Source: a virus
Reading direction: 5' to 3' (one strand)
Virus record (IMG/VR): IMGVR_UViG_3300020438_004435
Length of the DNA stretch: 64,000 nucleotides
Both the position numbers and the translations under genes were made by a program. Shown piece after piece: positions 1-64,000 of this stretch (its first letter is position 1; each line of letters starts with the position of its first letter). A model generated the notes under the pieces. That model did no database searches and had not been told where the DNA came from. It worked only from the letters and a program-made list of their open reading frames with translations.

Positions 1-3000
1 CCAGACCATCACCTGCCAAGAATGTTCCTAATCTTGATATATCAGATCTTCTAATTGTTCCAGCATCACTAATAATAAATTCATCAGTGGCCGCAATTGC
101 CGCTCCTATATCGGTTAATCCAGATACTATATTATTATTAAGCATTGAACCTTCTACTGAAGTTGCTGCTATTGTAAGAGTTCCTGCAGATAGGCTGGCA
201 TCGCCTGAAAGTGTAGTCCAAGATAAATCTCCATTAGCATCAGCTACTAATATTTTTCCATTAGCACCAGCTGCTAGTGCACTAGGATCACCTGATGCAT
301 CTCCAACTATTATTTTTCCTCTTGCTAGTCCAGCCATCTTTGCCAATGATACTGCATTGTCTGCTATCATTGCCGTTGCTATAGTATTCCATGTAGCATC
401 TGTCCCATCTGATTGAAGAACTGTATTAGCACCTCCAACCGATAATGCTGATGGATCTCCACTTGAATCACCTACTATTATTTTTCCTCTAGCTAGACCA
501 GCCATTTTTGCAAGAGTAACCGCATTGTCGGTTATACTATTTGTTCCAACGGTGTTCCAGGTTGGATCTGCATCTCCCATTATTAAAACATGGTTAGCTG
601 ATCCTCCTGCAAGTCTTTGATAATTAGATGCTCCTCTGTATAATATATCTCCGCGGGCATCTGATCCTCTGTCAAGATTTACATCATTATCTAAATGTGC
701 TCCTGAACCAAATATTTTTGTTCCCTTTAATGCAGCTGATTCAACCCTGCCAATAGATCCTGTAGAGGCATAAATTGTTGCACTTGAACTTATATTACCT
801 GATGCAGAAATTTCGGTAAGAGATAATCCACCATAATTAGATGGAACCGATCCACTACCAATTACTAAGGTATTAAATGATCCACTTGTATACGATGCGA
901 AACTACCAGATGTAATTCCTGATATTTGGGTTTCGGTTGCACCAACTGTAACTTTTGCGATATTATCAATATCAAAAATTATCTTATCGTCAGTACCAAA
1001 ATCAATAGTATTGTTTTGAGAATTACCTCCAATAATTAAACTATTATGTTTTACAGATGTTATGCCTGTAATATTTCCGGTTGCTGAAGTTGACTCTGCC
1101 CATGATATATCGGTTCCATCTGATGTAAGAACATATCCATTAGTTCCAGCAGCTAGGGCACTTGGGTCTCCAGATGAATTACCTATTATTATCTTTCCTC
1201 TAGCTATGCCAGCCATCTTATCTAGGGTTACAGCATTATCAGCTATCTCATCGGTATTTACTGCATTATCTGCTAAATGTTCATTATCTATTGAAGCAGC
1301 AACGTAATGTTCTGAATTAATAACATCATTGCCTATGTTCGTTCCATCAATTGCATCAGCTCCAATATAATCATGGGTGATAGCAGTTCCATTCCAAACA
1401 CCAGTATCAATTGTACCAACCGTAGTAATGCCTAATCCATCAATATCGGATTTTGTTTGATCTGCAGTTGCACTAGCCTCTATTCCTAACATAGTAACTA
1501 AATCAGCTGGTGATATTTCCTCTATTACTCCTGCTCCAGCGGAATCTCTACCTAATATTCTATTAGTAGCTGATACATTTTGAATTTTAGCGTATGTAAC
1601 CTGATCATCTGCAATGGCTGCTGTTTTAATCTCACCGTCACCAATATGTTCTTCTTCTATAGCATCATCAGCTATATTGGTTGCATCAATTGCATCAGCT
1701 CCAATATAATCATGAGCGATAGCTGTTCCATTCCATACTCCTGTTGTAATCGTTCCTAGAGTAACTAAACTAGTATTTCCAGCTATTGGAGAATAGATGG
1801 CAGTTAGGTTTGATCCAGCTACATAAATAGCTCTACCTACCGACATATCAAGACTGATATCTGTAGTATCGGATACTACTTTAGATGTATGCACTCTAGT
1901 AAATGTTGCTCTACCCATTGAGGCAGTTGCTGATGAACTACCAGTGATATTTCCTGACATACTAATAGCACCAACAAACATATCACCATAATTACTAGGT
2001 TTTGATCCGCTGCCTATTACTAATGTATTAAATGAACCACTTGTAAATGATCCAAAGCTTCCGCTTATAGTTCCGTGAACATCTAATCCTGTAGAATGAA
2101 CTAATGCAGTCTCTACATTATCTATATCAAATATTATTTTATCATCTGTACCAAAATCTATTGTATTGTTTTGCGAATTGCCACCTAATATTAAACTATT
2201 ATGTTTAATAGATGTTATACCAGTTTGGGCTGCTTCAATATCTAAATTATTTCCAGCTATTGTTAGACCCGTTCCGGCTACATCCGAATTAAGCATGGTT
2301 CCATGGACCTTGGTTGCACCTATTGTAGTTACACCTGATCCATTAATTGTAACATCTCCACTTACTGTTGTAGAGGTTGCTTCATTACCAGCATTTCCTA
2401 TTAATATATTACCATCAGTAAGATCTGCTAATTTTGTAAATGCTATAGCTGCTGATGATGCGACTGATGCATTGACAACTGCATTTGAAGCTAATTTATC
2501 TGCGTCAACCGCATCGTCGGCTATCATTGCCGTAGCAATTCCTCCTGCTTTTACTCTTATGGCATCAGAATTTATTTCTATTGAACTATCATCAACCCCA
2601 ACTGCTAATACTCCACTACTCACGGCTAAACCATCACCTGCTAAGAATGTTCCTAATCTTGATATATCCGATCTTTTAATAGTGCCAGCATCGCTAATAA
2701 TAAATTCATCTGTTGCGGCAATAGCAGCTCCTATATCTGTTAATCCAGATACTATATTATTATTTAACATTGACCCTTCGATTGATGTTGCGGCTATCGT
2801 AATAGCTCCTGCCGATAATGTAACATCTCCAGATACGGTTGTCCAGGAAAGATCTCCATTGGCATCTGCTACTAATAATTTACCATTAGCACCTGCACTT
2901 AATGCAGCAGGGTCTCCACTAGCATTTCCATATATAATTTTTCCTCTAGCTAATCCTGCCAACTTATCCAAGGTAACCTGATTATCCGCAATATGTTCTG

Positions 3001-6000
3001 TGTCTACGGATCCTGCTGCTATATGTTCTGAATTGATTACATCATCAGCTATTTTATCAGCATCAATAGCATCGTTAGCTATATACGCAGTCGCAATAGC
3101 TGTTCCATTCCATACACCCGTTCCAATTGTTCCTACTGTTACTATATTTGTTCCTCCTGCAATAGGAGAATATATTGTATTAATATTGGATCCATTTGAT
3201 TTTATATTTCTTGTTACATCTATATCTTGACCTACTTCAATAGTAGTAGCTGTTACATTTGTAGTATTTACATTTGTAGCTCTTACAGTAGTAGCTACTG
3301 TATGTGTAAATGAACCTGTGTTAGTTGCTTCTACAGTATCAGAAAATTTACCATAACCAAATGATCCTGTATTACTAGAACTGATCCATCCAGACATAGA
3401 TACATTTCCACTAGACATACTAATAAAATTATTTGTAAATGTATCTGTAGGATCTGGAACATGCCCTATGATTAGAGTTCTGCTAATTGACACCTCATTT
3501 ATCGAAGCACTGTTTGCATATATATGACTACTACTTACATTTCCTCTAATATTGGTATTACCTTCAATAGTTGTTGTAACATCACCACGACCTATTTTAA
3601 TAGGAACATTTGCAGTTGCTGTTCCAATGGTTATACCATTAGTAGTATTTGAATTATCTATATTAAGTGTAGATGTAGAATCTAATGAAATATTAGTTCC
3701 ATCAACTACTAACGTTCCATCAATATCTGTATTATCTAAATTTGTATTTCCATTAACATCAATACTACCTTCAATATCTACAGTAGCTTCGGCATTAGTA
3801 ACATATACATTTCTACCTATATATGTATCTCTTGTAATTCTAGTATCGTTTGTAATTCTTATATCTGTAAATTTACCATGACCAAATGATGCTGTATTAC
3901 TAGAACTAATCCATCCTGACATTGAAATGTTTCCAACTGACATGCTAATGAAATGATTAGTAAATGTATCGGTAGGATCTGGAACATGCCCTACAATTAA
4001 GGTCTTACTGATTGATACTTCATTTATAGATGCACTGTTAACAAATATATGACTACCACTGAAATTTCCTAAAACGGTTAAATCATCATTTATTGTAGAT
4101 GTTCCACCAGTCGTACCAAATTTAGAGGTTTGATATAAATCACCATTAGAATCTACCACTACCATATTTGTATTATCTGGAGCGGTTGGTAAAGTTTCAA
4201 ATCTAACTATAGGATGAGAAGTATTATATCCAACTGAATTGGAAACATGAAGTCTCCTTTGTGGATTATGTGTTCCAATTCCAACACCACCATCATGATG
4301 AATAGTCATTCGTTGTGTTTCTGTATCTTTACCGCCAGTATTTCTAGCGTCATCATTTCCAGTGAAGAATCTTATTTGTTGTCCAGCATCACCTCTAGCA
4401 TGTATATTTATACTACCTTGTGGATTACCTCCTGTTGAAAGAAGTGCCGCTTCTTGTGATAATCTAATACCTTCAGAATCCTTATCACCTCCATCTCCAT
4501 AATCATTACCACTAGTGTTACCTTCGAATGTATCAGGCATATACGATAGTGATACACCTGATTGGCCTCTAGTACCACCGTATCCATAACTTGCACTTGA
4601 ATTATATGCATTAACCGATATTATTGCTCTAGGGCCTCTTGCAGCTAATTCATTACCTCCCGTTGTACCACCTCCTGCAGTAAATGCAGATGATGTTTCC
4701 CAGTTAATAATTTGTAAACCTACAGCACTTGGGTCACCATCTATTACTCGAAGTCTATGAGCTGAAGTATTATCAAATACAATAGATCTACCAGGATTGG
4801 CAGTACCTATTCCAAAATTACCACTACCTGAAAGTATACTTAAATTAGTATGCTTCATATGAATGGAACCTGTTATATTATGTTCGTTAGCTACATTGTT
4901 ACCTAACTTTACTGTTCCTTCAACTGCTAGCTGGTGATCAATTCCAGCTGTGGAGAAATCACCTATACCAACCTTTCCAGTGTGATAAATATCACCATCT
5001 AATGTAGGATCTGCCTCGTTACCATCACTATATGATTTACCTTGTTTATACCAATCATTGTCCCTTCCATATGATGCTGTAATAGCTTGTGATGCTGAAC
5101 CAGCCCATGATGCAGATACTGCATGTATTGCATATGAAGCTGTTGATGCATATGAAGACGATCCAGCCCATGATGCTGTTCCAAATAAAGAACCTGTTGC
5201 TCTAGTGAATGTTAAATTCGTAATAGATGCTGAATTAAATGAAGCGCTATTTGCATATATATGGCTTCCACTATAAGGACCATAGTTTATAATATTGGAA
5301 GATGTAAAATGTACTATAGTAGATGATGTTACGGTTGATCTTTTAATTTGATCAAATAAAGAACTTGTAACAACAAATAATTCATTAGCATCATTTACAC
5401 AAACTGTTTTACCATCAACTCTTACACCTATAGAATTTCCATCTATCATTTCAAAAAAGTCTGCACTCATGGATGCTTGTCCATGAAGCCAGGAACCTGA
5501 TTTATTTATACTTGTTTCAGATGGGGATCCCAAATTATTATACCATCCAGCTATACCGGTTGGGAAATCGTGTTTTTCACTAATTGATTGACTAGCTAAT
5601 CCATATATACCTGCTGTATACCATGGAGAATTAGCTCCTACTGTATTGACTCCTTTTGCATATGGATTAGATCCAGTGATTGCGTTTAGGTTTGCAGTGG
5701 TTGGTGAAAAGCTTACAAATTTGGTTGGAGAAACAATATCGGTTTCAATAGCACCATAAACATGAAGTGCAAAATTTTGCCTTGCATCAGCATCTATATT
5801 TGTAGAATTAGGTAACGCGTATACGAAACCAGAGAAACAATCGTATGATGGATATGCTTTACCTACAAATAAACCATAATCCGCTTTATAGTGAGTAGTA
5901 AGATGATTTTCCCAATCATTTTCTAAAGTGCCTGGTGCTGAAGAAGGATCTGTACCTAATCCAGTTAATGCTTGTCTATAATGATATCCTCCTCCCTGAT

Positions 6001-9000
6001 TACCATTTCCTGCGTCAGTTTCATCAACCAATGCAAATACTATAACATTATCATCAGATTTTCCTGAAGCACTAATTGGTGAATTTTCTAAATAATAAGC
6101 TGAACAGCTAACTCCGTGTGCTGCAAAATCATCTGAACCTAAATATGTTCCAGCAACCTCATCAGTAACCCCAGTTGCATCCCATCTTACTGATTTCATA
6201 CTACCAGTAATACCTGTTCCAGTTCCTCCATCATTTTGATTACCAACTGCTGGCCATGACATCCAGGATAACCATCGCTCTGCTGTTAAGGTTGCTGATG
6301 CAGGATCATCCGATCCCTCACCTACAAAAATTCTACCTTTCCAGTACGGGTATTTATCACGCATATCTGCTTCAAATTTAGTAATTACCCATCTAGTAAG
6401 TATAGCAGGAGTTGCTGTAGCAGTTCCAATTATATTCATACTTGTTCTATCAATAAAAATATAAATGTTTGTATCTGCATGAAGATGGCAACAACAATTA
6501 TCTTTATCCATTAAATCAAGAGCACAACCTAATTCCGTATAAGATACATCTCCAGATGCTGAATTATATGTTATTATGTTTTTTTGAGGACTATTATGTA
6601 AACTATTAATTCTTACAGGTGGTGCTTTTGCATTATAATCAGCAAGGGATTGGGTTATGTGTAATTGCCTTACTGGTGTTGCTGAAGAGAAATCTCCTAT
6701 ACCAACCGTTCCTTCATGATATATTCCACCATCTATAGTTGGATCGGCTTCATTACCATCTGCATAGGATTTTCCTTCTTTGAACCAATCATTATCTCTT
6801 CCATACGATGCAGTTAAAGCCTGTGATGATGATCCAGCCCAAGATGCTGTTCCATATAAAGAACCAGAGGCTCTTGTAAATGTTAAATTTGTAATTGAAG
6901 CCGAATTAAATGAAGCACTGTTTGCAAATATATGACTTCCACTATAATTTCCTCTATTAACAATATTAGTAGAATAAAAATTAGATGAGGTAAGATTTGT
7001 TATAGATGCGGAATTAAATGAAGCACTATTTGCATATATAAAACTTCCACTATAGTCTCCCCTATTAATAATATTCTTCTTTATTATAATATAAGAAGAT
7101 GTAAGGTGTGTATTAAATATATTTGTAATCGATGCTGAATTAAATGATGCGCTATTTGCAAATATAAAACTTCCGCTATAGTCTCCATGATTACGAATAT
7201 TAGATGATGTTAAATGTGTATTAAGGATATTGTATATATCACTTTGACCTAATCCTCCACTTACATATGAAGCTGTCATTGCCCATGATGATGTATGCGC
7301 ATAACTAGAGGTTTGTATAAATGATGAGCTTACTGCATGAGAAGCTGATGCCGCCCAATGTGCATATGAAGCTGTAGTTGCCTGTGATGCGGAATCCGCC
7401 CATGATGCAGATCTTGCATGCAATGCATATGAAGCTGTTCCAGCATATGATGATGATCCGGCCCATGAAGCCGTTCCAAATAAAGAACCAGTAATATGTT
7501 CTCCCCAAATATAGGATCCACTTATTATAGATGAACTTATTATAGATGATGATATTTCGCCTATAGAAGCGCTTCTTGCGTATATATAGCTACTAGAGAT
7601 ATTACCACCACCCTCACATAGTGTGTCTGTTATATCGAGGTTTCCAGCTATAGATACTGATCCTGTGAATTGATGTGTATCATCACAATCGTCACCAAAT
7701 TTGGATGAACCTGATGCAAATAACATTGATTTCGATACTACTCCAATTATTAATTCAGTAGCATGTATCGTTCCAGTAACATGCATACTTCCTGTATGTT
7801 GCCATGAACCTGTAGAAAATATGTTTGTTATATTTGGAGGAAATGTAACGGATGATGTGGTAAATAAAAGAGTTGTATTTGATTGAGAAGGATGATTAGC
7901 ATGTGAGTTAGCTATTGCATTTAGATCCGTTCCCAAAAAAGGTACATTATAAATATACGTTATTGAATTAGTTCCCTTAGCAGGTATTAATGCATAATTG
8001 AGATATTCAAACTTAAAATCAAATACATCAGATGCTGGCTGTATTGGCATAGCTAAATCGCCATCCATTATAGATGGTGTTAAACCAGATCCACTTGCTG
8101 CCGTCAATTCTATATCAGCTAAATGCCAGCAACCTCTTCTTATAACAAAAACAGGAGCTCCTGTTCCATCATTATCTGGATCGAATATAAATGTATTATT
8201 AATATATTTTTCAGTAGCAGCTTTTGTTTCTATAGATGTTATTCTTTTACCTAATCCTTTATCATTAAATCCAGCCTTGAATGAAGAACCACTCATATAA
8301 ATATCTATTCTAGGATTGCCTCTTTCAAAATCAGTTGGACCTCCAGTAGAGTATGGATCTGATTCACCATATGCATTGAATTTTATTTGATATGTACTGC
8401 CCGAAAAGAATGAAGAAGAACCTGGTGCCAATGAATGTGAATATTGTGGCTTAAAGGTATAGAAGGTTTCATCCTTTTCATTTATAGTATTTGTTGCACC
8501 TGCATGACATATTTTGACACCACCAATTAACTTAGTATTATTTATTGCGACTGATGGGTCTTCATTTTTTTCCGAACTTCCTACCTGCCAATATGATTGA
8601 AGTATATTGTTGGCACTTAGAGGAGCTTGATTTGTAAATCTACCAAAATTTATAAATTGGGTTCCACCATGTCCTGTTTGAGATACATCTGAATAAGATG
8701 TAGTATCCTTATCAACCATAAAATTGGTAGGATGTAATCGCATAACATTCAGGAATTCAAATCCTGAATTATCACCATATCCTAATTTATGATGGCTTCT
8801 TATAAAAACGTTTATGTGTGTTACCTCTGAACAACAAGGTTTTAGATTTCTTATATTTATACTAGCGTATGATTGATCTATAGCTATATGTGTGTCAGGA
8901 TCTTTTGTAGTTACGGTTCCTTCAGATCCTTCATATCTAATCACAAATGGTATTCCTGCTCCACCACCTTCTGAAGCATATCCTATCCTTTGTATATGTT

Positions 9001-10519
9001 GAGCATTGTATCCTGATCGATCTAATATAGGAAATTCAGAAATCGGATCTACAAGGAATTCATTTTGAGATACTATCTGTCTAATGGTTGTACTCATTGA
9101 CGCTGGTAAAAGGTTAGATGATGATGGAACTGCAAATCTATGTAATGGTGGTGCTGAAGAGTGATTTGTTTCATGTGGATATACTCCTCTGCCTATATTT
9201 TGATTTTGATTTGCACCATAACTATATGCCACTGTTGCAGATGCTGCAGCTGCTCCTCCTGAGAATGTTGTTGTTCCATATCCATATCCATCGCCAAGCC
9301 ATGCTACACCCTCAACGCCACCAAGTGCTAATACAGTTCCTGTAACTGTAGTATTACCAGACGTTCCATTAGATGCTTGTGTGATTGTAATCCATAGATC
9401 CTTTCTATTTCCTGCTGATGCATTGTTATAGACTGCATGGAAATTGCCATTAGCATCTATATCCGCTGTTAGTGCGGAAATGATAGTTGGCCAACCTCCA
9501 GATGCAGCAATTGTGAATGTATGCGCCGTTCCAGATGTATCTGTTAGTACTAACGTCTTACCATAGAGTGCACTCAATCCATCGCCGGCGCTATGAGTAT
9601 TATAATCAAATCTTAGAATATATTCTGCGGCAGCACCATCATTCGTAGATACAGCTGGTTGATACCACTTATGGAAATTTATGGTTCCATCTACCCATTG
9701 TAAGGATGCGGTTTCAAATGCATCGCCAGTATTTTTAACATTGGAACCGATCTGTTGCGTAGTTCCATCGGATTCATAAAACGTAGTATATTCTGCATTT
9801 CGTAATATACAGGTTGCGAATTGAGATGTTCCATCATATTCATACGTTACTGATCCTTTGTTAGAACCTGTAGCGGAAGTATCATGGTAAAGAGTAGGAG
9901 CTGCCGTTGTGAATGTATTTTCCTGGCCTTCGATCGTAACATGACTCCAAGGTACAATTCTTTCTTCTACCTTTACTATAGGAGGTTCATACCAATCTAT
10001 AGGTTCATCATTTATTAAACTTGGATCAATATATATTTTTCTAGACCATCTAACATTAATCCTATCTTGGCAATCTGCAGGCAGTGGACAAAAGCAATTA
10101 TTATCTAAGACAGCTATTCCCGTAAATGTAATTATACCTGGACCTGTTGGTGTATCATCACAAACAAAGAAACAAACAGTTCTAGTTCTAGAGTCTGCAT
10201 TGGTGTTTCTTTTTATTTCATGTTTTATTGCATTACCATGAGCATCTAATACCTCCACCTGTATTTCAGATCCTGGTTTGAACATTCTAGCATTTGCTTG
10301 GAATGATACTGCATTAGAACCTATTGTGAATTTATCCTCACATTTAGTAATATTAAAGTAGTCTGCTGATGTTCTAGAAGTATCCTCAATACAAACATTG
10401 AGATCTATAAGACCCTTCTTAATTCCACCTTTACACGAATTATTAGTAAGTGTAACTGCGGATAGAATTGTTCCCTTTTTATCTGGTATGTCTCTAGGTC
10501 TTTCTCGAAATTCGGACAT
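1..10519 (-). CDS. Giant tail fibre/adhesin-like structural protein, >3,500 aa, 3'-truncated by the window edge
   Basis: ATG at 10519 with AGGAG 7 nt upstream; reads MSEFRERPRDIPDKKGTILSAV... The same frame gives sensible repeat-rich protein at 6500, 6050 and the left edge (..GTIRRSDISRLGTFLAGDGL). It is absent from the ORF track, consistent with no in-frame stop before base 1. Ser/Ala/Gly/Thr-rich fibre-like repeats (GVGIGT, ASWAGSSSYA, TGVWNGTAI). Confidence 0.85.
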   Translation of the reverse strand, partial: MSEFRERPRDIPDKKGTILSAVTLTNNSCKGGIKKGLIDLNVCIEDTSRTSADYFNITKCEDKFTIGSNAVSFQANARMFKPGSEIQVEVLDAHGNAIKHEIKRNTNADSRTRTVCFFVCDDTPTGPGIITFTGIAVLDNNCFCPLPADCQDRINVRWSRKIYIDPSLINDEPIDWYEPPIVKVEERIVPWSHVTIEGQENTFTTAAPTLYHDTSATGSNKGSVTYEYDGTSQFATCILRNAEYTTFYESDGTTQQIGSNVKNTGDAFETASLQWVDGTINFHKWYQPAVSTNDGAAAEYILRFDYNTHSAGDGLSALYGKTLVLTDTSGTAHTFTIAASGGWPTIISALTADIDANGNFHAVYNNASAGNRKDLWITITQASNGTSGNTTVTGTVLALGGVEGVAWLGDGYGYGTTTFSGGAAAASATVAYSYGANQNQNIGRGVYPHETNHSSAPPLHRFAVPSSSNLLPASMSTTIRQIVSQNEFLVDPISEFPILDRSGYNAQHIQRIGYASEGGGAGIPFVIRYEGSEGTVTTKDPDTHIAIDQSYASINIRNLKPCCSEVTHINVFIRSHHKLGYGDNSGFEFLNVMRLHPTNFMVDKDTTSYSDVSQTGHGGTQFINFGRFTNQAPLSANNILQSYWQVGSSEKNEDPSVAINNTKLIGGVKICHAGATNTINEKDETFYTFKPQYSHSLAPGSSSFFSGSTYQIKFNAYGESDPYSTGGPTDFERGNPRIDIYMSGSSFKAGFNDKGLGKRITSIETKAATEKYINNTFIFDPDNDGTGAPVFVIRRGCWHLADIELTAASGSGLTPSIMDGDLAMPIQPASDVFDFKFEYLNYALIPAKGTNSITYIYNVPFLGTDLNAIANSHANHPSQSNTTLLFTTSSVTFPPNITNIFSTGSWQHTGSMHVTGTIHATELIIGVVSKSMLFASGSSKFGDDCDDTHQFTGSVSIAGNLDITDTLCEGGGNISSSYIYARSASIGEISSSIISSSIISGSYIWGEHITGSLFGTASWAGSSSYAGTASYALHARSASWADSASQATTASYAHWAASASHAVSSSFIQTSSYAHTSSWAMTASYVSGGLGQSDIYNILNTHLTSSNIRNHGDYSGSFIFANSASFNSASITNIFNTHLTSSYIIIKKNIINRGDYSGSFIYANSASFNSASITNLTSSNFYSTNIVNRGNYSGSHIFANSASFNSASITNLTFTRASGSLYGTASWAGSSSQALTASYGRDNDWFKEGKSYADGNEADPTIDGGIYHEGTVGIGDFSSATPVRQLHITQSLADYNAKAPPVRINSLHNSPQKNIITYNSASGDVSYTELGCALDLMDKDNCCCHLHADTNIYIFIDRTSMNIIGTATATPAILTRWVITKFEADMRDKYPYWKGRIFVGEGSDDPASATLTAERWLSWMSWPAVGNQNDGGTGTGITGSMKSVRWDATGVTDEVAGTYLGSDDFAAHGVSCSAYYLENSPISASGKSDDNVIVFALVDETDAGNGNQGGGYHYRQALTGLGTDPSSAPGTLENDWENHLTTHYKADYGLFVGKAYPSYDCFSGFVYALPNSTNIDADARQNFALHVYGAIETDIVSPTKFVSFSPTTANLNAITGSNPYAKGVNTVGANSPWYTAGIYGLASQSISEKHDFPTGIAGWYNNLGSPSETSINKSGSWLHGQASMSADFFEMIDGNSIGVRVDGKTVCVNDANELFVVTSSLFDQIKRSTVTSSTIVHFTSSNIINYGPYSGSHIYANSASFNSASITNLTFTRATGSLFGTASWAGSSSYASTASYAIHAVSASWAGSASQAITASYGRDNDWYKQGKSYSDGNEADPTLDGDIYHTGKVGIGDFSTAGIDHQLAVEGTVKLGNNVANEHNITGSIHMKHTNLSILSGSGNFGIGTANPGRSIVFDNTSAHRLRVIDGDPSAVGLQIINWETSSAFTAGGGTTGGNELAARGPRAIISVNAYNSSASYGYGGTRGQSGVSLSYMPDTFEGNTSGNDYGDGGDKDSEGIRLSQEAALLSTGGNPQGSINIHARGDAGQQIRFFTGNDDARNTGGKDTETQRMTIHHDGGVGIGTHNPQRRLHVSNSVGYNTSHPIVRFETLPTAPDNTNMVVVDSNGDLYQTSKFGTTGGTSTINDDLTVLGNFSGSHIFVNSASINEVSISKTLIVGHVPDPTDTFTNHFISMSVGNISMSGWISSSNTASFGHGKFTDIRITNDTRITRDTYIGRNVYVTNAEATVDIEGSIDVNGNTNLDNTDIDGTLVVDGTNISLDSTSTLNIDNSNTTNGITIGTATANVPIKIGRGDVTTTIEGNTNIRGNVSSSHIYANSASINEVSISRTLIIGHVPDPTDTFTNNFISMSSGNVSMSGWISSSNTGSFGYGKFSDTVEATNTGSFTHTVATTVRATNVNTTNVTATTIEVGQDIDVTRNIKSNGSNINTIYSPIAGGTNIVTVGTIGTGVWNGTAIATAYIANDAIDADKIADDVINSEHIAAGSVDTEHIADNQVTLDKLAGLARGKIIYGNASGDPAALSAGANGKLLVADANGDLSWTTVSGDVTLSAGAITIAATSIEGSMLNNNIVSGLTDIGAAIAATDEFIISDAGTIKRSDISRLGTFLAGDGLAVSSGVLAVGVDDSSIEINSDAIRVKAGGIATAMIADDAVDADKLASNAVVNASVASSAAIAFTKLADLTDGNILIGNAGNEATSTTVSGDVTINGSGVTTIGATKVHGTMLNSDVAGTGLTIAGNNLDIEAAQTGITSIKHNSLILGGNSQNNTIDFGTDDKIIFDIDNVETALVHSTGLDVHGTISGSFGSFTSGSFNTLVIGSGSKPSNYGDMFVGAISMSGNITGSSSATASMGRATFTRVHTSKVVSDTTDISLDMSVGRAIYVAGSNLTAIYSPIAGNTSLVTLGTITTGVWNGTAIAHDYIGADAIDATNIADDAIEEEHIGDGEIKTAAIADDQVTYAKIQNVSATNRILGRDSAGAGVIEEISPADLVTMLGIEASATADQTKSDIDGLGITTVGTIDTGVWNGTAITHDYIGADAIDGTNIGNDVINSEHYVAASIDNEHLADNAVNTDEIADNAVTLDKMAGIARGKIIIGNSSGDPSALAAGTNGYVLTSDGTDISWAESTSATGNITGITSVKHNSLIIGGNSQNNTIDFGTDDKIIFDIDNIAKVTVGATETQISGITSGSFASYTSGSFNTLVIGSGSVPSNYGGLSLTEISASGNISSSATIYASTGSIGRVESAALKGTKIFGSGAHLDNDVNLDRGSDARGDILYRGASNYQRLAGGSANHVLIMGDADPTWNTVGTNSITDNAVTLAKMAGLARGKIIVGDSSGDPSALSVGGANTVLQSDGTDATWNTIATAMIADNAVSLAKMAGLARGKIIVGDASGDPSALAAGANGKILVADANGDLSWTTLSGDASLSAGTLTIAATSVEGSMLNNNIVSGLTDIGAAIAATDEFIISDAGTIRRSDISRLGTFLAGDGL
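6..2965. repeat. ~335-bp in-frame duplication within the giant ORF (copies ~6-340 and ~2631-2965, offset 2625 nt)
   Basis: Both copies begin ccatcacctgc(c/t)aagaatgttcctaatcttgatatatc and encode ..GKI(I)..GDP.AL.AGANGK.LVADANGDLSWTT.SGD..LSAG..TIAATS.EGSMLNNNIVSGLTDIGAAIAATDEFIISDAGTI.RSDISRLGTFLAGDG. Confidence 0.9.
3345..4060. repeat. ~190-bp in-frame duplication (copies ~3345-3535 and ~3870-4060)
   Basis: Both encode SHI(Y/F).NSASINEVSIS.TLI.GHVPDPTDTFTN.FISMS.GN.SMSGWISSSNT.SFG.GKF. Confidence 0.9.
4953..6945. repeat. Duplicated module (~4953-5275 and ~6687-6945) within the giant ORF
   Basis: Both encode SASFNSASITNLTFTRA.GSL.GTASWAGSSS..A.TASYGRDNDW.K.GKSY.DGNEADPT.DG.IYH.G.VGIGDFS. 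Confidence 0.85.
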
Positions 10520-10584
10520 TAATTAACTCCTATCGTCTTGCTTTATCTTTAGTTTGCGTATATAATATAATTATTAGATTACAA

Positions 10585-13500
10585 CTATTCGTAGCTTATT
10601 TTAGAGAAATTTCCATTCTTGTTAATATCAATAAGATTATCTACAACATCTCTAACGGAATCCAGGTGACTAATAATCATTAAAAAATCAAATTGAGATT
10701 TTAGAAATGTAAATAGCATAAATAATGAGTTAAGGTTTTCTGAATCTAGGTTTCCTAATCCTTCATCTATAGCAAGAAAATTAGGTCTAGGTAGATTGGA
10801 TATATTTACCAATGCTGTTCTAATAGCAAGCGAAGAAATAAATTTTTCCATTCCTGATGTTAATTCTAATGGCCAGTGTCTATTATCATCATATGCTATA
10901 TGGGTATTAATATTTTTACCATCTAATTCAAACATTATCTTAAATTCCACCATCTGTGCAAGTATATCATTAACTTCCTCTTCTATAATAGGAATTGTTT
11001 TAGATATCAATTCATAAGGTATTCCATCTCTTTGTACTGAATCTATATAATATTCATATGCTTTAGCTTTGATTTCAAATTCAGATGCTTTACTTATTGA
11101 TTCATTTATATTATTCCTGGTAGTCTGTGCTACCTGAATAGAACCGTGAACTGTAAGTAATGTTTCAGCTATTATTTCCTTTTCACTATTGAGACCTGTT
11201 TCCCTGATTCTTAATTCCTTTAGTATTTCAATCTGTTTTTGATTATGTAATATATCCTTTTTATTTTGATGATATTTTTTAATATCATTATTTATCTCCT
11301 GTAATTGGAGTTCGATATTATTTCTTTTTTCCTTTGCTTGATAATATGCTATTCTACCTATTTGTCTTTCTTTTTCAATTGTAGATAATAATAAATTTAT
11401 TTTTTGTATTTTATTATAATCATCTATAATGGCATTATTAGTATTAGAGTATTCTTTAAGATCATTTATTTTTTTATCAATATCTTCAAATAAGGCTTGA
11501 TCTATATCCAATGCTTCCTTTGTTTTATTAGCCGATAGAATATATTCACTTTCTCTATTTCTACAATATTCACAATTAGGATCAAATTCACTATTGGTTT
11601 CTAATTTCTCTAATTTATGAGCTATCTTAATTTTAAGCTTTTCATATTCATTTTCTAATTTAGGTATTTCCTTATTTACTAATAATAATTTATCATACCC
11701 CGTTTCAATATCTTCTATATTATATTCCCCTAAAACGGCAGTAGCTGTTTCAATCTTATCCTTATTAGTCTCTGATATCTTTTCATCGGATTCTAATCTT
11801 TGATTTATTAACTCAATTTCACTTTCTAAATTTTCCTTACTAGAAACCATCGAATCAATATCTTCATTGACCTGATCTATTTTTATTAACTTGCTATCCG
11901 TTTTGGTAATTTTATTTTCTATTGTTTTAATTTTACCTTCTAATGATTTAAGATTCTTTTTTATTTCTATCTTTTTAATCTTACTAGATTCAAGATCAGT
12001 TTCTGCATCAGCTAATTGTTGAGTAAAATCGGTTTTCTTAAATTCTCTCAATATAGCACTTACATCTTTTATTTCCTCATTTGCTGATCTATATAAATCA
12101 TCAAATATATTTATATCCAAAAATTGACCTAATAGATCTTTTCTTTCGGATTGTGACATATCTATAAATCCTGTATTATTATTTTGTACAGATAGTGATG
12201 TTAATATGAAATCTTCATAAAATCCTATATAGGAATTTATAATTTTATTTGTATCATATCTTTGTTCTCCGTTTAATGACACCTCATTATTCTTTTCATC
12301 TAATGTCCAAAAATTAACCTTAACGGTAAATTTACCTTTATGATATCCCTTTAATACCTCATGACCTTTTCTTTCAATAAAATAATCCTTGCCATCAATT
12401 TGAAATTGTAATTTACAATTAAAATTACTTTTCATATTATTCATAACACCTTTAGGATGGGATGCTCTACTACATTTATCAAATAAGCAATATGTTAAAG
12501 CATCCAACATTGCACTCTTACCAGAGGCATTAGGAGCAAATAATCCATATACTCCTTTCATCTTTTCAAAATTAACAGAGTTGTCCGGCCCGTAGCTAAA
12601 CATATTTGAAAATTCAAATTTAATAGGTTTCCATGATACGCTACCAAACATATCTATATTTGATAATTGGCTATTTAATTCCTTGTTAATCTTTTTAATT
12701 GTTTTTATTATATCATCATCCAAGGAATAATTACGTTCAAGATAATCTACAATTAATTTATTTTGAAAATTAGGATCCCTCACATCACCGATACCTGCAT
12801 CTTTTAGATTTCTATTGCCACTCTTTTGATCTAATAGTCTATCCGTTCTTATTATTGATATATCCGATATTTTACATTGTTTTCTTATCTTTGCAAGTAT
12901 CTTTTTTAATTCAGATTGTTCGGTTCTACATGTCTTTATTCTTAATCTAGGATACTTTGGTAAATCAATTTTATTAATAATCTTACCACTATCTATCTCA
13001 AGAGTAATATATGTATAATCATTTATTATTTTAATGAAATCCGATTTTCTTTTCTTTACATCCCATATCATATAACCATGATTGGTAGGGTGTTCACCCC
13101 AATTCTGACATACCAATGATCCTGCATAAGCTATTGATTTCTTTTTATCAAGATATTGTTGTTTATGTATATCTCCTAATAAGACCATATCATAACCATT
13201 AAATATATCCGAGGTAACCTCTCCAGGTAATTTGAATCCTACATCAGTAAAAGCATTTTCTACTGAACCATGATATAGAGCTATCTTTGTTTTATCGGTT
13301 TTTATATTTTTTGATAATATATAATCCTCTGGTTGATTGAATACTGACATTACATTAAATGCGCAATCTCCTAATTCATATATACCATTATCCCTGAGGT
13401 AATAAAAATTATCCAAATTAAGGGAATCTACTATCGGAGATAATGCATCCAACCTACTTTTATTATTTAGATTACAATCGTGATTACCAGCTATAAGAAT

Positions 13501-13767
13501 AGTAGGTCTTATCTTTGAAAGATTAGTAAATAAATCGGAAACCATTTGTATAAGTTCAGGAGACATTTCAGTCTTGGCATGAACAATATCTCCAGCAAGA
13601 TATATAATAGAATTTTTAGGTAAATTTCTAGTTGATAAATCTTTATATAATTTTCTAAATACCTGTCTATATTCCTTATGTCTTTTAAGATTTCTAATAT
13701 GTACATCTGCTATATGTATAATAGTATCTATATTATCAAATCCTATATCAATTTTCTTCACCATCAA
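10585..13767 (-). CDS. Mre11/SbcD nuclease - Rad50/SbcC ATPase fusion (T4 gp47/gp46-like recombination nuclease)
   Basis: N-terminal metallophosphoesterase motifs (IADVH, AGDIVH, IAGNHD, LGDIH); Walker A APNASGKS; long coiled coil; signature LTSGMEK; Walker B/D-loop AIDEGLGNLD; H-loop IISH. Confidence 0.93.
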   Translation of the reverse strand: MMVKKIDIGFDNIDTIIHIADVHIRNLKRHKEYRQVFRKLYKDLSTRNLPKNSIIYLAGDIVHAKTEMSPELIQMVSDLFTNLSKIRPTILIAGNHDCNLNNKSRLDALSPIVDSLNLDNFYYLRDNGIYELGDCAFNVMSVFNQPEDYILSKNIKTDKTKIALYHGSVENAFTDVGFKLPGEVTSDIFNGYDMVLLGDIHKQQYLDKKKSIAYAGSLVCQNWGEHPTNHGYMIWDVKKRKSDFIKIINDYTYITLEIDSGKIINKIDLPKYPRLRIKTCRTEQSELKKILAKIRKQCKISDISIIRTDRLLDQKSGNRNLKDAGIGDVRDPNFQNKLIVDYLERNYSLDDDIIKTIKKINKELNSQLSNIDMFGSVSWKPIKFEFSNMFSYGPDNSVNFEKMKGVYGLFAPNASGKSAMLDALTYCLFDKCSRASHPKGVMNNMKSNFNCKLQFQIDGKDYFIERKGHEVLKGYHKGKFTVKVNFWTLDEKNNEVSLNGEQRYDTNKIINSYIGFYEDFILTSLSVQNNNTGFIDMSQSERKDLLGQFLDINIFDDLYRSANEEIKDVSAILREFKKTDFTQQLADAETDLESSKIKKIEIKKNLKSLEGKIKTIENKITKTDSKLIKIDQVNEDIDSMVSSKENLESEIELINQRLESDEKISETNKDKIETATAVLGEYNIEDIETGYDKLLLVNKEIPKLENEYEKLKIKIAHKLEKLETNSEFDPNCEYCRNRESEYILSANKTKEALDIDQALFEDIDKKINDLKEYSNTNNAIIDDYNKIQKINLLLSTIEKERQIGRIAYYQAKEKRNNIELQLQEINNDIKKYHQNKKDILHNQKQIEILKELRIRETGLNSEKEIIAETLLTVHGSIQVAQTTRNNINESISKASEFEIKAKAYEYYIDSVQRDGIPYELISKTIPIIEEEVNDILAQMVEFKIMFELDGKNINTHIAYDDNRHWPLELTSGMEKFISSLAIRTALVNISNLPRPNFLAIDEGLGNLDSENLNSLFMLFTFLKSQFDFLMIISHLDSVRDVVDNLIDINKNGNFSKISYE

Positions 13768-14681
13768 ACTCCCATTATTTTCATTTGCATTAAATCCATC
13801 TGAGTCATTAATTTTGTATCCTTTATAATCTTTGTAATTTTACCAAATCCTAAATCACTAGGATCTTGTTCTTCCAAATCTACAAGATATACATTTATAC
13901 CATTATTATAAAAATATTCACAAACATCAAGTGCCTTCTTTCTCGCGTCCTTATCCAATGCTACATAAATATTTTTTACTTTATTTTCCACTACCATCTT
14001 TTTTAATTTATCTAAAACTAATTTTCCAAATAATGGTATTACATTTCTTTTTACCGCCATTGCATCAAATACGCCCTCTACCAATACAATAGGTTCCTGC
14101 CAATTAATATACAATTCAAATCCTATAATATCTTTTGATACCTGAGGATTTTTATGTTTGAAGGGTGCTTCCTTATAATAAGATCTACCTGTAAAGAAAT
14201 TTAATTCTCCATTGGTATCATAACTAGGGATTATTACCATTTTAGTATAAGGCCCATTCTCGCAATAACCTATATCATATTTTAATATATCTTCCTTTGT
14301 AACATTTCTATTTCTCAAATAATGTAGTGCATTACGAAATTCAGGATTATTTTTTTCTACATTTGTTAATTTTTTATATTCCAAAGGCAAATTTATATTA
14401 TCATATTTTTTATCCGATTTTGGATTATAATTTGAATCGCCAGTATAATCATTTAACTTTTCAAAAACCTTTTTAGATGCTTTTAATTTTCGAAAGAGTT
14501 GATATATCTTTCTTCCCTTAGCACCACATACCCAACATTGCCATAGTTGAGTATTAAGATTTATCTGTAACTTCTTTTTATGGTGATGACAGAATGGGCA
14601 ATGAAATGCTGTTTCCTCATTTCTTAATTTTTTACCCTTTCCTAATAGTGATTCAATTAGTGTAAGTAATTTATTAATCAT
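13764..14681 (-). CDS. DNA primase (Zn finger + TOPRIM)
   Basis: CPFCHH...WQCWVCG zinc finger; TOPRIM motifs LVEGVFDA and VALDKDA. Confidence 0.9.
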   Translation of the reverse strand: MINKLLTLIESLLGKGKKLRNEETAFHCPFCHHHKKKLQINLNTQLWQCWVCGAKGRKIYQLFRKLKASKKVFEKLNDYTGDSNYNPKSDKKYDNINLPLEYKKLTNVEKNNPEFRNALHYLRNRNVTKEDILKYDIGYCENGPYTKMVIIPSYDTNGELNFFTGRSYYKEAPFKHKNPQVSKDIIGFELYINWQEPIVLVEGVFDAMAVKRNVIPLFGKLVLDKLKKMVVENKVKNIYVALDKDARKKALDVCEYFYNNGINVYLVDLEEQDPSDLGFGKITKIIKDTKLMTQMDLMQMKIMGV

Positions 14682-15016
14682 TTATCTTTTATTAATTCAA
14701 CAAATTCCTCTAAGCGAATTGCTACATATGTTTTTGTTCTATTTCTTTTGAAAACAATTGCAGGTTCATATTCAGAAGCATTTGCCTCTGCCTGTTCAAT
14801 TGCTGACCATATGTTTAATCTTTCTTGATTTTTGCATTCGAATGAATATGGAATTTTGGTTCTTGCAAGAGGGCTTAATTGGATATCTTCTCCTGATTGC
14901 CCCATACCTGTTGAACGTATATCATCCGGCTGTAATTCCGTAAATGATTCTACTAATAGAGATGCAACTCTTTGTTGCAATCTTCTTCCTTTTGCTTTTG
15001 CTGATGATGTCTTCAT
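14678..15016 (-). CDS. Holliday junction resolvase-like PD-(D/E)XK nuclease
   Basis: KAKGRRLQQRVA...GEDI...FECKNQE pattern of phage Hjc-like resolvases; adjacent to primase. Confidence 0.75.
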   Translation of the reverse strand: MKTSSAKAKGRRLQQRVASLLVESFTELQPDDIRSTGMGQSGEDIQLSPLARTKIPYSFECKNQERLNIWSAIEQAEANASEYEPAIVFKRNRTKTYVAIRLEEFVELIKDK

Positions 15017-15034
15017 AACTTGTCCCTTTGATTA

Positions 15035-15068
15035 ATATAATATACAAAAATAATTTGTAATAACCAAA
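15035..15068 (-). promoter_or_regulatory. Bacteroidota-type promoter (representative of ~14 copies in the window)
   Basis: Minus strand TTGG-N~19-TTTGTATATTAT, resembling the Bacteroidota -33/-7 (TTG...TAnnTTTG) architecture. Similar motifs precede genes at ~35455, 36072, 37625, 38697, 44003, 48011, 48118, 48335, 51657, 55355, 55880, 61790 and 62400. Confidence 0.65.
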
Positions 15069-15070
15069 TA

Positions 15071-18000
15071 TTATCGGTCAAATCTAACTACAAATGTAGT
15101 GTCTACATTATTAAGTTTTTGTATAGGTTTTGCTAATTTTGCTACTGCTAATAATCGTAATTCGTCATCATATAAACCTACTGTAGTAACATATGGTTTG
15201 AATGATGGATTTTTAGCTAATGAATCTACCTCACTAGTATCCGCTCTACCATCCTTACGTATTGATGGATTCATTGTTAAATTATAATCTGATGCTTTGA
15301 CTAGACATTTAACTTTTTGTTCGTATAATGTAGTTGTGCCTTCAAATCTAATTCTAAAATTTTCTGAGAATAATCCTGTTTCATTATTATTTACCACTGC
15401 CCCATCTTCATGTAATGATCCTGAAAAGTATCTTGGATAGTTGTTAGATAGTGCAGCCATACCATGACCATAGAACATATTTCCTACAGCATCATTATGA
15501 TAAGCTTTAGATTCCCTCCAACTATTATCTCTTAATGCATCCATCTGTTTCTGAATTAAACATGTATCATAAAATCTAACCTCATCTAAACTTCCAGACC
15601 AAGGATTTTTTCTATCACCCCTTGCTCCAAAGAATAAATCGGAATTATTATGTATTTGATATTTGGTATAGTCTCTTACCTCATCCATTAAATATCCATC
15701 CTGCCATAATTGTAAAAAGAATCCTTTCTTTTGAAATACAATATGATGCCATTTTCTTGGAGTTAATGGTATCTTTGATTCTACATAAACATCATTAACA
15801 CCATCGCTTCTACCTGCACTAATAGTATTAATTTTTAATTCACAACTTTCATGATTATTATTTCTCAAACGAATATGAAATGGAAATTTATTTAACATAT
15901 CCTGTTTAGTATCTTCAGTAAATATTTCTCTAGTAACTGAATTTTCAAATGATAATTTTCCTAAACCGGCTTTTATTATTATGTCACACCAATCCGTTCC
16001 ATTACCACTTCCTGAAAAATGACATCCACAATCACTAGGAGCATTGCCTGATATAGTATGTGTCGCATCTGCATTTCCTTCTGGTGTAGGATAATGTCCA
16101 CCTGAAGAGGTTACATGACCATGCCCATAATACATTACATTTGGATGATCTTCCTGTTGTTCAGGTATTTTAATCCAGCATGATATAGCAAACTCATCAT
16201 TTTTTCTAAAATTAATTTCATCATAATGATCAATACGAATACTACTTGTAAATGTCCCTTTTGTAAATCTAGGAATATAATTTCCTCTACCCATTCTACC
16301 GCGATATGAATTATTAAATCTTGCTGCGAAGCCAGAAGGCACATCTGTATAATAATAATTTATTGCTTTCGTATTCCAATTACTTCCACTTTGTTCAGTT
16401 ACCCTTATACCATCCACAAAAGATACATTTTGTGTTATACCTGTTTTTTCATAAACATATTTATCGGTTCCTGTATTAATAGAGGATGTAAATATCTTTG
16501 TTCCAAAATTAGCTTGATTATTTTTAAGACTTCCTCTACTGCCTAATCTTCTTCCCTTCTGTCTATACTTTTCATTGAAGCCCCAATAGCCAATTAAATT
16601 ACTCATAGATACAAATGAACCTGTAGGTATATTTCTATCTCTTAAATTTCCTTTACCATCATCATATACATCAATAGAGGCCGTTACTGGAGGGACATTA
16701 TCCATATCCATATCAGCATATCGCCAAAGATTATCTGTTCTTTCTCTGCTTAATGTACTTCCAAAAAATCTTATATCATCATATGAACCAGACCAATTAC
16801 CTTCTTTAGGTTCTATCGTATGTGTAAATTTATCATCCGTGATTGCACTGGCACTACATCCTAATACTATATGTCTATGATATTGATTAGAAGACGTTAC
16901 ATTAGTAAATGATATTTCTTCACCAGTTGATCCACTTCCAACCGAAGCACCTTGACCACCAGCCTGCATGAATGATGAGGATTCATATACTGAAAATCCT
17001 CTAGGGTCGGTAGGGTCTTTATGATAAATTCTTAATCTTGTTTCTCCAGAATAACCCCATGCTGGTAATTGTTTATATTTACCAACAGTAAGTAAATCAT
17101 CATTCTCCATCGATCCTGATGTTCCTATATGTGGCATAAATTTTTGTGTGAGCGTAACCAAATTCCATGAACCTGAAGTAAGATATAATCCTTGATCAAT
17201 TGCACTAACATTATTTGTAGTTGTAGCATTACTAGATGACGCTCCCCAATACATTTGCAATCCAACCCTTCCATTTGGTGCATCGAATGAACCAGTTAAT
17301 TGTCTCAATTCAAAATACTTATGTCTATCTCTAGATATAATAACCGAACCTGAATGTGTTCCATTTAGATCTACATTAACGGGTGTTGCAGAATGGCTTT
17401 CGTATCCAGGAGCAGCTCCAGGTTTTAACCACATTGTAATAGTATATTCCTGAGAACCTGTTAATGTAAAAAGATCTGGTCCTGTAAATCCTGCTGCTGA
17501 TGAAGCAGTAAAGAATGATTGAGATGGAATTAAAATTGCTCCGCAATTATTAGTAGTCTTCATTGATCCTGATCCCACTCTAGAAGAAGGGGTATCATTG
17601 GCTGGGCCATTAAAAAAGTTATAATTATTTTCACTGTTACTACTAGTAAATGTAGAAGCAAAAGGAGTGTTACCTATATACTCTATAGATGATGTTAATA
17701 GCATATTTGTATTACCACCATTACTATCTATAGAAGATGTTTCGAATTTCCAATGACCTAATAATCGTGAACCAGTAGAATCCCAATTAAGATTTGTCAT
17801 ATAATGATCGGTTAATCTAAATGAACTTTTCTTTACCTGCTCGTCATATATAAATGATGGTATGGATATGGTACGAATTTTTTCGTATATAAATCTTTCT
17901 TCATCCTCAGGAACACTTGTTCCAAAATTTTCCGATGGATTGTTTGGTCTTTCATAATATAAATGATTTTGAGAATCCCATATAATAGATTTATATAATC

Positions 18001-18196
18001 CGTTACTATTGGTTGCCTCAAATTTTATATCCTTACCACGTCTAGTATCAGCAAATGAATATGAATGATAATTACCTTCCAACATCTGAACACCATAGCT
18101 GGCAGAATAATTACTGGCATTAATTAGCCAATTCTTATGAACCTGAAATGGTGTTACCTTTACGTCGTTTGATGCTATTTTTTTATATACTGACAT
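15071..18196 (-). CDS. Virion structural protein with LamG/ConA-like domains and a tail-collar-like C-terminus
   Basis: LamG-type motifs (TITMWLK, WNLVTL, WHHIVFQK, WSGSLDEVRFY); C-terminus YVTTVGLYDDELRLLAVAKLAKP. Confidence 0.7.
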   Translation of the reverse strand: MSVYKKIASNDVKVTPFQVHKNWLINASNYSASYGVQMLEGNYHSYSFADTRRGKDIKFEATNSNGLYKSIIWDSQNHLYYERPNNPSENFGTSVPEDEERFIYEKIRTISIPSFIYDEQVKKSSFRLTDHYMTNLNWDSTGSRLLGHWKFETSSIDSNGGNTNMLLTSSIEYIGNTPFASTFTSSNSENNYNFFNGPANDTPSSRVGSGSMKTTNNCGAILIPSQSFFTASSAAGFTGPDLFTLTGSQEYTITMWLKPGAAPGYESHSATPVNVDLNGTHSGSVIISRDRHKYFELRQLTGSFDAPNGRVGLQMYWGASSSNATTTNNVSAIDQGLYLTSGSWNLVTLTQKFMPHIGTSGSMENDDLLTVGKYKQLPAWGYSGETRLRIYHKDPTDPRGFSVYESSSFMQAGGQGASVGSGSTGEEISFTNVTSSNQYHRHIVLGCSASAITDDKFTHTIEPKEGNWSGSYDDIRFFGSTLSRERTDNLWRYADMDMDNVPPVTASIDVYDDGKGNLRDRNIPTGSFVSMSNLIGYWGFNEKYRQKGRRLGSRGSLKNNQANFGTKIFTSSINTGTDKYVYEKTGITQNVSFVDGIRVTEQSGSNWNTKAINYYYTDVPSGFAARFNNSYRGRMGRGNYIPRFTKGTFTSSIRIDHYDEINFRKNDEFAISCWIKIPEQQEDHPNVMYYGHGHVTSSGGHYPTPEGNADATHTISGNAPSDCGCHFSGSGNGTDWCDIIIKAGLGKLSFENSVTREIFTEDTKQDMLNKFPFHIRLRNNNHESCELKINTISAGRSDGVNDVYVESKIPLTPRKWHHIVFQKKGFFLQLWQDGYLMDEVRDYTKYQIHNNSDLFFGARGDRKNPWSGSLDEVRFYDTCLIQKQMDALRDNSWRESKAYHNDAVGNMFYGHGMAALSNNYPRYFSGSLHEDGAVVNNNETGLFSENFRIRFEGTTTLYEQKVKCLVKASDYNLTMNPSIRKDGRADTSEVDSLAKNPSFKPYVTTVGLYDDELRLLAVAKLAKPIQKLNNVDTTFVVRFDR

Positions 18197-18220
18197 TCTT
18201 ACCCTTAAATATTAAACCCT

Positions 18221-18233
18221 CTATAATAAATAT
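18221..18233 (-). promoter_or_regulatory. Candidate late promoter core ATATTTATTATAG
   Basis: An identical 13-mer occurs at 20315-20327; variants at 29938-29950, 32398-32409 and 41852-41862. Each lies just upstream of a minus-strand gene; the first three precede tail/baseplate-block genes. Confidence 0.5.
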
Positions 18234-18285
18234 AAAGGGTTCAAAAAGTTTATCTATCATAAGCATTTTATATGATTATAATATA

Positions 18286-19593
18286 TTAAAAATCAAGTTT
18301 AACTTTTATTAGGGCTTCTCTATCAAAAGATTTTATTAACGGCTTACTTAATTTAGCTACTGCTAATAATTCTTGTTTATCGTTATACAATCCAACAGTA
18401 GTTACATATGATTTTGGATTATTCACCATAGAGTTATGTCTTAATGCTCCTAATGATCCTGTAGTAAATGTAGGATTGTTACTAAAGTTATAGTCTGCAT
18501 TCTTAACCCTTACGTAATAGAATGTTGATGTAACCTCTTCCTCATTTCTTGCTGCAAAACCATATGTAGTCTTTGCTGAATCATTTGGAGATATAGATCC
18601 ACTAATTGATTCAAATAAAACTCTATTCATTTGGCAATCAGCTCCTGAAGCGGATACTGCTACACCAAAATTATTATTAGGACCTGTTAATCCGAAATCT
18701 TCTCTTAACATTCCAGCGTGCATTATTAAAACACCTAAATCTGGATATACTAATCCATATCCTTTTGTGTTACCTGTATAAGCTCCATTTGCAATGGTTC
18801 CACTTACTATATTATAAACTCTCTTACCATCTGTAATAGTAGCATTGGATGCACCACTATCATCAATAAGTTTTATAATTGGTTTATCTGTAGTTAATAC
18901 TCCTGCTGATCCACCAGTATTGAATTCCATACCATTACCGATACTACCACTTAAACATAATTCCCAATTACCTGGATCTAATTTTTCTTTAAGTCTTGAA
19001 CGTTGTATATTAATTACATATATTTCATTTGCATTTCTACTATTCTTCATAGTGAAGTTTGAATCACCTGGTGCTAGTAGTAAATTTCTATATTGACCAT
19101 ATATAGCCTTGGTAGGATAATCACTATCATTTATAACACTACCACTACCTGCTATGTGACCATATCCAATTGCAAATTGAACTGAAGATCCAACTGAGGT
19201 AGATGAGCTTTGATAAACATCCCAGTAATATTTTCCTGCATTGGATCCAGTCTGTGTGGATGATGTATGGAATGTATTCAATTCACCTGAACCTGCAGAC
19301 CATAATCCTGCTGTAATGGTTTCCTTTCTATTTTCTATAATATCAGCTGCTGGATCAAATCTTGAATAAATTTTACCTGTAGATGTTCTTGCTTCAAATT
19401 GATCTCTTTCACGAATTATTTGAGTAGCTAATTTTTGTGCTTCTCTAATAATTGCTCCTTGAGCATTATCCGTTGCAGAAGGAAGGCCTGCAGCTTCTCT
19501 TTGCTCCTCTCTAACATTTGCGAGTTCTTGCTCGAGAACCTGTCTGTCTCTTTCAACCTCGCCTGCTGGTCTTGCTTGGTTTGTTCTTGCCAT
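18286..19593 (-). CDS. Virion structural protein (tail/baseplate-associated)
   Basis: 435 aa in the tail block; C-terminus YVTTVGLYNDKQELLAVAKLSKP is paralogous to that of 15071..18196. Confidence 0.6.
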   Translation of the reverse strand: MARTNQARPAGEVERDRQVLEQELANVREEQREAAGLPSATDNAQGAIIREAQKLATQIIRERDQFEARTSTGKIYSRFDPAADIIENRKETITAGLWSAGSGELNTFHTSSTQTGSNAGKYYWDVYQSSSTSVGSSVQFAIGYGHIAGSGSVINDSDYPTKAIYGQYRNLLLAPGDSNFTMKNSRNANEIYVINIQRSRLKEKLDPGNWELCLSGSIGNGMEFNTGGSAGVLTTDKPIIKLIDDSGASNATITDGKRVYNIVSGTIANGAYTGNTKGYGLVYPDLGVLIMHAGMLREDFGLTGPNNNFGVAVSASGADCQMNRVLFESISGSISPNDSAKTTYGFAARNEEEVTSTFYYVRVKNADYNFSNNPTFTTGSLGALRHNSMVNNPKSYVTTVGLYNDKQELLAVAKLSKPLIKSFDREALIKVKLDF

Positions 19594-19611
19594 ATCTTAT
19601 CTACCTATTTT

Positions 19612-20289
19612 TTATCTAGCAACGATGTCACCACCTGATGTTGCTACTTCTTGTTTATTAACGGTTAAAGTGATTGTTGTTCTACCTCCAGTTTCATTAC
19701 CTATAATAGTAATGGTTGCTGTTTGTTTAGCAATCGGCTGATTCTTAGCTACAATATTAAATGCAAATCCTACTGCAGTAATACTTTGAGCTGATTCATC
19801 ATCACCTATAAATGTTGGAACAGTTGCTTGTGCTAATAATGCACTTTGAACTGGTTCTGCTACATCAACAAATGCTACATCTGAATTACTTAATATAGCT
19901 GTATATCCTAGTGTAGAATTTCCTCCTTCAAAATTGGAAGTGTTAGGTCTAACAATTACCGCATCTCCACCTGCTACTAATGTAAGCGAAGTTTGTGGAA
20001 CTGTAACCACAGGAATTCTTGTAGTCCTCTTTCTTAATGTAACCAACTTGTATTTCATTATTTGTGTTTCGTCTGGTATAGCTTCAATCAACGGCATGTT
20101 GTCTATTGCTATCCCATAATAATTTGTTCCCAGCGGATGTGCTGGATTCCATAACGTATAATCAATTTCATCATCAGCTAGTGCAAACTGCGTGATTCTA
20201 AATTCATCAGCTCCTTTAGCTAATATTTCTCGCCCCTTCTTAGTAAGAATGGCGTCTACTGTAATTGATGTATTGTCTAAATATCCCAT
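19612..20289 (-). CDS. Putative tail/baseplate structural protein
   Basis: N-terminus ILTKKGREILA...ITQFALADDE resembles tail-collar fibre N-termini; followed by an Ig-like beta-rich region. Confidence 0.5.
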   Translation of the reverse strand: MGYLDNTSITVDAILTKKGREILAKGADEFRITQFALADDEIDYTLWNPAHPLGTNYYGIAIDNMPLIEAIPDETQIMKYKLVTLRKRTTRIPVVTVPQTSLTLVAGGDAVIVRPNTSNFEGGNSTLGYTAILSNSDVAFVDVAEPVQSALLAQATVPTFIGDDESAQSITAVGFAFNIVAKNQPIAKQTATITIIGNETGGRTTITLTVNKQEVATSGGDIVAR

Positions 20290-20349
20290 TTGTAATTCCC
20301 CTTATTTTGTATGTCTATAATAAATATTACCATTTGTAAAAAACCAAGA

Positions 20350-23300
20350 TTATCTTATACTTAAATCACCTTCGAATCCGCCAAAATTAGTAACTAATTT
20401 ATTTGGATCAACAATATTAATTGTTACCACTGGTGATCCGTTATCTGTTTGCAAACTTTCTGCGTTAAAATCCAACCCTGATATCTTGCAACCTTCATAT
20501 CTCAGTCTTCGTTGAGCTGTTGTTCCTTCTAAATTATAATCAGATATTTCCGCTCTATGTAATGACTGACTATATGCATATTCACTCATAGGATAAACAA
20601 ATGTTCCATTACCATCATGCGTAGAACCTAATGAGGCACTAAATGATGATGAATAGAAAAATCTAGAAGACATACGAGCATGTCCACTTCCATCCTTGAA
20701 ACGTGAGTATCTTTGCGTTTCTATTATTGCACCTGTTGGTGATGCTTTCCAATCAGGTGTTTTACTTGAAGTAAATTCTCCTGTGAAATAATGACCATTA
20801 GCTAAATTGCCATAAGCAGGTGCACCAGTTCCAGCAAATTTTCTTTTCCATTGTGTATAACTATATTTAGAGGATGACACAGATAAACCGAGCGAAATAG
20901 TATCACTAACTTCAATTGATAAACTACCAACCTTATCTCCTTCATGAGATAAAACTTTTGTTTGCTGTCCTCTTTGTTTTATTGCCTCAAAACCTTTTCT
21001 CTTTTGAGTAGGTAATTCATTTCCTATTAATATAAATGGATCATCATTGGTTCCAATAGTTCCAACTATTTCTACACTATTTTGAACAAATGTATCATGA
21101 GTTTGTTTTTGATGTCTATCTACCTGACCAAATTGAGGTTCTGCCTTAAATGTTTTTAATGTAGCATATTGTCTTTCTCTTTTAGGTTCTATCTTAACTG
21201 GATTTGCCTTTGGAGTTTTTTGTGATAAGCTAGCTGATAATACAGGAGTATCTATTTGTGGCCCAATTGCTTGAACCTGTGGTTTAGGAATGGTTGGTAA
21301 GGTAGGAGCTTTAATTTTCTTAAAATCCTCTGGCTTACGAATAATCTGTTGAGTCTTACCGCTTCCTAATACTCTTATTTTTCTTGGTGGTGTTTTAGAT
21401 CTTTCCAACACATGTGGTTCAATTACAATACCTACATCAGCGTTAGCTCTTGCTGGTAGCATTTGCTTGATCATAGTAAATAAAGACATATCATAATTTT
21501 TTAATATGTTTAGATATGCTTGTGAATCATTTTCCTTATTGGTATATTTTTTGAAATATTTTTTTGCAAATGATTTCAAATCAGGGTAGTCTATAAAATG
21601 TCTATGTCTTGGATCTCCAATATAATCATCTAAATTTATTCCACCTACATGATTAAATATATCGGTATTGGTTAAATCTGTTGGCGAAAAATAAACACCC
21701 ATTTCATTAGTGTCTAAAGAATATTCATCACCTGTAGCTCTTACCGCTCTACCATCAACATGTAATTCTTTTATCTTTTTCTGATTTGTCTGAACCCTAA
21801 TCTTATCACTAGTATACATGTTAGGACCAATTTCAGGAGTATCAGTATAATGTCTATCATTAACAACCTTATAATTAATTGTATTAGGCCCATTTTGTAA
21901 GGTTCCTGAAATCGGATATGATCCAGCTGCATCCCATGTTCCCCATCTTTGATCCGGTTGAGATGAAAATACTTCTGGAGAACTACCTGTTCTATTTGAT
22001 CCTGAATAATGAACTACTGAATCATTTAATCTAAGACGTACTAGTAAATCATCATAGGATGATGTTTCATTATTACCATTATACATATGAGGAGCTAATA
22101 CATGTTGATTAAAAGTAGATTCGGATAGAGGCATAGCCCAATATCTAAAATCAGCAACGCTTCCTGAAAATAATTGACCAAATACTGGATCGGAATAAGG
22201 TGACTTATACATTTCAACCGTAGCTGGTGCAACTCCTGCAGCTGATGAAGTAATCCATCCTCCAAGATAAGCTTGAGTACCAATTGTTCCAGATGACCAT
22301 GAATTATTTATACTAGATGAAAATCCTGTTCCTGACATCAATTGATCACTTCCAGTTACTGATAAACTTGATGTAGCTATTTGATCAATTGTTCCATAGT
22401 TAGCTCTTTTCATCATTACTTCATATGTGAATTTTGATGATGTATGATATTGTCCATATTTCCATGGCTTATCAGTAGCATGTCTATTTAATACAATTGA
22501 ACACCATCCTTCACCTTCCGTTTCATTTGATTCGTCAAATATTTTAATTTTATTTGTTGATGATGAAACATATCCATCTGAACTAGATACTACAAATTTA
22601 ACATATCCAAATTCAGTAAGGCCTTCTATGCCTGCAGGATATGAAAATGTAGATGATTGGCTTCTATGTAAAACCAATCCCATTCTATTTCCAACTTGCC
22701 ATAATGATTGGCTTTCTTCTGTTGGTATTCCTCTACCAGTATACGTTCTAGGATTAAATCTAAATTCTACTGCATTAGGATAAACGGCAGATGATGTTAC
22801 ATATCCTATTGTTTTTTGATGTGGCTTCCAAGGAGTAGATATAGATTCTGAAGCTTGTAAATTTAATACATAAGTAAAATCATCTGTAATATATTTTGCA
22901 GATTGGTCTCCTTTAATTGAGGAACCATATTCCCTAATTCTTAATATACTAGATGGAACTCCATAACAATTTATTAATGCTCTAATACCTCTAGAGGTTC
23001 CTTTCGATTTTAATAAGAAAGGTAGATTATTAATTATACGTCTCCATACTTCTGATGTTCTTTCTTTGGATGACATTGTTTGCAGTGAACCAGTAGCTTG
23101 TTGATGGAATCCTGTTTCATTTTTTCCAAGTAGATAATACCATAATTCTTGATTAGGATCTCCATCTACTAAATTCATACCATATGATTTTGCTACATGA
23201 TAAAGTATATCTTCATGTAATCCTTTTTTCTTTTCATAAAATTCATCATGTTTCCTATTAGATCTATCAGATAGATGTTTAATATAAGTCCATAGTAGAT

Positions 23301-24840
23301 CATAATGATGTCCTATCATATTCAGGAATAGTCCGTAGGTTTCATTAGCCATTTGACCCCCGCCTTCCCTTAAATATTCCGGCATCGTGTATATTAAATT
23401 ATTTTGATTTGATTTATCAAAAGCACTAGCTGATGCAATAGCTGCATTATACCAAGTAGATACTGCTGATGATGTCAAATTAAATAATTCATAATTTCTT
23501 CCTGGTAGGAATGCGCTGTGTAATGCCCAATCATATTTATCATCATCCTCCCAAGATAGCCAATTGCTTTCGTAATTATCATTTTTATACGAACCTGATA
23601 TTTTAGGGTATGGTGTTATAACAGATCTAGTCCAATCTTCTAATCCTCCATCCATTGAACCTGATGTAGTAATATATTTATCATTAGAACCACTATCATA
23701 ATATACCCATTTTTCAAAATCATCAAATCCATTAAGAACCTTATATTTCAAATCTATAAATTTCTTTTGATAATTATTTACATATGTTTGATTAGTATAG
23801 GATCCAGACCATTCCTCACCACCATTATATTTTCTTATTTCCTTATCGTATTGACCTATTAATTGTAATTTATATTTGAAATTTTTAATTCTTTCTTCTG
23901 CAGAACTAAAATGAATATAATTTCCAAAAATAGAATAATCAATATTTAATGGTATACCTTGTAAACTAGATGAGAATGTTGTATTAATTATTTCCTGAGA
24001 AGTATCATTATCCGTTCCTAATAAATCATTCCAACTTCTATAATCCGATTCTACTCTTGGAGTAGTATCTAAGCATAAATCAAAATTAGGTCTTAATGTT
24101 TGTTTTAATCTAAAATCCGAATCCGGAACTAGGTTAATTCTTTCTACTACTGGAGGAGCTATTTCAGTTGATAACCAACACTTTTGTTTTTTTGTAATGC
24201 CGGGTGGTAATGGTTCATATAATTTTAATACTATAGATCTAGGAATCGTGGCAGATGCTACATCGTCTACTTCCCATCCTGATGCTATTGATACATTATT
24301 CTTACCAAAATTTACTATCAGGTCTACCCATGATCCAACACAGAATGGAATTGATTTTGATTGGCCACTAAATTTTTCATAGTCTCCATAAAATTTTTGT
24401 TTCTTATCTGGATTTTCTCTTACGGTTGGAACTATACGAATCTCATCTCTAGTATCAGATATTTCCTGAACATAAAATTGGCTTTCTAAATTAGGAGCTC
24501 CAACTCTATCTCTAAAGAAATTATAAGCTACTGTAAAAGCGCCTTTCTCAAAATTTAATTTTTTAAGATTTGCTGCAAGAGTAAGATTTATAGATTGTTC
24601 TTTATCTTTATCTAAAGCTACGGAAAAATTTTCTACATTATGATCTGATGAAATTAATTTTCCTGATATATCGTATATATGAAGTTCAACCCTATCTCCT
24701 GGATCTTTTCCAAATTCAGGATTTAATAATTGACCATTAATGCTAGGCATTAAATCTATATCTTCGGGCTTATATCTTTCCGCACGGGTCTGCCCTTTTA
24801 ATTTTATAGGGTCATCTATATTTTGATATTTTATTGGCAT
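20350..24840 (-). CDS. Large virion structural protein (putative baseplate component), 1496 aa
   Basis: Long ORF within the baseplate block; LamG-like central region (VEFRF, GQLFSGSVADFRYW). Confidence 0.55.
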   Translation of the reverse strand: MPIKYQNIDDPIKLKGQTRAERYKPEDIDLMPSINGQLLNPEFGKDPGDRVELHIYDISGKLISSDHNVENFSVALDKDKEQSINLTLAANLKKLNFEKGAFTVAYNFFRDRVGAPNLESQFYVQEISDTRDEIRIVPTVRENPDKKQKFYGDYEKFSGQSKSIPFCVGSWVDLIVNFGKNNVSIASGWEVDDVASATIPRSIVLKLYEPLPPGITKKQKCWLSTEIAPPVVERINLVPDSDFRLKQTLRPNFDLCLDTTPRVESDYRSWNDLLGTDNDTSQEIINTTFSSSLQGIPLNIDYSIFGNYIHFSSAEERIKNFKYKLQLIGQYDKEIRKYNGGEEWSGSYTNQTYVNNYQKKFIDLKYKVLNGFDDFEKWVYYDSGSNDKYITTSGSMDGGLEDWTRSVITPYPKISGSYKNDNYESNWLSWEDDDKYDWALHSAFLPGRNYELFNLTSSAVSTWYNAAIASASAFDKSNQNNLIYTMPEYLREGGGQMANETYGLFLNMIGHHYDLLWTYIKHLSDRSNRKHDEFYEKKKGLHEDILYHVAKSYGMNLVDGDPNQELWYYLLGKNETGFHQQATGSLQTMSSKERTSEVWRRIINNLPFLLKSKGTSRGIRALINCYGVPSSILRIREYGSSIKGDQSAKYITDDFTYVLNLQASESISTPWKPHQKTIGYVTSSAVYPNAVEFRFNPRTYTGRGIPTEESQSLWQVGNRMGLVLHRSQSSTFSYPAGIEGLTEFGYVKFVVSSSDGYVSSSTNKIKIFDESNETEGEGWCSIVLNRHATDKPWKYGQYHTSSKFTYEVMMKRANYGTIDQIATSSLSVTGSDQLMSGTGFSSSINNSWSSGTIGTQAYLGGWITSSAAGVAPATVEMYKSPYSDPVFGQLFSGSVADFRYWAMPLSESTFNQHVLAPHMYNGNNETSSYDDLLVRLRLNDSVVHYSGSNRTGSSPEVFSSQPDQRWGTWDAAGSYPISGTLQNGPNTINYKVVNDRHYTDTPEIGPNMYTSDKIRVQTNQKKIKELHVDGRAVRATGDEYSLDTNEMGVYFSPTDLTNTDIFNHVGGINLDDYIGDPRHRHFIDYPDLKSFAKKYFKKYTNKENDSQAYLNILKNYDMSLFTMIKQMLPARANADVGIVIEPHVLERSKTPPRKIRVLGSGKTQQIIRKPEDFKKIKAPTLPTIPKPQVQAIGPQIDTPVLSASLSQKTPKANPVKIEPKRERQYATLKTFKAEPQFGQVDRHQKQTHDTFVQNSVEIVGTIGTNDDPFILIGNELPTQKRKGFEAIKQRGQQTKVLSHEGDKVGSLSIEVSDTISLGLSVSSSKYSYTQWKRKFAGTGAPAYGNLANGHYFTGEFTSSKTPDWKASPTGAIIETQRYSRFKDGSGHARMSSRFFYSSSFSASLGSTHDGNGTFVYPMSEYAYSQSLHRAEISDYNLEGTTAQRRLRYEGCKISGLDFNAESLQTDNGSPVVTINIVDPNKLVTNFGGFEGDLSIR

Positions 24841-24843
24841 AAA

Positions 24844-25866
24844 TTAACGCTTTCCAGATTTTATTCTACCAACTAATGATGATGGTCTAGTATCAATAAC
24901 TTCTCTATATTTTTCTGCATCGAAAAATCTTCTATTTAATGATATATTTAATTTAGCCGTTTCCCCGCCACGAATTAATATAATACCAAGATTATTTCTA
25001 TTATAAGAGGTTTTTAATTTTTTGGATGCTGCATATTGTGGATTGTCCTTATCTATTTCAATTGGAAATTCTAATACCTGTTCATCCCATATATTTTTCA
25101 TTTCACTATCAAGATCTCCTCCTACTGCTTCTCTCAGTGCTTGTCTTTTAGCTGATGATAATTTTTGTTCCGAAGGAATATATCCAGCTGCACATATCTT
25201 TACTTCAGGTGGTGCTGGTGGTATTATTTCTTCAGTAAAATCTTCTACTACCTCTTCAGGCTCTACAGGATATTCACATCTACCATTCTCCTTATTAGCT
25301 GAAGGATTATAATTTAATGCGTTAGGATCTGTACATCCTATAATAGGAATTTCTATATCATTAATAGAGTCATTAATATCATTAAGTGTTTTAATAATAT
25401 CTGGAAAATTTATTGGAGGTAGAATATCCTCTTGTGGATCACAAACCTTTTGATTGGAAGCTAATATAGCTCCTGGATCTACCGTTCCTAAAATAGTGGT
25501 TGCAGTTGGATTATCTGCAAATATTTTTGGAGGCCTTACTGGAGCTGGAGTAGGGATTTCTTTTTTGGTATCTATTGATACTATCGCACTTTCAGAATTT
25601 TTTATTATTTTATCCACTACCGTTCTTGGAGGAGGTGTATTTCCGCCAGTCTCTCTTGAAGGCCTTATAACAGGACTTTCTCCTTGAGGTCTTCTAATTG
25701 GTGATACCGAAGCTCTTGATGGAGAAGCTTGTCTTATAGGACCTGCTGGTGGTAATGTAGATGGAGTTGGTCTTCCTGTTGGTCTAGCAACAGGTGATGC
25801 AGGTAGACTATTGGATCTTCCTCTATTTGCTCTTAGCGGTCTTCTATTACTTCTGTTTACTGCCAT
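24844..25866 (-). CDS. Pro/Arg-rich hypothetical protein with one GCTDxxAxNY motif
   Basis: Disordered N-terminus; IIGCTDPNALNYNPSANKENGRCEY resembles a repeat common in marine FCB-group secreted proteins. Confidence 0.6.
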   Translation of the reverse strand: MAVNRSNRRPLRANRGRSNSLPASPVARPTGRPTPSTLPPAGPIRQASPSRASVSPIRRPQGESPVIRPSRETGGNTPPPRTVVDKIIKNSESAIVSIDTKKEIPTPAPVRPPKIFADNPTATTILGTVDPGAILASNQKVCDPQEDILPPINFPDIIKTLNDINDSINDIEIPIIGCTDPNALNYNPSANKENGRCEYPVEPEEVVEDFTEEIIPPAPPEVKICAAGYIPSEQKLSSAKRQALREAVGGDLDSEMKNIWDEQVLEFPIEIDKDNPQYAASKKLKTSYNRNNLGIILIRGGETAKLNISLNRRFFDAEKYREVIDTRPSSLVGRIKSGKR

Positions 25867-27041
25867 TATCTATTCACCTTAAAATAATATCCGTCATCAT
25901 ACTCTACGTAAGTTCCATCGGATTGTGTTACATGAAATCTTAATTTATAATATCTTTTTGGTAGGAAGGTATCCATCCTTAAATTAAAAAATGAACCATC
26001 ACTATCACAACTTAATTTTGAACCAGTTGGATCATAAGGTACAATTATATCTTCCGTTAAAGCATCCGTTACTGAATAGTATGAATGGCTTGGTAAATAT
26101 TTAGTAGTCTTATAATTAGAGGATGTTTGAAATGTTCTAGTAGGATATCTTTCTCTTGCTGCTACTCTTATCTTAGGAGTCTCTCTAACCGTATATTCAT
26201 TTTTTAGATTTTTAAGATGAATTATATTATCTGTATTTCCTAATGCAGATAAAGTACCTGTATCAAATTTTGTGTCATCATATACAACCTCCATTCTTGG
26301 TTGATATATAGTATTAGTTTCTCTAGAGAAGAAATTGAGATTACCATATTGAACAGCATTAGTTTCTTCCGAGCCTGATCTCATTAATATAAATCCTTCA
26401 TTGGCTACAGGTAATGTATTAGCATAATTTGATCCCGTTCCTATCCATCTATTTACTATAGGAGTTACATTCATTCTTACATCAGCTGATTCATAATCAA
26501 AACTTTGAGTACCATAATATTCATGCCACCATGATCCACCTCCAGAAACATTATTATATAATACCCTTGAAGTAGATGGAGCTAAATCAGTTCCAGTTAA
26601 ATCATAAGATGCTGATGTCCATTTTATATCTCCAGATGAATTTTGTTCATCATATATTTTATTTCTATATAACCAACTTGCTCCTCTCGTTTGATTATTA
26701 GTGCCTCTGCCTGAAAATCTATTTGCTACTGGTTCTTGTAATTTACCCGTTCCCATTTCCCATGATTGAGAAACCGCATACGCTACTAAATTATATTTAT
26801 CCATTAATTCTTCAGCTTCTGCAATATATAAATTAAGATAATATTTAGGATTTACAATATCACCTGATACTACTGATTTTGATATAGCGCTAAAATCAAA
26901 TTGAGTAAGTATTCTAGAAGTATATATTCCTGCAGATGAGGAAGCTTTATTCAATTGAACAAATTCATCAACTCCAGTATTCAAACTTTTTGAAAGTTCG
27001 TATATTGTTGTATCCTTTTCTACGTATAGTGATCTAATCAT
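25866..27041 (-). CDS. DNRLRE-like domain structural protein
   Basis: KDTTIYE...SRILTQFD...YLNLY...AVSQSWEMG...NEGFILM pattern. Confidence 0.55.
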   Translation of the reverse strand: MIRSLYVEKDTTIYELSKSLNTGVDEFVQLNKASSSAGIYTSRILTQFDFSAISKSVVSGDIVNPKYYLNLYIAEAEELMDKYNLVAYAVSQSWEMGTGKLQEPVANRFSGRGTNNQTRGASWLYRNKIYDEQNSSGDIKWTSASYDLTGTDLAPSTSRVLYNNVSGGGSWWHEYYGTQSFDYESADVRMNVTPIVNRWIGTGSNYANTLPVANEGFILMRSGSEETNAVQYGNLNFFSRETNTIYQPRMEVVYDDTKFDTGTLSALGNTDNIIHLKNLKNEYTVRETPKIRVAARERYPTRTFQTSSNYKTTKYLPSHSYYSVTDALTEDIIVPYDPTGSKLSCDSDGSFFNLRMDTFLPKRYYKLRFHVTQSDGTYVEYDDGYYFKVNR

Positions 27042-27049
27042 AATAATTC

Positions 27050-28936
27050 CTATATATTTGTTACTCTACCCTTGATATCCGATTTAGGATATTTTACTTC
27101 AAAGATACTTGGATCAAGTGCAGGATATACTACGCCATCTCGAGTTGCTGTTTTTATATCATATACATTACCAGAATACCCTTGCTCCTTATCAAAGAAA
27201 TTAATAATATTAGCTGTTGGAACGGATTGTACTCCTTTAACACTTATTAATAAACTTAATATATCTGATAATATAACCGGTTCATTTATTTGCCATCTAT
27301 CAATATTAAAATGATCAACCATTTCATCAATACATTTTAATAATACATCATTTGAATTAAAACCTGGTAAGGTTACTATTTCAAAATCTAATCCTATATT
27401 AATAATGAAAGCATCTTTTAATGTGACAGAATCTGTTAATATTCTAAATGGAGTAAGATAATTTTTTATATTTTCCTTGGTTGCTTCATTATTGGTAATA
27501 AGTTTTTTATTAGCATCATATCCTAATGTATACATATTAATTGCTAATGGGTTATTTAGTTTATGTAATTTAGTATGATTATTTAATTGTTCATCTTGAG
27601 CTACATATGCCTTTGCTACCGAGCCAAACCTAGATGGCATTGTCATTACCCTAATCATATAATCATCACGAGTTACACATCTATTTTGAGCATTGAAATA
27701 TGCTAATGCATTTCTTCGAATCTCCTCAACAGTTTCTCCTTGTCTACCCCCTTGAGCAGCACCAGGATTTATTAATGCTATAGAACTTTTGGTATTATTA
27801 AATAAGGTTTCATCTAATCCATTTCCTGTAGATGATATATTAAGAGTATCTATTTTAGTAATAGTTTGAGAAGAAACATTATCTTCTATTCCACCTCCAT
27901 AAGTATAATGAACAGTAATCGTTGTATTGCCAGGAGCCTGGCCATATGTTCTTGTATGCATGAAATTAGTTGGATCGATAGCTTTATCTAATTGTCCTGC
28001 TACACCTGGTAATATAGAACCTACATTATTTGGATTTGGTATTATCTCTTCATCCGCTTGTATATTACCACCAGCTCCAAATTCTATAATCATAGCTCCG
28101 TCTTCTCTTACTCTAGTAATATATCTTTTAGATGTTCTTTTTTGTTTTAATAAATAAGGAGTCTCATGATTGTATTGGGTTAAAGACGGATCATTAAATT
28201 GATTATTAGTTATTTCTTTATATATCGTATCCTGAGCTAAATAAGGTACTGAATGATATTCATTATCATTGGCATCAGTAACTTTAATTATTTCAATTAT
28301 ATTTTTTCTACCCAAAGCTAATTGTAAAAATGGCTTAGCCGTACCTACACTAAATGTTTCACTAGCTACCTTTCCAGATTCAAATTTAATATTTTTCTTT
28401 AATAAATAATATGTAGCTTCTCCAGTAGTATCATCCGTCGTAAAGATTGAAGTGTCCGTTAAATCATTAGATCCTGAATAACTAAAATCAATAGGTTGTT
28501 TATTTCTAAATACGGATCCATTTTCTGCTATTACTGTAGCTCCTGAATCTATAGCCATTGAATATCTATAATCCGGTCTATTAGTATTACCTGCTCCTAT
28601 AGCTGGTACGGTTTGAAATACATCTACATTTACTGCTGCAGCAGTAGTCTGTCTAGGTATATATCCCAATGCTTGAGCCATTGCTGTTACGTTTCGCTTT
28701 TCAGTAGCATAAGGTAACATCGATTCCTTAAATTGGTTATCTATATAGTAACTTAATAAGTCACCTACATAAGCGGATGTTTCCAAAAACATCATTCCTG
28801 GTGATGATTCATTAAAATCATTTACGGTATTAGGATAATATGTTTTTGCAAATTCAATTAAATTTTCACGAAGACTATTAAAGTCCTTACCTAAATAATT
28901 GATATCCTTTACTATTTTATTATTAATATCTGGCAT
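27050..28936 (-). CDS. Baseplate wedge subunit (T4 gp6-like)
   Basis: N-terminus YLGKDFNSLRENL...DFNESSPGMMFLETSAYVGDLLSYYID; AQNRCVTRDDY motif. Confidence 0.85.
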   Translation of the reverse strand: MPDINNKIVKDINYLGKDFNSLRENLIEFAKTYYPNTVNDFNESSPGMMFLETSAYVGDLLSYYIDNQFKESMLPYATEKRNVTAMAQALGYIPRQTTAAAVNVDVFQTVPAIGAGNTNRPDYRYSMAIDSGATVIAENGSVFRNKQPIDFSYSGSNDLTDTSIFTTDDTTGEATYYLLKKNIKFESGKVASETFSVGTAKPFLQLALGRKNIIEIIKVTDANDNEYHSVPYLAQDTIYKEITNNQFNDPSLTQYNHETPYLLKQKRTSKRYITRVREDGAMIIEFGAGGNIQADEEIIPNPNNVGSILPGVAGQLDKAIDPTNFMHTRTYGQAPGNTTITVHYTYGGGIEDNVSSQTITKIDTLNISSTGNGLDETLFNNTKSSIALINPGAAQGGRQGETVEEIRRNALAYFNAQNRCVTRDDYMIRVMTMPSRFGSVAKAYVAQDEQLNNHTKLHKLNNPLAINMYTLGYDANKKLITNNEATKENIKNYLTPFRILTDSVTLKDAFIINIGLDFEIVTLPGFNSNDVLLKCIDEMVDHFNIDRWQINEPVILSDILSLLISVKGVQSVPTANIINFFDKEQGYSGNVYDIKTATRDGVVYPALDPSIFEVKYPKSDIKGRVTNI

Positions 28937-28944
28937 AATTTATC

Positions 28945-29373
28945 CTATGTTACTTCAATCGATGAATCTGAACCGAATGCGAATGTTATAGTAGAATCCG
29001 AAAAGGCATCTGCCTTTAATGAAAATGCTATATCGACATTAATTCTATATTCATTTATTTGTTTGTCTTCTCTAGTTGTTTCAATCCTATTAAGTTTAAT
29101 ATACGGCAACCAATAATTAACCGCATCCACTATTTCCTCCTTAATACTTCTTTCAATTCCATCTACATTAGGTTCAAATATAATTCTTCTTAAATTAGTT
29201 CCAAAATGTGGTTGCATAAATCTTTCGCCTTTTTGTGTTAATAATAGATTCATTAAATTAGTTCTTGTCTGATCTATTGTAGTATAATTTAACGCAAAAT
29301 TAGATTGACCAGGACCGAAAGGTAATCTCAATCCTACTGCTAAGTCCGGGTTATTATCTAATGCTGATGGCAT
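28945..29373 (-). CDS. Baseplate wedge protein (T4 gp25-like, GPW/gp25 family)
   Basis: NLMNLLLTQKGERFMQPHFGTNL...WLPYIKL motif; adjacent to the gp6-like gene. Confidence 0.88.
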   Translation of the reverse strand: MPSALDNNPDLAVGLRLPFGPGQSNFALNYTTIDQTRTNLMNLLLTQKGERFMQPHFGTNLRRIIFEPNVDGIERSIKEEIVDAVNYWLPYIKLNRIETTREDKQINEYRINVDIAFSLKADAFSDSTITFAFGSDSSIEVT

Positions 29374-29377
29374 CTAT

Positions 29378-29914
29378 TTATCCTTTTTTCTTATTAATAG
29401 CTTTCATTAATCCGCTATAGTCTCTAGTCAATGCATTTGCTACCTCTGGTGCTACCTCTGTTGCTCTTTGCGGAGCTCCAGATACATTTGTTTTAGGCAT
29501 CATTTCCTCTAAGGTAGGTGCTGCATTAGTAACCTGTTGTGTCATATCACCATAACCCAACATATTTGCTAGTTTGTTTCTGTCAGGTAATCCTGCTTGG
29601 GCTTGTGTAGACGTAAAGGTCTGGTTATTCATATCTGGATATTCTTCTTGAGCAGGTACCATTGTCTGAGCTGTTTCATTAAGAATATCATTAAGTTGTT
29701 GATTCTTCGTATAATTCTTTTTTTGTTGTGCAGGCTTAACTCTAGGTTTAATACTATCCATTAAAGATACACCTCTACTAATCCCGTCAGTAAAATCGGA
29801 CTTCTTAGCAGGTTTTCTATTTACCATTTCATTTATAACCTGTTTAACTTCTTTACGAACCTCTTCTTTTACAATTTTACGAATAACTTTTGCTAATTTG
29901 TTTGTTGTGTCCAT
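29378..29914 (-). CDS. Hypothetical protein
   Basis: 178-aa ORF with a GAGG leader; LNDILNETA motif. Confidence 0.7.
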   Translation of the reverse strand: MDTTNKLAKVIRKIVKEEVRKEVKQVINEMVNRKPAKKSDFTDGISRGVSLMDSIKPRVKPAQQKKNYTKNQQLNDILNETAQTMVPAQEEYPDMNNQTFTSTQAQAGLPDRNKLANMLGYGDMTQQVTNAAPTLEEMMPKTNVSGAPQRATEVAPEVANALTRDYSGLMKAINKKKG

Positions 29915-29990
29915 GTTAATTCCTCTTTATAGTTTGTCTAATATAAATATCAATTATGTGAAAATATTAATCTTAATTCACACATTTCAT

Positions 29991-30557
29991 TTATTCTACA
30001 CCTACCCACGGCAGTGGTGGACTAGGCACTGGGCTTGGTGCTGCTGGTATCAGTCCTAAATAGATACCCGTTATTTGTTTCAAATGATTTTTGAATGCCT
30101 TTATTAATAAAGGAGCTATTCTACTTGCATCCTCTTGGGTGAACGCATCCATAATTTCAACCCCAAGTGGCATAGGTGCTCCTGGAAATAATTGTTGTAC
30201 TCCAACTGTTGGTGCTATACATGGAGGGTGTGGTGGAAGTGGAATATATACAGGTGCAGCCCAGGCTGATACTACTCCTGTAGCAGCTAACATATAAGGT
30301 GCTATTGAAAGATTTACTGGTGTTGAAGCCATTTGAGCAAAGCATGCTGCAAAGCCACTTTCTATACTTGGAATAATAACACCGCCAGATACTATATTAC
30401 CCTTACCAACTATTGATGCTGTTTTAATTGCAGTATCATATGCGCTAGCAATTTGAGATGCTGTATCTGCTCCAAAGCTTTGTTGATCTCCACCTTCACC
30501 AAATCCCTCGAACCATTGATTTAATATAGATTCTGCTACTGGCCACATTGCTGGCAT
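29991..30557 (-). CDS. Hypothetical protein, possibly spike-associated
   Basis: 188 aa, Pro-rich C-terminus (PAAPSPVPSPPLPWVG); directly downstream of the gp5-like gene; AGGAG leader. Confidence 0.6.
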   Translation of the reverse strand: MPAMWPVAESILNQWFEGFGEGGDQQSFGADTASQIASAYDTAIKTASIVGKGNIVSGGVIIPSIESGFAACFAQMASTPVNLSIAPYMLAATGVVSAWAAPVYIPLPPHPPCIAPTVGVQQLFPGAPMPLGVEIMDAFTQEDASRIAPLLIKAFKNHLKQITGIYLGLIPAAPSPVPSPPLPWVGVE

Positions 30558-30568
30558 ATTAATTTCTC

Positions 30569-32017
30569 CTAAGGTTGAACGTATACCGTTTGACTATACT
30601 GTGTAGGTATATCTGCTTTAAGTGCTGCTAGATCTGATTGTTGACTTCCATATTGTGGCGCTTGTACTGGAGGACCAGATGGACCACAAGGTGTCGGATG
30701 TATTTCAGATTGTAATGTTGTTAACATTGCATCAACTATATCACAAAATCTTGCCTTCCATGAATCATCAACATCACCCATTACTAATGGATGGCCTGCC
30801 GTACTTCCAACTGTTGGTGCACCACCTTCAGCTGAATCTTGTTCGACACCTAAATAAATTAAAGGGCATTCTAATTCAAATTTTTCAGTTGCATTAAGAT
30901 ATACTGATGGAGTATCTACCAGTAACTCGCTTCCTGCATCTAATGTTAAATCCGTTTCAGTAGTTAATCCTATTCCACCACCACCAAATATATATGTTCC
31001 AGCTTCCCTGCTATTAAGAACTAATCGATTAGATGTTAATAATATTTGACCCTGTCTTTCACCTTCTCCATCAATTAAATCATCTGTAGTAGGTGCTGTA
31101 AGATCTTCGCCGACTGTATTTGTTCCAGCTTCAAAAGATAGTGCATCATATTTGGTAGAACCAAATGTTAATGGTACTGTCTGTCCTCTCGTCATCCAAA
31201 TAGTAGAAGCTTCTAAATCAGGAGTCTCTATTACATGTTCTCCACCATCTTCTAAATCTTGATCTTGTCCGTTTCGTATAATTAAAATTGGTTCAGTTGG
31301 ATCATCGGTAGAAGGATCAGACCATACATTAGCAGGTTCTCCTTTTACTGCAGAACCAAATCTTATTGATTGGCCAAACCTACCCTCAAATGTTATATCA
31401 CCCTCATATGGTTGTAATGGTCTTATCTTAGCTTGTTCCTTAAATGTATCTCCAAATTCAAGACCATCTTCATCTCCTGTTTTATTTGGATTACCAAATC
31501 CAACATCTTTATATTTTTCAATTAATGCCTTATCAAGAGAATCATCTGTATTAGGATTTGGAACACTTACAAATGGTAAAGCATTATGGTGAACAGATCC
31601 CCACATATTAATTCTATTCGAATAATATAATACTTCTGATTCTGATGATTCTACAGCTCCCTTATTTATGTAATTAGTTACTAGAACTATTTCATGTTTT
31701 ATTGGGTAGTGTTTTATATGAGTATCTAGAGGAACTGCAAATGGTAATCTTGTAAGGTCAGCTACATCCTGATCCGAAAATACTCTACGAACCTTTATCA
31801 TACCTATTTGTTCAGATGGATCCTCTATCTCGGAATCATATAAATCATGTGAATCATTTAATATGATATCTACAACCTCTGCAGGTTCTACTTGAAAGAA
31901 TTCTTCTGATGATCCTCTTACATTAGCATCATTTACTGTTTGTACACCTCTATCAATTGATAATGGTGAATCCTTACCAGCATTTGCTCTTCTACTTGTT
32001 TTGCGTTTGAATGCCAT
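30569..32017 (-). CDS. Baseplate hub/spike protein (gp5/VgrG-like)
   Basis: OB-fold-like N-terminus (IGMIKVRR...HYPIKHEIV), EGDITFEGRFGQSIRFGS, C-terminal HPTPCGPSGPP. Confidence 0.65.
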   Translation of the reverse strand: MAFKRKTSRRANAGKDSPLSIDRGVQTVNDANVRGSSEEFFQVEPAEVVDIILNDSHDLYDSEIEDPSEQIGMIKVRRVFSDQDVADLTRLPFAVPLDTHIKHYPIKHEIVLVTNYINKGAVESSESEVLYYSNRINMWGSVHHNALPFVSVPNPNTDDSLDKALIEKYKDVGFGNPNKTGDEDGLEFGDTFKEQAKIRPLQPYEGDITFEGRFGQSIRFGSAVKGEPANVWSDPSTDDPTEPILIIRNGQDQDLEDGGEHVIETPDLEASTIWMTRGQTVPLTFGSTKYDALSFEAGTNTVGEDLTAPTTDDLIDGEGERQGQILLTSNRLVLNSREAGTYIFGGGGIGLTTETDLTLDAGSELLVDTPSVYLNATEKFELECPLIYLGVEQDSAEGGAPTVGSTAGHPLVMGDVDDSWKARFCDIVDAMLTTLQSEIHPTPCGPSGPPVQAPQYGSQQSDLAALKADIPTQYSQTVYVQP

Positions 32018-32396
32018 CTATTGACTCCGATGTTTTTACTTTAGTTTCCTTTACCGATTTATCTAAGTCTTCTATTTCACCTAATGTATCTAATAATTGT
32101 TTTTTCTCTTCTTCAGAGATACCGAAATCAGCGTCATTGCCTGATCCATTATTAGCTATCATTCGTTGAATTAATGAAGAAAGTTTAACTATCAATTCAT
32201 CATTCTTTACACCAATTTCTAAATAGTCTTTAATTAACGGTACTATAATAGTAGCATCGCCTATATTACTAATTAATGGTTTTAATTCAGCAATAAGTAA
32301 ATTAATTTGGGTTTCTTTCTTTTTAGATGTAGAATAAATGTCCTCAGCTAAATTTGCAAAAGATTTGCCCTTAAATATTTCAGTATCCTTATCCAT
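31992..32396 (-). CDS. Hypothetical protein
   Basis: 134-aa helical ORF. Confidence 0.7.
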   Translation of the reverse strand: MDKDTEIFKGKSFANLAEDIYSTSKKKETQINLLIAELKPLISNIGDATIIVPLIKDYLEIGVKNDELIVKLSSLIQRMIANNGSGNDADFGISEEEKKQLLDTLGEIEDLDKSVKETKVKTSESIDGIQTQNK

Positions 32397-32408
32397 ATAA
32401 TATAAATA

Positions 32409-33206
32409 TTAGAAATGTCTAGATTTACTTACGGTTTGTTTCAATGGCTTGTTGGTTTTATATCTTAAATACATTTCAGCATATTCCTTTTTCATTTCCT
32501 TTACTACCTTAGTAATGTATTGAGTTTTTATTCCAGTCATTTCTCGAATCATTATATACAATGCCTTCTTATTAAAGATCTCTATATTTTCTCTTCTTCT
32601 AAATAATTCTACTATTGCGGCTGCAACTGAAAGATCTTTCTTACGCGTAAATTTGGTTGGTAGATGTACATCCCAATAATCAACCATTAAATCCATAAAG
32701 TCTTTTTGTGAATCCTTTACCTCCTGTCTTACTACCTCACCAACTATATCCCTTTTGATATCCACTACATCTAATGTAGCTCTCTTAATCATCTTCTTAT
32801 AATTTTCCTGGCTGTTAAAAATTAAATAATTTTTAGCCACTATACTGAAGTATGAAAATGCTCTACCCTTATCCGGTGTATATTTATCGATCTTCTCTAT
32901 AAGGTATGCTATAACCTCATTCTGAACATCTGAGTATCCTCCTGGAAGATTATAAAACTTAAATGTGTGGATTATATTTTCCGCTAATTTAAGAAATGCT
33001 TTATGTACATATTTTGTATATAACCTATCTCTTTGTATTCTACATTCCTCATTATTATAAGCTATAACAGCTTGTTCCGTTACAATATTAAAATAATAAT
33101 TTTTAGTAGCTTTACGGCCCCTTTTAGGTTTAGGGTTTTTTAATTCTTCTTCATACTCTATAAGCCATTTATCAAAAGCTTTAGCATCAAATATTTTTTC
33201 CATCAT
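32409..33206 (-). CDS. Sigma-factor-like late transcription protein (T4 gp55-like)
   Basis: AFLKLAENII...DVQNEVIAYLIEKIDKYTPDKGRAFSYFSIVAKNYLI resembles sigma region 2 of gp55. Confidence 0.65.
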   Translation of the reverse strand: MMEKIFDAKAFDKWLIEYEEELKNPKPKRGRKATKNYYFNIVTEQAVIAYNNEECRIQRDRLYTKYVHKAFLKLAENIIHTFKFYNLPGGYSDVQNEVIAYLIEKIDKYTPDKGRAFSYFSIVAKNYLIFNSQENYKKMIKRATLDVVDIKRDIVGEVVRQEVKDSQKDFMDLMVDYWDVHLPTKFTRKKDLSVAAAIVELFRRRENIEIFNKKALYIMIREMTGIKTQYITKVVKEMKKEYAEMYLRYKTNKPLKQTVSKSRHF

Positions 33207-33474
33207 CTTCTTTTCCCAATGTATTTAATTGATTCATAATAGATTTTAATTCTTTGAAAAAATAACCAACCTCATCATCAGCTTCGAAAGATCCTTTTTT
33301 ATCTATGTCGTTCATACGCGATTGCATATCGGTAATAGATTTTGCAAATCTTTGTAACCAGCTTTCCAAATTTTCTACATACTCTTCACTCTGTTCATAA
33401 TTTCTTAATAGATTATAAATTACAAACAAAGATGATATAAGCAATAACGATAATATTATAATTGTTATTATCAT
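33187..33474 (-). CDS. Small membrane-anchored coiled-coil protein
   Basis: N-terminal hydrophobic helix. Confidence 0.65.
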   Translation of the reverse strand: MIITIIILSLLLISSLFVIYNLLRNYEQSEEYVENLESWLQRFAKSITDMQSRMNDIDKKGSFEADDEVGYFFKELKSIMNQLNTLGKEDDGKNI

Positions 33475-34316
33475 CCGAATAACTCATCAAATAATTTACT
33501 TGCATCAGATCCCGAATTCAATGCGGATTGTCTTGAATTAGGTGTCACCTGTTTAACAGCTTTTTCCTTTTTCGGTACTGGTGGATTATATATATTGGAT
33601 TGGGTAGGAATGTGTTCCTTAATTTTATCCATAGGAGCATCCTTTAATGTTCTAACATTTTGTAACCCGTTCTCTCCAAATTTCCATCTTTCATATTCAA
33701 TTCGGGAAGCCATCATATCCGCTTGATGTAATACATATGGAAGATTAACCTGTATTCTTGTATCAGGATTATATCCCATTAGATATGGTTTATTAGAATC
33801 ATCATACATTCCATCATGTAATTTTATTCCTAGAAATTCATTCCAACTATATTTAATACCAAATTGATTTAATAAAAATAAACTACGATCCGGAACCAAT
33901 GCAAATGGTGTTTCTGAATTTGCTTTATAAAGTTGACCTTGATTCTTTCTATGCCATTCACTAGGATTAGGAATATATGCATCTGTATTCATGTCACCAA
34001 CCTTACCAAGATCATGATTAAGGGCACTAAACAATAATTCCTCTATTGTATAATTATCCGTATATCCTCCAGTACTTACCCAACTATTGTAAACCTCAAA
34101 TGCACAATCCATTACTCTTAATACATGATCTACATATCCGCCTACGAAACAATTATGAAAATGTTCTCTTGAGCTTGCTGGAGCAAACATCATTCTTTCC
34201 TCAAAATAGGAATACATTTCTAAAAGCTTTTCTTTACGCTCACCTTCAAACTGATGATCAATTCGACCCATAAGGTCCTTCCAATTTTCTTTAATTTGTT
34301 TTTCGTCTAATTTCAT
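33471..34316 (-). CDS. HD-domain phosphohydrolase (YhaM-like)
   Basis: H...GGYVDHVLRV, NHDLGKVG, LHDG and LHQADMMAS motifs. Confidence 0.8.
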   Translation of the reverse strand: MKLDEKQIKENWKDLMGRIDHQFEGERKEKLLEMYSYFEERMMFAPASSREHFHNCFVGGYVDHVLRVMDCAFEVYNSWVSTGGYTDNYTIEELLFSALNHDLGKVGDMNTDAYIPNPSEWHRKNQGQLYKANSETPFALVPDRSLFLLNQFGIKYSWNEFLGIKLHDGMYDDSNKPYLMGYNPDTRIQVNLPYVLHQADMMASRIEYERWKFGENGLQNVRTLKDAPMDKIKEHIPTQSNIYNPPVPKKEKAVKQVTPNSRQSALNSGSDASKLFDELFG

Positions 34317-34317
34317 A

Positions 34318-34995
34318 TTATGTTATTATTATATCTATTACACCTAATTTTAATGCATCCTTAGAATTAAGATACATATCGGTTTTTATATTTGCATCCC
34401 AAAATTTCTTATCCTTATGGGTTTTTTGTTCTAATAAATCATTGGCCATATTATTAAGATAATCAAAATACTTTCCTGCTGCCTTTACATCTGATTGTTT
34501 ACCTGAAGCCATTGATGATCCTTCATGTAACATAATAGTACTTCTCTTACTAGCCATTCTCTTACCAGTCCCTGCTGCTAATATTACTGCTGCTGCTGAC
34601 AATGCTTTACCTCTACACATTGTATTAATTTTTATACCTAGATTCTTATCCAAGCTTTCCATATAATCTATCATACCAAACATTTCAAAAACATCACCGC
34701 CGTTACTATCAATAACCAAATTAATAGGATCACTTTCTTTATCAGTGCCTGCATGGTATTTCATTATTGTTCTACATCTTGACATAAAATCATATAAAGC
34801 ATAATCTTCTATTTCTCCACAAAGATATATTACTCTATCCTCTACATCAACTGCAAATTCTATTTCTCGATAAAGATATTTTTTATAATCCATTATCTTT
34901 TTTTTAATTTCATTTGTAGGCTTTTCAAATGTACCTTCTTCTAATGTTTCAATTCTTGGAGATTCATATTCTTCTCCATATAAATTATCTGCCAT
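34318..34995 (-). CDS. clpP: ATP-dependent Clp protease proteolytic subunit (ClpP-like)
   Basis: INLVIDSNGGDV, catalytic Ser in GKALSAAAVILAAG, His in IMLHEGS, DMYLNSKDALKLGVIDII. Confidence 0.88.
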   Translation of the reverse strand: MADNLYGEEYESPRIETLEEGTFEKPTNEIKKKIMDYKKYLYREIEFAVDVEDRVIYLCGEIEDYALYDFMSRCRTIMKYHAGTDKESDPINLVIDSNGGDVFEMFGMIDYMESLDKNLGIKINTMCRGKALSAAAVILAAGTGKRMASKRSTIMLHEGSSMASGKQSDVKAAGKYFDYLNNMANDLLEQKTHKDKKFWDANIKTDMYLNSKDALKLGVIDIIIT

Positions 34996-34997
34996 AA

Positions 34998-35216
34998 CTA
35001 CCCTTTAAGTATTTGTTTAATATTCTTTGACGTAGATTCATTTCCATAATTATTACCAAAGGCTTCCTCTACGCTTTTACTACTATAACCTAATGCACAA
35101 GCTAATCTTTTACATATTAATTTGAATTCATGTACATCCAAATTTTCTGTTACATCCAATTCTATCTTCTGAACTTCTTTAGAATATGTTCCTCTTGTAT
35201 AAATTATTTTATCCAT
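34998..35216 (-). CDS. Hypothetical protein (start refined to MDKIIYTRG)
   Basis: ORF track 34998..35249; the internal ATG at 35216 abuts the upstream stop. Confidence 0.6.
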   Translation of the reverse strand: MDKIIYTRGTYSKEVQKIELDVTENLDVHEFKLICKRLACALGYSSKSVEEAFGNNYGNESTSKNIKQILKG

Positions 35217-35448
35217 TCTTATCCTCATTAATATACGGTGCCCTCGCATATGCTATTATTATATACATTATATTTAATCCTAACATCATCATGAATGAAT
35301 TGAAGAATGATAATTCATCATATCCTATTATTGGACTTATTACAAAATTCCAAACAATGTATAATGGTAATGTGTAAAAGAACCAAAACATTATTACTAA
35401 TGCTGATACTATTGTTAACGAAATTGCTAGAGTTATAAAATCCTTCAT
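35209..35448 (-). CDS. Small two-TM membrane protein
   Basis: Two hydrophobic stretches; promoter motif immediately upstream. Confidence 0.6.
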   Translation of the reverse strand: MKDFITLAISLTIVSALVIMFWFFYTLPLYIVWNFVISPIIGYDELSFFNSFMMMLGLNIMYIIIAYARAPYINEDKNG

Positions 35449-35487
35449 ATTATATATAATATACAAAAATTATTTTAATTAACCTAA

Positions 35488-36051
35488 TTATTTCGTAACT
35501 TTCTTTACCTTCTTGGTTCTCTTGACCGGAAAATATTTTCTTTGAATTTTATTGATAGCGGTTTGAATTGGTTTTTTATCTTTCTTTAATTTAGCTTTTG
35601 CTAATTTCTTTTTAAGATCATATAAATAAGACATATCTGTCGCTTTAGTCTTTTCCCGTTCCCTCTTGGTAGGTCTTTTCTTTTTCTTTTTAGATACTAT
35701 CTTGGTTGGTTTTAATGTGCCTTTTAATTTAGGTTGTTCCTTACCCTTGTGATATACCGTTCCATCTGCATCTACAAATTCCTTCATCCATTGCCAACCT
35801 GGTGGTCGACCTGTAGGTTTATATCTTGCAGAAATCTTTGGTGGCTCAGTAATTTTATTAACACATTTATGGCATAATACTCCAGTTACCTCAGATCCTA
35901 CTTTGTCCCAATTAAAACATCTAGGAATATCCTTTAATAAATTCCAACCCCAATAAGATGTATCTTCAACGCTATTTCTACAGATCATATAGCGCTGACC
36001 TTTCTCAGTGTAGGTCTTAAATTCTATTTTGGATTTCTTTTTCTTTGCCAT
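35488..36051 (-). CDS. Basic hypothetical protein
   Basis: Lys-rich, 187 aa; GRPPGWQWMKEFVDADG motif; own promoter motif. Confidence 0.7.
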   Translation of the reverse strand: MAKKKKSKIEFKTYTEKGQRYMICRNSVEDTSYWGWNLLKDIPRCFNWDKVGSEVTGVLCHKCVNKITEPPKISARYKPTGRPPGWQWMKEFVDADGTVYHKGKEQPKLKGTLKPTKIVSKKKKKRPTKREREKTKATDMSYLYDLKKKLAKAKLKKDKKPIQTAINKIQRKYFPVKRTKKVKKVTK

Positions 36052-36109
36052 AACATTATTATGTGTTTATATTAAATATACAAAAAATAAATTAAATAAC
36101 CAACTTTTA

Positions 36110-37372
36110 CTATATATTTGTATAATTTTTTGTATAACCCGGTGGTTTATCGCCTTTAAGACGCTTTTTATTACCTACCTTTTTTCTGGTTCTTTTTTTA
36201 GAATCACCTCTTCTAGTAACACCTTTCTCCTTTCCATGATATAATTCGTGTTCACCGTCTTTAGATTCCTGCTGTTCTTCTTCCTCTTCTAATATTTCTA
36301 TTAAAGCATCTAATCCAGTCTCCTTAGGTTCATTCATATCTTGATCAGGTAACCATTTTTCTTCTTCAAAGGGTAATTCTTCAAGATCATCCATTACGAT
36401 ATCTTTCTTTTCTATTTCTATACTTTCGGTTATACTAGACTTTAATTTATCTTGATTATCTTTTACTCTTTGTTTTAATGCAGGAGAAGGTTCCTTCCAC
36501 TCTTCCGGTATAGGATATGGTTTATTAAATTCCATACCTTTAGGTACTGACATTTTAACAACAGGTGTATTCTTTTTTATTTGGGCAAATGCCATATTAG
36601 CCGCTACTACTAATGCTATAGCTAATGGATCGAATACAAATATAATAAGTAATAGGAACCAGTTAACTACTATTCCCATATCTTGTCCTGTTGTTTCTGC
36701 CAGATATTTTAATGGACCTAATTCACTTTCCGCTTCATTGGAATATTCCTTATCTAATAAAGCTATGTCGGTCTTGTTAATAGAATCCATTACAGCCTCG
36801 ATTCTAATATTAATATTATCTCTATTATCTGTAGCAATAGTTAATTCGTTTTGTAAAGCTCTACGTGCTGAAGATGATGATGTTGTAATTAATTGACCCG
36901 ATTCCTTATCTATATATTGAACCTGTGCTGGATTAGATAATGCTATACGTAAATCAGATATGGATTTAGTTAAACCATTTTTTTCTATTTTAAGATCTTC
37001 CTTTTGTTCTTCGAACCTAATTTGTTTTTGATTGAGAATGGATAATGATTTATCTAATAATTCGGATTGGGTTGCAGTAGATTGATATGCTCCTGATAGG
37101 AATCCATATATACCTCCTGAGGTTATTAGTATCAATATAAAACAAGCTATACCTAAATAAAATCTTAGGAACTTATTTATAGTATCCCAGTATTGATATA
37201 ATAAAGATGCTACGACTAATTTAGCAAATTCTAAAGAGCCGGCCATTATAATTACCTCTGTAGATGCTCCTGCAAATAATTTACTTAATCCAAATACTGA
37301 ATAGAATGCTGCAGAACCCGATACTGCTAATGCTGACAATGCTATTAGAAATGGAAATAATCGTTTTTTCAT
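36110..37372 (-). CDS. Membrane-anchored coiled-coil protein
   Basis: N-terminal TM helices, central coiled coil, LGPLKYLA and IIFVFDPLAIALVVAAN TM segment. Confidence 0.75.
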   Translation of the reverse strand: MKKRLFPFLIALSALAVSGSAAFYSVFGLSKLFAGASTEVIIMAGSLEFAKLVVASLLYQYWDTINKFLRFYLGIACFILILITSGGIYGFLSGAYQSTATQSELLDKSLSILNQKQIRFEEQKEDLKIEKNGLTKSISDLRIALSNPAQVQYIDKESGQLITTSSSSARRALQNELTIATDNRDNINIRIEAVMDSINKTDIALLDKEYSNEAESELGPLKYLAETTGQDMGIVVNWFLLLIIFVFDPLAIALVVAANMAFAQIKKNTPVVKMSVPKGMEFNKPYPIPEEWKEPSPALKQRVKDNQDKLKSSITESIEIEKKDIVMDDLEELPFEEEKWLPDQDMNEPKETGLDALIEILEEEEEQQESKDGEHELYHGKEKGVTRRGDSKKRTRKKVGNKKRLKGDKPPGYTKNYTNI

Positions 37373-37374
37373 AC

Positions 37375-37548
37375 TTAATCTTCAAGTTCTAGTAGTTCTC
37401 TTGTTGACTCAATTTTTTTAGTTAATGTAGATAATGCTGCAACGGTTTCGGCTGCAGTAATTTGGCCACCTTCTAATTGTTTAGAAATGTGTGATGCTAA
37501 ATTCTCAAGTGCTTCTAGCTGATTTAATAGTTGTTGTTTATATTTCAT
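37375..37548 (-). CDS. Small hypothetical protein (57 aa, not in ORF track)
   Basis: AAGGAG leader; MKYKQQLLNQLEALENLASHISKQLEGG...LLELED*. Confidence 0.7.
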   Translation of the reverse strand: MKYKQQLLNQLEALENLASHISKQLEGGQITAAETVAALSTLTKKIESTRELLELED

Positions 37549-37675
37549 AGTGTTCTCCTTTATTATATTATATATATAAATATTATAATATTATTAATAT
37601 TATACTTTTTTTCCATTCGTTAATAGAAAATATACAAAAAATATCAATACGATCCTAATGATTTACAGATTATTT

Positions 37676-37927
37676 TTAATATTTTTTATTTTCCTCATAT
37701 TCTATATCTTCTATTCTTTCGCAGAATAGGAAGTTCCCATTCTTCTGAAATACTTTATTTATAGATTTATGATTGTCTTTTAACCATTCAGCCCAAACCC
37801 TTACGATCTTATTTACATCATTAGAATTAATACCATAATGATTAGGATGCATTTGAGTTTCAGGAATAGCTCTGTGTATTATATATAATGAACCTTTATG
37901 GTTCCATATTTTATGTTTGATATTCAT
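37676..37927 (-). CDS. Hypothetical protein
   Basis: 83-aa ORF. Confidence 0.65.
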   Translation of the reverse strand: MNIKHKIWNHKGSLYIIHRAIPETQMHPNHYGINSNDVNKIVRVWAEWLKDNHKSINKVFQKNGNFLFCERIEDIEYEENKKY

Positions 37928-37952
37928 AACGTATTGACGTGCGGGTCAGCCT

Positions 37953-38189
37953 TTATTTTTTTTCTATAACCTTTTTTACGTTCTTGTCTATACCATATTT
38001 ACATTTAATCCAAGTACGTTCATGAAAATAATACAAAACCATTTTTGTAATTATCTCTAATCCGCTAACAGTTAATCCTGCAGTAATACTGCCAGTGACT
38101 AACCAAGTCAATAAAAGAGTATCCAAGCTGGCAATAGTTCTCCAACTTAGGGTCTTTAATAAACTTCTTCTCTTACTTGCAAACATCAT
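37953..38189 (-). CDS. DUF2061-like membrane protein
   Basis: RSLLKTLSWR...EIITKMVLYYFHERTW motif. Confidence 0.85.
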   Translation of the reverse strand: MMFASKRRSLLKTLSWRTIASLDTLLLTWLVTGSITAGLTVSGLEIITKMVLYYFHERTWIKCKYGIDKNVKKVIEKK

Positions 38190-38197
38190 AATAGACT

Positions 38198-38611
38198 CTA
38201 CTTAATCGTAACCTGTTTAGGTTTAGCTTCATCTGCGAGTGGTGCAAATAAAGTTAATAAACCATTTTCTAATTTAGCTTCTAATTTTGATAAATCAAAT
38301 CTTCCACTGATTCTCCATCCAAAGTTAAATGCCCGCTTAGCTATATTTCTCTGAATGTATTCTGCCGAAGTAGAACCAGGTTCCTTCTTGTATTCTACTC
38401 GAAGTATATCTCCCTCAATAGTAAGATCAATATCTTTCTTTGTTAATCCAACACAAGCTATATCAATATTAAGACCTTCATTGGCCTCATATATGTCTAC
38501 TGGATGGTTTAGTTTAGTTGCATCTGCAAACTGATAGTCTACATCTGTTTTGAAAAAGTCCTTAAATAGGACGTCGAATGGCGAAGTGCCGAATGGTGTT
38601 AATTCTCCCAT
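38198..38611 (-). CDS. Small heat-shock protein (Hsp20/alpha-crystallin)
   Basis: PVDIYE...IDIACVGLTKKDI...AFNFGW...AKLENGLLTL. Confidence 0.9.
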   Translation of the reverse strand: MGELTPFGTSPFDVLFKDFFKTDVDYQFADATKLNHPVDIYEANEGLNIDIACVGLTKKDIDLTIEGDILRVEYKKEPGSTSAEYIQRNIAKRAFNFGWRISGRFDLSKLEAKLENGLLTLFAPLADEAKPKQVTIK

Positions 38612-38731
38612 AATAAATCTCCTTAGATAATTTTAATTATTAAACATTATTGTTTTAACATAACTTGCTGACCCGCAGTATCAATAAGTTACTTTAATAT
38701 AAATATACAAAAAATTTCTTTAACTACCAAA

Positions 38732-39316
38732 TTAATAGTGAATTATTGGAGTAGTAAATACACCAGGAACCGATACGGATCCTAAAAGCATAAGAATAGG
38801 TGGATCAGTACAACATGTTCCATTAGCCCAACCTCCTGTAGTACAATCATCCAACACTTCCATAGATATAGATAACTGATCTGGTGTGCAAGTAGGACCG
38901 ACTGTTACCTGAAAGCTCATGGTAAATGGTCCAGTGGAACTTGTTCCCCATCCAGCTGTTCCTGAGTTTATGAATCTCCATCCTGGACCAAAATTATATC
39001 CACCAGGATAAGTATGTTGTAAATCCCATACCCAATTACCAATAGCTCCTGCAGGATTACCAGGTGCAGTAATAGGTGTTAAATTTGTAAACCCTGGTCC
39101 TAGGATAATTTGAAATGCATGGATCCAATTTATATTAATTCCATTAAATGATTGAAGGGTATATGTAAGTGTAATTACCTGGCCAGGTATAAAAGTCCCA
39201 ATAGGTAGTGTGGGTGATGAGATTGGTGAATATGAATGGGTTTGAGTTCCAAGGCATGGTTGTGCAACAGCATTAAAACTAAATAGGATACATATTATAA
39301 TTATTATTTTTTTCAT
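38732..39316 (-). CDS. Secreted beta-rich protein with signal peptide
   Basis: MKKIIIIICILFSFNAVAQ signal ending in AQ (Bacteroidota style); Gly/Pro/Cys-rich; C-terminus FTTPIIHY. Confidence 0.7.
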   Translation of the reverse strand: MKKIIIIICILFSFNAVAQPCLGTQTHSYSPISSPTLPIGTFIPGQVITLTYTLQSFNGININWIHAFQIILGPGFTNLTPITAPGNPAGAIGNWVWDLQHTYPGGYNFGPGWRFINSGTAGWGTSSTGPFTMSFQVTVGPTCTPDQLSISMEVLDDCTTGGWANGTCCTDPPILMLLGSVSVPGVFTTPIIHY

Positions 39317-39843
39317 CTTACTAATGTTATAGGTCTTACAAATCTATTATTTTTTATAAAAACATTTATGGTATAAACGCCTATAGGATTATCCTTTCCA
39401 TCCCATGGCATATTACTATTGGCTTCAAATATTCGTTGTCCCCATCTATTATAGATTGCAATATATTCTATATCATTAACCGATCTACCACCTACATTAT
39501 ACTGTTCATTAATACCATCACCATTAGGAGTAAAAGAACTAGGAAAGAATAAAGTTGCATAAGGACAAGGAGATATAGAGACCTGATATTCTGATGTATC
39601 TCCATCGCACCCAAACCTAGTCGTATAAACTGATATAAGGTAGTCTCCTGCACTATCTGGCCATTGCACGGTGATAGTGTTAGATGATGCGGAAATGATG
39701 TCTCCGTGCGAGATTGACCAATAGTATATTTTATCAGCTTCATAATCAACCTGATAGGATTGTGGTTGTATAATTGAACAATCGTTATAGGTTTCTTGAG
39801 CTAATAAATGAAGGGGTAGTAATATTAATACCCACCATCTCAT
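39313..39843 (-). CDS. PKD-like + gliding-motility-associated C-terminal (T9SS type B CTD) protein
   Basis: Signal MRWWVLILLPLHLLAQ; C-terminal LFFPSSFTPNGDGINE...IYNRWGQRIFE...WDGK...PIGVY. Confidence 0.85.
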   Translation of the reverse strand: MRWWVLILLPLHLLAQETYNDCSIIQPQSYQVDYEADKIYYWSISHGDIISASSNTITVQWPDSAGDYLISVYTTRFGCDGDTSEYQVSISPCPYATLFFPSSFTPNGDGINEQYNVGGRSVNDIEYIAIYNRWGQRIFEANSNMPWDGKDNPIGVYTINVFIKNNRFVRPITLVR

Positions 39844-39844
39844 A

Positions 39845-40384
39845 TTAAAAATGTTGGATCGGACCAGTGATAGGTCCATTATTTACGGTTACATTTATTG
39901 TAGTATTACATCCAGCCATAGAATAGGTTAATACATAATTACCAACTCCAGTTGATGGTTGAAAATTATTACCTACTACACCTGTACCAGACCAAGTCCC
40001 TCCTGCAGGGCTACCTACTAATGGTGTTGTTGGATCACCAGGACAAAATGGTCCTATGGTATTACCTGATAGATCTAAAATAAATACATCTAAGAGTTGT
40101 GGTGTGCCAGGACAACCAGTCGCATTAGATTCTATTACTTCTACTGCATTAGGATAAAGACCAGATACACCTCCCCAATCTACTGTAATAGAACTTGTGG
40201 TTTGGCCTGTTTGTAAAATACCACCACCACCTGTTATTGTCCATTGATAGGTTGATGTAGGTGTGACAGCAACATAATATTGTTCTCCTGTTGCATTAAC
40301 ACATACTGTGTCTGGGTTAATTGTTGTTTGTGATATTGCAGATATCGATAATGATACCAACAAGATTGTTAGAAATTTTTTCAT
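39845..40384 (-). CDS. Secreted PKD-like/Ig-like protein
   Basis: Signal MKKFLTILLVSLSISAISQ; TYQWTITGG...ITVDWG; AGGTWSGTGV; C-terminus ITGPIQHF. Confidence 0.75.
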   Translation of the reverse strand: MKKFLTILLVSLSISAISQTTINPDTVCVNATGEQYYVAVTPTSTYQWTITGGGGILQTGQTTSSITVDWGGVSGLYPNAVEVIESNATGCPGTPQLLDVFILDLSGNTIGPFCPGDPTTPLVGSPAGGTWSGTGVVGNNFQPSTGVGNYVLTYSMAGCNTTINVTVNNGPITGPIQHF

Positions 40385-40396
40385 AATACATCTCCT

Positions 40397-41284
40397 TTAT
40401 TTATTTGGCATTTCGAATATATAAGTATGAACCAGATTGCCTGCCTGATTTACTTTCTTACGATATTCGCAATTGCCTACGTTTGATTTATTTACTATTT
40501 TTTCCTTAAGGTAATCTAATCGTGATTTGTTTAGAGAACATATAATTAACATACCATCTACCGTAGTACATCTAACCATTCCATCATTTAGGTTTTCCAG
40601 CAATGCACTATTAAACATGTTCTGTACAAATTCATAATCCAATTCAGAATTTGGAACTACACCAAATGCCTTTAATGTATTAATGTTTGGAGACCATGGT
40701 TTGAATTTAGGTATTAATCTTTTACCATTGATAAGTCGTTCCATATAAAAATCAATATTTTCAGGATCAAGAGTGTCGAACCACTTTTCATATTTAGAAT
40801 AATCATTCATAAATATTTCTTCCTTATCTATCGCTCTTAATTTTTCCCATACTAGTGTAGCTATTATTTCATTAGCTTCACCAATCATTTGGGAGTACTG
40901 CATTTGCTGATCATCATTCAATGAGTCGAACCATTCATCAAAATTAAAATTATCATTTTTTAGTTCACTCGGATCAAATAATTTATCTGAATGAGACGTC
41001 CATTGTCCTGACTTAGTAATATCATCTAATCTTGGAAATGAATCATCTAATTCCTTTTTATAATCTTCTGGTGTTATTCTCCTTATAGGAGGTTCAGGTT
41101 TTATTATTTCCTGTCGTTGAAAATCAATACTCCTATCTGATAATATTTTATTACGAATTTCATCATCTAACATATCTAAATAATTGAACATTAATTCATC
41201 ATCACAATTATAGTATTCAAGGTTGTATTTTTTACCTTCAACCTTAACACGCTTCTTTAGATATGGTGCAACAATTTTCTTCAT
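40397..41284 (-). CDS. Acidic hypothetical protein (start refined to MKKIVAPY)
   Basis: The ORF-track extension to 41383 overlaps the tmRNA; ATG at 41284. Confidence 0.7.
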   Translation of the reverse strand: MKKIVAPYLKKRVKVEGKKYNLEYYNCDDELMFNYLDMLDDEIRNKILSDRSIDFQRQEIIKPEPPIRRITPEDYKKELDDSFPRLDDITKSGQWTSHSDKLFDPSELKNDNFNFDEWFDSLNDDQQMQYSQMIGEANEIIATLVWEKLRAIDKEEIFMNDYSKYEKWFDTLDPENIDFYMERLINGKRLIPKFKPWSPNINTLKAFGVVPNSELDYEFVQNMFNSALLENLNDGMVRCTTVDGMLIICSLNKSRLDYLKEKIVNKSNVGNCEYRKKVNQAGNLVHTYIFEMPNK

Positions 41285-41304
41285 AATATTCCTAATAAAA
41301 ATAA

Positions 41305-41518
41305 CCAACCACCACCGGGCTTTAACGACTTGCCCTATTAATGCCGTTGGGTCAGGGTGCCTAAGCCGCCATCGCCATTTCAACTTGTTCGCCAGTTACG
41401 CGTCGACCTTCCTATACCCTTATCATTGTGTCAAATCCAGTCACCCCCATGAAGTTAAATAATTTAGTGGAGGTGGAGGGTATCGAACCCTCGTCCATCA
41501 ATGCAGCTAATATAAGTC
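41305..41518 (-). ncRNA. ssrA: Circularly permuted (two-piece) tmRNA; tag (A)GEQVEMAMAA*
   Basis: Acceptor piece first: GGAC + T-arm GAGGG-TTCGATA-CCCTC (41492-41476) + CACCTCC-A (41475-41468). Then a 19-nt spacer, then the coding piece GGGGGTG-ACTGGATTTGAC from 41448. Perfect 7-bp acceptor stem with G3.U70. TAACT precedes resume codon GGC at 41393; TAG ends at 41361. The 3' end is approximate. Confidence 0.92.
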
Positions 41519-41801
41519 AAACAGTCGTTTCCTTATCAAGTATTGATTCTTTAATCTGAACCAACCTTGCACATCTTTCATACGCTTCAATTGAAATATA
41601 ATATTCAATCATCGTATCAATAGTATCTATAGAGTTTGCATTAGATAATAACCAAGAACCTGGTTTAATATCTTCTATCTTTTTTTTGCCATTAAGAAAC
41701 CTAAACGTATTGTTAACAGCTAAATGCAAAAGCTTGTCATCAGTGCTATGTATAGGATCTATATTCATAAACCCGTCAACAACCCTTTGGACAGTGCGCA
41801 A
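41517..41801 (-). CDS. Small protein with C-terminal UVR (UvrB/UvrC)-like motif
   Basis: MIEYYISIEAYERCARLVQIKE; its stop codon overlaps the start of the tmRNA acceptor piece. Confidence 0.65.
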   Translation of the reverse strand: MRTVQRVVDGFMNIDPIHSTDDKLLHLAVNNTFRFLNGKKKIEDIKPGSWLLSNANSIDTIDTMIEYYISIEAYERCARLVQIKESILDKETTV

Positions 41802-41876
41802 CTCTTGGTAACATAAATCTAATAGTAATCATAATATCCTCTCTTATTGTTTATAATAAATAGTATATAATAAGTG

Positions 41877-42341
41877 TTAACTTGGCTTGAGAAATGTATT
41901 TATTTTTTTATGTTCCTTATATATATCATTCATACGTATTTTTTCTTTTGTATAAATTTTATCTATAGCTTCATAATTAAAAATCATATCATTAATAAAT
42001 TTTTTATCATTGATGTATGATTCGGTATCAAAATTATTTAGATCCTTACTTAACTCTATATTTTCTAAGACTATGTCTTTAAGAGATTGAAGCTTGGATC
42101 TAAATTTATCACCCTTTGTACTTTCTATATAATCATTAGATACGTTATCAATGATTCCACTAATAGTATTTCTAATTCTAGCACCCTGAACAGGATCATT
42201 TTCAGCAATACGTTTTAATTCATCTTGTATTTCTAATTGGTTAAGAGTTCGATCAGCTAATTGCTTTAGCTTTTTTCGCTTTTCCTTTTCCACCCACGTT
42301 AGCTTTTTTGCTGACGATGACTGCCGCTTTCTTTTTGCCAT
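41877..42341 (-). CDS. Hypothetical protein
   Basis: 154 aa, basic N-terminus. Confidence 0.65.
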   Translation of the reverse strand: MAKRKRQSSSAKKLTWVEKEKRKKLKQLADRTLNQLEIQDELKRIAENDPVQGARIRNTISGIIDNVSNDYIESTKGDKFRSKLQSLKDIVLENIELSKDLNNFDTESYINDKKFINDMIFNYEAIDKIYTKEKIRMNDIYKEHKKINTFLKPS

Positions 42342-42504
42342 TTCTTTTATAGTTTCTGGAAGGTCTTCTAGTCTTAGATAGTGTTAACTTTCTTCTAAGC
42401 TCATCTATAACTTTATCTAATTCACCTTTTCTTTTATTGTTTACATAATTAGCCGATATTATTCCTGCTAATAAACCTAGTACTCCTGCTATTGCATATA
42501 ACAT
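42253..42504 (-). CDS. Single-TM protein with basic tail
   Basis: N-terminal TM, Lys/Arg-rich C-terminus. Confidence 0.6.
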   Translation of the reverse strand: MLYAIAGVLGLLAGIISANYVNNKRKGELDKVIDELRRKLTLSKTRRPSRNYKRNGKKKAAVIVSKKANVGGKGKAKKAKAIS

Positions 42505-42595
42505 ATTTTTCCCTTTATTCTTTTTAAGTAGAAGGTAGACGATATAAATACGGGATGTAAATTATACCGCCTACCACTTCTACAAAATTATACAA

Positions 42596-42820
42596 TTACT
42601 TCTTAACGAAAAAAGAAGCTAGTAAAACTAATACAATTAACCCTACAAATCCACCATTACCTAATGATGTGATAAGTGCTGTTAAGTTAGCTACTACATC
42701 CATTCCGAAAACTGATCCACCTGTTAAGATGTACCAAAGGATTGTTACTGGAAGAACTGCCATTAAGACTGTTCCTAATCCTGTAAAGAATCCACTTACA
42801 TATTTGATTACATTATCCAT
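42596..42820 (-). CDS. Small integral membrane protein
   Basis: 74 aa, almost entirely hydrophobic; AGGAG leader. Confidence 0.75.
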   Translation of the reverse strand: MDNVIKYVSGFFTGLGTVLMAVLPVTILWYILTGGSVFGMDVVANLTALITSLGNGGFVGLIVLVLLASFFVKK

Positions 42821-42906
42821 GTTAAAATCTCCTATATTTTTGTCGTCCTACTTGTTATTGGACACTATTGTCCTATTAACTATGAAGGGTCCCCATTATG
42901 GGATTA

Positions 42907-43341
42907 TTAGAATCGGTATGCCAACCCTAGGTTGAAGCTACCTTCTCGTTCCCCGTTTTCGTCTTCTTTAAGACCCATGCTGTAATTTGGTTCAACATGT
43001 AAACCATTCCACACAGCGAAAGAGTAACCAAGGCCAATTGTTAAATTGTCCATCATCTCTTCGGTTGGCGCTTGAACTGCAACATACATATTTGCATTCC
43101 AATTGTATCTACCCCAAAGATCATAATTAGTATTACCTTCAGCGTCTTCGCCATTCTTTACTAGACCAACAACATAAGTATCACCTATTTTATATCCGAT
43201 ACCCATATTGTCTGTTAAATTTGCAACTTCAAATGATTCGCCTTCCTCTGCAGCATTATAGGTAGTCACTACCATAAAATTTTGAGCTGAAGCAAACATT
43301 GTAGCGCATGCTAATGTTAGTGTTAAAAATAAATTTCTCAT
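42907..43341 (-). CDS. Outer-membrane beta-barrel (porin-like, ~8 strands)
   Basis: Signal ending ASAQ; alternating strands (MGIGYKIG, LTIGLGYSF, LHVEPNYSM); terminal FNLGLAYRF with the C-terminal Phe BAM signal. Confidence 0.8.
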   Translation of the reverse strand: MRNLFLTLTLACATMFASAQNFMVVTTYNAAEEGESFEVANLTDNMGIGYKIGDTYVVGLVKNGEDAEGNTNYDLWGRYNWNANMYVAVQAPTEEMMDNLTIGLGYSFAVWNGLHVEPNYSMGLKEDENGEREGSFNLGLAYRF

Positions 43342-43485
43342 ATTTTTTCTCTCCTTTATAAATTAAAATTTACCTTCATAGTTAATTGTTAATAAAATAT
43401 TCGTGCACCGAATCTTACTGAGTATAATTATAACCCGCAGGTTTTTTATATATTGTCATATAATCTTCTATACACGAACACTTAA

Positions 43486-43692
43486 TTATTGCACCTTGGC
43501 TTTCACCTTTCTAGGTGCCTTATATGCATTCTTTTTAGTCTTATTAGTATTAGTTTTCAGTAGACTGATTACTAAATCTTTATCTAGCATTCTATCTTTT
43601 AATTCACTAATTTTGTTACTAAAATACCAAAAAGAAGCCAGAGCTCCGACAAGGGCTCCGACAACTGCTAATATAATTCCTGTTAATTCCAT
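43486..43692 (-). CDS. Single-TM protein with basic tail
   Basis: N-terminal TM; Lys-rich tail; AGGAG leader. Confidence 0.65.
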   Translation of the reverse strand: MELTGIILAVVGALVGALASFWYFSNKISELKDRMLDKDLVISLLKTNTNKTKKNAYKAPRKVKAKVQ

Positions 43693-43700
43693 ATTATCTC

Positions 43701-43976
43701 CTATAATGTACCTAAACTTTTTGCAACCTTATAAGAATGTTTACCTGCCTCTAATACGTCTCCTATCTTACTACATTCAGTAAACGTTAGTGGCACTCTA
43801 ATATCTCCAATCACTAATTCTCCGATTGTAGTATTATTGTATCCATCCTTACCATCTCCTCTCATTCCTTCTTTAATTTCGAAATCGATTTGGTTCCATA
43901 AATTTCCATACTTTTTTTCTCTTGGGTGCGTATGCAATCCCGCTTGGGCAACACTGCCTCTAAACTTCTGATTCAT
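43701..43976 (-). CDS. Hypothetical protein
   Basis: 91-aa ORF with a promoter motif upstream. Confidence 0.7.
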   Translation of the reverse strand: MNQKFRGSVAQAGLHTHPREKKYGNLWNQIDFEIKEGMRGDGKDGYNNTTIGELVIGDIRVPLTFTECSKIGDVLEAGKHSYKVAKSLGTL

Positions 43977-44040
43977 CTTTTTATTATTTATTGATTAATT
44001 ATATATAATATACAAAATTTATTTGTAATATCCTACTGTT

Positions 44041-44379
44041 TTATGATTTATATCTATTACCGCGTCTTTTATTTATACGGTTAATTTTAGCTTCTACCAT
44101 TTCTCCTGTAAATTTATCAGGATGTGTTCGTCTTATATTCCTGGATAATTTAACTCCATACTCAGCAGCATTATACCATGCTTCCCATATAGTCTTAGAT
44201 GGTGGAATCATTAGATCATCACCCAATACTCCTCCTATACCATTTGATACAAAATATCTACCATCTAATTGTCTGCTTGTAGTTGCTCTTGGATATACCT
44301 TTGTAACCTTCTTTTTCAATTTTGTGAATAATTTCCTTTTCTTTTCTGTAGGAAATTCACGTAACTCATTTATATTCAT
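44041..44379 (-). CDS. Hypothetical protein
   Basis: 112-aa ORF. Confidence 0.7.
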   Translation of the reverse strand: MNINELREFPTEKKRKLFTKLKKKVTKVYPRATTSRQLDGRYFVSNGIGGVLGDDLMIPPSKTIWEAWYNAAEYGVKLSRNIRRTHPDKFTGEMVEAKINRINKRRGNRYKS

Positions 44380-44859
44380 TTATATTATTTTTGGTTCTTT
44401 ACTAAATTCCTTTATGTCTCCTGTTATTAAATCCTCTTCTACCCACTTTCCTATCAATTCGGATTCACTAGCTAAATAGGTAACCCTAGCATATACTAAT
44501 TTATCCAAATTATCTTTTACATTGGTACGAAAATTAACAAGATCATTATCAGTAGGAACAGGACCCATCTGATAACCTATCATATCTTTTTCTTTTAATT
44601 TGAATTGTGCTATAGGATTAATTGTGTAATGATTATACTTCGCTTTCCACTTAGCTTTCTCTGTTCCTTTCTTAGGACCTCTTTTATATAATCTATCTTC
44701 TAAATTTTCTACTTCAGATCTAACCTGGGTTCCACATCTTGTACATAATAATGTTTCTGCTAAGGTTTCTGGTGAGGTGGTTTTGATTGCATGAGCATAT
44801 CCACATCTTGGACATACTTCTAAATCTTGGATTTCATGTGTTTCTGTTTTCATATTCAT
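44380..44859 (-). CDS. Zinc-ribbon protein
   Basis: CPRCG...CTRCG. Confidence 0.7.
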   Translation of the reverse strand: MNMKTETHEIQDLEVCPRCGYAHAIKTTSPETLAETLLCTRCGTQVRSEVENLEDRLYKRGPKKGTEKAKWKAKYNHYTINPIAQFKLKEKDMIGYQMGPVPTDNDLVNFRTNVKDNLDKLVYARVTYLASESELIGKWVEEDLITGDIKEFSKEPKII

Positions 44860-44865
44860 AACTCC

Positions 44866-45090
44866 TTAATTGCTTATATAATTCTTTACTTCCATTTCTG
44901 TTGGGTAGCCAAGAGTTGTATCACAGCCCTCACAAACCCATCTTATATCAACCTGCGAGGGTGAAAGATTTTTTGGGATCAAACGAATCACTTTAATTTC
45001 GTGTTTACATTTATCTCTTATAACTTTTAGCTCTCGCTCGACATCACGTTTCCTGGTGAGAAGAATCTCAACCTTTCTGTTAGTTGCCAT
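44866..45090 (-). CDS. Small putative Zn-binding protein
   Basis: CKH...CEGC; start refined to MATNRK. Confidence 0.6.
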   Translation of the reverse strand: MATNRKVEILLTRKRDVERELKVIRDKCKHEIKVIRLIPKNLSPSQVDIRWVCEGCDTTLGYPTEMEVKNYISN

Positions 45091-45107
45091 AGGTATATAA
45101 ATAGTGC

Positions 45108-45344
45108 CTACCATTCTTTCAACTTCGTTAATTTAGCACATTTTTCATACTCCTCGGTTGTAATATAATACTCTATAATCTCATCAAGAAGCCTTCTTTT
45201 CTTATATTTTGAACCAGGCCATTCATTCCACATAGTGATATCTTCTAGTATAACTTTATACATCATATTATACCATGAACTACTTAATTCATTTAACTTA
45301 TCTATTAAATCTTGTGCTGTTATATCGTCTGGATTTATATCCAT
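45108..45344 (-). CDS. Small protein with C-terminal UVR-like motif
   Basis: IIEYYITTEEYEKCAKLTKLKEW. Confidence 0.65.
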   Translation of the reverse strand: MDINPDDITAQDLIDKLNELSSSWYNMMYKVILEDITMWNEWPGSKYKKRRLLDEIIEYYITTEEYEKCAKLTKLKEW

Positions 45345-45421
45345 ATTTGCTATTTTTAGTTGATTTAACAAGAGATCTCTAACTCACACACATATGTAAG
45401 TAGGGAGCCACTGTAACCATA

Positions 45422-45868
45422 TTATACCTGCTTGTTCATATATTCCATTACACTATCCCATCCTGGATATTTTTTAGATCCGAAATGTAACCATTCGCCT
45501 TCAAAATCCTTTTGACCTCTATAAAAGGTATCATCAATAAGATAATCACCCTTTGCTAAATTTTTATGATGACTTAATATTAATCTTCTTTTAGCTTTAG
45601 GAATATACTTTTCAATCCAATTCTTTTTATGTATCCATGCATCAGGATTTCTCCACGGTGGAGTAGATAAAATATATACATCAAACATTTCAAACAATTT
45701 TTCAAATGCATCTATAGCGCCAGGCATAGGATCCAAATTATCAAATATACCAGGCATCATATCATATGTACTTTTACTATACTTATCCTTATCAGGATGC
45801 TTTTGGATGGCTCCATAAAAATCACATAAGACTCCATCCATATCAATGTAACAAATTTTCTTTTTCAT
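45422..45868 (-). CDS. 5'(3')-deoxyribonucleotidase (HAD, NT5C family)
   Basis: CYIDMDGVLCDF, YILST, GDYLIDD. Confidence 0.9.
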   Translation of the reverse strand: MKKKICYIDMDGVLCDFYGAIQKHPDKDKYSKSTYDMMPGIFDNLDPMPGAIDAFEKLFEMFDVYILSTPPWRNPDAWIHKKNWIEKYIPKAKRRLILSHHKNLAKGDYLIDDTFYRGQKDFEGEWLHFGSKKYPGWDSVMEYMNKQV

Positions 45869-45875
45869 ATTATTA

Positions 45876-47972
45876 TTATTTAGTTAGAAATAAATTATTT
45901 AATGTCTTTGCTAATGGCACTAATGAAGATACATCAACATTAGCTGATGACTTACCATACATCTTTCTAAATGTACTACCTACCTCATCTCTCTTATATC
46001 CTGAAATGAAATAACTAAGAACCTTAATACCTTTCTTTCTCATTTTATCAATCTCACCTTTCGTATGAGCTGCAGCTTCATCACCTGCATAATAAAATCC
46101 TTTAGGATTACAATAAGGTTCTCCATCAGAGAAATTAATAAAATAACTTTCTCTATCCCCAGAAGCTTTTACTAAATGATTTTGAATAGCTTCGAATGTT
46201 AAACCTTCAGGTGTTAAAGAAGAAGGTGTAATATACTTAAACAAACTTCTAATCTTATTAAATTTATCTACTCTAGAATCATAAGCAATCATCACACAAG
46301 GTATTCCTTCCTTACCTGTTGTTGTTCTATATGATAATTGTATATCTAAATTATCCACCATCGAAGCTGCCTTAGCAATAGCAACCACTGCTGTCTGACT
46401 AGAATACCATTTATCTCCACTCATCGAACCACTAGCATCAATACTAATATGAACATTAGCAGGAGTATATTTATCATTCATTACCTGCTGAAATACTCTC
46501 TCCGCACCATAACCTAATGAAGCGATTAATCTCTTATCAATCTTACCAGAATCTAATCTAGAAAATTTAGTATTTCTTTCTTCACTTCTTAATTTTAATT
46601 TCTTACCGAGCATCGTACCTAATCTAATACCCTTTACTATGGCTTCCGCATTTGCTTCCTTTCTCCATCTATGATATTCATGACTAATCAAAAAATCATA
46701 ACCACCACTATCAATTAACCCTTTTGTTAATTTATTAATAACAATACATTCTGTATCAGGCTTTTTATTTTTACTCACCCATCTATTAAAATACGTGGAT
46801 CCTACCTTTTTAATTTCCGAACCCGACTCTTCTAAAGCCTTCATTTTCTTTTGATCCGTTTTATTCATTTTTGTTTTCTTTATCTCACCACGAATAAAAT
46901 CTTCCTGCTTCTTAATAGCATTAGCTAATTTTCTATTCTGAGGAGGAGACATAGGACCATTACCAACCGAACTTGAACCACCAGACTTCTTAGCTTCTTC
47001 TCCTTCAGCCTTCGAACCATCATCATCACTATCGCCTTCAATAGATCCTTTAGGACTTGAACATCCTAAATTATCACCTTGACAATCCGAATCTTCTCCT
47101 CTATTATCATCATTGGATTCTTCATCCCCTGTATTATCATCTTTCTGAAATAAATCAGGTGCAGGTATATTTTCCTCTACTTCATAAAATATTTCCAATG
47201 CAATCTTAAGAGCATCTTCTGTATTTTTTATCTTACCAATATTTTTAAGATCCATTATTTTCCAAATCTTTCTTAATCCAGGTAATGCATCAAGATCTCT
47301 ATTCTCATTTGTAATATTACAAATTCTAAACATATAAGAATCCCAATCAAGATCTCTCTTCTCCGAAGACATAAGACCTTTATCAATTATCTTAGCATTA
47401 AAATACTTTTCATATAATGCATGATAATAACCTTTATAACCAGGAGCAGACTTAAAAATAAAATTATCAATTCTTCTATCCTCTACTATATTTAATAATG
47501 GCTTAACATGATCTCTAATATATCTAAATGTTTTATCCGTTTGATATTGATGATCATTTCTTAAATGATCAAAATACTTTTTAGCAATATTATTTACCAA
47601 TTCGATTTCATCATTAAGAATATCATCCTTCCTAAGAAAATCCTTTAACACTTGAAAATCTGTTAACTTAATATGAGATCCCTCATGTAAAGCTAAACCA
47701 ACAGCAGCATCAAAATCTTTATCTTTTAATGAAGCAGATATATTAACCGCTTTACCATCCGTATAAGAATCTGAACCACTAAAATATACAGGAACATTTT
47801 TACCTGTAACTATATTAACGAAATTAGCTATTGCTCTTCGATAACCAGCAAGCTTAATTAAATCTTGTGTCTTATCCTTTACCTCTAAACCAGTAAGGAT
47901 ATCTACATTATTATTATCGAATAGGCTATCTCCTAGCCACCATGATGAATTTGAATTGTTATTGTATTGCAT
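45876..47972 (-). CDS. vWA-domain protein with N-terminal HExxH putative metallopeptidase (CobT-like AAA partner)
   Basis: ALHEGSHI; NIVEDRRID; acidic linker; MIDAS ISIDASGSMS; INFSDGEP. Confidence 0.85.
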   Translation of the reverse strand: MQYNNNSNSSWWLGDSLFDNNNVDILTGLEVKDKTQDLIKLAGYRRAIANFVNIVTGKNVPVYFSGSDSYTDGKAVNISASLKDKDFDAAVGLALHEGSHIKLTDFQVLKDFLRKDDILNDEIELVNNIAKKYFDHLRNDHQYQTDKTFRYIRDHVKPLLNIVEDRRIDNFIFKSAPGYKGYYHALYEKYFNAKIIDKGLMSSEKRDLDWDSYMFRICNITNENRDLDALPGLRKIWKIMDLKNIGKIKNTEDALKIALEIFYEVEENIPAPDLFQKDDNTGDEESNDDNRGEDSDCQGDNLGCSSPKGSIEGDSDDDGSKAEGEEAKKSGGSSSVGNGPMSPPQNRKLANAIKKQEDFIRGEIKKTKMNKTDQKKMKALEESGSEIKKVGSTYFNRWVSKNKKPDTECIVINKLTKGLIDSGGYDFLISHEYHRWRKEANAEAIVKGIRLGTMLGKKLKLRSEERNTKFSRLDSGKIDKRLIASLGYGAERVFQQVMNDKYTPANVHISIDASGSMSGDKWYSSQTAVVAIAKAASMVDNLDIQLSYRTTTGKEGIPCVMIAYDSRVDKFNKIRSLFKYITPSSLTPEGLTFEAIQNHLVKASGDRESYFINFSDGEPYCNPKGFYYAGDEAAAHTKGEIDKMRKKGIKVLSYFISGYKRDEVGSTFRKMYGKSSANVDVSSLVPLAKTLNNLFLTK

Positions 47973-48052
47973 ATAATTTATTGTTTTATTATCTCTCTTT
48001 ATCTATGATAAAGATACGAAGAATAAATGAGATAACCTACTGAAATCATAAA

Positions 48053-48064
48053 AAGTTATGAACA
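48053..48064 (+). promoter_or_regulatory. 12-bp box AAGTTATGAACA (one of five perfect copies)
   Basis: Also at 48169-48180, 55410-55421, 55947-55958 and inverted at 53844-53855; partial copies at 55979-56012. Confidence 0.7.
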
Positions 48065-48189
48065 ATTTACATTTAATATAGCTATCGCTTTTAATCATCT
48101 CTCATCTTTATAATATAAAGATACGAAAAATAATTGACATATACACGCTTTTTGGCATTTATTTTTATAAGTTATGAACAAAAATAAAA

Positions 48190-48325
48190 AAAAGGCTCTC
48201 GGTCGATTATCAGTTGGATATATAAGTGAGCAACTATAATCTTAACACTCTACACCACGTGAAGGTGGCCTTTATTCGTAAAGCTATGGAAGTATAGAGG
48301 AACCCATTGACTTCCATATAACGTA
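48190..48325 (-). ncRNA. Candidate structured small RNA
   Basis: Promoter motif at 48335-48370; three hairpins (48285-48318, 48254-48269, 48205-48241) followed by a U-tract. Confidence 0.45.
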
Positions 48326-48392
48326 ACTATATTATATATAATATACAAAAAATATATTTAATAACCAAATGTTTCTTCATTTATTTTATTGA

Positions 48393-48521
48393 TTACCATT
48401 GTCTTGGTTTATCCGGACATTTAGCTCCTGGAACCTTTGTTTTAACTATCATAAAACATTTACATATACTACACTGTCTGGTTATCTTCCAGAAGTTAGA
48501 ACATGCCTTACATATTGCCAT
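48393..48521 (-). CDS. Cys-rich small protein (DUF6171-like, 42 aa, not in ORF track)
   Basis: MAICKACSNFWKITRQCSICKCFMIVKTKVPGAKCPDKPRQW*. Confidence 0.75.
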   Translation of the reverse strand: MAICKACSNFWKITRQCSICKCFMIVKTKVPGAKCPDKPRQW

Positions 48522-48525
48522 TCGC

Positions 48526-48741
48526 TTACTTGGATCCTTTTCTATGTGTTCCACTTTTCTTTCCCTTATTGTCCTTAACTATTTGATATGCTGCATCCAT
48601 TCTATCACATACTTCCATCCATTTATATTTATCTTGTGTTGATAGGCTTTTAGATACTCTCATCACCTCATCATAGATGCCTTCATCATATGCCTGATAT
48701 AATATATCTTCGACATTGCTCATCGCTAATAACTCTTCCAA
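48526..48741 (-). CDS. Hypothetical protein
   Basis: 71-aa ORF. Confidence 0.65.
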   Translation of the reverse strand: MEELLAMSNVEDILYQAYDEGIYDEVMRVSKSLSTQDKYKWMEVCDRMDAAYQIVKDNKGKKSGTHRKGSK

Positions 48742-49028
48742 TTGCTGTCGTTCAATAAACCTTCAAGGCGGGTAATTTTATCTCCTTGGTTTCTTATTAT
48801 ATTTTGTAAGTTTTTCATCTGCGTATTATTATCCAAATGTGTTTTGTTAATCTTTACATGAATAAGTTCATCAGCATCATCTAGATGTTTAGATTCCCTT
48901 TCAATGGCATCATCAAGATCCATTAATTTAATATCTAGATAGTCTAATCTTTTATTTAATTTATGATTGTCATATATCATATAACCTAATACCATAATTG
49001 CTACTGTTGATGTAATTGTTGTAACCAT
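48726..49028 (-). CDS. Membrane-anchored coiled-coil protein
   Basis: N-terminal TM followed by heptad pattern. Confidence 0.65.
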   Translation of the reverse strand: MVTTITSTVAIMVLGYMIYDNHKLNKRLDYLDIKLMDLDDAIERESKHLDDADELIHVKINKTHLDNNTQMKNLQNIIRNQGDKITRLEGLLNDSNWKSY

Positions 49029-49185
49029 AATTTACCCTTTGTTAATAATTTAGTAATAAACTCTTCATATATAATTATATACTTTGAGCATTATTTATGT
49101 TATTTATTTTCATGAAATCAAAGATAGACATTAGCCCCTTCATATATATTATATTAATGATAACGGTATTTGCATTAGGCGTTAA

Positions 49186-49710
49186 TTAGGAATTAATATA
49201 TAACTTTGCATCAGTATATCTATACGCTTCAGTACCTACTGATTCTAGAAAATCTATCTTATTCCTAAATCTTTTATTCATAGCATCTCTAACAATATAG
49301 TATCCAGTCTTATGTCCAGCTTCTACATAAACGGTATCTCCATATCGAATAGGACCATCATTGAACCATAATAGATCCTGACTTACTGCTATCCAATTAA
49401 GATGGCTGCAACTATCAATATTAGGTATCTTAGTTTGATCAGCTGTAATATCTGGAGTATCATCACATTGGCCTATTACGGGATGATACATGGTTGCGAA
49501 TACCTCAATTTTATTTATATCATTAATAATCATAATAGTATCATCTGGTACTATGGTATCCACTGGGCATATAGTATCATTCATTTGAATAGGCTCATTT
49601 ACTTTATCATTACGATCTTCATCTAAGGATTTATTTAATCCTATAATTGCACCTATAAGGCATGTGGATGCTATCATCCAAAATGCTACTCTTAAATATT
49701 CTTTTTTCAT
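49186..49710 (-). CDS. 3D-domain (RlpA/MltA-like) cell-wall-associated protein
   Basis: N-terminal TM; ATMYHP...IAVSQDLL...YGDTVYV...YIVRDAMNKR...IDFL. Confidence 0.75.
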   Translation of the reverse strand: MKKEYLRVAFWMIASTCLIGAIIGLNKSLDEDRNDKVNEPIQMNDTICPVDTIVPDDTIMIINDINKIEVFATMYHPVIGQCDDTPDITADQTKIPNIDSCSHLNWIAVSQDLLWFNDGPIRYGDTVYVEAGHKTGYYIVRDAMNKRFRNKIDFLESVGTEAYRYTDAKLYINS

Positions 49711-49973
49711 TTTATTATTTTTAATTGTTTATTCAGAAATGTTATTATCTTATTTATTAAATACTTATTTTCTATTCCAGCACCTGTATTCATATCCGTT
49801 ACGATTGTTATATTTTCATGTGCTTCAAAAATAGTAACCATATAGTTTACATCGATGCCATCAGCATCCTCAAGAAGTATTTGATATCGTCTAATTAGGC
49901 CATCATTTGTTACTTGTGAACTCTTCAAATAAAAAGCTGCACCTCTATATTGTCTTTTATGCATTTCCTCCAT
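49707..49973 (-). CDS. Hypothetical protein
   Basis: 88-aa ORF. Confidence 0.6.
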   Translation of the reverse strand: MEEMHKRQYRGAAFYLKSSQVTNDGLIRRYQILLEDADGIDVNYMVTIFEAHENITIVTDMNTGAGIENKYLINKIITFLNKQLKIIK

Positions 49974-50077
49974 ATTAATAATATCTTCTTCTTTCTTTAC
50001 TCTTACTTAATTGATCTAATAGTTGTTGGCATACCTCTTGGGTTATCTTACCATCATAATATAACTGATGTATTAAT

Positions 50078-50284
50078 CTATTCATCAATTATACTTTTAT
50101 CATCCATAACCTTTTGATCACATTCAGCTAATACCTGATCTATAATTCTTTTATGTTCTCTTGTAGGATCATACGACCCGCCATCTGTTAATGCATTCTG
50201 TAATGCTACTCTCACTGATATCTTTGAATATCTTGGATTCCATTTTGGAATCGGTTTACTTTTAGGTCTTCCTCTTTTAGCCAT
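50078..50284 (-). CDS. Hypothetical protein with AT-hook-like N-terminus
   Basis: MAKRGRPKSK. Confidence 0.6.
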   Translation of the reverse strand: MAKRGRPKSKPIPKWNPRYSKISVRVALQNALTDGGSYDPTREHKRIIDQVLAECDQKVMDDKSIIDE

Positions 50285-50600
50285 TTATTTTCTCTTTAAT
50301 TTTTACTAGTTCTGAACACTTCTCATACTCTTCTGTCTCTACATAAAAATCAATCATTGAATCGATTAAATCATTACCATTAACATCATTATGCAAGTGT
50401 GGAAATTTTGGATTATAATCATCTGACATAGGGTTAAATAATAACGCTGTATCATTATGCTGATCTATACTACCTGGTTGCATAGATACTTTATCCATTA
50501 AACTATCCCATGTAGCTTTACCAGTTAGGATCTTATATGTATTCTCCATTGCGGATCTTAACATACGCTGATCATTTTCCATCTCTTCTATTTCATCCAT
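50277..50600 (-). CDS. Small protein with C-terminal UVR-like motif
   Basis: MIDFYVETEEYEKCSELVKIKE. Confidence 0.65.
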   Translation of the reverse strand: MDEIEEMENDQRMLRSAMENTYKILTGKATWDSLMDKVSMQPGSIDQHNDTALLFNPMSDDYNPKFPHLHNDVNGNDLIDSMIDFYVETEEYEKCSELVKIKEKING

Positions 50601-51107
50601 TTATTTAATTTTTAATTTTTTATTATTAATTTTAAGATATGTATCAACATTCATACCTTGATCTTTTATTATATGATAATATAATGACTCTGTAGTATCA
50701 TCCCAAGTATCCATTATATCTCTTACATAATCCTTTTGCACATCAAACTCATTACACAAATCTTCTACTAATGTATTAAGGTGCCTCAATTCCATTTCAT
50801 GAGCATCCTCCATAAGTCTATTATATCTCTTAATATACTTTCTTCCTATATCATGATATAATGAATCGCCCATATAATCTCTACCTTGATACTTTGATAC
50901 AAATTCCTTCTGATCATCTTCCATCCATTTCAATTCCCATTTAGCATGTTCGAATAAAGCTGGATATTCAAAATCGCCATTCTTTATCCTAGCTAATAAT
51001 CCCCTACGAGTTGGAAGATATTTATGAGGCCTAAACCTACGCCACCATGTAAATCTTGATCTATTCCTACCTGTAGGCTTTGCTGGTATCTTATTTATAT
51101 TTGCCAT
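50601..51107 (-). CDS. Hypothetical protein
   Basis: 168-aa ORF. Confidence 0.7.
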   Translation of the reverse strand: MANINKIPAKPTGRNRSRFTWWRRFRPHKYLPTRRGLLARIKNGDFEYPALFEHAKWELKWMEDDQKEFVSKYQGRDYMGDSLYHDIGRKYIKRYNRLMEDAHEMELRHLNTLVEDLCNEFDVQKDYVRDIMDTWDDTTESLYYHIIKDQGMNVDTYLKINNKKLKIK

Positions 51108-51636
51108 TCAAAAATTCTTTTTGATTATCAATAGCTTTATCTAATTCATTAACCTCATCATTTGATAAACCTAATACTTCTTCCTTTGTACTCTTAACCA
51201 TTAGATCATCCATCTTAATACTTGAATCCCAATCCTGATAATTAGTCTCCTTGAGACCTGAAAAATTATCTACTACTTCACCATCTAACATACTAGGTCC
51301 ATTCATCCAAGCTTCATCTTCATGAGGTCTAGGTACTGTAGGTAGACGAGGCTTATCCGATCTCTCTGCAAGACCATATGTATCGGTACCATCATAATAA
51401 AAATTTGTATCTCTATAAAATACAGGCCCGAAATATTCCTCTTCCGTTGTACTAACTACTGGCTGCCTATGAGCTGTCGTATGCTTTATAATTTTTCTTC
51501 TGCCTTTCCAAGATCTAAAGGTTCCAGGCAATGCTCTATGCCATACCATCTTATCCTCACTTGTCTTGAAAAGTATAAACAGAGCATCTCCAACAAACGG
51601 CTCCCATAACTTTTCTTTGCGATTATCATCACTCAT
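51091..51636 (-). CDS. Hypothetical protein
   Basis: 181-aa ORF with a promoter motif upstream. Confidence 0.7.
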   Translation of the reverse strand: MSDDNRKEKLWEPFVGDALFILFKTSEDKMVWHRALPGTFRSWKGRRKIIKHTTAHRQPVVSTTEEEYFGPVFYRDTNFYYDGTDTYGLAERSDKPRLPTVPRPHEDEAWMNGPSMLDGEVVDNFSGLKETNYQDWDSSIKMDDLMVKSTKEEVLGLSNDEVNELDKAIDNQKEFLNGKYK

Positions 51637-51689
51637 ACGATTAATTTTATTATTACTTTAATATACAAAAAATATTTGACATATCCAAA

Positions 51690-51848
51690 TTATTTAGATC
51701 TTTTATTATCTCTTGGATCACCTATTTTTGATTTGGCAGAAGCCCATGCAGATCTCTCTGCAGCAGTTAATGATTCATACCAAGCTTGCCATTCACCACC
51801 TTTAATGGTTTGAGCCTTAGCCCAAATTCTTTTTTCTAAATCATTCAT
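51690..51848 (-). CDS. Small hypothetical protein (start refined to MNDLEKRIW)
   Basis: TAATG stop-start overlap with the upstream ORF at 51848. Confidence 0.6.
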   Translation of the reverse strand: MNDLEKRIWAKAQTIKGGEWQAWYESLTAAERSAWASAKSKIGDPRDNKRSK

Positions 51849-52069
51849 TATACTATTTCTCTTTCCATCATTATTCGATCTCTCGATTTGATACGATCTA
51901 ATTTCCATTGGGCACCTGATAATGATGGTGCACCAACAGTACCACGCATGACTACATCCAATCCTAGATCTCTTGTCCAACTGACCATCCATAGGAATGA
52001 TTTCCTACGCTCTATCACATACTGAACCTTATCAGTTAAATGATTTACTTCTCTTACAATTCTATACAT
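51848..52069 (-). CDS. Hypothetical protein
   Basis: 73-aa ORF. Confidence 0.65.
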   Translation of the reverse strand: MYRIVREVNHLTDKVQYVIERRKSFLWMVSWTRDLGLDVVMRGTVGAPSLSGAQWKLDRIKSRDRIMMEREIV

Positions 52070-52070
52070 A

Positions 52071-52454
52071 TTATTCTCCTTTTTTTATATAACTATACCA
52101 CCACCCGGCTATTCCCATTATTGTTATAATGGAACCAAATGTATATACCAAAACCCATGGTGTCTTCTCTGCACCAAATAATATAGCTGGTGTTCCCATT
52201 ATGAGTAGCCATAATATGAATATCAATCCTACATTGGTTTCTAATTTCCTTTCAACCTTTACGGTTCTTTCTGTATGCATTAATCTAGCTAATGCTCCTT
52301 GCATATCTTTACCATATGCTGGTTGTGTATGAACAGTACCATCTAACTCAGCGATGGTAACCATATACTTACAGTACCCTGGATTAGCTTTGCTCCTTGA
52401 TACCAACTTACAATCAATAGCCCTACGTCTATTGTATTTACTTTTCTTTACCAT
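52071..52454 (-). CDS. Membrane protein with two C-terminal TMs
   Basis: Soluble N-domain plus two hydrophobic helices. Confidence 0.7.
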   Translation of the reverse strand: MVKKSKYNRRRAIDCKLVSRSKANPGYCKYMVTIAELDGTVHTQPAYGKDMQGALARLMHTERTVKVERKLETNVGLIFILWLLIMGTPAILFGAEKTPWVLVYTFGSIITIMGIAGWWYSYIKKGE

Positions 52455-52569
52455 AATTTTTTATTCTATATAATACATAACCTAATACTGGTGTGCCATA
52501 TAACATTGTTAACAAACTAGGATGAGGCTCACCACATAATCCTGTTGCATGTTTCAAAAATTCTATCAT
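52438..52569 (-). CDS. Small membrane peptide (43 aa, not in ORF track)
   Basis: MIEFLKHATGLCGEPHPSLLTMLYGTPVLGYVLYRIK... Confidence 0.6.
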   Translation of the reverse strand: MIEFLKHATGLCGEPHPSLLTMLYGTPVLGYVLYRIKNYGKEK

Positions 52570-52751
52570 TTGTTCTTCTTATCAAATTTATTCATATTAT
52601 CCATTAACTCCTTATTCTGATCAAAGCTAGATCCTAATGCATAACCTATTATTGAGATTAATGCTATTGAGGTACAAGCCACGACGAATACTATTCCTAT
52701 TATCTGTATCATATTATTTTCCTTTATTCATATTAATTACTTTACTCTTTT

Positions 52752-52828
52752 GTGCGGAATCCCCGATAGCCGTTCGCGCCACACTCGACAACCGTAAGCG
52801 CCGGCAAGCCGACGTCAACCATTGGGGC
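52752..52828 (-). ncRNA. Candidate GC-rich structured RNA element (strand uncertain)
   Basis: About two-thirds GC in an AT-rich genome; closing stem CCCCAATGGTTG/CGGCTATCGGGG and a CGTCGG-CTTG-CCGGCG hairpin. Confidence 0.55.
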
Positions 52829-53449
52829 TTATATATTTGTATACTTACCATCTAATGTTTTCATACTACTTTCATCTCGATTCTTGAGCCTATATTTCCT
52901 ATATGTATTATTAAGATAATGCATCATATCATTATCAATGAAATACATATCCCTAGCTAATTGTTGTTTAATATATGTGTGATTCTCTGGCTCTAACATA
53001 GAAGCTATATTAGATAGATTTCTTGCTGCAATATCATACGAGGTTTTAGATGTAAGAGGATCACCTGAATTAACATACCTGTATACTCTATTATAACATT
53101 TAATTAATTTGGGCATTACTGTATTAAATTTATATAGATGATCTTTCATAGGTATAGCATGACCTGAAAACTCTCTAAGATCTAAATCACCATTAACTAA
53201 AACATCTGTATAACGAGGATCTTCAGATAGAGGCTTATCAACCAACCTACCTTCATATTCATAAGACTTAGATATATACGTTGCGTTAGTAGTATCAAAC
53301 CAATACTGTCTACGAATAGTACTTGCATCTGATAATAAAATATCATGATCAATATCTAGATACTGTAAATCATCATTCATATGATACATTGAGATGTGAG
53401 GACCTATAGCCCAGCGACCACTCATATTATGAAAGTAAGCATCTCCCAT
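52829..53449 (-). CDS. Hypothetical protein
   Basis: 206-aa ORF. Confidence 0.65.
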   Translation of the reverse strand: MGDAYFHNMSGRWAIGPHISMYHMNDDLQYLDIDHDILLSDASTIRRQYWFDTTNATYISKSYEYEGRLVDKPLSEDPRYTDVLVNGDLDLREFSGHAIPMKDHLYKFNTVMPKLIKCYNRVYRYVNSGDPLTSKTSYDIAARNLSNIASMLEPENHTYIKQQLARDMYFIDNDMMHYLNNTYRKYRLKNRDESSMKTLDGKYTNI

Positions 53450-53450
53450 A

Positions 53451-53702
53451 CTATTGTGCTCCAGAGTCCTTTACAAGATTAGAAGCCCATCCAACTTTCT
53501 TATCCATCTCCTTGAGCATTGCTGCTTGCTTAGGATCCTTAATAATCTCGGTCTCCATATACTCTGTCTTACCAGATACTATATTCCTTAAATACCACTG
53601 GCTCGTAGTCGAGCATGCTACACAAGTAGTAGCATCAGGTATAGCTTTTATTCTACCCTCTTGGATAGGTCCTTGACATTTGTTACAATTTCTCATATTC
53701 AT
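53451..53702 (-). CDS. TraR/DksA C4-type zinc-finger protein
   Basis: CNKCQGPIQEGRIKAIPDATTCVAC matches CxxC-x3-I-x3-R-x2-A-x-P-x4-C-x2-C. Confidence 0.8.
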   Translation of the reverse strand: MNMRNCNKCQGPIQEGRIKAIPDATTCVACSTTSQWYLRNIVSGKTEYMETEIIKDPKQAAMLKEMDKKVGWASNLVKDSGAQ

Positions 53703-54134
53703 TCTTATTAATTATTTTTATATACATTATACGTTTAACGTAGAGCTATGTATGAACCCCCTATAGCAAAAAAAATGAGCTCGCTATAAAAAGCACTGTG
53801 TGGCCGATTAAATCAAAAAAGTGCCTATAGGCTATTTTATTCCTGTTCATAACTTTATGCTATTGTTCGTAAATTATTGATTGTTCATTTCTTTCTTCAT
53901 TAGGTGTTCATTTCTATAGAAAACACTGCCTATAGCATGATTTGTATAGAAAACACGCATGTCTATGCCTATATACCGTAGTATACCATAGACTATAGCC
54001 ATATATACAGAGGTAGGTCGTGTAGGGGAGAAGAACTCTCCCCCTTGACCATTGATACGAGTGCTAACGTCATATCGGATACCTATTGTGTTGTATATAT
54101 ACGTGTCTGTCATATATCTATTGTTTCCATTCAT

Positions 54135-55304
54135 TTAGCTGGCTTTTGTGTACTCCATTGAATCATCATTTTCTTCCACATTGAATAGATCCTCTTCTGT
54201 ACCATCATCACAGAACTTCTGTACGATTTGCTTAACGAATGTTCTTTCACTATCTATCCCACCGTCATTACTATACTGTGGATACATCGTTATCTCAGCG
54301 GCTTCTTCCAACTTAAATCCATCGAATAATAAGCCCGCTACTTCAACCGATGTTCTTGTGCTCACAGGTGATGACAATCGAGATTCTTCTTTATTACATT
54401 CCTGTCTTGTCATTGCCGTGATCTGAGCCACATTATCTAATGCCTTCTTATTAACCAGCGGAAACATGTATTGTAATAGATCACTCTCTTCCGTTGAAGA
54501 TAATAGATCCATTTCAATGATTGTGAACCTATCCATCAAGGCTTTATCCATTGTACGTGTAGATGTGTATTCATTCCCTATATTAGCCGTAGCTATGAAT
54601 GTAACACCATCAGCTACCTTGATTGTAGCTTGATCTTCCGCTTCATCTAATCTTAAGTATCTTTGACCACTATCTAATACAGTCATTAGTATATTCCAGG
54701 CATCGGGGTGTGCTCTAGATAACTCATCTAGCAATATTACAGCATTCTCTTGTTGTATAGCCTTTACAAACAGAGCTTCAGAGAAAGACGTTCCCGTCTC
54801 CTTATCAAATGTAACATTACCTATTAAGGTAGCCCTTGGATCTTGTGTAGCTCCAAGATTGAAATAATAATCAGGTCTATCTAAAGCATTGACTAATGCC
54901 TTCGCAGCCATGGTCTTACCACAACCAGCTGGTCCTGTCATCATTATATTCTTACCTCTCACCCCTGAGCGAATAAGATACTTCCATTTTAACTCATTCA
55001 TTTTCAAGCCTTTAGGCTTAAGATCATAACTACTATGAATCATATTCATAACAGCTAAATGTTCTTCTGGCATTTCTGAATCTGGTGTAGGCGTAGCCAC
55101 CTTATTAGCTTCAGCTTCATATTCCTTCATAGGAACCTGCTTCCACTTACCACCATCAAACCATAACGCATTACCGTTGTTTAATACTTTAGCCTTCATT
55201 TGGCTATACAATGTTCCTGGTACCTTTGTTACTACGTTACCATTAACATCCTTTACTATCGACTTTGTTGTCGAGAATTTTTCTACCTTGTAATATCCGA
55301 TCAT
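54135..55304 (-). CDS. AAA+ ATPase, MoxR/CbbQ/NorQ/CobS-type
   Basis: Walker A GPAGCGKT; Walker B ILLDELSRA; FIATANIG; ALMDRF. Confidence 0.92.
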   Translation of the reverse strand: MIGYYKVEKFSTTKSIVKDVNGNVVTKVPGTLYSQMKAKVLNNGNALWFDGGKWKQVPMKEYEAEANKVATPTPDSEMPEEHLAVMNMIHSSYDLKPKGLKMNELKWKYLIRSGVRGKNIMMTGPAGCGKTMAAKALVNALDRPDYYFNLGATQDPRATLIGNVTFDKETGTSFSEALFVKAIQQENAVILLDELSRAHPDAWNILMTVLDSGQRYLRLDEAEDQATIKVADGVTFIATANIGNEYTSTRTMDKALMDRFTIIEMDLLSSTEESDLLQYMFPLVNKKALDNVAQITAMTRQECNKEESRLSSPVSTRTSVEVAGLLFDGFKLEEAAEITMYPQYSNDGGIDSERTFVKQIVQKFCDDGTEEDLFNVEENDDSMEYTKAS

Positions 55305-55405
55305 ATTTTAATTTTTAATTATTATTCGAGGTTAGCACTCTTAATTATTTATATATAAATATACAAACTTTTTTGCGATTTTCCTACTCTTTTCTGAGTT
55401 ATTTT

Positions 55406-55864
55406 TTATAAGTTATGAACAGCTGAATTAGATAAATCAGCCTCTGTGCAGAAACTATAATCATGTTTCTCCCAATCAAACCCGACCATCATAAATCGTG
55501 TTCTAGGAACAATGCCTTTGAAGCATAAGTAACTATACTCTTCATGAAGCATCCAGTTAGCCATATTATCAAGATGATTCAGGGCTCCCTGTAATACATC
55601 ATCTAGTTCATATCCATCACCATAGCCCACGCCTTCGATAGCCATACCTATATCTCTTAAATGTTTCTCACCAATAGCTTCTAATTTCACATCATGGTCT
55701 CCATCTTCGTTCATAGCTTTATCATAATTCTCAGATAAGGCTTGTCCCATGTTACTCTTCATAGCATGTGCCACTTCATCATTGTGTTGATACATCTCTT
55801 TCGAGAATGGCTTAGTAATTTTAATTCCGTATTTTGTTTCTAGTTCTTTAGGCATGTTAATCAT
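55406..55864 (-). CDS. Hypothetical protein
   Basis: 152-aa acidic ORF with a TTCGTATCTTT promoter upstream. Confidence 0.7.
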   Translation of the reverse strand: MINMPKELETKYGIKITKPFSKEMYQHNDEVAHAMKSNMGQALSENYDKAMNEDGDHDVKLEAIGEKHLRDIGMAIEGVGYGDGYELDDVLQGALNHLDNMANWMLHEEYSYLCFKGIVPRTRFMMVGFDWEKHDYSFCTEADLSNSAVHNL

Positions 55865-56029
55865 CTTTATTATTTATAATATAAAGATACGAAAAATATA
55901 TGACTTATCCTACTAAAAAGGCATTTATTTTCAAAAAACTTTTAGAAAGTTATGAACAATAGGATTGCTCGGAAATAATCATAACTAAAAAAAGTTATGA
56001 AAAGTTATGAACTTTTAACTAGTTGATAA

Positions 56030-56545
56030 TCAAAGGTCTAACCCTGTATTACGACCAGTGACATTACCCACCATAAGGTAGTAACAATTATAACATAGGA
56101 GTCTGAGATTGTCAACATAATGGTTGGTACGATCACCATCAATATGCTCTATTAATAATGGGACCGTATAGTCGGTAACCCTACGTTCACAGAAGCCACA
56201 GTTGTCACACTTTTCTTCTAGGATAGCATTGGTGATGATCCGCTTCTTCAGATTAGATATAGGATACTCAGGATACTGACCTTCCAATATATCTTCCAAC
56301 GCATACTTGCCTTTCTTAATATTATATGGCTTACGAATCCCAGTCCCAGCTTGATTCTTATGCAATTCAAATAGGGATTGTCCAGTCTCATCATCCTTAT
56401 AAAGTTTTGCATACTTCTTATAGGTAGGATACGATACACGAAGGAACCTAGCCGCCTCCGCATTGGATTTACTATTCTCCATTGCGTAGAGCACCTTGCT
56501 CTTTAATAAATTGATAGGCTCTCTGCCTTTTCCGAATTGTCCCAT
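56030..56545 (-). CDS. HNH endonuclease with N-terminal HTH-like region
   Basis: SNAEAARFLRVSYPTYKKY; CDNC...EHIDGDRTNHYVDNLRLLCYNC. Confidence 0.85.
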   Translation of the reverse strand: MGQFGKGREPINLLKSKVLYAMENSKSNAEAARFLRVSYPTYKKYAKLYKDDETGQSLFELHKNQAGTGIRKPYNIKKGKYALEDILEGQYPEYPISNLKKRIITNAILEEKCDNCGFCERRVTDYTVPLLIEHIDGDRTNHYVDNLRLLCYNCYYLMVGNVTGRNTGLDL

Positions 56546-56811
56546 AAAAAAATTCCTCTATAAAAATTTGTTTTTCTCACATAAAATACACACGCATAGG
56601 TTGATTATATTTCAATACATGTTATATGTCTATGTTATATTATACTATGTAAATAAATATATAAATCATTAAAAAAGACATAGATCTAGAACACTGTTAT
56701 TTATTCTTATAATCTGTAAGAGTATGCAATTTATAGGCTCGGACACGCACATACCTGAGGTCTAATAGGAGATAACATTCGCGGGCCAATGATACCTTAC
56801 ACAGCTTACCC

Positions 56812-57582
56812 CTAGAATTTATAACCAAACCGATCTATATCATCTCTATATAACACCCGTACTATCTCTACTTCTTCTTCAGAATACATGTCTCTATAAT
56901 GAATATCAACCATATCTTTATTGATAAGACTTACATTATATTTATTACGTTTATTCTTATGACCTAACCTACCATTAGATTCATATCCTATACTCCTATA
57001 CACGTTCAGCATATCCGTATCAAGATTCTCGTATCTGACAATATGATAATTCTGTTCATGTTTATTATTACTACTATCTATCCACTTACATTGACTCTTC
57101 ATTGTATTATATAAAGCCGACTCATGTTCAATATCTTCCCTTTCAATATTCTTATATTCAGGTTGATTCTCTATATCTTTCAAAGATAGTTTAGGAATAA
57201 TCTTTTTATAATCCCAACTAATAGCTCGTCCATCTTCTATACGTCTTCCCTTCTCTGCAGCTCTTATTAATTTATCATATGCCTCTAGAAATTTTGAAAA
57301 CGCCCAACCTTCAGGAATTGTCTTTCCTAATTCATACCAATATATAGATACCATCCTATCCCATGGGTTTCGCACTACACAAAATTTATAATAATCTCCA
57401 TACTCGTTTTTGAGTAGCTTTCTCATGTGATTGTCATTTGCGTGTTTCCCATATGCTAAGGGAATATCTTTAGACTTAATTTCCGCAAATAACTCACACA
57501 TTCCTCTCAATTCATGATTGATAGATGATCCCGCATTCTTTGGAATATGGACGAATATAAATTTATGTTTATGTGATATCAT
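56812..57582 (-). CDS. Sulfotransferase family 2 protein
   Basis: PAPS-binding FIFVHIPKNAGSSI; FCVVRNPWDRMVS; IVRYENL. Confidence 0.88.
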   Translation of the reverse strand: MISHKHKFIFVHIPKNAGSSINHELRGMCELFAEIKSKDIPLAYGKHANDNHMRKLLKNEYGDYYKFCVVRNPWDRMVSIYWYELGKTIPEGWAFSKFLEAYDKLIRAAEKGRRIEDGRAISWDYKKIIPKLSLKDIENQPEYKNIEREDIEHESALYNTMKSQCKWIDSSNNKHEQNYHIVRYENLDTDMLNVYRSIGYESNGRLGHKNKRNKYNVSLINKDMVDIHYRDMYSEEEVEIVRVLYRDDIDRFGYKF

Positions 57583-57770
57583 TGCTTCTTCTTTACTCGT
57601 TTATTTCTCTTACTTGGATCTCTATTGAATTCTTCATAGGATTCTTTTTTCTTACGAATAATCTTTTCCTTATAAGGTCTATAATTATCCAATTCATCTC
57701 TTCTTATTTTAGGCATATTATTTAGGTAGTGTGTCTATAACTTGTAATTTTACCGGGCGTACGGTTTTCG

Positions 57771-58094
57771 TTATTCCGGCGTCTCGGTCATCTTTGTTTG
57801 GTGTCTGTATCCTACATAGTTCCATACACGATCTGCTTGGTGTTTGTAATCTACAAAGTATATTTTGAAATCTGCTTGGTGTGAGTATTTTGTATAATAT
57901 ATTCTTCCATTCCCAACCTCGTGAGAATACTTTACTAAATATACTAAATCATCTGCTTGATGTTTGTAGTCTGTAACATATATAGTCCAATCAGCTTGAT
58001 GTTTATATTGAGTAATATAAACCGTTTGACCATATGTAATTGTTATTGATAGTATTAATGATAATACTAAAATAATTCTTTTATAATTTCCCAT
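57771..58094 (-). CDS. Secreted DUF6150-like repeat protein
   Basis: Signal-like N-terminus; repeated VY(x)xxYxHQAD units. Confidence 0.65.
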   Translation of the reverse strand: MGNYKRIILVLSLILSITITYGQTVYITQYKHQADWTIYVTDYKHQADDLVYLVKYSHEVGNGRIYYTKYSHQADFKIYFVDYKHQADRVWNYVGYRHQTKMTETPE

Positions 58095-58142
58095 ATAATA
58101 AATCCAACTAGAAAGTATGTCAAACATTCAAATAATAATTTT

Positions 58143-58376
58143 TTAGTTGATGGTTTCATCGTTTCCTTTTAATATTCCTATAGCCTTTTCCATAGCTGCT
58201 ACTCTTGCTGCATTATCTTTAATGCCTTTAGCACTTTTACTTTTCTTTTGTAATTTACTATAAATGTTCATTACTTCATCAACATCCTTATTTCTTTTCA
58301 TCTTCTTTGATCCCCAAATGTAAAAGAATATCATTGTTGATATTACTCCTAATAAAAATCCAATAACATATTCCAT
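58143..58376 (-). CDS. Single-TM protein with basic tail
   Basis: N-terminal TM. Confidence 0.65.
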   Translation of the reverse strand: MEYVIGFLLGVISTMIFFYIWGSKKMKRNKDVDEVMNIYSKLQKKSKSAKGIKDNAARVAAMEKAIGILKGNDETIN

Positions 58377-58378
58377 AT

Positions 58379-58534
58379 CTATTTCTCTTTTAATTTTTCA
58401 TGATTGCAACAATTTGTTCCGCAGCAATCCTTATATTTTTCTTCGTATTTACGATTATATCTTCGATCAGTAGCCCATCTCCCCAATCCTGATAAGATTG
58501 ATACTATAAATAAAAGTATAAATAATTCTATCAT
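58379..58534 (-). CDS. Small TM protein with CC...CC tail (51 aa, not in ORF track)
   Basis: MIELFILLFIVSILSGLGRW...DCCGTNCCNHEKLKEK*. Confidence 0.55.
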   Translation of the reverse strand: MIELFILLFIVSILSGLGRWATDRRYNRKYEEKYKDCCGTNCCNHEKLKEK

Positions 58535-58535
58535 A

Positions 58536-58988
58536 TTATTCCTCTAACCATTCTATTGTACTATCATCTATATCACCATCACTATTAGTATCTAATACCT
58601 CATACCAATGTTTCATATATGCATTGATACTATCTTCTTCTCTTTGCATTTCAATAGTATCATAATATATACAATCCGGTTCTTTTGATAACATTTCCTC
58701 TTTAGTCAGTTCTCCTTGTGTTGTGCCCGTCCAATCCGTATCATTTTTATCTAGTACCATATAATTTGATAAGTGATTAGCTGGTCTAGGATCATTGGAT
58801 ATGCCTTCTGATATCTCTTTACTAAATATACATGAAATATCTATAAATGTTATTAACATAACCATAATTATTCCACCAAATGACCAAAATGCTAATTTAT
58901 ATGAGCTTTCTATTTGATCCTTTCTTTTACCTTGCCAATTATTTTTATTCTTCATCATCTTCATTTCCTTGTGGTACTGTATGGTCAT
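58536..58988 (-). CDS. Membrane-anchored acidic protein (true start probably ~58955)
   Basis: WQGKRKDQ + TM; C-terminal DTNSDGDID, EF-hand-like. Confidence 0.6.
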   Translation of the reverse strand: MTIQYHKEMKMMKNKNNWQGKRKDQIESSYKLAFWSFGGIIMVMLITFIDISCIFSKEISEGISNDPRPANHLSNYMVLDKNDTDWTGTTQGELTKEEMLSKEPDCIYYDTIEMQREEDSINAYMKHWYEVLDTNSDGDIDDSTIEWLEE

Positions 58989-59451
58989 GTTCTATACCAT
59001 TTATTACCTTTCTATTTCTTAATTTTGGTCCATTATATACTTTTTTACCTGTTACTGGATCTACCGATATTAAGGGTTTTGATTCCTTCTTCTCTTCAGT
59101 AACTTGTTTGGATGCTGGTGCATCCTTTTTTAATGCTTGTACTACTGCAGCAGGAGGCAATTCAATTTTAGGAGATGGTGTTGGATTTAATGATCCTCCT
59201 TGACCTAATTGTATTTTTTCAGTGTATTGTTCACGAGTATCAGTTGAATTAAATCTATTGTTGCCATAAACATTATTATTATCCGTTTTGTTAAGAGCTT
59301 CAAATACTGCCTTCTTTGATTCCAATTTCATCATTTGCTGTAATAATTTCATATCTCCAGCTTCTATTTGTGCACCATATTCATTCATAAATGATTCATA
59401 TTCAATGACAATCTTATCATATTCCTCTTGCTTTGCTTTATCCAAATCCAT
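58945..59451 (-). CDS. Hypothetical protein
   Basis: 168-aa ORF. Confidence 0.65.
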   Translation of the reverse strand: MDLDKAKQEEYDKIVIEYESFMNEYGAQIEAGDMKLLQQMMKLESKKAVFEALNKTDNNNVYGNNRFNSTDTREQYTEKIQLGQGGSLNPTPSPKIELPPAAVVQALKKDAPASKQVTEEKKESKPLISVDPVTGKKVYNGPKLRNRKVINGIEHDHTVPQGNEDDEE

Positions 59452-59452
59452 T

Positions 59453-60460
59453 TTATTTAACCTCTTTAATTGTTTGTATTATTCTGTTTGTGATTTTATA
59501 AGGATTAGCATTAGATGAAGGTCTTCTATCTTCCAAATAACCTTTATATTCATTTAATACAGTCCATATAGGTATTCTAATACTAGCTCCTCTATCTCCA
59601 ACTCCATATGAAAATATTTCCATATTTTGTGTTTCATGCTTTCCTGTCAATCTTTCTTTATTATCCGAACCATATACTATCATATGTGCCTGATGCATTA
59701 ATTTTAATTGTTCGCATATACCTTTCATCATTGATTCACCACCAACCTCTCTCATTTTATCATTTGAAAAGTTTACATGCATACCTGAACCATTCCAATC
59801 ACCTTTAATAGGTTTAGGATGATAATTTATTGTTATATTTTCGACTTCAACCAATCTTTGCAATATATATCTACTGATCCATAGATCGTCTGAAGTATTC
59901 TTTGCTCCTTTGCCAAATAATTGATATTCCCATTGACCTAGTAATACCTCTGCATTTGTTCCAGTAATGATAAGTCCAGCTGTAAGGCATGCATTCATAT
60001 GGTCTTCCATAATATCCCTGCCAACAACATTATTATTTCCTATTCCACAATAATAATTTCCTTGTGGTAAAGGATAGCCATCTTCAGGCCAACCTAATAT
60101 CCTACCATTTTTATATAAAACATATTCTTGTTCAAATCCAAACCACCATTCCTCATTATCATCTGATATTTTATTTCTATCATTTGATAAGTGTGGTTCT
60201 CCCTTATCATTTAATACTTCACATAGAACTAAATATCCATCATCTCTAAATGGATCAGGATAAATTCTTTCTGGTTGTAAAATGCAATCAGATTTATTTC
60301 CTAATGCTTGATTAGTAGAACTGCCATCAAATGTCCATGATGGTAAATCATCTACAATTGGAACCGTATCTGGATCCATATTAATTATACGCGTTTTACT
60401 ACGTAAATTAGGTTCTGGTGTATAACCATCTAACCAGATGTATTCAAATTTTAATTTCAT
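59453..60460 (-). CDS. glnII: Glutamine synthetase type II
   Basis: EYIWLDG, WTFDGSST, WFGFEQEY, TNAEVLLGQWEYQ, HPKP...DWNGSGMH, RLTGKHET, RGASIRIP, YLEDRRPSSN. Confidence 0.95.
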   Translation of the reverse strand: MKLKFEYIWLDGYTPEPNLRSKTRIINMDPDTVPIVDDLPSWTFDGSSTNQALGNKSDCILQPERIYPDPFRDDGYLVLCEVLNDKGEPHLSNDRNKISDDNEEWWFGFEQEYVLYKNGRILGWPEDGYPLPQGNYYCGIGNNNVVGRDIMEDHMNACLTAGLIITGTNAEVLLGQWEYQLFGKGAKNTSDDLWISRYILQRLVEVENITINYHPKPIKGDWNGSGMHVNFSNDKMREVGGESMMKGICEQLKLMHQAHMIVYGSDNKERLTGKHETQNMEIFSYGVGDRGASIRIPIWTVLNEYKGYLEDRRPSSNANPYKITNRIIQTIKEVK

Positions 60461-60684
60461 TGTTTTGGAAAGTTTATATGATAATCTATTAAATTTGATA
60501 AGGATACAAGATTTTCCTTTTCTTTTAGAGTAATAATTAAATCATTAATATCCGTTGCTAATCCATCCTCTGTGATAACCGCATCACATCCTTTGGTATA
60601 CCATTCACAAACCTTTTGTATTCCATATGCCTTATACATTTCTATAACCTGATTATTATTAATATACCTTTTATGGAATCCCAA
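60457..60684 (-). CDS. Hypothetical protein
   Basis: 75-aa ORF, MGFHKRYI. Confidence 0.65.
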   Translation of the reverse strand: MGFHKRYINNNQVIEMYKAYGIQKVCEWYTKGCDAVITEDGLATDINDLIITLKEKENLVSLSNLIDYHINFPKQ

Positions 60685-61242
60685 TTATTTACTCATATTG
60701 AATCCAAGCATAATAGATATCCTTGAACCAGTATTATATTTATATTCTTCACCATTATATCTGTTGCCAGTTAATTTTCTTCCTGGCATAAATACTAGAT
60801 TAACAGGTAGATTAAGATTACCTGATTTGAAATTATAACCTACACCAAATACCATACCAACTCCTGATAATGATAGGTTTGGACCTACTCCAAATTCTAA
60901 TCCTTTATCTGTTCTTGCTCCAATTACAGATGTTGCAGATGGTAAAAATTTACCTTGCTCCATTCCTGCTACTAATACTATCCATTCTACAATACCTACA
61001 ATCTCTCCACCACCATCAGCAAATCTTGATTCCCATTGCCAACCATATTGAGTTGTTATTGCCGATCCTGTACTTCCAAATCCATCTTCTTCATCGAAAT
61101 CAAATCCTTCATGTAAAAAATCTGCTACTGGTCCTGCGCCAATCAAAGTTATTCCAATTCTAGGTCCTGATAATTTTTCAATCTGTGCGTTAGCTGTTAG
61201 TAATCCTAACCCTAATGCTATTGTTAATATAATTCTTTTCAT
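60685..61242 (-). CDS. Putative outer-membrane beta-barrel protein
   Basis: Signal ending ANAQ; amphipathic strands (YGWQWESRF, LEFGVGPNLS, MVFGVGYNF, ISIMLGFN). Confidence 0.7.
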   Translation of the reverse strand: MKRIILTIALGLGLLTANAQIEKLSGPRIGITLIGAGPVADFLHEGFDFDEEDGFGSTGSAITTQYGWQWESRFADGGGEIVGIVEWIVLVAGMEQGKFLPSATSVIGARTDKGLEFGVGPNLSLSGVGMVFGVGYNFKSGNLNLPVNLVFMPGRKLTGNRYNGEEYKYNTGSRISIMLGFNMSK

Positions 61243-61754
61243 TATTTTACTCTAATAAATTTCTTATTGTTTCTAATATACATCTGACCAATAGTTACAT
61301 TAGTAACCTCTTTTCCTAACATATTATAAATTTTATTATCATAAATATTGGCAAATGATAATTCATTTATTGAAGTCGGTAACATATTAAGTAATACCCA
61401 TGAAAAACTATTCTGATCGAATACTAACCAATCTTCTCTACTACATACTTCAGCTATACCATTTTCATAAAGATAAACATCGTAACCAACCTTTAATGTA
61501 TCATATACTGTAACCTGAGGGAAATAATCATACATACCATCTCCTGAATAACATAAACCATTAGTACATACTGTCCACCATACCTCTATTGAATCTGGAT
61601 TATGAACTATGTTTGATGTATCTAGACCAATATTAAATCCTTGAGCCTGGTCTGTCCAATAAGTTATTGAATCACAACAGAAATATGGTGTTGATTGTTG
61701 TGCTTGTGTTTGTAGTCCTATCAGGACTAATGCTACTAATAAAATTCTTTTCAT
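61242..61754 (-). CDS. Secreted protein with T9SS type A-like C-terminal sorting domain
   Basis: Signal ending TQAQ; tail PTSINE...KIYNMLGKEV...GQMYIRNNKKFIRVK. Confidence 0.7.
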   Translation of the reverse strand: MKRILLVALVLIGLQTQAQQSTPYFCCDSITYWTDQAQGFNIGLDTSNIVHNPDSIEVWWTVCTNGLCYSGDGMYDYFPQVTVYDTLKVGYDVYLYENGIAEVCSREDWLVFDQNSFSWVLLNMLPTSINELSFANIYDNKIYNMLGKEVTNVTIGQMYIRNNKKFIRVK

Positions 61755-61810
61755 TTTCTTTTTCTTTTAATTAATTTAGTTATTATTATAAATATACAAA
61801 AAATTTATCA

Positions 61811-62395
61811 CTAATCCAACATAAATGCCTCTGGATTTGTGGTTTTTCCATTTCTTCTTACCTCATAATGTAAATGAGGACCTGTAACAGCTCCTGAGTT
61901 TCCTGCTCTAGCTATAGCCTGACCTTTATAAACCGTATCTCCCTTTTTAACAAAATATTTATGAAGATGAGCGTATTTTGATTCATATCCCCATGCATGT
62001 TCTATAATTATACATCTACCATAACCTCCAATCCATCTTGATCTACTTACTACTCCATTTCCAGTTGCATATACAGTATCGTGCCATGCTGCCATATAAT
62101 CTGTTCCTCCATGCATTTGCCATCCAACATTGAAGGGACTCCTTCTCCAACCATATTCGCTTGATATTTCCAATGAATCTAATGGAGATCCTAATGGAAG
62201 ACTATCCACAATATTTAATAAACTATCATAATGTAAATTAAGTTTGCGTAATTCATTTAATGCAGAATCTATTCTTATTTCAGAATTTTTTATTATACTC
62301 TTTAGATGTCTACGTTGTGTATCTACAGTATAAATAATATGACTCATTGCTATTAGAGCCAGTATACATAATGTTATTTTTCCTTCTTTATTCAT
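61811..62395 (-). CDS. M23 family peptidase (murein hydrolase)
   Basis: HGGTD (HxxxD) and PHLHYE (HxH); N-terminal TM and coiled coil. Confidence 0.92.
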   Translation of the reverse strand: MNKEGKITLCILALIAMSHIIYTVDTQRRHLKSIIKNSEIRIDSALNELRKLNLHYDSLLNIVDSLPLGSPLDSLEISSEYGWRRSPFNVGWQMHGGTDYMAAWHDTVYATGNGVVSRSRWIGGYGRCIIIEHAWGYESKYAHLHKYFVKKGDTVYKGQAIARAGNSGAVTGPHLHYEVRRNGKTTNPEAFMLD

Positions 62396-62431
62396 AATAT
62401 ATAATATACAAAAATTAAATCATTTATCCAA

Positions 62432-62923
62432 CTATTTGATCACTACTTTTCCTGATTTAATTTTAACAATTCCTGAACTTATTGATGTAGATAAAGAAAA
62501 GACAATTGATGCCGTATAATGTATAGTAACCTGAAATGCGTCATGATAGAATGTCCCAGATTCTGTAAACATTTTAGTGGTTATTGCATTTGCCTGGGCA
62601 GGTGTCCATGTAAGTCCCCATAATTGTGTTGATGATCCATAAGTAACCGTAGAAATGTCTGAGTAAATCTCTGGTGTGCTATTTGCTGCTAATACCGAGC
62701 TATTACCTGATCCTCCATATGCAACAGTCATCACCTCTGCACCTACATCTACACCACTACTATACCCACCAGTCCATGTTATTACTATTCCGTTTACTAT
62801 TGCTCCTGTAGGAACTGATAAATCATGGTATCCTTCAACAGTAAAATTTGCATTTCTAGTTACAATTCCATCGATTGCTGTAATTTGTACTGGTGAGTCT
62901 CCAAATGATGTTGTAGTTGCCAT
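62432..62923 (-). CDS. Hypothetical beta-rich protein, probably virion-associated
   Basis: 163 aa; YGSSTQLWGLTWT. Confidence 0.6.
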   Translation of the reverse strand: MATTTSFGDSPVQITAIDGIVTRNANFTVEGYHDLSVPTGAIVNGIVITWTGGYSSGVDVGAEVMTVAYGGSGNSSVLAANSTPEIYSDISTVTYGSSTQLWGLTWTPAQANAITTKMFTESGTFYHDAFQVTIHYTASIVFSLSTSISSGIVKIKSGKVVIK

Positions 62924-62926
62924 ATA

Positions 62927-63502
62927 TTATCCAGCTGGATGCTCACCTGGAGCAATTAAATATATATTAGATCCTATAGTTATCTGCAATGCATTACCTT
63001 TCATTGAAAAAACAATAGATGCACCTGTGTTATTATCTATACCCTTACCCTGATTAGCTGTCATAAAAGTAATTGCATTTGCTTGTGCTGTCGATATAGT
63101 TGTTGTATTACCTGCCTTTGCTTGTGTTGCTCTTGTACCTATTACTAATGGTGTTTTTGCTCTATTAGTTGCTATAGAGGTTGCAGATGATCCTGATAGG
63201 TTTGATTGAGCATCTGCCAGTTTATTTAATCCAACTGAAAGTTCAGTCACCCTTTTATCAAGATAATGAACAGGTTCATGCCAAGGCTCCTCATAATCAC
63301 TTCCAACAGATAAATTATCTAATAAATTCAATGTATCCTTAGTAGAGCCTATTGTTCCACCCTTTATCGATGATGAAACATTTAATATTGATGCACTTCC
63401 TGTTGGAACAACAAATAATCCTTTTGGATTTTTTGGTGTATCTAATCCATCATACCTTTCAAATTCCTTATCAACATATTCTTCATCATATTTTGGTGCC
63501 AT
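62927..63502 (-). CDS. Hypothetical protein
   Basis: 191 aa; AAGGAG leader. Confidence 0.65.
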   Translation of the reverse strand: MAPKYDEEYVDKEFERYDGLDTPKNPKGLFVVPTGSASILNVSSSIKGGTIGSTKDTLNLLDNLSVGSDYEEPWHEPVHYLDKRVTELSVGLNKLADAQSNLSGSSATSIATNRAKTPLVIGTRATQAKAGNTTTISTAQANAITFMTANQGKGIDNNTGASIVFSMKGNALQITIGSNIYLIAPGEHPAG

Positions 63503-63512
63503 AGTATTCTCC

Positions 63513-64000
63513 TTATCCGATTATTCTTTTATATTTTACTGATAGATATATTGCATATGTTGAATCTGAACCATCATCCTCAAATAAATTAGCTCTGAAT
63601 CTAGGATATATCCAATCACCTTTTGCTACCTTATATGGTAATGTTGAATTATCAGCAGCAGATGCTGAAAAATCATACATATTATATTTGAACATACCAG
63701 AATTTGTATTAGCCGGATGTTGTCTAGATAATGCAGAACATATATGATTCAACCTTGTTAATCCCATATTTGCATCGAGTGAACTTGTAGTATTAACAGC
63801 TCCAGCCTGTCCATGCCATAATGAACATGTAAATTGTTGTTCAATTCCAAGTGTAACATTACTATTAGGTTGAGCCATTAAATCAAATCCAATTATACTA
63901 GCACTATATGGAACTCTCCAACCTGTACTGGCTTCAGTACGTAATACATCCACTGTAGCAGTAATATCATCAAAAGCATTACCATAATCATAATTCCAAT
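63513..64000 (-). CDS. 5'-truncated structural-like protein
   Basis: The frame stays open upstream of the GTG at 63953 (WNYDYGNAFDDITATVDVLRT) to the window edge. Confidence 0.7.
   Translation of the reverse strand, partial: WNYDYGNAFDDITATVDVLRTEASTGWRVPYSASIIGFDLMAQPNSNVTLGIEQQFTCSLWHGQAGAVNTTSSLDANMGLTRLNHICSALSRQHPANTNSGMFKYNMYDFSASAADNSTLPYKVAKGDWIYPRFRANLFEDDGSDSTYAIYLSVKYKRIIG

What the first reader, a model, noticed from the sequence alone, without database searches (positions are those of the whole stretch)
41305..41518. Phage-encoded, circularly permuted, minimal two-piece tmRNA with a novel tag
Seen on the minus strand in this order. (1) The normal tmRNA 3' half comes FIRST: GACTTATATTAGCTGCATTGATGGAC, a T-arm (GAGGG/CCCTC, loop TTCGATA), CACCTCC and discriminator A at 41468; CCA is not encoded (CTA). 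(2) A 19-nt AT-rich intervening segment, 41467-41449. (3) The normal 5' end GGGGGTG-ACTGGATTTGAC at 41448. The halves form a perfect 7-bp acceptor stem with the G3.U70 alanine identity pair and a P2-like helix (CAATG/CATTG; GGTC/GACT). The resume codon GGC follows TAACT and encodes GEQVEMAMAA-TAG. An H-type pseudoknot follows (AACGGC/GTCGTT with GGGC/GCCC, 41348-41317). Only 11 nt separate P2 from the resume codon, which starts 55 nt from the 5' end versus nt 90 in E. coli, so PK1 appears absent. Established: two-piece tmRNAs occur in Alphaproteobacteria, some Betaproteobacteria and marine picocyanobacteria, and some phages carry one-piece tmRNAs; Bacteroidota tags start with G (e.g. GENNYALAA). 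Inference: an independent permutation in a phage lineage, supplying its own ribosome rescue with a tag that keeps the C-terminal AA degron.
Basis: partly seen in the sequence, partly recalled or inferred. Interest (0 to 1): 0.92.

Follow-up and report, generated by a model that had tools for sequence, protein, structure and literature searches.

The report
Phage two-piece tmRNA, Bacteroidota type
A large marine phage, probably of Bacteroidota, carries a real circularly permuted (two-piece) ribosome-rescue RNA gene; phage two-piece tmRNAs are already known, but this widespread family looks like an undescribed Bacteroidota-type lineage without the usual first pseudoknot.

Summary
The feature is real. 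Rfam's permuted-tmRNA model hits 41528-41361(-) at 58 bits (cut-off 47). At least 51 IMG/VR viral contigs carry full-length homologs. In a 39-sequence alignment every helix covaries, G3.U70 is invariant, and the tag ends in AMAA with synonymous third-position changes. PK1 is absent family-wide: only 10-14 nt separate P2 from the GGC resume codon. One 3' H-type pseudoknot is supported.

The gene therefore starts about 10 nt earlier and overlaps the upstream ORF's stop codon.

New here: the resume codon sits in the loop of a covarying 5-bp hairpin, a trait shared by most PK1-less permuted tmRNAs I examined.

The novelty was overstated. Two-piece tmRNAs in phages are published (Buchholz 2022), and two isolated Bacteroidota phages (Maribacter phage Panino, Chryseobacterium phage MA9V-3) carry similar annotated genes.

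This family fails the alpha and beta membership tests. It shares the Gly resume codon, UAACU context, GE... tag and UUUGACA motif with Bacteroidota one-piece tmRNAs. An independent permutation is plausible (about 0.55) but unproven, because cyanophage S-CAM1 also lacks PK1 and has the hairpin. Processing, charging and tagging are untested.

The parts
41305..41528 (-). Whole permuted tmRNA gene (precursor): acceptor piece, spacer, coding piece. The 3' end is approximate.
   Evidence: Rfam RF04321 41528-41361, 58 bits. Family profile 119-232 bits in 51 viral loci. Pseudoknot and U-rich tail read.
41468..41528 (-). Acceptor piece: P2 3'-side strands, T arm, acceptor 3' strand and discriminator A 41468. 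CCA is not encoded (CUA follows).
   Evidence: Among homologs the three bases after the discriminator are CUA, CAA or CCA.
41523..41527 (-). P2c strand CGACU, pairs with GGUCG 41404-41408
   Evidence: Alignment columns 34-39 with 209-214. 15 sequences carry a double change at one pair: GACC/GGUC, GAUC/GAUC, GAAC/GUUC. RNAfold uses the same pairing.
41404..41408 (-). P2c strand GGUCG on the coding piece
41511..41516 (-). P2b strand CUUAUA, pairs with UAUAGG 41411-41416
   Evidence: Helix 2: 99.1% paired, 3 pairs with double changes. Recovered independently by RNAalifold.
41411..41416 (-). P2b strand UAUAGG on the coding piece
41499..41503 (-). P2a strand CAUUG, pairs with CAAUG 41424-41428
   Evidence: Helix 3: 4 pairs with double changes. 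Also.
41424..41428 (-). P2a strand CAAUG on the coding piece
41476..41492 (-). T arm: GAGGG / UUCGAUA / CCCUC
   Evidence: The stem covaries (GC to CG in 14 sequences, AU to CG in 15), 100% paired.
41469..41475 (-). Acceptor stem 3' strand CACCUCC
   Evidence: 100% paired; one pair switches C-G to U-A in 17 sequences.
41449..41467 (-). Intervening segment, presumably removed during processing
   Evidence: Variable in sequence and length among homologs: 15-21 nt, 68 nt in L001/L002
41442..41448 (-). Acceptor stem 5' strand GGGGGUG and 5' end of the coding piece. G3 (41446) pairs with U 41471.
   Evidence: The U-G pair at columns 92/168 is invariant in 39 of 39 sequences.
41381..41398 (-). Resume-codon hairpin: UAACU 41398-41394 pairs with AGUUG 41385-41381. 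The 8-nt loop GGCGAACA begins with the resume codon.
   Evidence: Predicted by RNAalifold. 98.5% paired against 4-56% when slid; 7 cells with double changes. Equivalent hairpins with other sequences occur in 7 of 8 PK1-less permuted tag types.
41361..41393 (-). Tag reading frame GGC...GCU UAG, encoding GEQVEMAMAA plus stop
   Evidence: Same or near-same tag in 35 homologs. AMAA is invariant with synonymous third-position changes, and all three stop codons are used.
41317..41348 (-). H-type pseudoknot: S1 AACGGC/GUCGUU, S2 GGGC/GCCC
   Evidence: Helices 8 and 9: S1 has 3 pairs and S2 has 5 pairs with double changes (for example GGGC/GCCC against GAAGC/GCUUC).
41517..41801 (-). Upstream 94-aa ORF of unknown function. 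Its TGA stop (41519-41517) lies inside the acceptor piece.
   Evidence: The ORF end is conserved in L002. No Pfam hit.
40397..41284 (-). Downstream 295-aa gene of unknown function (ATG at 41284, AGGA at 41293-41290)
   Evidence: 74% identical relatives lie next to the same tmRNA in L001/L002. No PHROG or Pfam hit.

Best explanation
This is a functional, circularly permuted ssrA gene carried by a large marine myophage whose host is most likely a Bacteroidota bacterium.

Shown by sequence and comparison: the gene order is P2 3' strands, T arm, acceptor 3' strand, spacer, acceptor 5' strand, P2 5' strands, tag frame, pseudoknot. All helices covary, G3.U70 is invariant, and the tag frame evolves like a coding sequence.

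Inferred mechanism: the precursor is cut 5' of G 41448 by RNase P and trimmed after A 41468. The host CCA-adding enzyme completes the 3' end. This yields an acceptor piece of about 61 nt and a coding piece of about 145 nt, held together by the 7-bp acceptor stem and about 16 bp of P2a-c. Host AlaRS charges the RNA through G3.U70. Host SmpB (none is found in the phage) and EF-Tu deliver it to stalled ribosomes. Translation resumes at GGC 41393, adds GEQVEMAMAA and stops at UAG. The AMAA end targets the product to host proteases.

PK1 is missing. The P2c helix and a small hairpin that displays the resume codon in its loop probably take over PK1's scaffolding role.

The likely benefit is keeping ribosomes free while the infection degrades host mRNA. 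This is speculative.

Lineage (inferred, about 0.55): a separate permutation of a Bacteroidota-type tmRNA, found so far only in viral DNA.
For: - Rfam RF04321 scores 58 bits against a cut-off of 47.
- 51 IMG/VR loci match the family profile at 119-232 bits.
- ARAGORN of the 41 distinct homolog sequences permuted, with tags GEQVE[MLY]AMAA.
- Covariation: 91.5% of cells paired against 36-46% when slid; 27 of 48 pairs with double changes; 0 of 500 shuffles reach the observed values. RNAalifold recovers the same helices independently.
- Coding-type constraint on the tag: AMAA is invariant in 35 of 35 sequences with synonymous changes. Four distant members keep 36-37-codon frames that end in AMAA.
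- The spacer from P2 to the resume codon is 10-14 nt in all members.
- Resume hairpin.
- A stable hairpin can replace PK1 in E. coli (PMC3968760, citing Tanner 2006).
- Phage context: baseplate wedge, CobT/CobS-like genes, single-strand gene order.
- Host: a T9SS CHU_C sorting domain and a PKD_6 domain in neighbouring genes; Flavobacterium phage immuto is among the nearest isolates.
- Bacteroidota signatures: G-start tags, the UAACU|GGCGAA context and GGUUUUGACAG occur in Bacteroidota one-piece tmRNAs. In a nearest-neighbour test, Bacteroidota score 16.8 against 10.1 for other phyla, p = 8.5e-10. In profile scoring of the unselected 5' half, the top three are all Bacteroidota (20, 17.7 and 15.2 bits), against cyano 7.2, beta 1.7-8.0 and alpha none.
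Against:
- ARAGORN does not call this copy.
- The MFE of the precursor is no better than shuffles, z = 0.54.
- The window's copy lacks the promoter-like box GATATTTAT that most homologs carry and abuts an upstream ORF.
- No SmpB was found in the window or in four related viral records. This fits reliance on the host but leaves the partner unidentified.
- The closest isolate by protein is annotated as a Microcystis phage.
- Cyanophage S-CAM1's tmRNA is also short (63 nt to the resume codon) and has a resume hairpin, so independent origin is not secure.
- The bacterial comparison set was chosen by a shared 3' TLD 29-mer. Absolute scores for the 5' half are low.
Confidence: 0.85

Rival explanations
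1. Same function, different history. The family descends from one of the known two-piece lineages (most plausibly the marine cyanobacterial/cyanophage type) by horizontal transfer between marine phages. Its resume codon and tag were later adapted to a Bacteroidota host. On this reading it is not a fourth permutation event.
For: - S-CAM1's cyano-type tmRNA has only 63 nt from the 5' end to the resume codon, a normal T loop, no encoded CCA, and a 5-bp hairpin around the resume codon, like this family.
- The nearest isolate by baseplate and CobT-like proteins is annotated as Microcystis phage Mel-JY01.
- Melnitz shows that phages move two-piece tmRNAs between host classes (PMC9004378).
Against: - S-CAM1 scores 38.7 bits against the family profile, below in-silico permuted Bacteroidota tmRNAs (median 60). 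In the unselected 5' half it scores 7.2, against 15-20 for the best Bacteroidota.
- S-CAM1 uses a GCA resume codon, an ANNIV...VAA-type tag, UUUCGAC rather than UUUGACA, a 4-nt spacer, and a local hairpin where this family has P2c.
- No clan tmRNA model (alpha, beta, cyano or standard) reached its gathering score on the window.
Confidence: 0.3
2. The RNA acts mainly as a decoy. Its tRNA-like domain titrates host SmpB and blocks host trans-translation, as proposed for the TLD-only gene of mycobacteriophage DS6A. On this reading tagging is incidental.
For: No phage SmpB was found. A TLD-only molecule inhibits tmRNA in E. coli (PMC4131195, PMC11915505).
Against: The tag frame, resume context, stop codon and downstream pseudoknot are all conserved and covary. 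AMAA is invariant with synonymous changes, and the long-tag relatives keep 36-37 codons in frame. A decoy would not need any of these.
Confidence: 0.05
3. This is a non-functional relic: a captured 3' ssrA fragment from an integration site next to an unrelated G-rich segment, or a decaying pseudogene.
For: Phages often carry ssrA fragments from imprecise excision (PMC9004378). ARAGORN is silent on the window.
Against: - The two acceptor strands covary with each other (C-G to U-A in 17 sequences), as do P2a-c across the two halves.
- At least 51 diverged copies keep every element.
- The family-specific pattern has no match in 185,579 species-representative bacterial genomes, so there is no obvious attB source.
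Confidence: 0.02

Closest known systems
Permuted tmRNAs of isolated Bacteroidota phages: Maribacter phage Panino (PP540027.1, tmRNA 27557-27889) and Chryseobacterium phage MA9V-3 (PV245944.1, tmRNA 22766-23124)
   Same: Permuted order. RF04321 scores 62.2 and 64.7 bits. Gly resume codon (GGU, GGA). 60-62 nt from the 5' end to the resume codon, so no PK1. A 6-7-bp hairpin encloses the resume codon. GGGGGUGA...UUYGACAG 5' domain. CCA not encoded.
   Different: Only the tRNA-like domain aligns to this family's profile (46-50 bits). Tags are unrelated and longer (GKVMNVSFAPTVRQFA, GNVIDINKYVAKLEVAA). Spacers are longer (38 and 59 nt). In GenBank they are annotated simply as SsrA, and I found no paper discussing them.
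Published phage two-piece tmRNAs: OM43 phage Melnitz, Pelagibacter phage HTVC008M, cyanophage S-CAM1, Caulobacter phages (Buchholz et al. 2022, PMC9004378)
   Same: Phage-borne, circularly permuted, mostly marine, detected by ARAGORN and Rfam (RF04321 scores 84-99 bits).
   Different: These follow the alpha or cyano host lineages. HTVC008M has the aberrant T loop UGCAAUA, AACAGAA in the 3' pseudoknot, 75 nt to the resume codon and tag ANFNEYALAA. S-CAM1 has a GCA resume codon and a cyanobacterial-type tag. The present family has a Gly resume codon, a GE...AMAA tag and Bacteroidota-like motifs.
Betaproteobacterial two-piece tmRNA (Rfam RF01850)
   Same: Permuted order, normal T loop, and the best of the old clan models on the window (44.8 bits).
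   Different: True members score 169-296 bits, keep 83-85 nt (PK1) before a GCN resume codon, and encode ANDE[HRN]FA[IL]AA. RF01850 also gives 30-50 bits on ordinary one-piece tmRNAs, so 44.8 bits carries no information.
Bacteroidota one-piece tmRNA (for example the Flavobacteriales MAG L161, Spirosomataceae L216, Bacteroidales L225)
   Same: GGC resume codon preceded by UAACU. Tags GENNFALAA, GESNYAMAA and GENNYALAA. GGGGGYGACYGGUUUUGACAG 5' end. The 3' end ...GGACGAGGGUUCGAnnCCCUCCRCCUCCAC, mostly without CCA. Highest scores against the family profile.
   Different: One piece of 355-412 nt, with the resume codon at nt 94-103 (PK1 present) and further downstream pseudoknots. No hairpin around the resume codon (by eye).
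Cellulophaga phage Calle_1 / phi38:1 one-piece phage tmRNA
   Same: Phage of marine Flavobacteriia. Nearly the same tRNA-like domain (94% over 34 nt).
   Different: Standard order, 360 nt, GCA resume codon at nt 113, a 22-aa tag ending VGV.

Membership tests
tmRNA (ssrA), any form | 7-bp acceptor stem with the G3.U70 alanine identity pair and discriminator A | tested here: met
   GGGGGUG 41448-41442 pairs with CACCUCC 41475-41469; A at 41468. G.U is invariant in 39 of 39; the stem is 100% paired.
tmRNA (ssrA), any form | T arm with a T-psi-C-type loop, and no anticodon arm | tested here: met
   GAGGG/UUCGAUA/CCCUC; the stem covaries.
tmRNA (ssrA), any form | Long P2 helix joining the tRNA-like and mRNA-like parts | tested here: met
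   P2a, P2b and P2c total 16 bp in the window and all covary.
tmRNA (ssrA), any form | Short internal reading frame with a resume codon, a hydrophobic C-terminal A-A end and a stop codon | tested here: met
   GEQVEMAMAA plus stop. AMAA is invariant, with synonymous variation.
tmRNA (ssrA), any form | PK1 between P2 and the resume codon (typical, required in E. coli unless replaced by a hairpin) | tested here: not met
   Only 11 nt between GGUC and GGC in the window (10 nt after the full P2c strand GGUCG), and 10-14 nt in the family. A 5-bp hairpin around the resume codon is present instead.
tmRNA (ssrA), any form | Alanylation, SmpB and EF-Tu binding, and trans-translation activity | not testable with these tools
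   No SmpB gene in the window or in four related viral records.
Permuted (two-piece) tmRNA, Rfam RF04321 | Score at or above the curated gathering score, with the 3' tRNA half upstream of the 5' half | tested here: met
   58 bits against 47, full model 1-213.
Permuted (two-piece) tmRNA, Rfam RF04321 | Precursor is cleaved into two base-paired RNAs | not testable with these tools
   Inferred only, from the gene order and the variable spacer.
Alphaproteobacterial two-piece tmRNA (RF01849) | Aberrant T loop (GGCRGUA type, from my own knowledge; UGCAAUA seen in HTVC008M) and AACAGAA in the 3' pseudoknot loop | tested here: not met
   The window's T loop is UUCGAUA and the gene contains no AACAGAA. 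HTVC008M shows both alpha traits. No clan model reached its gathering score.
Betaproteobacterial two-piece tmRNA (RF01850) | Gathering score of 84 bits; PK1 retained; GCN resume codon; ANDE.FA.AA tag | tested here: not met
   44.8 bits. True members score 169-296 bits, have 83-85 nt to the resume codon and use an Ala resume codon.
Cyanobacterial two-piece tmRNA (RF01851) | Gathering score of the family; Ala resume codon; ANNIV...VAA-type tag | tested here: inconclusive
   Not listed at gathering, and scored below the beta model. Tag and resume codon differ from S-CAM1, but the short PK1-less layout and the resume hairpin are shared. Only one cyano-type reference was examined.

The most novel reading that the evidence does not exclude
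A fourth, independent circular permutation of ssrA arose from a Bacteroidota-type tmRNA. As far as searched, it exists only in phage genomes, whose hosts keep a one-piece tmRNA. It is stripped to one pseudoknot. PK1 is functionally replaced by an extra P2 segment formed with the very 5' end of the acceptor piece, and by a hairpin that presents the resume codon in its loop. That solution recurs in other PK1-less two-piece tmRNAs.
Probability: 0.5. Interest if true: 0.72.

Novelty: new variant of a known kind. Interest (0 to 1): 0.52.

Why it matters
Two-piece tmRNAs are textbook examples of RNA gene permutation and are credited to three bacterial lineages. This family would add a lineage that lives in viruses of a phylum whose cells use the one-piece form. 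That makes the number and origin of permutation events a question testable with viral data.

It is also a natural minimal tmRNA of about 205 nt in two pieces, with no PK1 and one pseudoknot, and it has abundant sequence variation. That makes it useful for asking what PK1 really does, and whether a hairpin around the resume codon can set the frame.

Its frequency is notable: 51 of 119 viral loci fetched here, in contigs with 28-35% G+C. This suggests that topping up ribosome rescue is a common strategy of large marine phages.

Practically, ARAGORN misses some copies, and the old Rfam beta model gives misleading sub-threshold hits.

Tried and rejected
- ARAGORN on the window gave 0 genes. This is a false negative, since it calls most homologs.
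- blastn of 2 kb against INPHARED phages found no match. The tmRNA alone gave only 34-nt T-arm/acceptor hits.
- No whole genome is held for the window.
- The isolates nearest by protein (Flavobacterium phage immuto, Microcystis phage Mel-JY01, huge phage LR756508) have no RF04321 hit over the cut-off.
- A family-specific pattern found 0 hits in 185,579 species genomes.
- A shared 3' TLD 29-mer occurs in many phyla, so the T arm and acceptor alone do not indicate lineage.
- I considered beta-lineage membership because RF01850 was the best clan hit. I rejected it after the control search.
- An outer helix ACC/GGU enclosing the pseudoknot is only 69% paired, so I do not claim it.
- Thermodynamic stability gave z = 0.54, which is uninformative.
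- The motif ATATTTATA is not enriched in the window (12 found, 9.5 expected). Sigma-70 and terminator scans near the gene showed nothing above shuffles.
- SmpB was not found in the window by tblastn or phmmer with one Bacteroidota SmpB. PF01668 was not found in four related viral records.
- The papers by Sharkady & Williams 2004 and Gaudin 2002 are not held.
- Two accession guesses for Cellulophaga phage phi4:1, listed as 'Permuted' by Buchholz, hit other phages, so phi4:1 was not examined.
Full report
**Observation.** On the minus strand the region reads, in order:
- P2 3'-side strands
- a T arm (GAGGG 41492-41488, loop UUCGAUA, CCCUC 41480-41476)
- the acceptor 3' strand CACCUCC 41475-41469, discriminator A 41468, then CUA
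- a 19-nt A/U-rich spacer (41467-41449)
- GGGGGUG 41448-41442 followed by ACUGGAUUUGAC
- P2 5'-side strands
- UAACU and the frame GGC...GCU UAG (41393-41361), encoding GEQVEMAMAA
- an H-type pseudoknot at 41348-41317

The two G/C-rich strands form a perfect 7-bp stem with G3.U70. Rfam 15's merged permuted-tmRNA model RF04321 matches 41528-41361 at 58 bits (gathering score 47, E = 1.1e-8 for the window). ARAGORN finds nothing in the window.

**Family and covariation.** A search with the downstream protein gave two syntenic loci.
- blastn and an nhmmer profile show that 51 of these loci carry full-length relatives of this gene, at 73-89% identity and 119-232 bits.
- ARAGORN of the 41 distinct homolog sequences 'permuted'. 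Tags are GEQVEMAMAA (the commonest), GEQVELAMAA, GAQVEMAMAA, GEHVEMAMAA and others.
- On a MAFFT alignment of 39 sequences (A1), my hand-drawn structure has 91.5% of cells paired, against 36-46% when partners are slid. 27 of 48 pairs have changes on both sides, and no shuffle of 500 reaches any of the five measures.
- Each helix contributes: P2c, P2b, P2a, T stem, acceptor stem (one pair switches C-G to U-A in 17 sequences), a hairpin holding the stop codon (absent from the window's short variant), and both pseudoknot stems. G3.U70 is invariant.
- RNAalifold, run without my structure, recovers P2a-c, the T arm, the acceptor stem and the stop hairpin.
- The tag behaves as coding sequence. A-M-A-A is invariant in 35 of 35 ten-residue tags, while its Ala codons vary at the third position and all three stop codons occur. 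Four distant members keep 36-37 codons in frame and still end in AMAA.

**Correction of one detail.** That GACU overlaps CUUAUA 41516-41511, the P2b strand, which pairs with UAUAGG 41416-41411 and is 99% paired with compensatory changes. By alignment, the outer helix in the window is CGACU 41527-41523 with GGUCG 41408-41404. This matches Rfam's alignment and the RNAfold MFE. The gene thus starts near 41528. The TGA stop of the upstream 94-aa ORF (41519-41517) lies inside the acceptor piece.

Most homologs have a conserved box GATATTTAT a few bases upstream of P2c, which could be a promoter. The window and L001/L002 have the ORF there instead.

**Missing PK1 and a new hairpin.** Only 10-14 nt separate P2c from the resume codon in every member, and 55-60 nt precede the resume codon. 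There is no room for PK1.

RNAalifold also predicts a 5-bp hairpin, UAACU 41398-41394 with AGUUG 41385-41381, whose loop GGCGAACA starts with the resume codon. It is 98.5% paired, against 4-56% when slid. The closing pair changes U-A to A-U in three sequences and to C-G in three others. These represent few independent events.

I then checked all ARAGORN-called permuted tmRNAs in hand. A 5-7-bp hairpin around the resume codon, built from different sequences, is present in 7 of 8 tag types with 56-63 nt before the resume codon. It is present in 3 of 17 types with 75-95 nt (Fisher p = 0.0017). A review records that a stable hairpin can replace PK1 in E. coli and that two-piece tmRNAs have fewer pseudoknots (PMC3968760). 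My inference is that P2c plus this hairpin stand in for PK1.

**Context and host.**
- All long ORFs of the window are on the minus strand and G+C is about 32%.
- A baseplate wedge protein, a CobT-like protein and a CobS/AAA protein have PHROG hits.
- Two genes 1-2 kb downstream carry a T9SS CHU_C sorting domain (40.9 bits, cut-off 27) and a PKD_6 domain. Type IX secretion is a Bacteroidota trait (my own knowledge).
- The nearest isolates by protein are Microcystis phage Mel-JY01 (47%), the huge phage LR756508, and Flavobacterium phage immuto (39%). None has a permuted tmRNA over the cut-off.
- Earlier unchecked notes of this scan on the same genome mention a T9SS-cargo/TonB-receptor operon, which agrees with this host assignment.
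- No SmpB is found in the window or in four related viral records, one of them estimated 80% complete. The RNA would have to use the host's SmpB.

**What is already known.**
- Buchholz et al. 2022 found 53 two-piece tmRNAs among isolate phages, mostly marine. They assigned them to the alpha, beta and cyano lineages of their hosts, and their table lists Cellulophaga phage phi4:1 as 'Permuted' (PMC9004378).
- The 2025 tmRNA database counts 79 phage sequences. It also counts 18 alpha-type, 23 beta-type and 7 cyano-type permuted hits in Bacteroidota genomes, without comment (PMC11915505).
- Among isolates, I found that Maribacter phage Panino and Chryseobacterium phage MA9V-3 carry permuted genes annotated as SsrA. 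They score 62.2 and 64.7 bits with RF04321, use Gly resume codons, have 60-62 nt before the resume codon, and have the resume hairpin.
- IMG/VR holds many other permuted types: 99 ARAGORN calls and more than 25 tag types.
- No held paper contains the tag or describes a Bacteroidota-type permuted tmRNA.

**Lineage.**
- Alpha: excluded. The window has a normal T loop and no AACAGAA, whereas HTVC008M shows both alpha traits.
- Beta: the 44.8-bit hit to RF01850 means nothing. In 141 Burkholderiales genomes the model gives 30-50 bits on ordinary tmRNAs. True two-piece members score 169-296 bits, keep 83-85 nt before a GCN resume codon, and encode ANDE.FA.AA.
- Bacteroidota one-piece tmRNAs, taken from a multi-phylum sample sharing the 3' TLD 29-mer, share with the phage family the GGC resume codon, the UAACU context, GE... 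tags, GGUUUUGACAG and the usual lack of encoded CCA. They are the nearest neighbours in the 5' TLD plus resume region (p = 8.5e-10). They also score highest against the family profile after in-silico permutation (median 60 against 47 bits). In the 5' half, which played no part in sampling, the top three are all Bacteroidota, above the cyano, beta and alpha references.
- Against independence: S-CAM1's cyano-type gene is also PK1-less with a resume hairpin, and I had a single cyano reference.

I put an independent, Bacteroidota-derived permutation at about 0.55. The family-specific pattern has no match in 185,579 species-representative genomes, so for now the form is known only from viral DNA.

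**Verdict.** The gene is a real, very probably functional, phage-borne two-piece tmRNA gene. The kind is known and standard tools detect it, so the headline novelty falls. The specific architecture (Bacteroidota-type, no PK1, P2c formed with the 5' end of the acceptor piece, resume codon in a hairpin loop, one pseudoknot) and its abundance in marine viral contigs are, as far as I could find, undescribed.

Locus L257 was not used.

Noticed in passing
L011:1620-1980, L013:1780-2260(-), L084:3566-4025, L119:9912-10400: A distant branch of the same family keeps the GGC resume codon but has 36-37-codon tag frames (for example GKQVNTTIASIF...KEQVFAMAA) that still end in AMAA. ARAGORN mis-calls their tags.
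   Followed up: partly
A1 columns 18-35 (for example L005:9990-10010, L034, L075); absent at window 41529-41548: A conserved box GATATTTAT(A) lies a few bases upstream of P2c in most homologs and may be a phage promoter placing the transcript start at P2c. The window and L001/L002 have an ORF end there instead. The motif ATATTTATA is not enriched in the window (12 found, 9.5 expected), though several minus-strand copies sit just upstream of gene starts (37575, 38698, 55354).
   Followed up: partly
IMG/VR loci L003-L119; L128, L129, L269: Permuted tmRNAs are very diverse in viral contigs (99 ARAGORN calls, more than 25 tag types). A hairpin enclosing the resume codon goes with the absence of PK1: 7 of 8 short types have it, against 3 of 17 long types.
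   Followed up: partly
window 39313-40384 (-): Two small phage genes carry a T9SS CHU_C sorting domain (39313-39879) and a PKD_6 domain (39845-40384). A phage protein with a host secretion signal is a host indicator for Bacteroidota.
   Followed up: no
window 2-10519 (-): An open frame of at least 3,506 aa runs off the window end. ORFs of 1,060, 1,041 and 1,496 aa follow it. Most large ORFs have no PHROG hit.
   Followed up: no
window 45876-47972 and 54135-55304 (-): A CobT-like (VWA) protein and a CobS-like AAA ATPase, a pair common in large marine phages. The nearest relatives of the CobT-like protein are in LR756508 and Microcystis phage Mel-JY01.
   Followed up: no
G006-G148 (Burkholderiales genomes): Rfam RF01850 (beta_tmRNA) gives full-model sub-threshold hits of 30-50 bits on ordinary tmRNA loci in 124 of 141 genomes. 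Sub-threshold beta hits should not be read as lineage evidence.
   Followed up: yes
L128:495-975 (Maribacter phage Panino): Panino's permuted tmRNA annotation overlaps annotated tRNA-Asp and tRNA-Thr genes and a small reverse-strand CDS inside a tRNA array. The GenBank boundaries are probably too wide.
   Followed up: no
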